DNA from: Malacoraja senta
Lineage: Eukaryota
Reading direction: 5' to 3'
Length of the DNA: 64,000 nucleotides
Assembly (NCBI GenBank): GCA_038087875.1
Contig: CM075992.1
Coordinates: 9,116,001 to 9,180,000 of the forward strand
Shown one piece after another: positions 1-64,000 of this stretch. Each line of letters opens with the position of its first letter. The first letter of the stretch is position 1. The notes under the pieces were generated by a model, which saw only the letters and a program-made list of their open reading frames with translations, did not search any database and had not been told where the DNA came from. The position numbers were made by a program, and so were the translations under genes.

Positions 1-1142
1 TCATCAAGACTCATTCAAATTGCGTTTTAAGATGCGGGATTGAAACACTTGACAACCATCAGAATACAGTCTGAATAGAATAGAGTCTGAAGAAGGGTTC
101 GGCCCGAAACGTTGCCTATTTCCTTCGCTCCATAGATGCTGCTGCACCCGCTGAGTTTCTCCAGCATTTTTGTGTACCTTCGATTTTCCAGCATCTGCAG
201 TTCCTTCTTAAACACAAACATCAGATGCTGGTTTAAAGCGGAGATACACACACACAAAGCTGGAGTAACTCAGCAGGTCAGACAGCATCTCTGGAGAAAA
301 GGAATAGGTGACGTTTCGGGACGAGGCAGTCTGAAGGCGGGTCTCGATCCGAAATGTCACCTATTCCTTTTCTCCAGAGATGCTGTCTGACCTGCTGAGT
401 TACTCCAGCTTTATGTGCCTATCTACAGATTAAGGTGATATTTATTTCCCTTGCAGCACTGAGAAATACCGAGTCCAACTGTGGCATGTCACCAAATTCT
501 GCATCCTCTGGAAACGAGATGAATGTATAAAATCATGAGGGGGGATAGGGTAAATGGTGTATTAAATCATTTGGGTGAATGTGCAGTCTTTTATCCAAGG
601 TAGGGGAAATCGAGAACTAGAGGACTTAGGTTAAAGGTGACAGTGGCAGGTTTAGTAGGAACCCGAGAGGCAATTTTTTACACTCAGAGGGTCGTGGGTT
701 TATGGAATGAGCTGCCAGAGGAGGTAGTTGAGGCAGATACTATGGTAGCATTTAAAAGACAGTTGGACTAGTATATGGATACGATAGGTTTGGAGGGATA
801 TGGGCCAAACGTGGGCAAATGGGACTAGCTTAGCTGGGGCATCTTGCATGGGATGGACAAGTTGGGCCAAAGGGCTATTTCTCTGCTGTATGACACTATG
901 AAAGAAGAATGCTCCCTCCACACATCCAATTAGGTAAGTGATTGTGTATGAGATTTCATTTGTCAAACCTTTGTTGAACTTGACACTCACAAGGAACAGC
1001 TAAAGATTTCCATGAAGAAAGTCCTGTGAATGAGATAATTCCCTCGACTCACAAACACTTAAACACTTTCACACAAAAACCTGCTATACATAAATTATAG
1101 GTTTTCAACATTCAGTTGTTTATAGGAAAGATGCATAATTAC

Positions 1143-1362
1143 CTTCATAACGAGAGTGTCCTTAAAGTTGCTCATCAACTTATGATCTTTTATTCTACTT
1201 TTATTTATTTCGTTCACTAGCTGTTTTGTTCTTTCACATATCCCGTCTACACTAGAATCAGGTCCCACAAAACAGTTTGAGGGCTTGCCATTGAAGTCAA
1301 GTGTGGAATCTTCAATATCAGAGGTTGTCATGGCATCATCCATTAAGCTGCTAGATTCCTCT
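1143..1362 (-). CDS. SYCE2: SYCE2 internal coding exon (synaptonemal complex central element protein 2)
   Basis: Encodes ...DSSVDGICERTKQLVNEINKSRIKDHKLMSNFKDTLVMK, matching my recollection of the human SYCE2 core (SSLDSSIDILQKRAQELIENINKSRQKDHALMTNFRNSLKTK). Pyrimidine tract + CAG acceptor (ttcccttgcaacag|A) and AAG|gtaatt donor; 220 nt, phase 2 in and phase 0 out. No downstream exon recognised in the window. Confidence 0.9.
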
Positions 1363-2139
1363 CTGTTGCAAGGGAATGAAAAAACAGAATCAATAGACAA
1401 TAGACGCAGGAGTAGGCCATTTGGCCCTTCGAGCCAGCACCGCCATTCAATGTGATCATGGCTGATCATCCCCACTCAGTTCCCCGTTCCTGCCTTCTCC
1501 CCATATTCCCTGACCGCTATTTTTAAGAGCCCTATCTAGTTCTCTCTTGAAAGCATCCAGAGAACCTGCCTCCACCGCCCTGAGGCAGAGAATTCCACAG
1601 AATCAGACCGTTGGGAGACCATAGATAGACACAAAAAGCTGGAGTAACTCAGCGGGTCAGGCAGCATCTCTGGAGAAAAGGAATAGGTGACGTTTCGGGT
1701 CGAGACCCTTCTTCAGGTGACCATGGTATCATAGGTGACCATGATACTGATAGTCAAGTCATTTCTTAAACAGAGGTGCAGTGCCACAACTAGATACACT
1801 GACAGATCTAGATCTTTTAAAGGAAGAAACACAACCTTCTTTATTTCTTGTTCACCGTCGGTGCAAGAAATAAACCAGAGAGAACCCTGTAAAATGTAAC
1901 GAGAACCCCATATAGGTTGTAGTACACTTTCAAGGGTGAGCGTAAGCAACAGAGATTGTTGTGCACATTGGTACCCATGACATGGAAACAAAAGGGATGA
2001 CATTCTGAGGAATGAATATAGGTTGAATATATGGGTTATGAATGTATTTAATTTTCTTGTTTATTATATGTTATCTCTAAGTATTGTGTTTACAGGCCTG
2101 TTCTGCTGCTGCTAGTAAGAATTTCATTCGTGTATATAT

Positions 2140-4720
2140 GGCAGTTCAACACTCTTGAGTTTGGAAAGAAGTTAGAAAGCAGGACCTGGAGGGCGGTAAT
2201 CTCTGGATTACTTCCATTGCCGTGTGCTAGTGAAGGCAGAAATACAAGGATAAGGCAGAGGAATGTGTGGCTGAGAAGCTGGTGTGGGGGAGCAGCGGTT
2301 ATTGTTCTTAGATCATTGGCATCTCTTACAGGGCAGAAGTAATCTACAGGAGGCATGTGTTGAATCTGAACTGGAAGGGGCACCAATATTTTAGGAGGAA
2401 GATTTGTAGCGCTCCTCAGGAGAGTTTAGTTTAGAGATACATCACGGAACCAGGCCCTTCGGCCCGCCAAGTCTGTGCCGACCAGCGATCACCTGTCCAC
2501 TAGGACTATCCTACACCCTAGGGACAATTTACGGTTTACATCTTACAGTTTTTACCAAAGCCAATTAAACTAAAATCCTGTGCGTCTTTGTGGAGTGTGG
2601 GAGAAACCCCATGCGGTCACAGTGGAAACATATAAACTCCGTACACACAGCACCTGTAGTCAGGATCGAACCCGGGTCTCTGGTGTTGTAAGGTGGCAAC
2701 TCTCCCGCTGAGCCACTGTGCCGCCCTAAACTAGATTGGTAGGGGGATGGGTCCAAGGACAGAAAAGGGGAAGGTGAAAAGTTGTGGACAAGTACTGTAG
2801 TTAAAGAGAGCAAGTTTAGTACACAGGACAGCCAGGAGAAGGGCGAAGAGAAAGAGAAGACTGGAGGTTTAAACTGCATGTGTTTCAAGGCAAGAGACTT
2901 AACAGTTCAAGCAGACAAACTCAGGGTGTGGATTAGCTCAGGAGACTGAGATATTACAGCCATTACAGAAACATGGCTGCAAGAAGGGCAGATCTGACAG
3001 CTCAATGTTCCAGGGTATTTCAGAGGGAACTTAGTTCCAGGGGGAACTTACAGAATAATGAATGGCATAGATAGAGTGGATGTGGAAAGGGTGTTTCCAC
3101 TGGTAGGAGAGTCTAGGACCAGAGGTCACAGCCTCAGAATTAAAGGACGCTCTTTTAGAAAGGAGGTGAGGAGGAACTTTAGTCAGAGGGTAGTTAATCT
3201 GTGGAACTCATTGCCACATAGGTCTGTGGAGGCCAAGTCAATAGATATTTTTAAGGCAGAGATAGCCAAATTCTTGATTGGAACGTGTGTCAAGGGTTAT
3301 GGGGAGAAGGGATTAGGAGGCAGAGATCAGTCATGATTGAATGGCAGAATAGACTCGATGGGCCGAATGGCCTAATTCTACTCCTATAACTTGTGAACTT
3401 GGTATAGACAAAAGTACAAGTAAAGGGTATGAGTTTTTTTGATGAGGGGGAAACTTAACAACGGTGCTTAGAGAGGATATTCTTGGGGGTTCGTCCAGTT
3501 AGTATAGGTAGCATTTTGAAACAAGAAGGGGATGATCACTGCGATAGGACTATTATGTGCCTCCCTATATTCAGTGAGAATTAGTGGAGTTGATGTGCCA
3601 AGAGATCGCAGAGAGTTGCAACAATAATAGGGTAGTGTTAAGGGGAGATTTTAACTTCCCTAATATTGACTGGGTCACCCCCCCCCCCCCCACGCGAAGG
3701 GTTTGGATGGGGAGGAATTAGTCAAATATGTTTAAGATAGCTTCCTTGATAAATATATGGTGGCCCCCACTAGAGAGGGGCCCATCATGTATTGTGGACC
3801 TTTCCTCAGGTGGACAGTGGGCCTTCTCTCAGGGAAAGAGGTAGGGCAAGTGACTGAAGTGTCAGTGGGGGGATCACTTTGGGACCAGTGCCAATCATTT
3901 TTGTTTACTATAAGAAAGACATCGTTAAGCTGGAAAGAGTGCAAAGATTTGCAGGAATGTTGCCAGCACACAAGGACATGAGTTATAGGGCGAGTTTGAG
4001 CTGGCTAAGGCTTTATTCACTGGAGCATAGGAGACTGAGGCATGATCCTAGAGAGGTGTATAGAATCATGTGGGGCAGAGATAATGTGAATGTAGTCTTT
4101 TTCCTGGAGTAGGGGAATCAAGAACTAGAGGGTCATAAGGTTATACGGAATAGGAGTAGAATTAGACCATTCGGCCCATCAAGTCTACTCCGCCATTCAA
4201 TCATGGCTGATCTATCCCTCCCTCCTAACTCCATTCTCCTGCCTTCTCACCATAACCTCAAACACCTGTACTAATCAAGAATCTATCTATCTCTGCCTTA
4301 AAAATATCCACTCACTTGACCTCCACAGCCTTCTGTGGCAAAGAATTCCACAGATTCACCACCCACTGACTAAAGAAATGTTTCCTCATCTCCTTCCTAA
4401 AAGAACGTCCTTTAATTTTGAGGGCATAGGTTTCAGGTGAAGGCGGAAAGATTTAATAGGGAACTGAGGGGCAACTTTTTCACACAGAGGATAGTGGTAT
4501 ATGGAAGGAACCAGCAGCGGAATTGGTTGAGACAGGTACAATAACAACATTTAAAAGACTTGGACAAGTACATGGATAGGATAGGTATATGGATAGAAAA
4601 GGGTTGGAGGGATATCAGCCTAATGCAAGCAAATGGGACTATCTTAGATGGGCATCTAGGTCAGTATGCATGAGTGGGGCTGAAGAGCCTGATTCTGTAC
4701 TGTATTTCTCCATGACTCTA
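2140..4720 (+). mobile_element. Cluster of nested, degraded CR1 LINE fragments
   Basis: Translations such as ESRTRGHSLRIKGRSFRKEVRRNFSQRVVNLWNSLP, plus endonuclease remnants (ggagattttaacttccct = GDFNFP). Confidence 0.75.
2425..2731 (-). mobile_element. tRNA-derived V-SINE (HE1-like)
   Basis: Reverse complement of the 7252 copy: tRNA-like head with box B (ggttcgatcc) and ctaaac tail. Confidence 0.75.
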
Positions 4721-7251
4721 TAGCCAACTATAAATACAGTGAGGGGATTACATGTGATAGCAAGAGCTGCATTGTGAGTGAGAGTGTATGAACTGGTTCT
4801 GTTTGGTTGATGCTATCTCAATATATACTATCTATATATTACCTGGATAATTCTATCCATATAAAGGATTTTTTAACATGTTTTCAACACAGATGACATT
4901 CCATTCAGGGGAATTGCTGAATGCCTTGAACAAATAATACGAATGGGTGTTTCACATGCTATTGTGTTGCTGAGATTGGATAAATCAACAACATGCTAAT
5001 CTGTGATGGAGAACCACAAAGATGATCATACTATCAAGAGGCAAGAGCATTTTATTGTCATATGTCCCGGATGGGACAATGAAATTCTTACTTGCTGCAA
5101 CACAACAGAATATGTGAATATGTAAACATAGTACATAACAGGGGAAGAGATTTTAAAAAATAGAAAAAGTTCAATAAATATCAAATATAGTGCAATAATA
5201 ATAGTCTAATATGGATACCGTTTCTTGAATTTCTACAATTTGTCTTCTGCTCGCAAGAGATTTTCTGGATTGATTAAAATTGGCACTTTCCCTTCTTCAC
5301 ATAAAAGACCAGCTGGGTGCGAGACTGAAGAATAAAACAGGTCAGCTTTCGACTGATTCCAGCAGGTTCTTGGCAGAAGCCAGCTGGTGATGTTAGAGTA
5401 GGCACATGATGTAAAGGCTGCACACTGGAATTTAAGGAATAGCTCTCTCTGGGATGGTGCATTATCCTGGCAAGATAGAATTTTGCAGCACAATAAAACA
5501 TTTAGCCCAAGTGCTCTAAGCCAGCGTTTATGCTCCTCACAAGCAGTCTCACTTTGGTTCATTTAGATTTGTCAGCACAGCCTTTCTCTCTTTTTCTCTC
5601 TTTAATGCAAGGTTACGACCTCCATTAAGGTAGTAATGGAATTCCTTATCAAACATGTTAAGCATTACTATAATAATTGTCAGGAAGCATTTATTTTGCC
5701 AGAATATTGTTTATTTATCAGAATTCTAGGTCGTACTAGTTAAAGAAAATAAATACCTTGTACATAAATCATACCTTGGTACGAAGTGCTTCAAACTTCA
5801 AATGACCTGGGGGCAAAAATATCCAGCACTTTGCCAAACTTTAAAAGTGCTATCTTTTTTTAAAATCCAGTGTGCAGGGGGATGGAAGATGAATGTGTGA
5901 ATGCAAAAGGAAAGAACAGGGGCCAGATGCTGCAAAGCCACAGGGAGGTTCTGCTATACCGAAGACTAGCATAGATGGGCTTATGGTTCATTTCACCTCA
6001 CTTGCCATGACCTGCGTGGGTTTTCTCCGAGATCTTCGGTTTCCTCCCACATTCCAGTCATACAGGTTTGCTGGTTAATTGGCTTGGTATGCAAAACAAT
6101 TTAAATTGTCCGTAGTATGGGTAGGATAGTGTTAATGTGCGGGGATCGGACTAGGTGGGCTGTATCTCAAAGCAAAATTCAAAAGGGCACCTTGTTCAAA
6201 AAATAATCTAAATGAAAATCTAATCCAGAGTTGCAAGAAGCCAAACAATGAATAAATAATTGTCAATTTGATAAATACTCCCCCATGAAAGTGCCGGACC
6301 TAGAATGGGTCAGAGCAAGGACAGAATGAGTGGAAGATTTGAAACCAAGAGGCCCACTTGGATTGGAATTAGGAGCACGCTATGCGAGTCATGAAGATGT
6401 GGTCTGGGATTTCAGCTGGGAACTAGATGGAAGTGGAGAGGGGCAATTGTGTAAGAGGAAGCAATCTGACCTTGGGATTGAGCAGTGAAAAGTACCTTCT
6501 CATCCCCAAGTTTAATAGAAAATATTTCACCAGGAGCATGAGATGAATGGGAACTGGTTAGTTTCAAATAGTGGGATGAACATTTTACAATAGAACAGGA
6601 CAACACAGGAACAGGCCCTTCGCCACACAATGTCTGTGTCAAAAGTGATGCCAATTTAAAAAACTAATTTCCTCTATCTGCATGTGATCCTTCCTCCATT
6701 CCCTGTATATCCATGTGCCTATCTAAAAGCCTCTTCAACACACTATCATTCACCACCTCTGACAATGGGATCCAAGCACCCACTACTCTCTGTGTAAAAA
6801 CGAGCCCAACAAACCACCTTTAAACTTTCCCCTCTCTCACCGTAAAACTATGTCTCCAGTCTTTGATGAAAGGATTAAAGACAAAAAAATCATTATTATG
6901 CTGAGCCAATTGAGCGCTTTTGGTTATTTACTGAAAATAAAGGATGCTTCTCTTATTAAAATTTAGATTATATTTGAACAATACAAGTTGAATCAATTAA
7001 TTAATACAATGAATTCATCTATGTTGTTCCTTGCAAGCTAGGAAAAATGGCCACTTCCCAAATTGAGAACTGAGGTTACAATGCAGGAATATGCAATATG
7101 CTAAAATGCTTTGGAGCTAGTATTGTATTTCTCTATAACTAACTATAAATACAGTGAGGGGATTACATGTGATAGTAAGAGCTGCATTGTGAATGAAAGT
7201 GTATGAACTGGTTCTGTTTGGTTGATACCATCTCAAAACATTGTCAGCCAC

Positions 7252-7560
7252 AGTGGCACAGCGGTAGAGTTACTGCCTTACAGCGAATGCAGTGCCAGAG
7301 ACCCGGGTTTGATCCCGACTACGGTGCTCTCTGTACGGAGTTTGTACGTTCTCCCCGTGACCTGCGTGGATTTTCTTCAAGATCTTCGGTTTCCTCCCAC
7401 ACTCCAAAGACGTACAGGTATGTAGGTTAATTGGCTTGGTAAATGTAAAATTGTCCCCAGTGGGTATCGGATAGTGTTAATGTGCGTGGATCGCTGTTCG
7501 GCCCGGACCCGGTGGGCCGAAGGGCCTGTTTCCGCGCTGTATCTCTAAACTAAACTAAAC
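7252..7560 (+). mobile_element. tRNA-derived V-SINE (HE1-like); further copies near 6000, 10960, 21610, 22205 and 54195
   Basis: Box A-like tggcacagcgg, box B-like ggtttgatcc, conserved central block (gtttgtacgttctccccgtgacctgcgtgg...tcctcccacactccaaagac), CR1-like tail ending in (ctaaa)n. Confidence 0.8.
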
Positions 7561-9696
7561 AATATGTTACCTGGTTAATTCTATCCATCAGTAGTGACAA
7601 ACTGCAGAGAAAGGATTTTTAACATGTATTCAAACACAGATGACATTCCATACAGGAATGATGCATAGGTTTTGGAGAGGGTAGAGAAGAGCTTTACCAG
7701 ACTGGGGCCTGGATTAGAGGGTATTAGCTCAAAAGAGAGCTTGGACAAATTTGGATTATTTTCTCTGGAGCGTCGGAAGTTGAGGGGGAGACCTGATAGA
7801 AGTCTATAAAATTTTGAGAGGCAAAGATAGGGTACAGTCAGAACCTTTCTCCAAGGGTGGAAATGTTAATACCTAAAGGGCATAACTTTAAGGTAAGAGG
7901 GGCAACCTTTAAAGGACGTGCAGCCCAAGTTTTTGTTTTACACAGGTGGGTGTCTGGAACGTGCTGCCAGGTCTGGTGGTGGAGGCAGCTATGTTGGTGA
8001 CGTTTAAGAAGCTTTTAGCTAGGCACAAAGAAGAAATATGGATCATGTGCAGGCAGAGATTAGTTTAACCTGGCATCAAGTTCAGCACGGATGCTGTGGG
8101 CCAAAGGGCCTGCTCCTGTGCTGTACTGTTCCAGCGATGGATAGCTGCAGTTGAAGGAGCTGCTGTGTGTTAGAAAATGGTGCTGCTGAAACATGAAGCA
8201 TGACATACGCAGAAAATGTTAAATCTCCAAATATCAGTAATATCTGTGTTCAATATTTAAATCATTGCCAAAGTCACACCAGCTTTTTCAATAGCGACAT
8301 GAATTGCATTTGGCTTAGTCTCCCAGACCTAAAACACCAATGGACATTTCCCCATTACTGCCCTTATTTATCTTTTATAACTAAATTGTCCATCCATCCT
8401 TTTTGGCCTTGCGTGCTTGAATACAAGATGTTTTGCTTTAACAAAATAATCTAATGTTCAGTTACTCCCAGCTGGCATTATTACACCCAAGTGCAAAATG
8501 TCATTGCTAACAAAATCATCACCAACATGTCATCTACCAACATGCTCCACTCAAAGCAGCAGATAAACCTCTTTAATAGTTATAACTGACATTAATGCTG
8601 AGAAATTCAATTGTCAATGCTGCTTTTTTCAGAATAAGGCAATTGAAAATATGTTTATTTCCCCCAAGTGAAATGCAATAACAACCTTTCCTGGAGCCAT
8701 AACTGCAAATGCCAGAACCTTGAACAAAAACAGTGCTGGCCACGCAGCCACTAGAAGGAATGGATAGACAATGTTTCGGGTCTCTCTCCTGCATTTGTTT
8801 CGAGTCATAAAATAGTGAAAGATCAACAATACAAAAGAAGGCCATTTAACTACCATGTCCGCGCTTTCAATAAAGATCTAATGGTTCTTAGCTATTAATC
8901 CCATCTTCCAACACTGGGTCTGTCGTCTTCCAGGTCACAGCTTTTCAAGTACACATCAATGTATTTTACAAATGGAATGAGAGTTTCTTGCCTCAATCCT
9001 TTTCAAGCAGTGAGTTTTAGACCACCCACCAACCTCTGGGTGAAAAGCTGTTTCCTTATCTCCCCTGTAATCAATCATCTACCAATTACTTTGAAATTCA
9101 TCACACTCCTGGTGGTTGTCACCTATACTCAGGGGATTGTGGTCCTCTTTTTTACAAGGCATCCTGAGTAACAAATGGGCTCTGTTTTTACAGACATTGA
9201 TAACGTAATTTTCTCCATTGATTGGAAAATACACAAACATCACTCAATATTGTACCATATGCTGTAACATTGTAGTGAATTGCACCAAAACCAGACGAGA
9301 CTGACAAGAAAGAACAATTAAGAAACGTGGAGAGAGATAGAAAAGTGGTAATTAAAGATAGACACAAAATGCTGGAGTAATTCAGCATCCCTGGAGAAAA
9401 GGAATACATAACATTTGTAGGAAGGAACTGCAGATGCTTGTTTAAACTGAAGATAGACACAAATGTTGGAGTAACTCAGCGGGGCAGGCAGCATCTCTGG
9501 AGAAAAGGAATGGGTGATGTTTCGGATCGAGACCCTTCTTCAGATTGAAAGTCACAGGAAAGGGAAACGAGAGATATAGACGATGATGTAGAAAGATATA
9601 GAACAAATTAATGAAAGTTTTGCAATAAAGCAACAATGATAAAGGAAACGGCTCATTATTAGCTGTAGAGAGGTGAGAACAAGAAGCTGGTGTGAC

Positions 9697-10440
9697 ATAG
9701 ATACATAGAAAATAGGTGCAGGAGTAGGCCATTCGGCCCTTCGAGCCTGCACCGCCATTCAATATGATCATGGCTGATCATCCAACTCAGTATCCCGTAC
9801 CTGCCTTCTCTCCATACCCACTGATCCCTTTAGCCACAAGGGCCACATCTAACTCCCTCTTAAATATAGCCAATGAACTGGCCTCAACTACCCTCTGTGG
9901 CAGAGAGTTCCAGAGATTCACCACTCTCTGTGTGAAAAATGTTTTTCTCATCTCGGTCTTAAAGGATTTCCCCCTTATCCTTAAGCTGTGACCCCTTGTC
10001 CTGGACTTCCCCAACATCGGGAACAATCTTCCTGCATCTAGCCTGTCCAACCCCATAAGAATTTTGTAAGTTTCTATAAGATCCCCTCTCAATCTCCTAA
10101 ATTCTAGTGAGTATAAGCCGAGTCTATCCAGTCTTTCTTCATATGAAAGTCCTGACATCCCAGGAATCAGTCTGGTGAACCTTCTCTGCACTCTATGGCA
10201 ATAATGTCCTTCCTCAGATTTGGAGACCAAAACTGTATGCAATACTCCAGGTGTGGTCTCACCAAGACCCTGTACAACTGCAGTAGAACCTCCCTGCTCC
10301 TATACTCAAATCCTTTTGCTATGAAATCTAACATACCATTCGCTTTCTTCACTGCCTGCTGCACCTGCATGCCTACTTTCAATGACTGGTGTACCATGAC
10401 ACCCAGGTCTCGCTGCATCTCCCCTTTTCCTAATCGGCCA
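9697..10440 (-). mobile_element. 5'-truncated young CR1 LINE inserted into a Penelope-derived fragment
   Basis: Nearly identical to 28755-29503; encodes the ORF2 C-terminus (RPHLEYCIQFWSP...RVVNLWNSLP). Confidence 0.9.
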
Positions 10441-12088
10441 CCAGGTGGGGGAGGGATGGAGAGAGATGCAGGGGTTACTTGAAGTTAGAGAAATCAATAT
10501 TCATACCCCTGGGTTGGAAACTGCCCAAGCAAAATATGAGATGCTGTTCCTCCAATACGTGAATACGTGACATTTTGGGTCGAGACCCTTCCTCAGACTG
10601 AGATTCAGGAGAGGGAAACTAGCTCTGCCATTTATAGCAACGAATGCATGCATGTGTGTTGGACTTTAGTATTGAATAACACGAGTGGGTTGAGTGTTTA
10701 TAACATAGGGACGGCCTGTACTTTAACTTTAGCACCTCATAATTTTATGCATTTCTAATAAATCTGCCTCCAGTTTATCCAATCCTTCCTCATAGCTGAA
10801 AACTTCCAAACCTGCAATATTCATAATCTCTGCTGCACTTTCAGCAGTGCAATCACAACTTTCTTGTAATGTAGTAAGAAAACTATATGCTGTTCTCAAG
10901 ATGTGGTTTTGGTTGCAGCATAAACTTCCTGCACTTACGTTTATCTGCCGCATCTTTAGACTTTACTGATACAACTTGGAAACGCCGACCAGTGATCATC
11001 TCGTGCACTAACACTATCCTACATGCGAGGGACAATTTACAATTTGAAGCCGATTAACCTATAAACCTGTACGTCTTGGAAGTATGGGAGGAAACTGGAG
11101 CACCCGGTCTCAGGGAATGAACGAGACACCTAATGAAATATCCTCTGCCTTTTGTCAATATGGACACAAAGTGCTGGAGTAACTCAGCAGGTCAGACAGC
11201 ATCTTTGGAGAACATGGATAGGTGACATTTCGTGTCAAGATCCTTCTTTGGCTTATCCTCTGCCATATTTGATGGAACCCTCAGATGCACTTCCTCCCTC
11301 CTGCCCAGACAGAATATAGCCAGTGTTTCCGAAATCCGCATCTTGCACCTTACAGCGTCCACATCCAGCCCGTCACCATTTCTACCCTTTGGCCCACTAA
11401 GTCCACGCCGACCATCGATCACCCATTCACACTAATTAGGGTCTTAGAAACAGGCCCTTTGGGCCGAATTGTCCATGCTGACCAAGATGCCCAATCTACG
11501 CTAGTCCCAACTGCCCGCCTTTGGCCCATATCCTTCTAAACCTTTCCGATCCATGTACCTGTCTGAATGCCTTTTAAATGTTGTAGTACCTGCCTCAACT
11601 ACCTCCTCTAGCAGCTTATTCCATATAACACCAACTTCGGTGTGAGAAAGTTGCCCCAGGTTCCTATTAAATCTTTTCCTTCTCACCTTAAACCTCTGCC
11701 CTCTGGTTCTTGATTTGTCTACTTTGGGTAAAAAAGTCTGTGGATGCGCTCTATCTATGTCCCTCATGATTTCAGGGCTGCCAACTCTCACGCATTGAGC
11801 TTGAGAATCACGCATTTCGCCAAATTCTCATGTTCTCACGCTGATCACAGAATTTCTCACGCTCTGTCATGAGAAATTCTGTGATCAACAAGAATTTCAA
11901 AACAAATATCAACTGCATGGGCCGCGGGTGTTGGAGAGCGGGGCGGAGGGAGGGATGGAAGCAGAAGCAGCGGTGGGGACAGATGCGGACGGGGAGCTGG
12001 GGCTGGCGAGGGTTTGCCAGGCTGGCGAGTGTTTGCCGGGCTGTCGAGTGTTTGCCGGGATGGCGAGTCGCTCGCTGCAGCTCCGGCC

Positions 12089-12244
12089 ATGGATCAGCTT
12101 CAGTTCAAGAGTCCCGGGCCGTCTGAGGTGTCAGAAGCATTGCGCCGCTGCCGTGAGAGTCTCTGTGCCGAATTCGCCCTGGTGACCAGCATGGACCAGG
12201 CTGCGGCTCGGTGCATCCTGGAGGACAACCAGTGGCTGCTGGAA
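12089..12244 (+). pseudogene. TDP2: Captured TDP2 exon 1 (N-terminal UBA-like domain) with splice donor
   Basis: ccggccATGG start. RESLCAEFALVTSMDQAAARCILEDNQWLLE resembles recalled human TDP2 RRLLCVEFASVASCDAAVAQCFLAENDWEME, and is followed by GAA|gtaggt. No further TDP2 exons seen; lies inside the TIR element. Confidence 0.75.
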
Positions 12245-14485
12245 GTAGGTGCCAAGCACTGGGTAGAAGGGTGGAAGATAGTGGCCCTTCAAATGAGGGT
12301 GGTTGGAGAAAGCATCCTGCTTGCTTGCTAGATTTTCACTTACTGTAACTGCAGGAAAAATGTTAGGGGGAGTTCAGAATCAGGGATCACTCAGCTTAAG
12401 AATAAGGGGTTGGCTATTTAGGACTGAGATGAGGACAAACTTTCTTCACCCAGAGAGTTGTGAATCTGTGGAATTCTCTGCCACAGAAGGCAGTGGAAGT
12501 CAATTCACTGGATGTTTTCAGGAGAAAGTTACATTTAGCTCTTGGGGCAAGCGAAATCAAGGGATATGGGGAAAAAACAGGAAAGAGGTACTGATTTTAG
12601 ATGAACAGCCATGATCATATTGAATGGCAGTGCTGGCCCGAAGGGCCGAATGGCCTATTCCTGCACCTATTTTCTATGTTTCTATGCTTGAGTATATGGC
12701 AATAAAACTCGACCACTTGATTTTGAAGCATTCATGCTTGGTGGAGGTATAATGTAGTCATAGAGTGATACAGTGTGAAAACAGGCCCTTCGGCCCAACT
12801 TGCCCACACCCGCCAACATGTCCCAGCTACACTAATTGCTTTTGGTCCATATCCCTCCAAACCTGTCCTATCCATGTATCAGTCTAACTGTTTCTTAAAT
12901 GTTGGGATAGTCCCTGCCTCAACCACCTCCTCTGGCAGCTTATTCCATACACCCACCACCCTTTGTGTGGAAAAGGTTACCCCTTAAAAAGTTACCTCTT
13001 AAAAATACGTCAAACAAAAACCATTGAAATCATACTTCTACAATGCACTAAAACATGATTTTAATACATCAAATTTCAAAACGTCCCTACCACCACTCAG
13101 TTGCTCCACTCCCTCGCCGGGTACCCCCAATGCCAGTGATCAGTGATCGCTCAGCCTCGCCACTATCAAAAATGCTCCACGGCCCCTGGTTCAGACGGAG
13201 AGCACTGCCAGATGTGAGTTGAGAACTGAGGCCAGTTGTCTGTGATGTCTGGATCCCAATGCTCAGCGCTTCGTGTTTCAGAGTTGGCTAATTTTATTGA
13301 TTTGTTATTAGCCTGATTTGTAATTAATTGACAAAACCTTAATTTATGAATCCAGAATATCCAGGGGAATGGGATAAGTGTAATATTAAAATGACATGCA
13401 AGGTGTCAGGCTGTCTGTCACAACATACAGCCCCGATAACCCATTATTTCCTTCAGTTAAATATTGGGAAGGTGGCACTATTGTCATTTGCCACTCAACT
13501 ATTATGTTTGTTCACCTCACTGACTATTTCTAAACACCCCCCCCCCCAAATTCCTTTGACCGGTTGAATAGAAATGTCCCCAATCTCATTGTTTTATTAA
13601 TTGAACACGTAGATGAACATCCTCAAGGAGTGTAATCAGATGGAAACTGATTCAGATGCGATGTTTAAGAGCTTGTTCAAAGAAGGGGGATATTTTAAAG
13701 AAGTGACAGAGATACTTGCTGGGGAATGTGTGAGGAAGTTATTATTTGTCTTTAGTTTTAGCTTGAACCAGGACATCTGAAGATTCAAAGTTTAATATAG
13801 TAATTGTGCTGATACTGACTCCAACCAACCACGTAATGAATATCATCCATTCCGGAGGTTTTATTTTTCTGATGCCATTTAAACTTCACTTGGATTTCAA
13901 TCACTCCAATGTAAAAGTAATTGAGAATGGGGAGCATTGGAACAAAAATTTGCCCTCGGTACATATTAACTGTAATATAATAATGTATGCATGTTGGTAT
14001 GTGCAATCAAAACAAAGATCTTTTTTATGATTGTTGTGATGAATACCACAGAAAATATTATGTACTCTCAAGATCACATTTAATAGAATATTATTGCTTA
14101 AATATATAGTTATTGGACTTTGCATTTCGGAAATGTCCCAGCTGAGAGGAAGACAGCAAAATACTGAAAATATTGGGGGTGAAAATGACTTCAGGACAGT
14201 TTGTTAGGAAAATTAAGGAAATGGTAACAGAATACTTATACAGCTGAGTGAGTATAATTTTGTGGATGAGAAATTGTGTTCAACCAATTGATGACTTCTT
14301 TGACAAAGTAACTAGCATGTTAGATAACAAGGAAGCCAATGAATGTAGCAAATTTTGTTATACAAAATTTGGTCCGTGAAGTGCTCCATAAAAGATTACC
14401 GCATTAGATAAGCACCTGTGGATGTAATAGGTTAAGTCCAGGGGGTCAGATATGGGGCTTTATATGTGGGCCAGATATATTGTCA

Positions 14486-14750
14486 GTGCAGAGGGTCTAG
14501 GAGCAAGGCCAAGTGTGCATCCAGAGACAAGGTCTGGAATAGTACTAAGTGTGCAGTCAAAGCTGGGACAATGGGAGTGTTCAGCACTGGGAACCTAAGC
14601 AGGTAAGCAGCTATGATCAGGGTAGCATAGGAGGCCAGGTGTAAGGCTGGACTCAGGGTCAGGAATGAGAGATGGTATGCAACTGGAGTCCGGGTCAGGA
14701 GCAGTACCAGGTGTGCAGTGAGACCCAGGTTGGTCAACATGGGCCAAGTG
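14486..14750. repeat. Degenerate ~36-bp tandem repeat inside the TIR element
   Basis: Recurring ccaggtgtgca...gggtcaggagcagta units at 36-nt spacing; one minus frame reads PGSHCTPGTAPD/PDSSCIPSLIPD/PESSLTPGLLCY. Confidence 0.6.
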
Positions 14751-16337
14751 CTTGATTATAATCTGATTTCCATACATGAATACACTAAGATCATTCATGT
14801 GCTGCACCTGTTGATCAGAGCCTGGCTCTACTGTGGAATGTAATTAGGAATGTAATTTTATTCATAGCTAATCCAATTTAAAGCATAAATATTGCATTCA
14901 AGTGTAAGTTAAAAGACTCGCGACAGTACACACCAGATTGCACAATCTCAAGCTGAAAAATGCAAAAGCTCCGTACCAATGGGAGGAGGGAAACCACCCT
15001 CCCACACCCTCTCCCCCTCCCCCCATCCGGTCGCTACGCTCCCTCGGGCTTGGTCTCTCGCAATTTCTCACTCCCAACTCTCACCCAATGTTGGCAGCCC
15101 TGTGATTTTATACACCTATTTAAGATCATTTTCCACCCCCCATTTTGCCAAATGGGGCATCAGACTATAGCTGAGAGAGGTTGGGGGGAAGGAAGGGGGC
15201 AAGTTTGGGTAACCAAATCTTTTTTCAGAAACAATAAACAATAACATTCAATTTCAGATTGTGATAGATTTCCACTACACTGAATATCAGAAATAAACAG
15301 GTCATTAATTAGTAGGAAGGGACTGCAGATACTCATTTACACCAAAGATAGATACAAAATGCTGGAGTAACTCCGCGGGATAGGCAGCATCTCTGGATAG
15401 AAGGCATGGGTGACGTTTTGGGTTCCGAAGAAGGGTCTCGACCCGAAACATCACCCATTCCTTCTATCCAAAGATGCTGCCCGCTGAGTCACTCTCAGGT
15501 AATTAATTAATTATTTTTCATTGAGGTTTCACAAGACCACTGATCTTCATTACCTGTAACTCTAGGCTTGGGCAAATACATTGTAAATAGGATGAACCAA
15601 ACAATGTTCTCAGGGAAATTTGCCGCACCGAGGGCCCACCCCTGCCTTCTACAGTGTTTCTGTTATTAGTAGTAAATATATAAAATTAGAACCCAGGGAT
15701 AGCCAAATGTTTAGTGCATGTGCCTTAAGGTTATTTAAAAGTTAAAGCTCCTCTGCCACCAGTTGATGACCACTGTGTATCGCTGGCATCAAGGGCTGCC
15801 GTCGTGTTAATGACAGAAAATACTTCAGGTGCAACTCAAATGTGGACCAAGAACAAGCACTCATACAACTACTGTACTGCTAATAACCTACTTGTCAGGT
15901 CAACACTATCAGTACATAGAACTTGTGGTGGATAGACACAAAAAGCGGGACAGGCAGCATCTCTGGAGAAAAGGAATGGGTGACGTTTCGGTCGAGACCC
16001 ATCTTCAGACTGAGAGTCAGGGGAGAGGGAGACTAGATATATGAAGGAGTAAGGTGTGAAAAGGACAGATCAAAGTAGACGATGGTCAAGGAAATGTAGA
16101 ACGGTTCATTGTTAGCTGAGGGGAAGGTGACAACGGGGCATACAATCAGTAAAATTAATCAAGATGACAGTGAAACAGGTCGGAGAACGAGGGTGGGGGG
16201 GGGGGGGGTATGGAGAGAGAGGGAAAGTAAGGGTTACCTGAAGTTAGAGAAATCAATATTCATACTTATAGTAGTTTAATGCTACATCACCCCCCCCCTC
16301 CCCTCATAAAAAAGCGAACAATTCCAGGCTCACTCAC

Positions 16338-16444
16338 CTTAAATTGACCTCTTTGTATAGAGTCTTCCTGCAACCACTGGTTTGTGGCCTGTTTTCATCA
16401 ATGTTGCCCTTCTTTTGTTCACCATCATAATCTTTTTCAGCCAT
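16338..16444 (-). CDS. SYCE2: Probable upstream SYCE2 coding exon (MAEKDYDGEQKKGNIDENRPQTSGCRKTLYKEVNL-R)
   Basis: Acceptor tctcctgctttcag| at 16451/16450, ATG at 16444, donor AAG|gtgagt at 16338/16337. Ends in phase 2 (AG), which joins the leading A of the 1362 exon to give an in-frame Arg. An earlier in-frame exon cannot be excluded. Confidence 0.75.
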
Positions 16445-18360
16445 CTTGATCTGAAAGCAGGAGAGTTTAACAGCTTGCTTCCAATAAGAACGGGTGATTC
16501 ATTCGGGTTTCATCTTCACTGGTTTTCTCCTCAGCGCAAAGCACCATCTGATGCTGTGTTACAATACCATGGGATCCGACCACAATTTGGTGCGTCGCTC
16601 GAGTGCTAACTTTGTGATGTTCGTCAGCAAAGATTCTGTGAATTGCATGAACAGGAAACCCAAGTTCCACCCCCACCTCACACCCTTTGATGGCAGATAA
16701 TGAACTGAACATGTGGTTTCCATTGTCACTGTAGTTCAGTTGGATTCTGGTAGTATGTTCTTCCCTCAATATAAATTGCCACAATATAAATTGAATCCGC
16801 AGCACCTCAGATTTTCACACAAAGGGCGATGGGTGTATGGAACAAGCTGCCAGAAATGGTAGTTGAGGCAGGGACTATCCCAACGTTTAAGAAACAGTTA
16901 GGTACATGGATAGGACAGGCTTGGAGGGATATGGGCTAAACGCGGGCAGCCTCAAGTAATTCTACAACCTGATGCTGCTACAAGGTTTCCAGACAGGAAA
17001 ACAAGTCTCTCTCATCCATCAAACAAATGATTATTTTGAAACAGCCTCCCTCAAAGCCCAATGATGCAAATTGAATGTAGCTGGGGCATATTGGCCGGTG
17101 TGGGCAAGTTGGGCCGATGGGCCTGTTTCCACTATGATACAAACTGTTGGCCGTTTACGATGTAGCACCATAGCCATGGGGAAGGAAAAAGGAAGTGAAC
17201 ATTTTCCTGAATGTATTTCTACAGAACTACAATATAATATGGGTACAGAAGAACTGCAGATTCTGGAACCTTGCGCAAACCACAAGGTGCCGGAGGAACT
17301 TAGTAGGTCGGGCAGTATCTGCGGAGATTCTAGGAAAGGAATATACAATTTGCATTTGGTTTGTCTGTACAAGTTTGTAACCAACTCAGCCCTTTATGCA
17401 AGCTATCTGCATGCAAATTCCTGAATTATTTGGTATTCCCAAGCATTATTGATATCTGTGCAGCCATCCCTCAAAGCCCCAATGATGCAAATTGAATACG
17501 ACAACTGTGCACTTTTACTATTCAACCCCCTCCCCTCTCTCTTTCCTGTGCCCCATCAGCATGTGCACTCCTTTCTCCTTTACCCCTTCCCAGCCTTTTG
17601 TCTTCTTTGCATCACTGGCCTATCCACACATCAACCAGTTGAAAACATTCCTCACTTGTATTCACCTATCACTTGCCAGAGCTCGTCTTGCCCCAATCTC
17701 TCTTCCAGCTTTCTCCTCTCTACTACAATTTGTAGTACAAAAATGCTGAATAACTGAATGAGGTAGAGATGAAAATATAAGTAAATGGCAGCATCTCCGG
17801 GAAGGAAGTCAAGAGTGTTTTATTGTCATGTGTCCCAGACAGAACAAACAAATTCTTACTTGCTGCAGCACAACAGAATATGTAAACATAGCACACTGTA
17901 AACAATATGATAAACGAGAGAGAAAAAAAAAGTTCAGTGCATAAAAGAGGTGATTTGTTCAGGAGTCTCTAGCAGTGGGGAAGAAACTGTTCTTAAGTCT
18001 GGATGTCCAGGCTTTCAAGCTCTACTCACAGGTGGAGGAGAGAAGGGGAAATGGCGAGGTCAAATAATCAACAAAGTTAAAGATTGAATTTGTTAAATCA
18101 CTGGATTGGAATCTGAACACCTGAGCCAATGATCCGGAGGCAAGAGCTTCAATTACACCACGAAATATTAAATAAATATACAATAATAACTCTGATGCTT
18201 GATCACCAACCGAAATGCCAAGCATCCTTCTGCCTCCCCAGAGATGTTGCTCAACCCGCTGAGGTTCCTCAGCTGTTGGCTCTTTGTGCCAGTACCACAT
18301 CGTGTGTGGAGATCTTCCTTCATTCTCTGCCCCTGATGTGGCTCTAGACCACAGTAAAGT

Positions 18361-18394
18361 GGTCTGAAGAAGGGTTTCGGCCCGAAACGTTGCC
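18361..18394 (+). ncRNA. Minimal type I hammerhead ribozyme motif (variant)
   Basis: GGU CUGAAGA A GGGUU UC GGCCC GAAAC GUU GCC; stems I and II are retained through G-U pairs. Confidence 0.55.
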
Positions 18395-18699
18395 TATTTC
18401 CTTCGCTCCATAGATGCTGCCTCACCCGCTGAGGTTCCTCAGCTGTTGCTCTGTGTGCCAGTACCACATTGTGTGTGGAGATCTTCCTTCATTCTCTGCC
18501 CTTGATGTTGCTCCAGACCACAGTAAAGTGGCAGACTGAACTGCCCTTTGCAGCGGCCCAGAAACGCAGCCACACCCAGTGGTCAGTGGGCTGAAGGATA
18601 AGGCACAGTGGTGGGATATCTGACCCCTCGCCTGCAGACCCTGAGCTCACCCTTTGCTCAGGGCCCTCCCTCACTATGCCCAAGGCCACCCATCCTTTG

Positions 18700-19360
18700 C
18701 CCAGGGCCGGACCACTCTGATTCTTTGGCCATGGTCGCCCACGCTTTGCCCCAGGCTCCCCTCCCTTCGCCCAATGCCCCCCGGTGTGTGGAGCTCACGT
18801 CTTTCCCTGGCACCAGGCCAATGTGGCGTCTCACCGTCGCTCCTGGGCCAAGGCATGGATGGCTCCCACCGCCGGCACCTCCCCGCCGCCCCCTCCCCCT
18901 TCCCCTTCCCCTCCCCCCCAGGTCCGTTGCTAAGGGCCGCGCCGACGTCAGACGGCCTCTCCCCCCCTCCCCGTGACGTCGGACAGCCTCTCCTCCCCCC
19001 CCCCCCCCATCGCCGTGACGTCAGACGCCGGGCACCCCGCGCTTTTCGCTGCATGCGGGAGGCCGAGGCCCGGACCAGACGGAGATGGACGGCAGGTTCC
19101 GCACCGCACCGCTCGAAGCCGCAGCCGCACCGGGGCGCTCCCTCAGATGGAGGGATGCTAAGGTACTTCACTGAACCGAATGACAGTGAGGGGAACACTG
19201 GGGGAAAGGGCCGCGTACGGGAACACGCGTCGGGCCGGCAGCGGTTGCCATGGGAACGCGGCGCCGGGCCTTCCCCGTGGTGGTGGGCTCGAAGGAGCTG
19301 CGGGGGGTCTGATGGAGCAGGAGGTGGGCTTCACCGGCTGTGTTGGGATGCCCTGATGTG
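18700..19360. promoter_or_regulatory. CpG island, probable SYCE2 (possibly bidirectional) promoter with CRE and RFX X-box motifs
   Basis: GC- and CpG-rich segment ~2.3 kb upstream of the SYCE2 ATG exon. Three GACGTC cores including a perfect TGACGTCA (19016-19023); X-box-like GTTGCCATGGGAAC (19244-19257). Confidence 0.65.
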
Positions 19361-19646
19361 AAAAGTGTTATTTGCCGAAAAGCAATCCGTTTAGGTGGCA
19401 ATATTATGAGTTGACAATCTTCAATATTTCTACGAGCAGAGGCCCCTGATCCTTAGGTTGGGAGAACCATCATGGTTTAGTTTACTTAGAATAACTGAAA
19501 TTATTGTACATTTATTTATTTGCTGCTGCCTTTATCTAGACAATCTATGTCTATATGCCTTTACAACTTCACGATGTAATAATTTAATTGTTCCTGTCCT
19601 TTGCTGTCCTTTGTCTAGACAATCTATCTATTGTCTATTTAATATG

Positions 19647-20678
19647 TAGCAATGTTACAAAATTTTGAGATTTAAAAAATAAAGTGCAATTTATCCCATC
19701 AGATAAAGCATAAAAAGAAGTTTAATTTGACACTTAATTCACTTTCACATCTACAGTATTAAAAAAGTTATGGCCATTTTCATACTCGGAAATTAGCAGC
19801 TTGTTCCCTATTGCTTTTCCATTGACTTAACACAAAAGCTGTGATCGAGGACAGTCAAAAACCCATAACTTTCTTAAAAATTAAGAGAACTGAAAGAAAT
19901 TTTCAGTTATTATAGATTGAAGCATTCTGAAACAAATATGAAACAATCTTACTTAGATGACATGAAATTAAAGCATATAATTAGTTAGTTACCTAATTGT
20001 AGCTAATTACAAAATTCAATTACTAGATCTAAACATCTATCAATTTCTTAAGAATAGATTAACATTTTTAAATAGCCTAAGTGTCCAAATAACATTCACA
20101 CACGAATTCACAATATAACATAATTTTTAAATCTCATTGTCATGGATTTACAGGCCAAATGGAAGGAATTGAATGTTTAATACCTGTAAATTAATGGGCA
20201 TTTAAATCATCTTGCGAGTGGAACGCGATCTTTTGGAACGTTGATTTGCGGTGAATTTAACCCCGTAGCGGCATGAAAAATTCTGCCGTTAGTTCGGGGA
20301 AAAGAATCACCGTTTCGCATTTTAAAAAATGAATTAAAGGCTTCTTAAGAAGCACTTTTATACAAAAAAATAAACTGCTTTCGTTTACCTGTCCCGTGTG
20401 TGAAATCCGTCCCCGTTGTCGGCGTTGACGGCTTTCGAAGCTGATTTTAAAATAACTCCAGCGCTGACATTGTCGATTTAATTATTTTTTTAAATATACA
20501 AAACGCCCGTAGGAACGATTTTTCAGCAAACGCTTGTACTCCAACGAAATATAATACAGGACAAGGTAGGAGAAACCCGCGTTTTAACCCCGCCCCCCCC
20601 CTTAAAGGCGCCAAAATCGCGCACACGGCCAGTGGCAGAATTGCAGCGCCGCTGAAGGTAAGTATTGTAACATACCTA
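19647..20678. mobile_element. Non-autonomous TIR DNA transposon, copy 1 (TAG...CTA ends, 7-bp TSD TAATATG)
   Basis: Begins TAGCAATGTTACAA and ends TTGTAACATACCTA; TAATATG on both sides; highly similar to 31963-33009. Confidence 0.85.
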
Positions 20679-23600
20679 TAATATGCCTTTACAAGTTCAC
20701 TAAGTAATAATTTCATTGATCCAGTTCATATTTGGTGCATATGGCAAATAAATACACTTGCCTGTATAGTAGTGCTTAAGGTGTACAGAATTGTTGAACA
20801 GTTTAAGGCAAATGCCCTTGGGGGTCTCTGCAACGATCCTGGCTGTCAATGGAGATCTCATGGCCGAGATGGCAGGCCACATTGTCTATGAATGCCCTTG
20901 AGATTCTCATCCTCACCAACCTGCCAACTTTCAAACACCCAAAGTCTTGCTGAGGGTGATCATTCTGCTCTCACTGCCACACTGGTCCTGATAAGAATGC
21001 AGCAATATTCGCTTCATTATCATCACTGCAATACCCCATGAGGCTGTGGCTCTGTGATTTACACATTCCTGTATATTTCTTAATGTAAAAATCTTTGGTC
21101 AGATTCTTCTTCACAAATCAATTTGCAACATTTTATTGCTCTCTGATCGTGTTTTCACGCTTACACCATGAAATGCATAATTGATCCAAAAGGTGTTTGT
21201 TTTCTCCTCTCTGCCACCAACAATCTGTGAAGATGCCACTGACTGAAAGCTTCGAGAACAATTCTGGCTGAATGATGTGCTGAGTTCTGAGCCGCGGCAG
21301 CAACAAGCCTGTGGTATGAATAATAAGTTATCTGACCATGAACACAATCTAGCCATTGTCTTTCTGCATCAGGCTCATCCACCTTGTCCTTTGCACATCT
21401 AATTCAAAAGTTATGTATCCTTGTTTTATCCAACTTTCACCTAGCTCCCCCTCCCACCCTAAAACAAAAATAAGAAACACAGACATTGGCCATTTCCATA
21501 TTCTCAGGATACGTTACATAATTGAAATATATAGATTACATAACATTTCAATTAGATAAAAGATGTGGGCTCCATGTTATCCCACATTTACATCCATTTC
21601 CTGCAGAGGCCAATTAACCCACAAATCCATGTCTTTGGGATGTGGGAGAAAACTGCAACACCTGGTCACAGAACGTGCAAACCTCACACCGACAGCACCC
21701 GAAGTCAGGATCGTACCCGGGTCTCTTGTCCGGGTCTGATGCATTGTGAGCCATCAGCTCTATCAGCTGTGCTGCTGTGCTACCCATATATCTACCCATT
21801 GAGCTCTGAAGAGAAAGGTCTGTGAAAGCAGAAAAAGGTGGGGACGAGAAGATTTGATTAGTGTTGGGATTGCGTTAAGGGAGGCATAAATAGCAGAGCA
21901 TGATGTATTGGATTTGGTGGCTGGTGGGGTGAACGGCGAGGACAAGGGAACTATATCCCTGTTTTCCAGAGGTAAATGGGTGAAAAGCAGAACTGTGGGA
22001 AACAGGGAAGATGGGGCTCCATCCACAACTGCGAGGAAACCGCATTCACTGAAGAAAGAGAACATCTCAGATGTTCTAGATTGGAAAGCCTCATCTTTAG
22101 GAGACCGGATGCACCACGGACATAGAGACCATGAGAAAGGGATGGTGTCCTTGCAAGAACCTAGGTAGAGTTGGCATCAATTTGAAGTAGCTGTCAGAAG
22201 AAGAGGTGGTGCAGCGGTAGAGTTGCTGCCTTACACGGAGACCCGGATTCGATCCTGACTACGGGTGCTGTCTGCACAGTGTTTGTACATTCTCCCCGTG
22301 ACCTGCGTGGGTTTTCTCTGAGTCCGAGATCTTCGGTTTTCTCCCACACTCCAAAGACGTACAGGTTAGTAGGTTAATTGGGTTGCTATAAATGTAATAT
22401 TGTCCCCGTGTTAGTGTGGTTGGCGTGGACTCGGTGGGCCGAAGAGATTCTATCCCCTGAAATTGAGACAGAGTTCAAGAAAGAACAGAGAGGTGTCAGA
22501 GATAGTCCAAGTGAATTTGAAGGCCAGGTGGAAGTTGGCAGTGGTTGATGAAATCATTTATTGCCAGGGAACTGAATACAAAAGAAGAATTTATGCTTCA
22601 GAAACAAAATAGAGTCATAGAGTCTTACAGCATGAAAACAGGCCAACTTGCCTTCACCGGTCAACATGTCCCATCCACACTAGTCCCACCTGCCTGCGCT
22701 TGGTCCATATCCCCTCTAAACCTGTCCTATCATGTACCTGTCTAAATGTTTCATAAACGTTGCGATAGTCCCTGCCTCAACTACCTCCTCTGGCAGCTCG
22801 TTCCATACACCTACCACCCTTTGTGTGAAAAAGTTACCTCTCAAGGTCCTATTAAATCTTTCCCCCCTCACTTTAAACTATGTTGTTTGATTCTCGATTC
22901 CCCTACTCTGGGCAAGAGACTGGAGCTAAAAAAAATAGCTGCTGGAGGAATGCAGCAGGTCAGGCAGCATCTACGGAGGGAAATGGACTCGGGGCCATGG
23001 TGAAAATACAGAGTTGAGATTATACTTAGATTAACCAAGATCTTCACAAGACTTATAGAGCACCCCCAAAAGGCCTGGTTCTAATAACATTATTCCTCTT
23101 CGGGACCCTTGAGAGAAAATAGTTTTCATTTACCCAAACACAATTGGCATATATTGATCTCTGAAGCCACCTGTAAAGTTATTAATGAAATGAGAGAATC
23201 GTTTGTGACGATGATGGGACTAAGGAATTGCATGCAGCAGGCATTTAGTTACTTCTTGGGTCCATCCCTGTGTGAATGGCATGGGCTATCCTTGGATCAG
23301 TCTTAGGATTCATAAAGGTTCATTTTAGATCAAACTGCAAGGCCTCTTTTATTATTGTGAAACCCAAATGAAAGATGACAGTCCATCTAGAATACCAGCA
23401 AGATTTAAAGTGTAGTAGAGATGAACTCAATGAAAAACTTTTATTAACACCTTATATAAACATCCTGAAGCATTTTATATCTGTTAAGTTTTGCACAATC
23501 AGAGATGTGGGACATCTGTTATTTGGAGAGAAGAGGTAAGCTGGGATTGTTGCTCTTAGAGAAGGCTATGGTGAGATTTATTAGAGGTGTCAAAATAATC

Positions 23601-24229
23601 AAGGTTTGAGTAGATACAATAAATTATTTATCCTTGCAGAAGGACGACTAAATAGAAGACACAAAGGGGAATAAAGTACGAAGAGGAAAGCTTTTGTGCA
23701 ACAGATTGTTGACCTGCACAGGCAGACAGACACAAAATGCTGGAGTAACTCAGCGGGACAGGCAACATCTTTGGAGAGACCTATTCCTTCTCTCTAGAGA
23801 TGCTGCCTGTCTCGTTGAGATACTCCAGCATTTTGGGCCTATCTTAGCTTCAAACCCGCATCTGCAGTTCCTACACCTGTACAGGCAGATTCAGTTGTAA
23901 TTTTTGAACAAAGAATTGGATAAGTACACAAAGAGAAAATGAATGAGTGAGGAGTGGGGCTAATTTAAAAGTTTTCAAAGAGTGGATTCAGGAACAATGG
24001 TGAAAATAGCTTCTTTACCATTGTGTGATTCTGTAATGTGTAAAATAGAACTTTGATAAAGACTTTTTGGTTGGATCATAGCACAGTAAACAGCAGGAAA
24101 TTATTTGTGCCTTTGAGCCTAATGGAAGCTGGATATTTATTACTTCCCATGTCAGTGGCAGCTCCACAACTATAATGTTATCAGATGGAATCATCTAGCT
24201 AGAACTGACATAATGGAGCAAATAATATG

Positions 24230-25895
24230 TTATTTGAGAAATGGCTGGAGGTCTGTGACTAGTGGAGTTCTGCAGGGATCTTTGCTAGGATCTCTGTTTG
24301 CGATATATTTAAATGACATGAATGGAAATGGAGATGGGCTGTTTAGTAAGTTTCCAGACAATTCCCAAATTGGTGGAGTCGTGGGCAGCAAGGGAGGCTG
24401 TCAAAGTATACAGTGGGATAGCAACAGAAATGGGTATGGAAATGGCAGATGGAGTTTAATCTAAGCGAAAGTGAGGTGTTGTACTTTGGGAGGTTTTATG
24501 TAAGGGACAAATATAAAGGAAAACCACATAACAGCATTGATGTACAGCGGAATCTTGAGCTCCAAGTCCATAGCTCATTGAAAGTGGCAACACAAGCATT
24601 GAGAGTGGTACAGAAAGCATATAGTATGTTTGCCTCCATCGGTCAGGGCATTGAGTATAACAATCAGGAAGTCATGTTGCAGTTTTTAGGGCATTGGTTA
24701 GGCCACATTACAGGAGTGATGTGGGGCTTTGGAGAGGTTGCAGAAGAGGTTTACCAGAATGCTACCTGGATGAGAAGGTAATAGCTATAAGAAAAGGTTG
24801 GACAAAATGGATTGATTTCTTTGGAGCGTTGGAAGCTGAGGAGAGATCTGATAGAAATATATACAATTCTGGGGCATAGATATGGTAGACAGTTGTAATT
24901 TTTCCCCCAGGGTGGAAATGTCAAAGACAAGAGGGCATAGCTTTAAGGAGATGGGGCAAAGTTTAAGGGAGATGTGCGGCACAAGTCTTTTTAAAACTCA
25001 AAGCGAGGTGGGTGCCTGGAATGCACAGCCAGGTGTGGTGGTGGAGGCAGTTACAATAGTACCATTTAATAGACGTTTAGATAGGCACATGAATATTCAA
25101 GGAATGTTGGAATATGGATCACGTGCAGACGGAGGATATTAGTTATACTTGGCATCATGTGTAGGAAAGAACTGCAAATGCTGGTTTAAATCGAAGGTAG
25201 ACAGAAAATGCTGGAGTAACTCAGCAGAACAAGCAGAGAAGCAATGGGTGACGTTTCAGGTCGAGACCCTTCTTCAGACTGAGAGTCAGGGGAGAGGGAG
25301 ACTGGAGATATGAAGGGGTAAGGTGTGAAAAGGACAGATCAAAGCAGACAATGTCAAGAACGGCATCATATTCGATGCAGTCTTTTTGGATAGAAGGGCC
25401 TATTCCTGTGCTGCTCTGATCTATGTTCAATGTAAAGGGTGCAAAGAAGATTTACGAGGATGTTGCCAGGACTTGGGGGCCTGTGCTATAGGGAGAAGTT
25501 GAGCAGGCTAGGACTCTATTCCTTGGAGCGCAGGTTGATGAGGGGTGATCTTATAGAGGTGTACAAAATTAAGAGAGGAATAGATCGGGTAGATGCACAT
25601 TATCTCTGGCCTAGAGTAGGGGAATCAAGAACCAGAGGACCAGTTTAAGGTGAGGGGGAAAAGATTTAATAGGAACCAGAGGAGTAACTTTTTCAAAGGG
25701 TGGTGGGCATATGGAACAACCTGCCGGAGGAGGCAGGTGCTATACCAATGTTTAGGAAACATTTATACAGATACATGGATAGGATAAGTTTAGAGGAATA
25801 TGGACCAAACACAGGTAGGTGAGACTAGTTTAGATGGGACATGTTGGTCAGCATGGGCAAGATAAACCGAAGGACCTGTTTCCACGTTCTATGAC
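24230..25895 (+). mobile_element. Degraded CR1 LINE 3' fragments with a nested Penelope-derived piece
   Basis: WRSVTSGVLQGSLLGSLF..., RRFTRMLPGL...RGDLIEVYK translations with many frameshifts. Confidence 0.8.
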
Positions 25896-26399
25896 TATAA
25901 CCGTATAGTCCCTGCCCTGAATTGCTGCTTCTAGATTGGGTTTCTTGATACTCTAGGGCTATCAGGCTCCAAATCTGTTCATCACTCACTTTCTCCAACA
26001 CAGCAGACTGTGGTTGCAGCATGGCAACTTGCCAACGCTGCTTCAGCAGAACCTTTCAAACATCTGACCTCCACTATCTAAAAGGGCAAGAAAAACAGAC
26101 GCAAACATCTATTTTCATCTCCCCATTCCTTTTCAAGTTGCACATCTGGAAATTATTGGTGCCTTTATTGGTGCCAATGCTAAATTTTGGTACCCCCGTC
26201 CCATCAGTTTTGCAACAATTCATGGAAACTTCCTGCTGCCCTCTCATTAACAATTGGAGCTGTGTCCTAATGTGGAGCTGTTCGGGCCACTGTAACACTG
26301 TAAACTAAGACACTGTAAACTGAATGACTCAAATAGAGAAAGCTATTAGACAGTGTGTGAGGCAGGAGGCAGAGAAGGAAAGCACTCAGACCCAACATG

Positions 26400-29300
26400 T
26401 AGGGGGGAAAGAAGAAAACAATAATAAACAGAGATGGTGGGGTTCTTAAATGGGTGAGCAGAGAAACAGAGGGGTGTAAAATGTGGGCGGAAGCAATAGT
26501 AGCAAGGTGAAAAGTAAAAGTGGCAGGCAGACAAATCCAGGGCAAAAATCAAAAAGGGCCACTTTTCAACATAATTGTATAAGGGGTAAGAGCGTTGTAA
26601 AAACAAGCCTGAAGGCTTTGTGTCTCAATGCAAGGAGCATTCATAATAAAGTGGATGAGCTGAACGTGCAGATAGCTATTAATGATTATGATATAGTTGG
26701 GATCACGGAGACATGGCTCCAGGGTGACCAAGGCTGGGAGCTGAACATCCAGGGATATTCAATATTCAGGAGGGATAGAGAGAAAGGAAAAGGAGGTGGG
26801 GTAGCGTTGCTGGTTAGAGAGGAGATTAACGGAAAGGAAGGACATTAGCTTGGAAGATGTGGAATCGATATGGGTAGAGCTGCGAAACACTAAGGGGCAG
26901 AAAACGCTGGTGGGTGTTGTGTACAGGCCACCTAGCAGTAGTAGTGAAGTTGGGGATGGCATCAAACAGGAAATTAGAAATGCGTGCAACAAAGGCAAAA
27001 CAGTTATAATGGGTGACTTCAATCTACATATAGATTGGGTGAATCAAATTGGCAGGGGTGCTGAGGAAGAGGATTTCTTGGAATGTATGCGGGATAGTTA
27101 TCTAAACCAACATGTAGAGGAACCAACGAGAGAGCAGGCTATTCTAGACTGGGTATTGAGTAATGAGGACGGGTTAGTTAGCAGTCTTGTTGTGCGTGCC
27201 CCCTTGGGCAAGAGTGACCATAATATGGTTGAGTTCTTCATTAGAATGGAGAGTGACATTGTTAATTCAGAAACAACGGTTCTGAACTTAAAGAAAGGTA
27301 ACTTTGAGGGTATGAGACGTGAATTGGCCAAGATTGACTGGCAATTAGTTCTAAAAGGGTTGACGGTGGATATGCAATGGAAGGCATTTAAAGACTGCAT
27401 GGATGAACTACAACAATTGTTCATCCCAGTTTGGCAAAAGAATAAATCAGGGAAGGTAGTGCATCCGTGGATAACAAGGGAAATCAGGGATAGTATCAAA
27501 GCAAAAGATGATGCGTACAAATTAGCCAGAAAAAGCAGCATACCAGAGGACTAGGAGAAATTCAGAGACCAGCAGAGGAGGACAAAGGGCTTAATTAGGA
27601 AAGGGAAAATAGATTATGAAAGAAAACTGGCAGGGAACATAAAAACTGACTGCAAAAGTTTTTATAGATATGTGAAGAGAAAGAGATTAGTTAAAACAAA
27701 TGTAGGTCCCTTGCAGTCAGAAACAGGTGAATTGATCATGGGGAACAAGGATATGGCGGACCAATTGAATAACTACTTTGGTTCCGTCTTCACTAAGGAA
27801 GACATAAATAATCTGCCGGAAATAGCAGGGGGCCGCGGGTCAAAGGAGATGGAGGAACTGAGTGAAATCCAGGTTAGTCGGGAAGTGGTGTTGGGTAAAT
27901 TGAATGGATTAAAGGCCGATAAATCACCAGGGCCAGATAGGCTGCATCCCAGAGTACTTAAGGAAGTAGCTCCAGAAATAGTGGCTGCATTAGTGATAAT
28001 TTTTCAAAACTCTTTAAATTCTGGAGTAGTTCCTGAGGATTGGAGGGTAGCAAACGTAACCCCACTTTTTAAGAAGGGAGGGAGAGAGAAAACGGGGAAT
28101 TACAGACCAGTTAGTCTAACATCGGTAGTGGGGAAACTGCAAGAGTCAGTTATTAAAGATGGGATAGCAGCACATTTGGAAAGTGGTGAAATCATTGGAC
28201 AAAGTCAGCATGGATTTACGAAAGGTAAATCGTGTCTGACGAATCTTATAGAATTTTTCGAGGATGTAACTAGTAGAGTGGATAGGGGAGAACCAGTGGA
28301 TGTGTTGTATCTGGACTTTCAGAAGGCTTTCGACAAGGTACCACATAAGAGATTAGTATACAAACTTAAAGCACACGGTATTGGGGGTTCAGTATTGATG
28401 TGAATAGAGAACTGGCTGGCAAACAGGTAGCAAAGAGTAGGAGTAAACGGGTCCTTTTCACAATGGCAGGCAGTGACTAGTGGGGTACCGCAAGGCTCAG
28501 TGCTGGGACCCCAGCTATTTACAATTTATATTAATGAGCTGGATGAGGGAATTGAAGGTAACATCTCCAAGTTTGCGGATGACACTAAGCTGGGGAGCAG
28601 TGTTAGCTGTGAGGAGGATGCGAGGAGACTGCAAGGTGACTTGGATAGGCTGGGTGAGTGGGCAAATGTTTGGCAGATGCAGTATAATGTGGATAAATGT
28701 GACGTTATCCACTTTGGTGGCAAAAACAGGAAAGCAGACTATTGTCTAAATGGTGGCCGATTAGGAAATGGGGAGATGCAGCGAGACCTGGGTGTCATGG
28801 TACACCAGTCATTGAAAGTAGGCATGCAGGTGCAGCAGGCAGTGAAGAAAGCGAATGGTATGTTAGCTTTCATAGCAAAAGGATTTGAGTATAGGAGCAG
28901 GGAGGTTCTACTGCAGTTGTACAGGGTCTTGGTGAGACCACACCTGGAGTATTGCGTACAGTTTTGGTCTCCAAATCTGAGGAAGGACATTATAGCCATA
29001 GAGGGAGTGCAGAGAAGGTTCACCAGACTGATTCCTGGGATGTCAGGACTTTCATATGAAGAAAGACTGGATAGACTTGGCTTATACTCGCTAGAATTTA
29101 GGAGATTGACAGGGGATCTTATAGAAACGTACAAAATTCTTATGGGGTTGGACAGGCTAGATGCAGGAAGATTGTTCCCGATGTTGGGGAAGTCCAGGAC
29201 AAGGGGTCACAGCTTAAGGATAAGGGGGAAATCCTTTAAGACCGAGATGAGGAAAAACTTTTTCACACAGAGAGTGGTGAATCTCTGGAACTCTCTGCCA

Positions 29301-29503
29301 CAGAGGGTAGTTGAGGCCAGTTCATTGGCTATATTTAAGAGGGAGTTAGATGTGGCCCTTGTGGCTAAAGGGATCAGGGGGTATGGAGAGAAGGCAGGTA
29401 TGGGATACTGAGTTGGATGATCAGCCATGATCATATTGAATGCCGGTGCAGGCTCGAAGGGCCGAATGGCCTACTCCTGCACCTATTTTCTATGTATCTA
29501 TGT
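26400..29503 (+). mobile_element. CR1 LINE with near-complete ORF2 (APE endonuclease + reverse transcriptase), disabled
   Basis: CLNARSI, VGITETWL, MGDFN, SDHN, NYRPVSLTS, YLDFQKAFDKVPH, GVPQGSVLGP and KFADDTK motifs. Frameshift near 26830 and in-frame stops at 27552, 28401 and 28428; 3' ctatgt microsatellite tail. Left boundary approximate. Confidence 0.95.
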
Positions 29504-29729
29504 AATATGAAACAGACAAATATGGGAGTTTTCCAAGGTATCCCATCAAAATTTTATCCATAATCAACAAAACCAAAGATCTGATTAATCCAGTTATTCT
29601 CGCCTTGCAGTTTTTTGGTGCTTGTGCCATATTTGCTATAGTTATAACATGAACTTCAGTTCAAAGTGCACTTGAGGTGGCAGAGGTGCGCAGCTAATGA
29701 AACTGTTGCCTCACAGCCCCTGAGACCTG

Positions 29730-30273
29730 CGTTCTCCCTCTCAACCCCCTCCCTCTCTACCCCCTCCCTCTCTACCCCCTTCCTCTCCAGCCCCCTCCCT
29801 CTCCACCCCCCTCCCTCTCTACCCCCTCCCTCTCTACCCCCTCCCTCTCTACCTCCCTCCCTCTCTACCCCCTCCCTCTCTACCCCCTCCCTCTCTACCC
29901 CCCTCCCTCTCTACCCCCTTCCTCTCCAGCCCCCTCCCTCTCCACCCCCTCCCTCTCTCCCCCCTGCCTCTCTCTACCCCCCCCCTCTACCCCCTCCCTC
30001 TCTACCCCCTCCCTCTCTACCCCCTCCCTCTCTACCCCCTCCCTCTCTACCCCCTCCCTCTCTACCCCCCCTCCCTCTCTATCCCCCTCCCTCTCTACCC
30101 CCTCCCTCTATACCCCCCTCCCACTTTACCCGCCCTCCCTCTCAACCCCCCTCCCTCTCTACCACCCCTCCCTCTCTACCCCCCTCCCTCTCTACCCCCC
30201 TCTCTCTTTACACCCTCCCTCACTACCCCCCTCCCTCTCTACCCCACTCCCTCTCTACCACCCCTCCCTCTCT
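29730..30273. repeat. Polypyrimidine minisatellite, ~15-bp unit CCCCTCCCTCTCTAC
   Basis: Directly visible tandem array of about 540 bp. Confidence 0.95.
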
Positions 30274-30441
30274 AGGGATTGAAGAGGGAGGGTGAAGAGG
30301 AGGAGGAGGGAGTGCTGGGGGATGAGGAGAAATGAGCCGCGCCTGCGCAGTTGGGGGCTATGCGTGAGTGGTGCAAAATTGCGTTGGGGGAACGGGTGAG
30401 TGGTGGAATCTTGCATTGGGGAGCAGACCCAATCGGTCTAG
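30274..30441 (+). mobile_element. Possible 3' end of a non-autonomous Helitron-like element
   Basis: Duplicated gtgagtggtg...ttgcgttgggg block, short hairpin (AGACC...GGTCT) and terminal CTAG followed by T; 5' end not identified. Confidence 0.35.
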
Positions 30442-31962
30442 TAGGCTTATAAATTGCAGATGGCATTTGCACTGTGAGTGTCAGATAATGACCATCCCCA
30501 ATAAGGGACAATCTATCCTCCTAGCCTCAACATTCAATGGCATTGTCATTGTTCATTCCACCTCCATCAACATTCCGGGAGAACTCATCTGGACAAGACA
30601 ATAAATGTTATGGACACAAGAGCATTTTAGAAATATTGTACCCTGCCTTATCTCCTGGAAGTCCAAACCATTTCTACAATCCTACAAGGTACTTCAGCAG
30701 TGAGTGGACCACTCTCCACATAACATTTAACACTCTAAGAGCTTGAAACCATCTAGAACAAAGGAGCTCACTGATTGTCACCCTAACCACCATCCTAGGC
30801 ATTAATTTCCTTCACAGCCTTGACTTCCTTGACACAGTGATTGTAGTGTATACTGTCCACAAAATGCGTTCAGTTACTCACTTGATATTGTGACTGCACC
30901 TCCCAATCCCACAACCTTCACCATCAAGAAAGACATTTACAGCTGATGCATGGGAATACCAACATCGGCAGGGTTTATGCCAAGTGGCTCACCATCCTCA
31001 TTATTCCTGGGTCTAAATCTAACTCCCCACATAATACCATTGTAGGAGTATCCTCACCAGAGGGACTGCTGTGGTTCAAGGCTGGAGCTCACCACCATCT
31101 CAAGAGCAACCAGGGATGGGCAATAACTGTTGGTCTTACCACTGATGCCCAGATTCTGAAATAAATGAATAAGCAAATCTATATTTTGTATAGGAAAGAA
31201 CTGCGGATACTGGTTTAAATCTTTATTTTGCATCATCTTTCCAATGTTCTACCATGAACCACTGCATTTTTGCTGAGATATGAATCCCACATGGTTTCAG
31301 AACACCAGTTTGTCACGTGTGAAATGAAACATTACCAAAGTTAACACGACAAAATTAATATTATGAAAGATAATGCGGCACATAGGATAAGAGTTAATAC
31401 AAGTCAATTGAGACATGACTATTGATGAAAGGTTTGGTGATGTGAGATTTGAAGTGGCATTATAAAGAAGAGAAGAAGTGAGGTTTGGGAAGGGAACTCC
31501 AGTGGTAACAGCATGAACAGTTGAAAACACTGCCACCAATGATGGGGCAAAAGGAAGTGAATGGAACATCGCTGAAACTCAGAAGATTCTCAGACGAGAA
31601 TTGTACAGTAGGAAGAAAAAAAATAGAGCCTACCTCTGAGTAATCTGTGCTTGCACCCATTATGCATCCCATTTTCTTCATCCATCCAATCTAATGGCAA
31701 GACTTAACATTCTTTCCGTCTCATTTGCCACTCCAAGAAATTACTTCCACACCTCTGTTGTTAGTGGAAACAATCTTCTACCCAGTCTCTTCTAATCTTT
31801 CATAATTATAAATTCTCCAATCATACTGCCTGTAATTCATTATAGTCTATTGAAAAATAACAATTTTTAAATTAAAAAAGACACAGTGCTGGAGTAACTC
31901 AGAAGTCAGGTAGCATCTCTGGAATACATGGATAGGTGACATTTCCAGTGGGGACCTCTCTT

Positions 31963-33009
31963 TAGCAATGTTACAAAATTTTGAGATTTAAAAAATCAAG
32001 TCTGCAATTTATCCCATCAGATAAAGCATAAAAATAAGTTTAATTTGACACCTAATTCACTTTCATATCTTCAGTATTAAAAAAGTTATGGCCATTTTCA
32101 TACTCTGAAATTAGCATCTTGTTCCCTATTGCTTTTCCATTGACTTAACTCAAAAGCTGTGATCGAGGACAGTCATAAAGCCCATAACTTTCTTAAAAAT
32201 TAAGAGAACTGAATGAAATTTTCAGTTATTATAGATTGAAGCATTCTGAAACAAATATGAAACAATCTTACTTGGATGACCTGAAATTAAAGCATATAAT
32301 TAGTTAGTTACCTAATTGTAGCTAATTACAAAATTCAATTACTAGATCAAAACACCTATCCATTTCTTAAGAAAAGGTTAACATTTTTAAATAGCCTAAG
32401 TGTCCAAATAACATTCACACAAGAATTCACAATATAACATGATTTTTAAATCTCATTGTCATGAATTTATAGGCCAAATGGAAGGAATTTAATGTTTAAT
32501 TCCCATAAACTAATGGGCATTTTAATCATCTTGCGAGTGGGTTTTTGTGGAACGCGATCGATTGGAACGTTGCGGTTGTGGTGAATTTGAACCCCATATC
32601 GGCAGGAAAAACACTGCCGGTTCGTATGGGGCCAAAATCACATTAGCGCCAAGGAAATTTTGATTAAAGTCATCCTAAGAAGCAAGTTTATATGTAAAAT
32701 ATACGACTTACCTTATGTTTTGTCCCCTACGTGAGATCCGTCCCGTTGTAGGCGTTGACGGCATTAGAAGTAGCTTTTTATTTTACTCCCGGGATTAAAT
32801 TGTTCCACGATTTATTTATTTTTACTTCAGAGAACGGAAGTCGGAACGATTTTTCTGCAGCAGCTTAACAGCCTGAGAAAGTTCGCCTCCGACAGGCAGG
32901 AGAAAACGGCATTTTAATCCCGCCCCCCCCCCTCAAAGGCGGCAAAGTCGCGCACACGGCCAGTGGCAGAACTGCAGCGCCGCTGAAGGTAAGTATTGTA
33001 ACATCGCTA
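31963..33009. mobile_element. Non-autonomous TIR DNA transposon, copy 2 (7-bp TSD CTCTCTT)
   Basis: Begins TAGCAATGTTACAA and ends TTGTAACATCGCTA; CTCTCTT on both flanks; splits a Penelope-derived palindromic element. Confidence 0.9.
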
Positions 33010-33848
33010 CTCTCTTCAGGTAGGTCCCAACCTGAAACATTGCCCACCCGTGTTATCCAGAGATGCTGCCTGACTTGCTGAATTACCTGCATCATAACAA
33101 ATTTTCCTTGCCTCTGAAGGACACAAAGTGCTGGAGTAACTCGGCGGGTCAGGCAGCATCTCTGGAGAACATGGATAGGTGGCGTTTCTGGTCGGGACCC
33201 TTCTTTAGATTCCTTGCCTTTCTCTAATCCTTTACCATTTAACTTATCTTCAACTGGAAATATTTTCTCCTATTTTGCTTATGAAAGCACTTCATGATCC
33301 TTATTAAATCTCCCGATGTCCTTTGCGTTCTCAGCATGACGCAATACTGCAGAATCACTTCAAACAACCGTTAATTTCCGTTTGATTTTTCCTTTTGGGA
33401 AGCAATAGAACAAGCAATAGTGGAACCAGAGGAAAAATAATTATAAAAGTCAAACGGAAGTGAGTATTATTATTGATCAGTAAAGACATCCCAGAATCAG
33501 AGCGTCAAGAGAGAAGGTTGCTAAGGAACTGACAACAAAGTCATGTGTGATGCGGCTCTTTCCTTTGCGCATCAGCAGATACCTTGGGTAGATTCTAATT
33601 TTGAGTCTTTTAGCTGGTGTGATTGGAAGTGGCAGGAAGAGGCGTTAAAACATAATGTTCAGCATCCTGTAAACAGGGGAGGTTAAGTCATTTCCTCCCC
33701 TCCCCCTCTTCACCCCTGTAGTCCAAACAAGTGACAAAAGGACTAAGCTTCATTGTGATGCCCCTGGTCCATCAAGCTGCCAGCACTCACTGTTCAGGTG
33801 TGCACATGAAGGTTTGTGTCAACTGTAAGCCAACTATCACCTGTGGCA

Positions 33849-35555
33849 ATGGAGGACGAGACGGCGCCAGCACCGGTGGAAGGTGAGGAGGAGACAACAG
33901 CACCTGACGAAGGGGCAGCTCCTGAGGAACCAGCAAAGGAGGACGCAGAACCAGAGGCAGAACCAGAGGCCGAACCAGAGGCCGAAGCAGAGGCCGAACC
34001 AGAGGCCGAACCAGAGGCAGAACCAGAGGCAGAACCAGAGGCAGAACCAGAGGCAGCACCAGAGGCAGAACCAGAGGCAGCACCAGAGGAAGAACCAGAG
34101 GAGGCTCCAGCAGAACCAGAGGCAGCACCAGAAGAAACAGCACGCGCAGAATCACCAAAAGATGAGGCAGCAGCTGTGGAATCACCGAAAGCGGCAACAC
34201 CTACAGAATCACCAAAAGCGGTGGCAACTCCTCCGGGATCACCCAAGGCAGAATCACCGCAAAAGGAGGCCACGCCTGCAGCGTCACCGAAAAAGGCCAC
34301 GCCAGCAGAGTCACCGAAAAAGGAGGCCACGCCTGCAGAGTCACCGAAAAAGGTGGCCACACCTGCAGCGTCACCTAAAGAGACAGGAACACGTGCAGAG
34401 TCACCGCAAGAACTAACACGTGCAGAGTCACCAAAAGAAGCAACGCGTGCAGAGACACCAGAGGAAGCGGCGGCGCGTGCTGAGTCACCAAAAGAGGCAC
34501 CGACAGAAGAGGCAGCTCGTGCAGGGTCACCAAAAGAGGAGAAAGCGCCAGAGGAAGCAGCAAAAGAGGAGAAAGCGCCAGAGGAAACAGCAAAAGAGGA
34601 GAAAGCGCCAGAGGAAGCAGCAAAAGGGGAAGAGGAGCAAACTTGTCAAAAACCAGACAAGCCACCAGGAGAGAGCACTGAAGAGAAAGCAAAGGCAGCA
34701 GATGAGGCCAAAGAAGATAAAGCAGCAGCAGAAGGAGGCACCTGTGCCAAACCCAAACCGGAAGAGGGCACTGGTGAAAAAGGAGCCGCTGATGATAAAG
34801 CAGCAGCAGCAGCAGCAGCAGAAGGAGGCACCTGTGCCAAACCTAAACCAGAAGAGAGCACTGGTGAAAAAGGAGGCACAGATGATAAAGCAGCAGCAGC
34901 AGCAGCAGGAGGAGGAGGCACCTGTGCCAAGCCTAAACCGGAAGAGAGCACCGGTGAAAAAGGAGGCAAAGATGATAAAGCAGCAGCAGCAGCAGCAGGA
35001 GCCCCCTGCAGAAAATCTAAACCAGAAGAGAGCGCTGGTGAAAAACCAAAACCAGCAGAAGGTATCTGTGGAAAATCAGCAAAAGATAGCGCTGATACAA
35101 AATCAAAGGAGGCAGAAACAAAACAAACAGAAGAGAGTGACAAAGCAAAGCCAACAAAAGTATGCGTTCCTTGTGCTAAAGCAGCAGCAGCTGTGGGTCC
35201 TGGCTGTAAATTCAACCCACCAGTAGATAGCCCCTCCAACAATGCTGAGTTGGCACCAGTCAGCTCCTCTACAAACAAAGATGTTACTCCTTGCACAAAA
35301 CCAAAAGAGGCAGAACCCTGTGGCTGTAAATTCAAATCACCATTAGAAGCCACTAAAACCTCTGAAACATCAGTTCCAACCTCTGCAAGATCAAAATCGA
35401 GCAAATGCTGGGGAAGTGATCAGCGAACAGAGATCTGTGGTTGTGGAAGGCCAAAGCCAGCTGGAGCCAAAACCTGTGGAAGTCCACCCAAAGTCATCTG
35501 TGGCTGTAAAGACCCCAAAACAGGAGGCAAAACCTCTGGGAAATCAAAGCAATAA
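33849..35555 (+). CDS. Single-exon 568-aa low-complexity protein: (EPEA)n, SPK/SPKK repeats, Lys/Cys-rich C-terminal repeats; no recognisable homologue
   Basis: 1.7-kb uninterrupted ORF with strong Kozak context (gcaATGG) and an upstream in-frame TGA (33807). Acceptor tgttcag| at 33797; codon-preserving repeat units; no TE hallmarks; followed by TE-poor 3'UTR-like DNA with several AATAAA (e.g. ~37172, ~37271). Confidence 0.75.
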   Translation: MEDETAPAPVEGEEETTAPDEGAAPEEPAKEDAEPEAEPEAEPEAEAEAEPEAEPEAEPEAEPEAEPEAAPEAEPEAAPEEEPEEAPAEPEAAPEETARAESPKDEAAAVESPKAATPTESPKAVATPPGSPKAESPQKEATPAASPKKATPAESPKKEATPAESPKKVATPAASPKETGTRAESPQELTRAESPKEATRAETPEEAAARAESPKEAPTEEAARAGSPKEEKAPEEAAKEEKAPEETAKEEKAPEEAAKGEEEQTCQKPDKPPGESTEEKAKAADEAKEDKAAAEGGTCAKPKPEEGTGEKGAADDKAAAAAAAEGGTCAKPKPEESTGEKGGTDDKAAAAAAGGGGTCAKPKPEESTGEKGGKDDKAAAAAAGAPCRKSKPEESAGEKPKPAEGICGKSAKDSADTKSKEAETKQTEESDKAKPTKVCVPCAKAAAAVGPGCKFNPPVDSPSNNAELAPVSSSTNKDVTPCTKPKEAEPCGCKFKSPLEATKTSETSVPTSARSKSSKCWGSDQRTEICGCGRPKPAGAKTCGSPPKVICGCKDPKTGGKTSGKSKQ

Positions 35556-37584
35556 GCAGCAGGATTGTCTTCCCAATGAACTGGTAAAGTTGCAACCCAG
35601 CTTCTTTCTGACATAGACGTACAGCACAAAACAACCCCTAAAGGATGGATAACTGCTATGAAAAACCATTTTCGCAACATGGGGCTGAGCAGGGATTCTT
35701 CTCTTCATTTAACAACTGAGCTGAGAGTATGTGGCACTAATATTAAATCACAGAGATGTTCCTTTCCCCAAACCTTGAAATAGAAATAACTTCTTACCAA
35801 CTCACCAGAACCATAAGCCCACCAAAAATCAACAACAAATGTCCATTGATTAATGGAAGAAAGTCCTGAATGTTTTAATATTGAGTCTGTAGAAAACTGT
35901 GCAGTAAGTGGGGAGAGATGCACCTAAATACCTGAGCACCCGTGATATAGCCTGCATTAGGGTATCTACGGGAACAAGAGATGTGAGGTTAGGGTGGGCG
36001 TAGAATATCATAGATTCTGAAACAGTTACCAGTCCCAAAACCAGAACACAGACACATCTTCCTTTACTGAATTACACATGATTTCATCTTATCATTAACA
36101 CAAACCTGCCTCAATACTTCAACAGTATCCACACTAAGAGAATCAATGTCACTGTTTTTATATAAATTCCTTTTTTTCCACCGAAAGCACTAAACCTGGC
36201 TCATATCTCAGATAACCATGGAAAGGAGATGTTAAACGCGAAGGGAAAAGGTAAACATAGGAATAAACAACTATCCGTCCATTTTGAAACTTGCTTCATC
36301 TCACACACATCCCATTAATTAGTGAATTAATTTGCTTTCATTGCAATTTTAATACTCATCTGATGGAACTGTGAACTTTCTCCCCTATTCGAGCATTGCA
36401 ATGTCAGCACCAAGTACTCTCTGGTCAGACATGGTGCACGTGAGCAAAGTAATAGAAAATCTAGAAACAGAAGTAGGCCAATAAACCAATTGCATTAAGT
36501 TCAGCAACTCAATGCAATCCTATTTCATCTGAATCCTCACATCATCTACCTGCACTGGTTCCATATGCATTAGTATCCTTACAGATTAAGACTTCTTCAG
36601 CAACTGCGTTAATCTCAACCTTCCCATCATGTGTGACATTTAATTCTATTGACAGCATCATTATGATTGGAAAGTCTAGAATGCATCCAGTTCAGGCAGA
36701 GGGCTGCCAGATGTAAAGTAAAGCTCCTTTTCTCTGCATCAAATCTACTCAAAATTGTTTCAAATTAAGAACACTCAACCCATTCTCATTGAATACCATT
36801 GTCTCGTTTTTACAACTCGATACTTAAATTAGGCTCATTGGCACAATCTCAAAAAATCCTTGTCAAAAAAACATGTCATTTTTCATTTCTTACTGCCATT
36901 TTTCTTGGACAGAAACCTTAGACAAACATACATGAACATTGTTAGCACATTTGCAAAGTAAGCAACAGCAAAATCAGTTTGGTCGAGCATAAGACTAGAA
37001 CATAAGACTTCAGTTCCTTCTGGGCACTGTTCCCCATCTCTTAAAGATGTCAGAAACAAGACCATTGTTGCTAACTGTGATTATGTTTGAAGAGTACCAC
37101 CGCTGATCATGGTGCATGATAACAACTTCATGGCAAGTAATCATTCAAAACACAGCCTTGAATACGATAGCAATAAAGAAATGAGTTTTGGCTCGGACTC
37201 TGTGTGTCTTGCTGTACTTTTTTTTAAGGGACTTTTGTCAACTGCTGTAATCAACAAAGCAAGTACAGGTAATAAACAACACTATTAAATTAGTTAAGCT
37301 TAAGTTAAACCACTGTGGTCAAAAGAACACAAGAAACAGTAGGCCAATCAATCCATCAAGCCTACTTCACCATCATTAAGATCATGGGTGATTCAAATCA
37401 CATTTCCTGCTCTCTTCCCATTCCCCTCACACTCCTCTTTTAACCACATGTCTATTAGATTATACCAGGAGCCCTCAGCAAGTCTCGCGACTAAAACACA
37501 CAGGATATTCTCACAAATGTCATTTCCTGTGTCAAAAATTAAGATATGATCAATGAAAGGAAAGAAAACAACTTGATTTACTGT

Positions 37585-38050
37585 TTAGTTTATTGTCAAA
37601 TGTACCGAGGTACAGTGAAAAGCTTTTGTTGCGTGCTAACCAGTCAGTGGAGAGACAATACATGATTACAATCGAGCCATTTACAGTGTATAGATACATG
37701 ATAAGGGAATAACGCTTAGTGCAAAGTAAAGCCAGCTAACTCCAATCAAGGATAGTCCGTGGTTACCAACGAGGTAGATAGTAGTTCAGGACTGCTCTGT
37801 GGTTGTGGTAGGATGATTCAGTTGCCTGATAACAGCTGGGAAGAAACTCACTGAATTTGGAGGTGTGCGTTTTCACACTTCTCTCCCTTTTGCCTGATGG
37901 GAGAGGGGAGAAGAGGGAGTGGCCAGGGTGCAACTCGTCCTTAATTATGCTACTGGCCTTGTCGAGGCAGCGTGAGGTATGAATAGAGTCAATGGAAGGA
38001 GTTTGGTTTGTGTGATGGTCTGGGCTACATCCACAATTCGCTGCAATTTC
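37585..38050 (-). mobile_element. Rex1/Babar-like LINE 3' fragment
   Basis: Translation SIHTSRCLDKASSIIKDELHPGHSLFSPLPSGKR, typical of this clade's C-terminus. Confidence 0.7.
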
Positions 38051-38851
38051 TTGACAAAAAAATGTCCCTTTATGGTAAGTCATAAGAACAGGACAAGTGA
38101 AAACAGATTCAAATAGTGAAAGAAGATTTAAGGGAAAAAGCGAGAAGAAATTCTTCACACATAGTGGACCCAACACAGAGAATATACTTCTGAGTTGCGC
38201 ACGGGAGCCAGAAACCAGAGAGACATAAATGGCAGTGTGTATGGCAGGCGGTTACAGGAACTGCAGACCTTTGCTATGTCGATAAGTCATGAAGGCTGAT
38301 TTTTCTCTCTTCCTAATCTTGTACTCAGTAAGTCAATGGCCGAGGAAATTGAACATTTTACCTGTTTATCAAGAATTCCAATATGATAGTGCAACATTGT
38401 TATAACTTTTCATTACTATTTTCTTCATGCCTAATCTTTGGTATTTTAACATGTCAGGTGCTACATCCAGCATGCATAACTTTGGTCAGGTGCTCTGACT
38501 ATTTGAATTGAGTTTAGTTTATTGTCACGTGTACCAAGGTACAGTGAAGAGCATTTGTTGTATGCTAACCGGTCAGCGGAAAGGCAATACATGATTACAA
38601 TCGATCCATCCTCATTATACAGATACACGAGTAGAGATTTAAAAGAGTGGAGCGATTGTAATAAGTGATTACAGATAATTCCTTAGATATACTCAATTAT
38701 CACCATGATGTAGAAACACAGGAAAAAAGTTCTGGAGCTAAGAGATGTAATTTCTTCTTGGGAAAGAGAAATGTAGAGACAATTTAATCATAGGCTCTTA
38801 AAATTATGTTTGGGTTGTGCAGCATGGATAGGAAAAGAATGCCATGGAATG

Positions 38852-39029
38852 TGTTGTGTATTTGGATGCTTGGAACAGACTTTAATAAGGCTTGGACACG
38901 GGAGTAAACTAACAAGCTTCTTTATTCCAGGACGCCACCTTGAGACTCCCCCGCGCATGCGTACTTGCACCACATCACAAGACATCACATATACTAATTA
39001 CATATGCTAATTATATCACATACCTAACA
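38852..39029 (-). repeat. 3' LTR
   Basis: Direct repeat of 42981-43158, adjacent to the PPT. Confidence 0.95.
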
Positions 39030-39703
39030 CTCCTCCCCCTTTAACTTGGAGGCAGGTAATACCATTTCTATTACATACCTAACACTCCTCCCCCTTTAAC
39101 TTGGAGGCAGGTAACACCATTTCTATTACACCGCACTCCACTTTTAACTCAATTTCACCTGCATGGTATATGCTCTTTATCTACATATCATTGATAATAC
39201 ACTGTTGCACATTGGTATTATTACTTAAACCAAATACATTACACCATGCTTTATGTGTTATCATTTTCTGGTTCATGTATTTGCTTTGTTTTCCTCTTTG
39301 TAGGTGGGATCTGACCCATGGCTGCAAGTTTTCGTTTTCTAGCAGCTTCCTCTGTTCAATTTCCATTCTCTGCTTATTTATCTGCTCTTGTTGTTTCATG
39401 AGATTCTGCAATGCATACCATTTGTCCATTGCTCAGTGAAGGAGGCTCCATGCTGGACTATAGTGAAGTGTCCTAATCGCAATCGGTCCTGCATACTTTT
39501 GTCTTGACCGACAAGCCTCTCTTCTTTAGACTTTTCTATTAGCAGCTTTCTACTCATTGTCACACATTTGTCTAACCTTTCTTTGTATCATTTAAGCCTT
39601 TTCTGTTGTTCATCTATTTGTCTTCTTAAGTCACCTTTCTGGTCTTCATCAAGAAGTAGGATCTATATTGTCTTTGCAATACAATACTGGCTTTGATTTG
39701 TGC

Positions 39704-40930
39704 TCAGTTTAGTTTTCTTGCTTCATAAGGAAGGTAGTGAGAGTGCACTACAATTGTTGTATAATTCAGTTTGAGGAAGTCTTTCCTATATCGTTTAAGC
39801 CTTTGGTATCGTTTCAGCCTTTTCTGTTGTTCATTTATTGGTCCACTTAAGTCACATCTCTGGTTCTTCATCACGAAGTAAGATCTATATTGTCTTTGCA
39901 ATACAACAGTGGCTTTGATTTGTGCTCTGTATAGTTTTCTTGTTTTATAAGCACGGTAGTGAGATTGCACTACAACTGCTGTATAATTCAGTTTGAGGAA
40001 GTCTTTCCTATATCGTTTAAGCCTTTTGTATCGTTTCAGCCTTTTCTGTTGTGCCTCTATTTGTCTTCTTAAGTCTTTCCTATACCAACTCATACGGAGT
40101 ACTGACTGAACTTTTACAGTAGCTCTCTTTTGCTTAACCCACTGCCTAATCACCATACTCTTGTAGGCAGCCTGAATGGTAATAGTTGCATCCCTCATTG
40201 ACTGATATTGCACAAACTGGGAACGCCCTATTTTGCATGCTTTGTACCATCTCTGGATCGAAATGACTGCTTGTTGCATAGCTCTGTAACGTACCCTTAA
40301 TCGGTAACCACGGTATGCAGCTTGCAGAATGACTACAGCCACCTTTTGCATCAAGAAATGCTTTCTTGTAATGCACATCCTTATGAATGACTTAATATGG
40401 CGTGCTGCCTTGATTTTCTCAAACAATACTCTGGTTTTGATCCCGCGGTATAACGCCTGAATACAAACCACTGCTTTTCTCAAACTATTATAATGTCTCA
40501 CTTGGACATTTCTTATCTGGCATGCTCTGTATCGTTGCTGTACCGCAATGGCAGACCAGCGTAGTTTCTTGAAATACTGACGCTGTTTATGCATCTGATA
40601 ATAAGTCTGTATGACCTTGGCAGATTTGTGCATGCACCGCAATTGCTTTCGAACAAGCATTCCTCGGTAGGCAGCCTGAAGCAGCACAACGCTGCTGCGT
40701 ACCTTCATGTAAGTTTTGCGATCACTTTCCATTTGAAGGTGTGCCCTATAATGGGTTTGTACTATTATAGCTGCCAATCTCATTGCCTTGTATTGACAGT
40801 ATACTCTGTGCATTCTAAATGCTGCTTGTATTACCATTGCTGCCTTCTGTTTGTTCCGGATCTCTCTCCATAGCTTCATACCCCTGAATTCAGCTTGAAT
40901 AGCTAGGGTTGCCCTCTGGATGGCAATGTC
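39704..40930 (-). CDS. ASPM: Captured ASPM IQ-repeat segment (open frame, ~400 aa)
   Basis: Serial IQ motifs (IQAEFRG, IQAAFRM, LQAAYRG, IQALYRG). IQRWYKACKIGRSQFVQYQSMRDATITIQAAY...VLQRQYRSYFVMKNQR is colinear with recalled human ASPM [32 protein letters not shown]...VLQNHYRAFLSAKHQR. This is a fragment, not the parental gene. Confidence 0.85.
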   Translation of the reverse strand, partial: DIAIQRATLAIQAEFRGMKLWREIRNKQKAAMVIQAAFRMHRVYCQYKAMRLAAIIVQTHYRAHLQMESDRKTYMKVRSSVVLLQAAYRGMLVRKQLRCMHKSAKVIQTYYQMHKQRQYFKKLRWSAIAVQQRYRACQIRNVQVRHYNSLRKAVVCIQALYRGIKTRVLFEKIKAARHIKSFIRMCITRKHFLMQKVAVVILQAAYRGYRLRVRYRAMQQAVISIQRWYKACKIGRSQFVQYQSMRDATITIQAAYKSMVIRQWVKQKRATVKVQSVLRMSWYRKDLRRQIEAQQKRLKRYKRLKRYRKDFLKLNYTAVVVQSHYRAYKTRKLYRAQIKATVVLQRQYRSYFVMKNQRCDLSGPINEQQKRLKRYQRLKRYRKDFLKLNYTTIVVHSHYLPYEARKLN

Positions 40931-41504
40931 CCTTTGCATTTGACTTCTGTCCTTTTGCACTTGACCTTTGTCTCTTTGCACTTGACCTTTTTTCTTTTGC
41001 ACTTGACCTTTGCACTTGACCTTTGTCCCTTTGCACTTGATATTTGTCCTTTTGCACTTGACCTTTGTCCTTTTGTACTTGACTTTTGTCCTTTTGCACT
41101 TGACCTTTGTCCTTTTGCACTTGACCTTTGTCCTTTTGCACTTGACCTTTGTCCTTTTGCACTTGACTTTTGTCACTTTGCACTTGACTTTTGTCCTTTG
41201 AGGTACTACCTGCACTCTTTAGTTCAGGCTCCTTGCCTCTGGATGCCCTTGGAGGTTTTGGTGAGAAATGAGCCATTAATGCCTCCTTACACTCCTTGTA
41301 CATTTTATCCGTGGGCTTTGCTGGCCGCAGCAACATATGTAAGGTGTGATAATCGTCTCTTCCTAAGACTAATATGAACCATGCTCTCTTCTTCTCCTCT
41401 GCAGTGATATCAATGGAAATGAACGAAACCAAGACTTCAGTCCATTTCTCAAAATTGCACCCAGAATCTAACTGGGGCAACTTTCCTACCATTTGAATAG
41501 CCAT
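40890..41504 (-). CDS. Truncated Gypsy gag N-terminal domain followed by (KDKGQVQ)n repeats
   Basis: MAIQMVGKLPQLD...ITAEEKKRAWFILVLGRDDYHTLHMLLRPAKPTDKMYKECKEALMAHFSPKP resembles the N-terminus of fish Gypsy gag (EEKKRA.LL...G...Y..L..L..PAKP..K.Y......L..H..PKP). Confidence 0.75.
   Translation of the reverse strand: MAIQMVGKLPQLDSGCNFEKWTEVLVSFISIDITAEEKKRAWFILVLGRDDYHTLHMLLRPAKPTDKMYKECKEALMAHFSPKPPRASRGKEPELKSAGSTSKDKSQVQSDKSQVQKDKGQVQKDKGQVQKDKGQVQKDKSQVQKDKGQVQKDKYQVQRDKGQVQRSSAKEKRSSAKRQRSSAKGQKSNAKGHCHPEGNPSYSS
40930..41200. repeat. 21-bp tandem array (TTGCACTTGACCTTTGTCCTT)n with one 13-bp short unit near 40997-41010
   Basis: Directly visible; about 13 units. Confidence 0.95.
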
Positions 41505-42965
41505 GCTACCTGTTGCTATTCAGGTGCACTATATTCTGTTCTCTCACTGTGTGAAAAAACCAACTGCGGCAATCTCCTGTACAGACAAAACACTGATTAC
41601 CCCAAGATGAGAAAACACAAATCTCCTGTACAGACAAAACACTGACTTCTCCAGGATAAGAAAATACAGTTCTGTATTAATTAGCTTTAGAAAAAAATCA
41701 CTGTCTATTACTTAATCTTATAATAGATTTATACTAATAACCCACATTTCATGTTAATAGCCCAACTAGAACATTTTAAACCATATTCCTTCAGAATGCA
41801 TTACAGGGCTTTTATTGCGACGGATTTCACCGGTCCAGCTTTTATTCTGATGGATTTCACCGCTCCAGCTTGTCGGCCTGTGAACTCTGGTGCATCCTCG
41901 ACCTCTCGAGCTGTCCCCACCGGTACCTTTGCTGCTGCTTTTGCTGGCTCTCCTCGGGCCTCACCGTTACTTTTAAACTCTGTCTCGGATTCTCCGGACC
42001 TCCGATGCTGCTGCTGGCTCAGCCGTTGCTGTTGCCTCCGCTGGCTCGCTGCCAAGTCGACTCCCGCTGCCCCGCTGACTTGCCTGCTGTCTCCCGTGGA
42101 CATCCTGTGGAAGGTAAGTTGCTGCTGCCGGTCCCCGCTGCTCCAAGCGTTGGGACTGTGCCCCGCCGTCGGGGGCTGGCTACGCCCTGTGCCCCGCTTC
42201 TCTCTCTCGTGGTCGGCTTTCTCCACTCTCGGCCTTCTCCCACGACCGGGGTTTCTCCACTCTCGGCCGTCTCCCGCGACCGGGCTTTCTCCACTCTCGA
42301 CCTTCTCCCGCGACCGGGCTTTCTCCGCTTTCTTCCCCGACCGGGCTGAATCTGCTCCCGACCGGGCTGAAGTGCTTGAGTGCTGTGTCCTGCTTCTCTT
42401 GCGCGGACCCACTCTTCGCTTGGGGCCGGACTTCCTCTCACGTCCGGGCTTTCCCCGCTCTCGACCGTCTCTTGCGACCGGGCTTTCTCGGCTTCTCTCG
42501 CGGGCCTGTCCGCTTTTCCACTCACGGTCGGGCTGACTCTGCTCCCGACCGGGCTTTCTCTGCTTTCTCCCCCGGGCTGACTGTTCCCGGCCGGGCTGAA
42601 GACTCAGCTTCTGTCGGTGGCTTCTCTGGACCTGTCCGTGGCCTTCACGGTACGAGGCCTTCATCCGACGTCTGTGGCTGCTGCTTGGGCCTGGCTGTGG
42701 GCTGCACAGCCCTGGATACATTCCAGGTAAGTTGACACCGTCGCTCCTAGCTTCCAGCTGTGCTCGGTGACCCTTACTGCCTTGCTTGTCTTCACTGCAC
42801 TCTTCCCGTTCCGACCTTTTTTTTCTTTTTGGCGCCAATTCAAAACCATTTGCCGCCAAATCTTTTTGCTTGGTGCTGTTCCACTTTGTTTTCAAATACA
42901 ACCTCTATTTTTAACTTGTTTTCATTTTTCTTGGCTGTCCTTGTTCTTATCTTCTTCGTTCTTTT

Positions 42966-42978
42966 ATCCTCGTCGCCA
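42966..42978 (-). other. Primer-binding site complementary to the 3' end of tRNA-Ser(GCU)
   Basis: TGGCGACGAGGAT, 2 nt inside the 5' LTR; complementary to the recalled tRNA-Ser(GCU) end ...AUCCUCGUCGCCA. Confidence 0.75.
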
Positions 42979-42980
42979 AT

Positions 42981-43158
42981 TGTTGTGTATTTGGATGCTT
43001 GGAACAGACTTTAATAAGGCTCGGACACGGGAGTAAACTAACAAGCTTCTTTATTCCAGGACGCCACCTTGAGACTCCCCCGCACATGCGTACTTGCACC
43101 ACATCACAAGACATCACATATACTAATTACATATGCTAATTATATCACATACCTAACA
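42981..43158 (-). repeat. 5' LTR
   Basis: Direct repeat of 38852-39029, adjacent to the PBS; contains AATAAA on the minus strand. Confidence 0.95.
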
Positions 43159-43327
43159 GAATGTGTGAAGGTCCAAAACTCGTATCCTTAAGTACAAGAT
43201 GGTTAATTGTCATGTAGAACATTAGGCAGCAATGTGTATACTCAAAGTGGTGAGAATAAGGAACTTGTTACCTAATAAATTGGTTGAGCCAAAAACGTAG
43301 ATCTTTTCATTATAAAATTATCAAATA

Positions 43328-46300
43328 CATTTTTTTTTAAATTTTTTAATTTTTATTTATTAGAAGTACATTACATTAGAACTACATACATTAGTACTCG
43401 TCACATATATCTTCGTACAATTAATGTACTCCGTTTGTTTTTTACACTAGTAAAGGGAAAGGATGAAATTGAGAGAAAGAAGAAAGTGAAGGAAAAAGTG
43501 AATGTGTAGAAAACATGACAACAAGAAAGAACGAAGACCCTATAAGAACAAAATTAAAAACAAAAGAAAAAGAGTTAAGAAATAGACCCTAGAAAAGAAG
43601 AAGAAAGAGAAAGAGGGAAAAGAGAAAAACAAATAGTTTTTGTAAGCATCACGCAAATGGGACATACCAACTCTCCAACTTTCATCCCCCCTTACCTGAC
43701 CTCAGTTTGTTTTTTTAAGGTACTTTTGCACCCTATATTTGTAATAATTCTATAAATGCAGACCACGTCAGGTGGAAGTGATCTGGTTTACCTGCCAGGA
43801 GGAGTCTTATCTCTTCTAGGTGTAATGTTTCGAACATATTTGAAATCCACATGTTTATAGCTGGTATTGGAGCCTGTTTCCAAAATTTTAGGATTAGCTT
43901 TTTTCCAGTTATTAACCCATAGTCTATTAGTTTCTTTTGGAACACATTTAGTTCTGGACCATCTTCCGTTATTCTGAAGATAATCCATTCTGCTTTGGGT
44001 ATCAGTTTTATTTTAAATAATTTTGTAAAGATTTCAAAATTTTCAATCCAAAATTTTTGAATTTTTGTACAGAAAACAAATGAGTGCGCTGTAGTAGCTT
44101 CTTGGGATTGACATTTATCACAAATGGATGATACATTGGGGAACATTTTATGGATTTTAGTTTTGGAATAATATAATCTAAGTAAGATTTTAAATTGTAT
44201 TAAAATGTGTCTTGCATTAATCGAACATTTATGCACGTTTAATAAGTGTTCATTCCACCTTTCCTTTGAGATTTTAATAGCTAATTCTTGTTCCCAGTCT
44301 CTTCTGATACCCTCCGTAGATGGTATTTCTACATTTAAGATAATATTATACAAATATGATATTAAGTTTGCTGATTCAGCTTTTATCTGCATTGCATCAT
44401 CCAATACATCTGCTGGGCTATTATAATGATCTTTTGTATATTTTTTCAAATAGTCGCATATTTGAAAATATTTAAAATATTGATTATTTACGAGTTTATA
44501 TTTTATTTGTAATTGTTGAAATGAAAGTAATTTTCCAGTTTCATACAAGTCACCGAACGTTTTAATTCCTAGTCTATCCCAGTGTGTGAAAGATTTATCT
44601 ATAATAGAGGGATTAAACGAAGGGTTATTAACTATGGGAGATAAAAAGTGATAGATTTCATAATTTTAAATTTTGTTTTATTTGTTTCCAAATTCGGATT
44701 GTGCTATGTATAATTGGGTTCTTATTATAATTTATGTTATTCAGTTTCATTGGTGAGAGGAGGATCGCTCCAATGTTTCCAGAGGAGCAATCCTCTCTCC
44801 ATTACAATCCAGTCCACTTGCTGGGCAGAGTTATCCATCAGTTGAATCATATTTTTAATATTTACTGACCAATAATAATACATGAAATTAGGTAATGCTA
44901 AATCCCCTAATACTTTAGGTTTATTCAAGTGAGTTTTTTGTATTCTATGTGATTTATAGTCCCATATAAAATTAGTGATTTCTGAGTCCAGTTTTTTTTT
45001 AAACTTCTTTGGTAAGTATATAGGAATCAATTGGAATAGGTATAAAATTTGTGGTAGAAAGATCATTTTTATTGCATTTATTCGGCCTATTAAAGACATC
45101 GGGAGCGTTTTCCAAAATTTAATTAGTGTGTTTAATTTATTAAGTAGGGGATCAAAATTTGCTTTAAACATACCTTGATATGTTCTAGTAATTTCGATTC
45201 CCAAGTATTTGAATTTTTCTGTAGCTATTTTAAAAGGGAATTTTAAAAGATGTGTTGAATCTTTCGGTTTTATTGACATAATTTCACTTTTATTCCAATT
45301 TATTCTGTATCCAGAAAAAGATCCAAAGTCTTCAATTAAATTTAATATATTTGGTATAGTAATTTGAGGTTTTGTAATGTACAGTAATATATCATCCGCG
45401 TATAAAGATATTTTATTATTTGAATCTTTAGTATTATACCCATGGATATCAGGGTGTATTCTAATTTTTTCTGCTAACGGTTCAATAATAAGAGCAAACA
45501 ACTGTGGTGATAATGAGCATCCTTGTCTATTTCCCCTTGATAGTTGAAATTTCGAGGATAATATGTTATTAGTTAGTATTCTAGCTGTAGGTTTATTATA
45601 TAATAATTTAATCCATAGAATAAAATTCTCTCCCAGTTGGAATTTTTGTAATACTTTATCCATATAATTCCATTCTACTTGGTCAAATGCTTTTTCAGCA
45701 TCCAGCGAAATAATTGATAATTCTTGTTCTTCAGATTTGTGTGAGTGCATTATGTTGAGTAAACGTCTCATATTGTTAGATGAGTATCTCTTAGGGATAA
45801 ACCCCGTCTGATCTGGGTTTATTAGTTTACTAATATATTTACTTAATCTTCTAGCTAATGTTTTTGCTAATATTTTTTGATCTGTGTTTAACAATGCTAT
45901 AGCTCTATATGAACCCAGTTCTTATATATCTTTGTCTTTCTTAAGTATTAGTGTAATCGTTGATTCCGCTAATGTATCAGGTAGTATTTGTTTTTTAAAA
46001 GCATATTGGTACATTTTTTGTAATCTTGGTATAATTTTGTCATAGAAGCTTTTATAAAATTCATTAGTAAATCCATCAGGACCTGGTGTTTTTCCATTCT
46101 TTAGTGAGTTTATTGTATCTTCTAATTCCTTAATTGAGATTTGTGCACCCAATTCCTCTTGTTCCTTCAACTCTAACTTTGGAAGATTACAATTATCCAA
46201 AAACTCTGTGATTTTATTGGAGTCAGTTGTCGTTTTAGATGTATACAAATTCTCATAAAATTGCGCAAATCTTTTATTAATATCCTTCGGTATGGTTAAT

Positions 46301-48110
46301 AATTCCCCTTTATATGATTTAATCTTTGGGATCGTATGTTCTTTTTCTCGTTTTTTAGCTGGCGAGCCAAAAGTTTATGCGGTTTATCCCCAAATTCAAA
46401 GTGCTCTTGTTTTGTAATTTGAAAAAGTCTTATAAATTTGGCCGATAATAGTTTATTTAATTTACATTTCAAAATTATTATTTTATTATGTTTATCTATT
46501 GATGGATCTTTAGCATTATCTATATCCATTTGTCTAATAAGTTCTTCTAACTGTCTTTGTTCATTCTTATTCTTTTTATTTTGAAAAGCTTGATATGAAA
46601 TTATAATACCCCTGATGTATGCTTTAAAAGATTCCCATAATACAGTAGGCGATATATCTGGAGTGTCATTTATTTTTAAAAAGTCATCCATTTGTTCTTT
46701 TAAATATATGCTCGCTTGTGGATCTTTTAGGATTTGAGAATTAAATCTCGAAAACGATTTATTCTTAGACATTCCTTCCAGTTTTAAAAATAAAGTTAAT
46801 GGTGAATGATCTGAAATCGAATTTGTATGGTATATTGGGTTAAAAGTATAAGGGATTAATTTTGTATCCACCAGGAAATAGTCTATACGTGAGTATGTTT
46901 TGTGTACCATTGAATAAAACGAGTATTCCCTGCCAGTTGGATTACCAATTCTCCATACATCTGCTATATTAGTATTGTTTATGTAAGTATTGAGAAGTTC
47001 ACCGGTTTTAGATTTCATATTCCCTCTCTGTTTTTGGCTTGATTTATCTAAATACGGATCTAAAACACAGTTAAAGTCTCCTCCTATTATAACATTTTGA
47101 TAGTTAGACTCTGCAATTATGTTCAAAATTTTATTTTAAAAATGAGGGTTGTCAAAGTTAGGCGCATATATATTTACCAAGGTAATTGGAGTATCATGAA
47201 TTTCTCCATTAACTATTAAGTATCTCCCTTCGATGTCTGTTATGATATTCTTTGCTTTAAATGGTATACCTTTTCTTATAATGATTGCCGTACCTCTAGA
47301 TTTCGAAGTAAATGAAGAATGGTATGTTTGACCTATCCATTTCGCCCTCAACCTAGCTTGATCCTGAGATTTTAAATGCGTTTCTTGTAAGAAGATAATG
47401 TCAGCGTTGTACAGTTTCAGCTGAGCTAGTATCTTACCCCTTTTAATAGGTTCGTTAATACCTCTTATATTCCAACTACAGAATAAGATTCCTCCTAGGT
47501 TCTTTTGCTTAGCATCTTGCATTTTGAATAATTATAGTACCTTTAAATATTGTGGTGCATCCATATCCCAGGTCTTTGGGTATTGGGGGAACTTTTGAAT
47601 TTCTAAGTTTTGTTGGTATATCCCTTTTACGCTTATCACTAAACACAAAACACAAACATGTGAGTTTATGTGATAATTTAAAAAAAACTAAAAAAGTGAA
47701 AATACAGTGTCTAATATAGTCGGCACTGTAGCAAGTGGCCCACCTGTAGGTGGGAAAAAACCTTGTTTCGACCTCCATTGTGATGTTAAACAAATAGCTC
47801 CGCTCTCTTGGTTAATCATAACATATTAAAATATTAAAACGGGGCCTCACATTCAAATATATAATACAATTTTACCCTATATATTTCATTATAACATATC
47901 ATGTATATATCGCAATTTTAGCTACTAATTATTAAACAGATATTTTTGACTTCCATAATGGTCAGCTGTTTGTTGAAGGGGTTAACGAGACGTGCCCCTG
48001 GACCTAAGCCAGGTGCTCGTTTCTCATCCACTCCTCCCAATTATAGATAAGGTTTAAATTTGTTAAAAATTCGTATTAGTATGTTAGTTCATTATTTTTT
48101 ATTTTTATTT
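43328..48110 (-). mobile_element. L1 LINE, non-inverted part: inter-ORF region, ORF2 (EN/RT/C-terminal domain; frameshifted), 3' UTR and poly(A)
   Basis: SWNIRG, FLQETHL, NIYAPN, GGDFN, SRIDY, SDH, KTPGPDG, LDAEKAFD, RGNRQGCSLSP and LYADD motifs across ORFs from 47522 to 43733; T-rich tail at 43330. Confidence 0.95.
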
Positions 48111-49679
48111 ATTCCGGTGGCGCCATGTTGGATTAACAGACGTGCACCTAGCTCCGCTCCCGAAAAATTTCACGATTTATCGTGTAAAACGCGTCCATAA
48201 ATCGGGACTGGATTTAAAAACCTTACCGGAGCTTCTGGTCACCGGGCTGATGACGTCATCAGTAAGCGCGATGTTTTAAACGGTGGTTTAAAGCCTTTTA
48301 AATGAGTAAACTGTCTCCAGCCAAGAGCCCTCAGAGATCAATGAAAAAGCTGCTGAGAAACCAGAAGAAGCCTGAAGGAGAAGTTACCTCTGAAGTTTTT
48401 GAAGTGGCTGCAGAAATGGATACAAGATCTAAGACAGAGTCTGGTAAGGACAAAGAGTTTGATGACTTGAAGAAATCTGTGAATGATATGAAAGATATGA
48501 AAGATGAGATTTTGAATGAAAATAAAACTCTGATGGAAAATATGGGAAATATGATGGAAAAAATGGAAACGATGATGAAGGATTCAAATGCTGGTAATCA
48601 GAAGGCTATTGATGCTAGTAATCAGAAGGTGATTGATTCACTGGACACTATAAATAAACGAATTGATGATGTGAAAGATGGACTATCGGAGAGAATGGAC
48701 AAGATGGATGAAACTACTACGGACAGGTTCACGGCTGTGCTTGAAACAGTAGCTGCCAGTATGCGCACAATTACGGAATTGGAGAAAAATACGGCTCGAG
48801 TGGTTGAAGACATGGCGAAAATGAGGCAAGAATATGAGCAAATGAAGCAAGAAAATGAACAAACTTCACTACAGATGGTGATTCAACTCAGACAAATGCC
48901 TGGACCTGGAAGCTCGCTCTAGACGCCAGAATTTGAGAATTCTTGGAGTCTCAGAGGGAGCCGAGGGGAAGGACGTTCGTGAGTTTGCCATGGGTTTACT
49001 TAAACAACTGCTTAATCTTTCCAAAGAACCGAAAATTGAAGTGGCTCATCGTGTTCCAAGATTTAAACAGAGATCTGATGCTGGAAAAAGTCACCCACGA
49101 CATATTATTGTGAAATTTCGGGATATTTTAGAACTGGAAGATGTTATGAGCAAAATCAAGTACGGAGTGCAGCTGCGGGTGGACAATGACATTATCAAGA
49201 TATTCAGGGACTATCCGTATGAAATTGTGCAAAAGAGAAACCAATTTGGGAAGGTTAAAGATCTTTTAAGAGGGAAACAAGGGATCAGATACGGGGTTTT
49301 TTATCCAGCTAAAATGCGTATTTCTCTCAAGGGTTCTGAAAAGTCATTTGCAAAACCAGAAGATGCGTTCAAATATGCCCAGAGTATCGTTGAAAAATAG
49401 AAATTAAATGGAGGTTTGGCAGATCTGAACCATTCCAAGCAATGTTTTGTCTTGGGATGGCTAGACTGTTATCTATGGAACTTTGAATCAAGGACACTCT
49501 CTGTTCAAAATGAGTGAACAGCTGAACAGAAATGAATGGTATATACCAGAAGCATTATCTGTGTAATAGACTACAATATTAAATCCAATCGTAAGAACTT
49601 ATCCTATTAACAACTTAATAAGTTATTCATGTTAGATTAGAATGCTTACAAAAATTTAATTTTTTTTTTTTTTTTTTTT
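48111..49679 (+). mobile_element. L1 LINE, inverted 5' part: 5' UTR and ORF1 (48302-49400, one frameshift)
   Basis: Coiled coil followed by LEARSRRQNLRILGVSEGAEG...IEVAHRV...PRHIIVKF...IKIFRDY...YPAKMRI (L1 ORF1p). Shares the TSD AATTATCAAATA (43316-43327 / 49680-49691) with the ORF2 part. Confidence 0.9.
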
Positions 49680-50089
49680 AATTATCAAATAAATTAAAGG
49701 GGTTATAAAACTTCAATGATAAGATCAGGTTGTTACTTCCTGGAGTTGTGAAGACTGAGAGATCTAATTAATCTTATTGGGGGCTTGACAATGGATATAG
49801 AGAAGGTGTATCCACTGGTGGGGTGATCTGGCACTCAGGAACTTTGTCTCAGGAGAGGACACGCTTTTAAGACTGAATCGAGAAACATTTATTCTCTATA
49901 ATAATTGTAAACTTGTGGAATTCTCCACCTCACAAATGCTGTCATTAAATATACTCAACACCAGGGTCAATTATGCTACAGAGGAATCATAGGTTGTGAG
50001 GAATCAGACAAAAAAAGTGTGGTTGAGGTCAATAATTAGGACAACCAAGGTTTTGAGCAGAGAAGCAGACACGAGAGGCTATAATGACT

Positions 50090-50493
50090 TGCCCAACACC
50101 TCCGCTCAGTTCGCAATAACCAACCTGATCTCCCGGTGGCTCAGCACTTCAACTCGCCCTCCCATTCCGAATCCGACCTTTCTGCCCTGGTCCTCCTCCA
50201 TGGCCAGAGTGAGTCCCACCGCAAATTAGAGGAACAGCACCTCATATTTCGCTTGGGTAGTTTACACCCCAGCGGTATGAACATTGACTTCTCCAATTTC
50301 AGGTATTCCTTGCTTTCTCCCTCTTTCCCCTCCCCTTCCCAGCTCTCCCACAGTCCACTCTCCTCCTCTTCCTTTCATCTTCCCCACCCCCACATCAGTC
50401 TGAAGAAGGGTCTCGACCCGAAACGTCACCTATTCCTTCGCTCCATAGATGCTGCCTCACCTGCTGAGTTTCTCCAGCATTTTTGTCTGCCTT
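50090..50493 (+). mobile_element. Penelope-like element 3' end (GIY-YIG C-terminus, 3' UTR, hammerhead motif)
   Basis: VAQHFNSPSHS...RKLEEQHLIFRLGSLHPSGMNIDF, followed by CTGAAGAAGGGTCTCGACCCGAAACGTC. Related minus-strand pieces near 9420-10560, 15930-16265, 21830-22550 and 59640-60170. Confidence 0.8.
50397..50430 (+). ncRNA. Minimal type I hammerhead ribozyme motif
   Basis: CUGAAGA-(A)-stem II GGGUC..GACCC-GAAA-C/GUC with a palindromic ACGU stem III, in Penelope context. Confidence 0.6.
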
Positions 50494-50646
50494 GTTTTTA
50501 CGGTACGTTGAAAGAGAGAAATGTAGCAGGACAAATTTGTGAAGTATAAACCCCAGCATAAGCCAGTTGGGCTGAGGACCAGTTTTGTGTTGTATATTCC
50601 ATGTAATTCTAAGTTGACACCTTGCCCACTAGGAGGCAGCCACTAA

Positions 50647-51312
50647 AAGGGCTGTCCCACTTGGGCGACCTAATCCGCGAGTCCAGAAGAGTGTCTTCGA
50701 CCTTCAAGCTCGAGGGCACTCGCCTGGATAGCCTCGAGCTGGATCGACCGACCGCACACACACACATCGCGAAGGTGAGGGCCAGGGAAAGTGGGGGAGC
50801 GCTGTCTGAAATTCACACCCGCGCTGAAGAAGAAGGTAAAACGGCTGCACAGTAACGGTAAGTCCTTTAGAGAGCGCGGAGGGGGGGGGGGGAGAAGGAG
50901 TGGAGACACTTTTAAGAAGTTTAATAAAGTTTAGCGGGCATTTTACCTACCGGGAGAAAGCAAGGAATACCTTGGTCCTGAAAACTCCAATGAGCCAATC
51001 AAAATGCCCGATCAGCGAAGGAGATTACCTATGGCTGCCTGTAACTAAATAGCGACCCCACTCCACTGCACTACGAGTTTTAAAAAACCATGCCGACCAA
51101 AGTTTACTCGCGGAAAATTTTTCAACATGCTGAAAATGTTTCTGTGACCTAGCTGAGGTCACGAGTATTCAGGAATGTCCCTCGAGCATGAAGGAGAGTT
51201 CCAGCAGCCTCATAGGACCTCGTAGGACCACGCGTCGACCATGCTGCGAGTTTGAAGGTCGAAGACACTCTTCTAAACTCGCAGATTAGGCCACCCAAGT
51301 GGGACAGCCCCT
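50647..51312. mobile_element. PIF/Harbinger-like MITE
   Basis: Long imperfect TIRs (GGGCTGTCCCACTTGGG...CCCAAGTGGGACAGCCC, extending ~65 bp) with TAA on both flanks. Confidence 0.85.
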
Positions 51313-53099
51313 TAAGACTGTTCCAACTGTTAGCACCATCAACTTGGATTTCATTACTCAAAGATGGGACAAGTATTACCTTACAGAGTTCAATGTTGCA
51401 GTGCACTTAGGCTTCCTTCATCATATTGGATCAGAATTGCTGCCTTTCATCTTTGTCTGGATACAACATGCTCACAAGGGTACTTCTCAGTGATCTTCCT
51501 TAGATAGTTCTGATCGCCATGCACAAGTAAGATTGGGATACACTGAAAAATGATAAAAGGTTGACAAAACTGACTTTGCTTAATTAATTAGATTAAACAT
51601 CTGAAACAATTAGCTAGGCTGGAACGTACTACTTTAAGAGGTGACATACTTTTGCAACTTTAACGACCCCAACAAGTTGCTGATGATATATTAAAAATGC
51701 TCTTTCCTCACAACCCCTTTGTATCTTTTGTTCAAAATTTGCAACGTAAGCCACTCCCCAGCACTGAAGGGATTAGTATCTGTTGCATCTAAACCCAACT
51801 ACCGTACGTTACATTTCTTAACATCCTTTGCTCCTGGAAACAACCCCAGCTTCTCCAAACTGGCTTCATAGTTGGTCGGTAAGACTAATAGAAGAGGTTC
51901 ATTTAACCTGCTCACTGCCAAGTTTTCCCCCCACTATTGGTCATGACCTGAGTATACTCGGGGGTGGCACTGGACAGGTTAAAGACAAGTGTGAGAAGTA
52001 CGTGAGGGAGTACAGATGGAAACGTTACACTTGATGCATTGGCTAGGAAGGGGCTTCAGTGGAATAAAAACATCTGAGACTCATTGGGCTGCATGGCATG
52101 CTTCTGTCCATTCCACGGGCCCCAGATTAAAAGCTTGGGTTACTTAAACTTGTCACTTGTTTCAAACAAACATCACCTATTTCTCAGCATCTCCCACAAT
52201 CTTTTGTCTTGGGTTCTGTGCCACAGATTCCAATCTCACATTTTCTCCTCTCTTCATTTCACACACATGACAGTCAGGCAGAGTGACAGCAATCACACAG
52301 TGGCTTGCTGGCTCATTGCTCTAGTAACCTAGCCAGCAAGTAGTCTTCCAACACTGTAAGGTACACAAAAATGCTGGAGAAACTCAGCGGGTGCAGCAGC
52401 ATCTATGGAGCGAAGGAAATAGGTAACGTTTCGGGCCGAAACCCTTCTTCAGACACTGTCTTCCAACACTGTGCTGGAACAGCCAGTGCCTGTATCACTG
52501 ATAGAGGTCTTGAAGCACTGTTTGACCACACCTCCTCTCAGCCCATGGCTACCCAGTCACATTCAGTCCCACCAACATAATAGAGAAAACTGACAATTAT
52601 ATTGTGCTTTCCACCACCTCAATCAGTGTTACTTAAATCAGGCAGTATTGAGAAAGTGTGTAGGAAGGAACTGCAGATGCTGGTTTAAACCAGATAGACA
52701 CAAAAAGCTGGAGTAACTCAGCGGGACAGGCAGCATTTCTGGAGAGAAGGAATGGGTGATGTTTCGGGTCAAGATATGAAGATAGCACACTTCAAAAAAT
52801 ATTTAATGTACTAACATGTTGAAGTAACTCAGCGGCACTGGCAACATCTCTGGAGAACATGCATCGATAACGTTTTGGGTTGGGACCTTCAGATCTGAAT
52901 TCTGAAGAAGAGTTCTGACCCTAACCGTCACCTATCCTTATTCTCCACAGATGCTGCCGGACCTGCTGAATTACTCCAGCACTTTGTGTCCTTTGGTGAA
53001 GTTCCTTGTTTCTACATAATATAACAATCCTGTCACACAGCAAGTTAACACACAGAATCGTAACCAGATCATTTTATTGGTGGTGAACTGCCCTCTTAT

Positions 53100-53922
53100 A
53101 ACATAGAAACATAGAAAATAGGTGCAGGAGGAGGCCATTTGGCCCTTCGAGCCAGCACCGCCATTCATTGTGATCATGGCTGATCGTCCCCAATCAATAA
53201 CCCGTGCCTGCCTTCTCCCCATATCCCTTGATTCCACTAGCCCCTAGAGCTCTATCTAACTCTCTCTTAAATCCATCCAGTGATTTGGCCTCCACTGCCC
53301 TCTGAGGCAGGGAATTCCACAAATTCACAACTCTCTGGGTGAAAAAGTTTTTTCTCACCTCAGTCTTAAATGGCCTCCCCTTTATTCTAAGACTGTGGCC
53401 CCTGGTTCTGGACTCGCCCAACATTGGGAACATTTTTCCTGCATCTAGCTTGTCCAGTCCTTTTATAATTTTATATGTTTCTATAAGATTCCCCCCTCAT
53501 CCTTCTAAACTCCAGTGAATACAAGCCTAGTCTTTTCAATCTTTTCAATCTTTCCTCATATGACAGTCCCGCCATCCCAGGGATCAATCTTGTGAACCTA
53601 CGCTGCACTGCCTCAATCACAAGGATGTCCTTCCTCAAATTAGGAGACCAAAACTGTACGCAATACTCCAGAACTGCCCTCTTATAACATAGAAACATTC
53701 AGATGTATAGGGTCTTACCAGAGCCCTATACAACTTCAGAAGAACCTCTCTACTCCTATACTGAAATCCTCCTGTTATGAAGGCCAACATTCCATTAGCT
53801 TTCTTCACTGCCTGCTGTACCTGCACGTCAACTTTCAGTGACCGGTGTACCTCCCCTTTACCTAACCTAACCCCATTGAGATAATAATCTGCCCCCTTGT
53901 TTTTGCCACCAAAGTGGATAGC
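53100..53922 (-). mobile_element. CR1 LINE 3' fragment with internal rearrangement
   Basis: [15 protein letters not shown]...RVVNLWNSLP. The sequence gaactgccctcttataacatagaaaca occurs at the tail (~53085) and again internally (~53671). Confidence 0.85.
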
Positions 53923-53934
53923 TTCTGCAGAATA

Positions 53935-54095
53935 TTTTCGTGGCACCTCTTCCATCTGCCTAAGAGTGCAGATGGGGCCACAGTTGAAGTGAGGCGTGCG
54001 AAAGGTATCACCTCTGCTAGTGCAACACTGCCTCAGTTCTGCATTGGAAATCTCAGCCTGACTGTTATATTCTGCACACAGCACGTGGCTTGGAC
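53935..54095 (-). mobile_element. Degraded Deu-domain SINE-like fragment
   Basis: Minus strand ggctgagatttccaatgcagaactgaggcagtgttgcactagcagaggtgatacctttcg resembles the recalled DeuSINE core. Confidence 0.5.
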
Positions 54096-56076
54096 AGATG
54101 GAACTTTTCAGAACAAAATTAACTGAATAATAATGAACTATAAGACAGATGGTATTTATTTAATATGCAACAAAACTGAACCAGAACTACACATTTCAGT
54201 TTAGTGATACAGCGCGGATACTGGCCCTTAGCCCCACTGAGTCTGCACCGACCAGCGATCCTCGCATTTTAACAGTATCCCACACACACTAGGGGCAATT
54301 TACATTTATATCAAGCCAATTAATCTACAAACCTCTACGTCTTTGGAGTGCGAGAGGAAACCGAACATCTCGGAGAAAACGTACAAACTCCATGCAGTCA
54401 GCACCAGCAGTCAGGATAGATCCCGGGTCTCTGGCGCTGTAAGGCAGTAACTCTCCCGCTGCACCAGCGTTCCGAACTTGCATTTGTAATACACATTAAA
54501 ATTACATAAAGGACCAAAATAGATTTGGAATATTGTTGTAGAAACTTGCAAGCAACAATGGCCTACTGTCACCCTGATGGTTGGGTAATCTGGCTTTAAT
54601 CAGGACCCCATGGTAAGTGACCCCATGCGCTTTGAACTGTGCCGTTAGCTCTCTTACCCGTGACTGCGACACACATTTTAACTCCACACCTTAAACGTCA
54701 GAAACTGAAACAATATAGAGACTAGAATGATAATATATGAATGGAATGTCAGCAGTAAGCAGGGTTAGAGCAAACAAACTTCTATCCATGACAATGTCGT
54801 GATCAGTTAAGTCAAGCTGTCATTTATTAGCCACATTACGATTTCTTTTTGTTTTAAATACTCTAACGTTACACTTGAAGCACACAATTTAGTAGAAATA
54901 AACACTGCAAGATCTGGGACTTCTGCCATGTTTCATTAACCAGCTTGAACTATTAAAAGAACAATAAAGGTCATCTATCTGTCAGTGAGACTTTTGAACT
55001 GGGTTCCAAATCAATAGATTTTTTTGATCAAGCAAGTCAAGGTCATTTTGCCCAGCTCAGTCTCTCATTCAACCAGTGCCTGGCTATTTGTGACTTTATA
55101 TTGTTTTCTCAATATTTCATAGTCGCTTGCGTCACCAGATTTGTTGCTTAGATTTGTATTGTTGATCCTGTCACTAAGTAGCTGCTGAGTACAGCCGTAA
55201 ATGTTAATTTCCCAAGATGGACACAAAATGCTGGAGTAACTCAGCGGGTCAGGCAGCATCTCTGGAGAGAAGGAATAGGTGACGTTTCGGGTCGAGACCA
55301 ACCCAAAACATCACCTATTCTTTTTGTCCAGAGATGCTGCCTTACACACTGAGTTGCTCTAGCTATGTGTCTGATCTTCAGTTTAAACCACCATGTGCAG
55401 TTCCTTCTGCACAATGTTAATTTCCTAACCAGGTTACAGCGAATTCCATGAGCAGGTTCAGCCAGTAGCTTCCAATGATGGGATGAATTATTCAATTGAC
55501 TTTTTTTCTAAGTAAACATTTAGCACGGGTCTTCTAGACTGCTTCAATGATCAATAGACTAAGTGGTGTGGTACTGTGTCATAGTAATCAGAGGATATGA
55601 TTCCTACGTGTACTAACTCAGAGCAGTAGCACAAACAAAAATTACACTCAGAACCCCCGAGAATTAAGATTTCTCGTGGGCACACGTTATCAAACCCACA
55701 ACCTCAAATGGAAAGGTGTAGGAAAAAACTGCAGTTGCTGGTTTACCCCCGAAGAGACACAAAATGCTGAAGTAGCTAGCTCAGCGGGACAGGCAGCATC
55801 TCTGGACCCTTCTTCAAGGGTCTCGACCCGAAACGTCACCCATTCCTTCTCTCCAGAGATGCTGCCTGTCCCGCAATGTTTCTCCAGCATTTTGTGCCTA
55901 ACCTCAAATGGAAAACTGGGCATTGGATAGTTTGGAGTTATTCACCACTAGCCAGGTTTCCTCCTCAATTAAACTTAACATGTATTTACGGCTCAGGTTT
56001 CCCCAGTGAAACATTTCTGCCGTCTTTTTCTATTGCTTTTGCTTGTTCTCTCTATTCCTCCATTGTCCTCACTTCC

Positions 56077-56593
56077 TGTCTGAAGAAGGGTCTCGACCCG
56101 AAACGTCACCCATTCCTTCGCTCCATAGATGCTGCCTGTCCCGCTGAGTTTCTCCAGCATTTTTGTCTACCTTCGATTGTTCCAGTATCTGCAGTTCCTT
56201 CTTAAACATCCTGTCTGACTGATTCCTTTGATGCAATTTTAATATCATTTTATTATTTTTGTTGTACTGTTTAAGAAGGAACTGCAGATGCTGGAAAATC
56301 GAAGGTAGACAAAAATGCTGGAGAAACTCAGCGGGACAGGCAGCATCTATGGAGCATTTTTGTGTACCTTCAATTTTCCAGCATCTGCAGTTCCTTCTTA
56401 AACAGTACAACAAAAATAATAAAATGATATTAAAATTGCATCAAAGGAATCAGTCAGACAGGATGTTTAAGAAGGAACTGCAGATGCTGGAACAATCGAA
56501 GGTAGACAAAAATGCTGGAGAAACTCAGCGGGTGCAGCAGCATCTATGGAGCGAAGGAGATAGGCAACGTTTCGGGCCGAAACCCTTCTTCAG
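56077..56593. repeat. ~515-bp inverted repeat built from Penelope-derived elements plus a duplicated ~60-bp spacer
   Basis: 56209-56270 is present in reverse complement at 56403-56465, and the arms extend outward to hammerhead motifs on each side. Confidence 0.85.
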
Positions 56594-57130
56594 AACTGCT
56601 GCACCCGCTGAGTTTCTCCAGCATTTTTGTGTACCTTTGTTGTACTGTTGTCCGTTCTTACCTTTCCGTGTGGTATTTTCTGGTCTGATTGCTTTTTCTC
56701 CATTGTTTTAGTTTCCTTTCTTTTTTCATTCTTCTCTCTTCTAAACAATCCAAAAAGCAAAGAGACTTTCCGTAAGCAATGTGATTTGTTGGCAAACAGC
56801 CAAGGGCAATCTCAGCAGGGGGTGCACAGAGCTCTGACAAATACTAATAAAGCTCCTGAGCTTTTTAAATCTCCTCAGCTGGGAATCAGGGAGGGACCAG
56901 GCAAGAGAATCAGTTAACGGTCGGTGGTCAGCCTGTCATTACACAGGCTGCAGCAGAGTCAGATGTATGCTCCCAAGCAGGAGATTGCCCAGTTATTTGA
57001 ACGGGGAGTCTTGTTTATCCAGCACCTGAACATGCCCAGGCAGTGGGCTACCTTGCTCAGCTCTCTGTAAAGTGGAAATCACACATAGATCGGCACCTTG
57101 TAGAAACGGGACTGTCAAACCCGGTTGTGA

Positions 57131-57496
<366 letters not shown>

Positions 57497-58189
57497 TAAA
57501 ATAAAAGTTGAAATGATGGATATCGCTTTGTAATTTAGCTTCAGCATAATTTTTTTATTCTAAAAGGTTTAAGCTGTGAACCTGAAAATTGATATAATGA
57601 GTAGGAATCAGAAAGTGATTTTGCTCCCACCGTTCTCCACACAGAGATACTGCTTCACTGTCAGATAACAGTGGCTTTAAACTCAGCTGCGTTTTACTTG
57701 CTCAATAATCCTTCAAAGTTCTCCCAACCCTGTCTGAAGACTGCAGACTTAAGCCCTGGTCAAAGTGCCAATCTCAGCCGACACCACAAAGAATATACAA
57801 CACCCCTTAATTACTAGTCACACACACTGTTTAATGCAATCACAGTCTCGCCTGTCCAAATATTTTCTTAAGAACTAATTGTGGTGACATGACAAGAGAA
57901 CCACAAAAATCCCTGTTGTTAACCATTTGCATGCTAACATGCTCAAATCTGGCTGTACTGGCAGGTTTTATCAAATGATTAGATTATGAACCCCCCTCCA
58001 GATCCATTCCAAAGTTGTTTGGTAACCCGTTCATGAAGAGCTATATATTTTATTGATGGTAATATTACAAGATTCTGCAAAGTGCTGGGTTTAGGAACTC
58101 CTCCAAGCTAGGTCCCCGATGGAATCAGAATAAAATTCAGTTTACTACATTAATATAGGACTTGAGGAGTTAGGACGGGGACACTGTGG

Positions 58190-58570
58190 ATCACAGAGAA
58201 TAGTGCAGCACAGGAACAGATCCTTCAGCCCACAAAGTCTGCGTCGAACATGATGCCAGGTTAAACTGATCACCTCTGTCTGCATGTGATCCATATCCCC
58301 CATATCCATGAGCCTATCTATAAACCTCTTAAACGCCACCATCATAGCTACCTCCTCCACCGCTCCTGGCAGTGCATTCCAGGAACTCAACGCTCTCTGT
58401 GTGTAAAAAAAACTTGACCCGTACCTCACCTTTAAACCTCCCCCCCCTCTATCCTCTAGTCTTTGACATTTCCATCCTGGGAGAAAGGTTTTGACTGTCT
58501 AGCCTATCTAGGCCTCTCATAATTGTATTTATCTCCATCGGGTCTCCCCTCAGCCTCTGAAGCTCCCTAA
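58190..58570 (-). mobile_element. Degraded CR1 3' fragment
   Basis: FFYTQRALSSWNALPGAV translation and CR1-type tail. Confidence 0.7.
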
Positions 58571-61500
58571 AGGAAGGCAAGTCCAGAGCACCTGGTTAAG
58601 TGAGGTGCACAAAGCAGTTTCAGTTGCCTTTCCATCACCCTGGAGACATTGATATAAATTCAACAGTATGTTCAAAGAGCCTCATACTCTGTCCGAACCT
58701 GGACTCTTGCAGAAGCAGCGGTTGCGTGGGGTCTGGCTTATTTAAGCAACCATTCTTTGAATATCAGTGGGTGATTTGAGCATCAGTTTAGAGCGTGCCA
58801 AACTGTATCTTGGTGAAAGATATTTCACCTCCCTGCCTCAGAGGGTGATGTGGGCAACACTACACCAGCACTGCCTGCACAGAGCCGAGTCATGTCACCA
58901 TGGGCCGCACATCAACGGCGAGGACCCAACACAACCACGGTTTAGACACCAACCACTGTTAATTCAACCGATGTTACAAGAGATTGTCAAGTATACATGG
59001 AGTCGGAAAAACATGGAGATGTGCATTCCATCATAGTCCCACAGGACGGAAAAGGCCCTTCAGCTCAACTTCCCATGCTGACCAAGATTCCACGCTAGTC
59101 CCATTTCCCCGGGTTTGCCCCATATCCTTCTAAATCTTTCCTATCCACGTACCTATCCAAATATCTTTTAAATGTAGTTATTGTACCTCTCAGCTATCTC
59201 CTCTGAGAGCTCGACACAAATAGCTGGAGTAACTCAGCGGATCAGACAGCATCTCTGGAGAAAAGGAATAGGTGCTGTTTCTCTGGAAAAGAGTCTGAAG
59301 AAATGTCTCGACCCAAAACCCGTCTCCTATTCCTTTTCTCCAGAGTCTGACCCGCTCAGTTACTCCAGCCTTTTGTGTCTACAGATTAAACCAGCATCTG
59401 CAGTACCTTCCTATACAGCTCCTCAGGATGCTTGTTCCATATACCAACCACCCTCTGTGTGAAAAAGTCGCCCCTTAATTTCCTTTTAAATCTTTCCTCT
59501 CTGACTTTAGTAATCTAATTAGTCACGTTATGTTGAGGACAACTAAACAGGGGTTGTGGTAATCTGAAAATTACCTCCAGAAAAATCAAATAAAAACAAA
59601 CTTGCTGGGAATACTCAATACATGAATGAGCCCAAGAAACAGATCCTGTAATTTTGTGGAAGACATACTGCTGGAGGATCTCAGCAGGACAGTCAGCATC
59701 TGTTGTGGGAGATGGGCAGACAACGTTTGGGGTTGCGACCCTTTCTCAGACTTATGGAGTAAAGGGGAGAGGAACGGTGAGTAAGTGATAGGTGGATCCA
59801 AGCAAGGAGGGGTTGATTGGCAGAGGATTCAGGTGGGGGAAGAGAAGGGTGAAGGCAGTAACCAAGGCTGGAGGTAATTAGTGGAGAAGACAATAGGGCG
59901 CAAATGGTGGAAGCTGATCAGAATTAAGGTCGGAGTGAAATGTAGAACAGGAGAGGAATGGTTGGAAGGGAACGGAGCGAAAATGGGGAACCTGGAGTAG
60001 ACAGGTGTGGGATAAGGAGGTAAGCAGATGGGGAAAGGAACTGGGTGACGGGGTGAGTGGAAAGAAAGGCGTGAGCGATTGTGGGGGTGGGGGTGTCAAT
60101 GAGACGGGGTTGCCTGAAATTGAAGAATTCAGTTCTCGTGCTATTGGGTTGTGGGTTGTCAGCTACCCAGGCTGAAAATAAAGGAACGATTACTATCTCA
60201 GTTCATCAGAAATAATGAAATCCCATTGAATTGCGGGCTTTTAACCATCAAACTGGCGAGCAGATTACTTTGGAAGGGTGTGCTGCTCGGCATGATTGCT
60301 TGAACCCACTCAGTTAATGTGCTGTGGGGGATGACCAAGACTTAATCCATGTCAATTTAAACTAAAAGCTTCTGCATCCCAGTCTGTGGAACTGAAGTGA
60401 CAGATTAATCGTTTCTCCACTGGGAGTCTGTAACATCCAATGTTACCAGTGATGAAATAAATCAGATGCAATTTTTGCACTATGCAGGGAGCTTTAAGTC
60501 CACTTACAAACACACATGCATTATAATCTCTTATGGTATGGCCTGAATTAAGAGTGGTTAGTCGACTTTTATTAATCAAACTGTGTGCCCTGGCAGTGCC
60601 ACACCAACGGTACATAACTCCAGCCAAGCAGGACATCATGCCAAATCACGTGATGCACTGCCCCAATTGTTACAAGGCATTCTGCCGAGTTTAGTTTATT
60701 TAATGTCACATGTAAGAAAAAAATTACTCTGTATACATAACTACAATAGATCCTTCTCTGGAGCTAACCACACGCCTCTGATATAGCTTGAGCAGTGAGG
60801 AGGGATATCAACCACAAGGGTCTCGACCCGAAACGTCACCCATTCCTTCTCTCCAGAGATGCTGCCTGTCCCGCTGAGTTTCTCCAGCTATTTGTGTCTA
60901 TTTTCAACTACAATGAAACACCTTTAATCCTAATGATCACACAACAATAGTGTACATTTGCTCAAATAGTTGAATTTATTTTCAGCTGATATGTTATTCT
61001 TTTTTTTTCTTTTTTTAATAATATTTTTATATTGTTATTCTTTAAATGCAGGAATCATTTCCAAAAATTAACTCTAATGCCCAAGGAATGTCCAATGTGA
61101 AAATGGAGCTGTGTGTTGCAGTGTACCAGAAGTTTAATTATTGGTCAAAGCCTGGGCATCTGAAGCTGAGGAAGAACCCAATCCACCAATATGTGGGTGG
61201 CACTGATAAAGGCTTCATTGACCATCCCTCGTCACCTTGTGACTGGGTTAGACTTCCTACACCGGGGCAGAGAGGACATTTATCAGAGCATCACCTGTGA
61301 CTGTTTAAGAAAGAACTGCAGATGGTGGAAAAATCAAAGGTAGACAAAAATGCTGGTGAAACTCAGCGGGTGAGGCAGCATCTATGGAGCGAAGGAATAG
61401 GTGACGTTTCGGGTCGAGACCCTTCTTCAGACTTCACCTATTCCTTCGCTCCATAGATGCTGCCTCACCTGCTGAGTTTCACCAGCATTTTTGTCTATCC

Positions 61501-61982
61501 CCTGTGACTGGGGACTTCAGTTATACGGGAGAGAAATGGTAAACAAGGGTTGGTCGCGGAAAGGAGACGGTTAAAGGAAGATTTAATGTAAGTAATCACG
61601 AGGAGCTTTGACAGAGTCAATAAAGGGAAATGGTTTTCACTGCCAGGAGGGTAGTAATCACAGGACACGGGTGTTATATAATTGGTTTTAAAAGAGAAAA
61701 GAGGGATTGAGAACAGGGATGATGAGATTTTTTGCAAGGGGTTGTAATCTTGAAAGTAATATCTGCAAATTACATTGTAAACCCATTCTAAAGGGAGTTT
61801 GATAAACTCTTGAAGGATGAGATATTTGCGCGTACCTAGAGAAAGGAACTTGGAGCACATTAAGTACAAATAGCAGCCATATTGTTAAGTTTCTTATGAG
61901 TCCCCAGATTATTGAATTCATTTAAACTCGAGCTCTACAATGCCATTCCAGAGTCATAACCAAGACAAAATGAACCAAACCC

Positions 61983-64000
61983 AAGTCAAGTTTATTCGTC
62001 ACATACACATACGAGATGTGCAGTGAAATGAAAAGTGGCAATGCTCGCGAATTGTGCAAAAAACAAACAAACAAACTACAAACAGAATCACATATTCACA
62101 TATTACATATTTGTGGGAAAAAACTGCAATTTAAAAAAAGACAACAGTAAATTGGTTCAGTAAAGTTAGTCCCTGGTGAGATAGGAGTGTACAGTCCTAA
62201 TGGCCTCTGGGAAGAAACTCCTTCTCATCCTCTCCGTTTTCACAGCATGGCGACGGAGGTGTTTGCCTGACCGTAGCAGATGAAACAGTCTGTTGCTGGG
62301 GTGGAAGGGGTCTCCCATGATCTTGTTGGCTCTGGATTTGCACCTTCTGATGTATAGTTCCTGCAGGGGGGCGAGTGTAGTTCCCATAGTGCGTTCGGCC
62401 CAAAGCATTACTCTCTGCAGAGCCTTCTTGTCCTGGGCAAAGCAGTTCCCAAACCAAATCGTGATATTTCCGGACAAGATGCTTTCCACAGCTGCTGAGT
62501 AGAAGCACTGGAGGATCCTCGGAGACACTCTGAATTTCTTCAATTGCCTGAGGTGGTAAAGGCGCTGCCTTGCCTTACTCACCAGTGCTGCAGCGTGTGA
62601 TGTCCATGTCATATCCTCAGAGATGTGGACTCCCAGGTATTTAAAACAGCTCACCCTATCCACAGTATCCCCATTTATCTTCAATGGTGTGTACGTCCTC
62701 GGATGTTGTGCCCTCCTAAAGTCCACGATCAGCTCCTTAGTTGTTTTTGATATTCAAGAGGAGGCTGTTGTCCTGACACCAGAGTGCCAGATCAGCCACC
62801 TCCTCCCGGTAGGCCTTCTCATCATTATCGGAGATCAGGCCCACCACCACAGTGTCATCAGCAAACTTGATTATAGAGTTGGAGCTGAACCTGGCCACAA
62901 AGTCATGTGTTTACAGGGAGTACAGTAGGGGGCTGAGGATGCAACCCTGGGGGGATCCTGTGCTCAGGGTGAGGGACTTTGATGTATTTCCTCCCATCTT
63001 GACTACCTGGGGCCTGGCGGTGAGAAAGTCCAGGACCCAGGCACACAGGGGGGTGTTGAGCCCCAATTCCAGCAGCTTCTCGGCAAGTCTGGTGGGGACT
63101 ATCGTGTTGAAGGCTGAACTGAAGTCTATGAACAGCATCCTCATTTAGCCCCCCTTCTGGCTGTCAAGATGAGAGAGAGCGGTGTGCAGAACCTGGGAGA
63201 CTGCATCGTCCGTGGATCTGTTCGGACGGTATGCGAATTGTAGCGGGTCCATGTTGCGAGGGAGGAAGGCGCAGATGTGTTTCTTGACCAGCCTCTCAAA
63301 GCATTTCATGACTACCGAGGTGAGGGCCACCGGACGGTAGTCATTCAGACAAGCTGGGGAGGCATTTTTAGGTACAGGTACAATGATGGATCTTTTGAAG
63401 CAGACAGGAACCACGGACGTGGCCAGGGAGAGGTTGAATATTGTAGTGAGCACCGGAGCTAGCTGCGTAGCACAGGACTTAAGTACTCGCCCCGAGATGC
63501 CATCGGGGCCTGCAGCTTTCCTCGTGTTCACCCGTGTCAGAGCCCTCCTCGCGTCGTGCTCGGACAATGAGAATGTGTGCACATTCCTCCCTTCAGCTTC
63601 GATAGCCAGCCCGCTGACGGTATTGTCGACAGTCGGCAGACCTGGGGTGATGTTGCCCGTCTCGAAACGAGCGTAGAAGGAGTTCAGGTCATCAGCTAGG
63701 GAGGTGCCGGCACTTCCGGTTGAGGGGGGGGGGGGTGCTCCGGTAGTTGGTTACAGTCCGTAGCCCCTACCACAGGCGTCTGGTGTCCTGCTGCTCCATC
63801 TGTGACTCCATCTTGTCTCTGTACCTCCTTTTTGCGTCCTTCACCGCCCTTTGCAGTCGGTAGGACTCTACCTTGTAGACGTCCATATTTCCGGATGCCA
63901 GGCCCGAGTTGTAGGCAGCGGTGCGAGCATTCAAGGCAACACGAACGGACCTGTCTACCCAGGGTTTTTGATTCGGAAAGGTGCTAACCCTTACCGTGGG
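61983..64000 (-). mobile_element. Rex1/Babar-clade non-LTR retrotransposon (RT region and 3' end, disabled), running off the window
   Basis: [55 protein letters not shown] and KARQRLYHLRQLKK motifs; stop at 63145 and further disruptions. Confidence 0.9.

Follow-up and report, generated by a model that had tools for sequence, protein, structure and literature searches.

The window, by which we mean the whole 64-kb stretch of skate DNA that was analysed, contains a non-coding 3.3-kb transposon (11773-15102) that carries the first coding exon of TDP2 and lies in a 15-kb intron of SYCE2, to which the TDP2 exon is antisense. The features of the locus are as follows.

1143-1362, minus strand: coding exon of SYCE2 that follows the host intron (match to human SYCE2, E 1.6e-7)
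11446-11772, resuming at about 15109-15130, minus strand: host CR1 3′ fragment, split by the element (removal script)
11767-11772, no strand: left target-site duplication, TGATTT (letters read; removal script)
11773-11920, plus strand: left transposon end, with terminal inverted repeat (TIR), subterminal repeats and hairpin arms
11921-11954, plus strand: probable TDP2 5′ leader of about 34 nt (left junction inferred from the match to contig L001)
11955-12244, plus strand: TDP2 coding exon 1 (human and skate TDP2 matches)
12000-12068, plus strand: 19-bp tandem expansion of 3.6 units, absent from four other versions
12245-12250, plus strand: splice donor GTAGGT (letters read; depth in run X1)
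12245-14990, plus strand: intron-like non-coding cargo, its first 84 nt common to three other versions
12350-12686, plus strand: CR1 3′ fragment in the cargo
12756-13003, minus strand: second CR1 3′ fragment in the cargo
14991-15102, minus strand: right transposon end, with subterminal repeats and TIR
15103-15108, no strand: right target-site duplication, TGATTT (letters read; removal script)
16338-16452, minus strand: exon preceding the host intron, probably the first coding exon of SYCE2 (in-phase join with 1143-1362)

The two SYCE2 exons, one matching the human protein and the other joining it in phase, bear out the initial annotation in placing the insertion within an intron of this gene; contig 24 of run X15 begins at 16338. 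The same annotation held that a CR1 fragment had been cleanly interrupted, and this was upheld when the element and exactly 6 bp were removed by script: other CR1 copies in the window then align to the restored flanks over the junction (3 of the 11 matches listed by BLAST span it, at 25546-25882, 4042-4132 and 7802-7916), and one CR1 reading frame is preserved across it. No empty-site joint was seen among the best-supported 15 of 4,495 joints, in an analysis that covered two genomic-scale runs of 14.

The left TIR, CAGGGCTGCCAAC (11773-11785), has its exact 13-bp reverse complement at 15090-15102. These perfect TIRs and the TGATTT duplication, both claimed at the outset, are read directly at 11773 and 15102 and in the flanks, and under a uniform base model the chance of a comparable TIR pair with a 6-bp direct repeat, less than 5 kb apart in 64 kb, is roughly 1e-3. 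The left end contains five TCTC[AG][CT] subterminal repeats in 148 nt, against 1.6 per kb elsewhere, and a hairpin with 18-bp arms (11842-11859/11870-11887); the right end contains three of the repeats in 112 nt. The left end is 75-80% alike to ends in three metagenome contigs, and the end pattern had no occurrence in viral and prokaryote genome contigs. The 6-bp duplication length is taken from the SYCE2-intron copy and a degenerate case (5 of 6 bp) in the fish-like contig L004; contig L002 has a similar left end and no duplication. A second complete copy, with two ends and a duplication of its own, did not turn up, and contigs L001-L004 contain no transposase partner.

The captured TDP2 exon

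The 52 codons at 12089-12244 match the UBA domain of human TDP2 (6q00, E 6.6e-5) and are 72-78% alike to skate TDP2 proteins, and the similarity stops where the donor GTAGGT starts, at 12245. Position 12248 is A, the canonical donor form, in most of the X1 depth. The UBA cargo described earlier is thus present over these 52 codons, but the domain is cut at about two-thirds (PF14555 positions 2-30 of 43). Similarly, the ATG recognized earlier, at 12089, is an ATG but the second one, the first lying at 11955. Of three skate TDP2 models, two have one ATG upstream of the equivalent of 12089 and the third, from Leucoraja, starts at that equivalent; full-length TDP2 was found at the protein level in three skates. 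In the SYCE2-intron copy the first ATG is put out of frame by the 19-bp repeat expansion, which is private to this copy.

These results change the view of the DNA upstream of 12089. What had been taken for a GC-rich upstream stretch is coding exon, beginning at the ATG at 11955 and shifted in frame by the expansion (the exon has a GC content of 64% and a CpG o/e of 0.74). The sequence at 11898-11920 matches contig L001, with none of 2000 shuffles as good, and to judge from this match the transposon-to-host junction would lie some 34 nt upstream of the first ATG. This leader, with one GC box at 11940, is the sole upstream host DNA carried, and the suggestion of a captured promoter is not sustained, since the host cargo begins so close to the first ATG and the GC-rich part codes.

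Capture at the level of DNA rather than mRNA, as first proposed, is supported by the donor at which the similarity stops and by three other versions that read on into the same intron; with exon 2 absent and donor and intron-like DNA present, the element does not fit a processed retrocopy. No other TDP2 exon was found in the 64-kb window, as expected of a captured exon and not of the true locus. Within the intron-like interior, a contig from another organism spans the join between the CR1 fragment at 12756-13003 and unique DNA, and this fragment is therefore likely part of the element family. No transposase or Pfam match was obtained in 14 other frames tested and no Rfam match in the element. 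A second captured gene at 13613-13777 was considered and rejected, its sole match being P0010, a frame of the same interior DNA that belongs to no Pfam family.

Depth, diverged versions and decay

Summed contig depth, which by the tool's own statement is not copy number, was compared in two genomic-scale runs, X1 and X13, each from a different organism, and is far greater inside the element than in its flanks (15 non-CR1 interior bins, four CR1 bins being excluded, versus three single-copy flank bins). Interior bins reach 157,000-400,000 in X1 and 31,000-95,000 in X13, compared with 30-44 and 8-19 in the flanks; the median interior/flank ratio is about 6,100 in X1 and 4,700 in X13, and that of the lowest interior to the highest flank bin is 3,600 and 1,700. 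The two exon bins equal the remaining element bins in depth, and in the first bin beyond the right end, after the bin ending at 15143, depth drops to 1,302 (X1) and 302 (X13). Overlapping short contigs probably inflate summed depth 2-3-fold. One X1 contig has a SINE-like flank joined exactly at position 11773, and there was no head-to-tail joint among the best-supported 15 of the 4,495, joints in X1 and X13 having been counted in part. Across 14 large runs with eight organism codes, 45-53% of the words are present.

Four further diverged versions occur in protein collections (P0002, P0005, P0011 and P0012), all with a shortened linker and all open in frame from the first ATG. P0005 covers the transposon-to-exon junction, and three of the four read on into the same intron as the SYCE2-intron copy; P0002, P0011 and P0012 could be the true TDP2 loci of other skates. 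A tree of seven short rows is star-like, and the copies group weakly (59/41). In viral and prokaryote genome contigs P0002 was confirmed in none of 406 and 31 pattern matches. A representative search returned P0011 and a bacterial-like chance match, P0013, and was insensitive, as it missed the TDP2 orthologues.

Because depth that includes the exon is thousands of times that of the flanks and diverged versions are present in protein collections, the element is likely a dispersed, high-copy family, roughly of the order of 10^3, rather than a one-off capture, and sequencing depth makes a number in the thousands likely, with copies in several skate species. We consider it very improbable that this is instead a single- or low-copy Pack-TIR formed by gap filling of a resident element, its high depth coming from another source. 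Depth is an indirect measure, gap filling is the commonest animal Pack-TIR type (PMC8277862) and no second copy of the element lies elsewhere in the 64-kb window; against this, single exon positions are covered by 60-85 distinct contigs in X1 and X13, several diverged versions exist, and terminal bins are no deeper than interior bins, so that no larger cargo-free family is visible at 88% likeness. Given thousands of dispersed copies of such a family, the presence of one in the intron of a meiotic gene would need no special explanation.

Among the amino-acid variants of the four other versions, 19 are explicable by a single base change and seven of these fit CpG transitions, against an expected 4-10% (P 8e-6 to 2e-3, depending on transition weight), in a test that used the proteins and the codon context of the SYCE2-intron copy. 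This enrichment of CpG-type changes suggests that the copies are methylated, and they are probably silenced, although the exon of the SYCE2-intron copy has kept its CpG o/e of 0.74, which speaks against methylation decay. The decay bears on the idea of a working mobile first-exon cassette, in which the exon would start transcription and the donor would splice downstream to give chimeric RNAs, here antisense to SYCE2. The intact donor, the GC box, the GC and CpG content of the exon and the open first-ATG frame in the other versions are all consistent with it, and transcribed Pack-TIRs (PMC8277862) and bat Helitrons (PMC4224331) provide precedents. However, such activity seems unlikely, given the few nucleotides of upstream host DNA, the CpG-type decay among copies, the broken frame in the SYCE2-intron copy and, as weak evidence, the lack of any fused product in two protein searches that gave 17 and 15 candidates. 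No joint from 12244 was among the best 15 of 4,495, which is evidence neither way, and contigs from X15 and X18, guessed to be RNA runs, show neither level nor strand; the depth ratios of element to CR1 in these two runs were set aside.

Classification and proposed origin

The initial annotation regarded a 6-bp duplication as atypical of hAT-like ends; this is not supported, since duplications of 6 bp characterize a published group, hAT6 (Kapitonov and Jurka 2007, as cited in PMC12730594). The skate element shares with hAT6 the 6-bp duplication, found in the SYCE2-intron copy, and short hAT-type ends (CAGGG, which fits the hAT motif YARNG, and a TIR of 13 bp); hAT6 has a Blackjack-lineage transposase, and the skate element, with no transposase in the frames tested, is a candidate relative by its duplication and ends. 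Ends from a non-hAT group with 6-bp duplications (unclassified, IS3EU or Polinton-derived), with the capture otherwise unchanged, are an unlikely alternative: the element offers no transposase for classification and most hAT elements make 8-bp duplications, while here the 8-bp flanks differ and 6 bp repeat, but the short ends fit YARNG and neither the TAYGG..CCRTA ends and TIR of more than 30 bp of IS3EU nor the long TIR of Polintons.

Plant Pack-MULEs, like the skate element, are non-autonomous, have TIRs and contain GC-rich fragments from the 5′ part of genes; the skate element differs from their long ends, 9-10-bp duplications, plant hosts and mostly low copy number per capture (36% multicopy in rice), its own copies likely numbering thousands. 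Closer to it are animal Pack-TIRs, most commonly carried by hAT elements (208/370; Tan et al. 2021, PMC8277862): non-TE host DNA in the 100-5000 bp range lies between the two ends of a single TIR element, the target-site duplication reflects a real insertion, and exon and intron were captured as DNA. The skate element is likely a high-copy form of this known type, with a cargo of about 3 kb, compared with a median of 224 bp, and likely thousands of copies, compared with four multicopy cases (1.4%) and about three copies in an example (PMC8277862). Such families could escape the Pack-TIR pipeline because it demanded a unique best parental match (PMC8277862). The bat Helitron HelibatN3 with NUBPL reached about 1000 copies in a vertebrate (PMC4224331), and likewise amplified the 5′ end of a host gene, exon 1 with a portion of the first intron (intron-like DNA in the skate), but it is a rolling-circle element that has no TIR or duplication and carries a promoter, whereas the skate element is cut-and-paste in type and carries hardly any upstream DNA.

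Most probably, then, the non-coding TDP2-exon-1 element belongs to a non-autonomous hAT6-like family that is dispersed and high in copy number; the transposase that moved it was probably encoded elsewhere, and it is probably methylated and decaying today. We propose that the interior of a hAT-type element was replaced once by genomic DNA, through gap repair or template switching, and that the captured DNA starts some 34 nt upstream of the first TDP2 ATG and extends into intron 1. The short ends and subterminal repeats would have sufficed for mobilisation in trans, and the cargo-bearing form may have become the main family with these ends, multiplying to some 10^3 copies in an ancestor of skates before the copies were methylated and decayed neutrally. 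The SYCE2 copy would have landed in the CR1 remnant and be spliced out with the intron.

If the copy number holds in an assembly, a cut-and-paste transposon would have amplified a coding exon of a vertebrate DNA-repair gene in several skates, two to three orders of magnitude beyond reported animal Pack-TIRs; surveys that demand a unique parent would be shown to overlook the captures that succeeded most; and one cargo would be available in thousands of replicate contexts, permitting tests of whether captured first exons aid transposition, give rise to chimeric transcripts or silence the parent gene. That the TDP2 exon explains the success of the family, by shielding it from silencing, or now acts back on the host through small RNAs or chimeric transcripts that regulate germline TDP2, is a speculative proposition to which we attach a low probability; if true, it would extend the 'epigenetic conflict' of gene capture described in maize to a vertebrate, with a cut-and-paste transposon as its driver. 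We rejected a mechanistic connection of TDP2 chemistry with transposition, as the UBA domain is only partly carried and hAT transposases are not known to form phosphotyrosine links. Copies in such numbers can also mislead the annotation of TDP2 and the mapping of reads in skates.

The element and its insertion site

By the features examined, the element is real and is a Pack-TIR, a TIR transposon carrying host DNA between its ends. A perfect 13-bp inverted repeat (11773-11785 and 15090-15102) is directly flanked on its outer sides by TGATTT, as first described, and the duplication is 6 bp, since the 8-bp flanks differ. When the element and one duplication were excised in script, the flanks aligned to other CR1 copies of the window, with 3 of 11 BLAST hits reaching across the junction, and one CR1 reading frame was preserved, which bears out the clean interruption of a CR1 fragment. 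The element sits in SYCE2, a minus-strand gene: the exon at 1143-1362 matches human SYCE2 (E 1.6e-7), the exon at 16338-16452 joins it in phase, and one contig of sequencing run X15 starts exactly at 16338, its other 385 letters lying elsewhere. Because these minus-strand exons flank it, the element lies, as had been claimed, antisense in an SYCE2 intron of about 15 kb, within which a further small exon is possible. A role for the element in SYCE2 need not be invoked; chance together with selection against sense donors would leave an antisense intronic copy. A CpG island at 18700-19300 (GC 71%, CpG o/e 0.79) is probably the SYCE2 promoter region.

The frame at 12089-12244 (52 codons) matches the UBA domain of human TDP2, as well as TDP2 of the skates Leucoraja erinacea (78%) and Rhinoraja longicauda (72%), with which Amblyraja radiata TDP2 shares a cluster; similarity ends at the GT donor, 12245. 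The UBA domain of the element is truncated: of the 43 profile positions its match spans 2-30, whereas the full-length proteins reach 2-39. The GC-rich upstream stretch, proposed as a promoter, is instead coding, as two of three skate TDP2 models have an earlier start, which corresponds to an ATG at 11955; a 19-bp tandem expansion (12000-12068) shifts that frame in the window copy only. Remaining TDP2 exons nearby would have spoken against capture, but TBLASTN of the window with three full-length TDP2 proteins found none, the sole other hit under E 0.01 being an L1 endonuclease frame at 47.4 kb. Within the cargo, a frame at 14248-14379, without a Pfam hit, resembles by eye a decayed CR1 reverse transcriptase piece.

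Relationships of the transposon ends

A left-end pattern scan of metagenome contigs returned four loci (L001-L004), three of them 75-80% like the element's first 64-90 bases. A second block, 11898-11920, matches L001 at 19 of 23 positions (equally good shuffles, 0 of 2000), suggesting that transposon DNA reaches about 11920 and that host DNA ahead of the first ATG amounts to only about 34 nt. L004 sits among kinase-like exons, vertebrate-looking by eye, and has a degenerate right end whose flank bases match at 5 of 6; L002 shows no duplication at its ends. Both ends carry the motif TCTC[AG][CT] at about 20 times the density seen in the interior or elsewhere in the window, and we take these repeats to be candidate transposase-binding sites.

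The ends fit the hAT terminal motif YARNG (PMC3014272). The 6-bp duplication, initially considered atypical for hAT-like ends, has a described counterpart in hAT6, the hAT families with 6-bp duplications within the Blackjack lineage (PMC12730594). Because a transposase is absent, the assignment goes no further than "hAT6-like". Related ends in apparently fish-like contigs point to an end family wider than skates:

Related transposon ends without TDP2 cargo
L001, start 221, minus strand, no TDP2 cargo
L003, start 709, plus strand, no TDP2 cargo
L004, start 1936, plus strand, no TDP2 cargo

Likely amplification, age and proposed origin of the family

Among 23 sequencing runs, 14 large ones from 8 organism codes contain 45-53% of sampled words; four of the 23 were compared with 11250-16550 at 88% likeness. 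In run X1, three contigs match the unique flanks with zero substitutions, so X1 probably derives from the same species as the window, of which it may be the source; the flanks in run X13 diverge by 3-5%, and X13 is independent. Summed depth in 15 interior bins (four bins with two CR1 pieces left out) was 157,000-400,000 against 30-44 in three single-copy bins for X1, and 31,000-95,000 against 8-19 for X13. The median ratios are about 6,100 and about 4,700, and the lowest-to-highest ratios 3,600 and 1,700, respectively; since summed contig depth does not equal copy number and is probably raised two- to threefold by overlap among short contigs, we claim only an order of 10^3. The TDP2 exon bins equal the rest of the element in depth, depth collapses in the first bin past the right end, and position 11773 is joined to a different flank in one X1 contig. 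The roughly flat profile from end to end, together with the lack of any head-to-tail joint or large internal deletion among the 15 best-supported of 4,495 joints (those of X1 and X13 being partly uncounted), favours dispersed, mostly full-length copies, all with cargo. A minor X1 form (depth 1,147), in which 65 bases close to the right end are missing (14991-15057), is perhaps a subfamily.

Independently of the depth data, protein collections contain four other diverged versions of the exon frame (P0002, P0005, P0011 and P0012), which have in common a shortened linker absent from the three host TDP2 proteins. Three of the four read into the same intron, and P0005 spans the transposon-to-exon junction; their tree is star-like, without support. 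Consensus-like contigs differ from the window copy by about 2-5% (mean 3.1% for six pieces from run X18). As this is similar to or above half of the X1-X13 flank distance, the family probably started to spread no later than the split of the two species. In a test built on proteins and the window copy's codons, a single base change can account for 19 of the 21 variants among the four other versions, and 7 of these 19 fit CpG transitions, against 4-10% expected (P 8e-6 to 2e-3, by transition weight), an excess that suggests germline methylation of the copies; CpG o/e in the window copy is still 0.74.

Tan et al. counted 370 Pack-TIRs in 100 animal genomes, 208 of them in hAT elements, with a median cargo of 224 bp and a filter demanding a unique best parental hit; only four were multicopy, although their supplements may list larger cases (PMC8277862). 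The likely amplification of the present element to thousands of copies across skates sets it apart from one more single case. In scale, the vertebrate case that comes nearest is HelibatN3, a bat Helitron that brought the promoter and first exon of NUBPL, along with part of intron 1, to about a thousand copies (PMC4224331). A skate genome paper treats TcMar expansions, and its main text lacks the whole word "hAT" (PMC12361510), PMC6004678 and PMC12001565 added nothing decisive, and we found no earlier report of this element in literature outside Repbase, Dfam and subscription journals.

The most likely history is a single capture, by gap repair or template switching, in which the 5′ portion of TDP2 came to lie between hAT-type ends; a transposase acting in trans would then have spread the cargo-bearing form, and silencing of the copies would have followed. 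The idea that the cargo aided the family or acts back on the host is tempered by maize, where epigenetic conflict follows gene capture and the elements show no copy-number gain (10.1101/777037).

Other features of the window

33810-35555, plus strand: open frame of 581 aa made up of acidic, proline/alanine-rich tandem repeats, without a Pfam hit
57131-57499: frame containing a single hydrophobic segment, as is typical for an exon of a small membrane protein, without a Pfam hit
38852-43158: direct repeats of 178 bp that are 99% alike, with a spacing of 4129
43733-49400: L1-like element

The direct repeats enclose repetitive frames without Pfam hits and, on the minus strand, a 504-aa frame rich in IQ motifs (PF00612, E 2e-22), ASPM-like by eye, its PDB hits being only to myosin V IQ; the whole has the look of a young LTR-type element in which a second host exon has been captured. 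The L1-like element has its ORF1-like part (48302-49400; weak PF02994) in plus orientation, opposite to its endonuclease and reverse transcriptase frames on the minus strand, a discord that possibly reflects a 5′ inversion.
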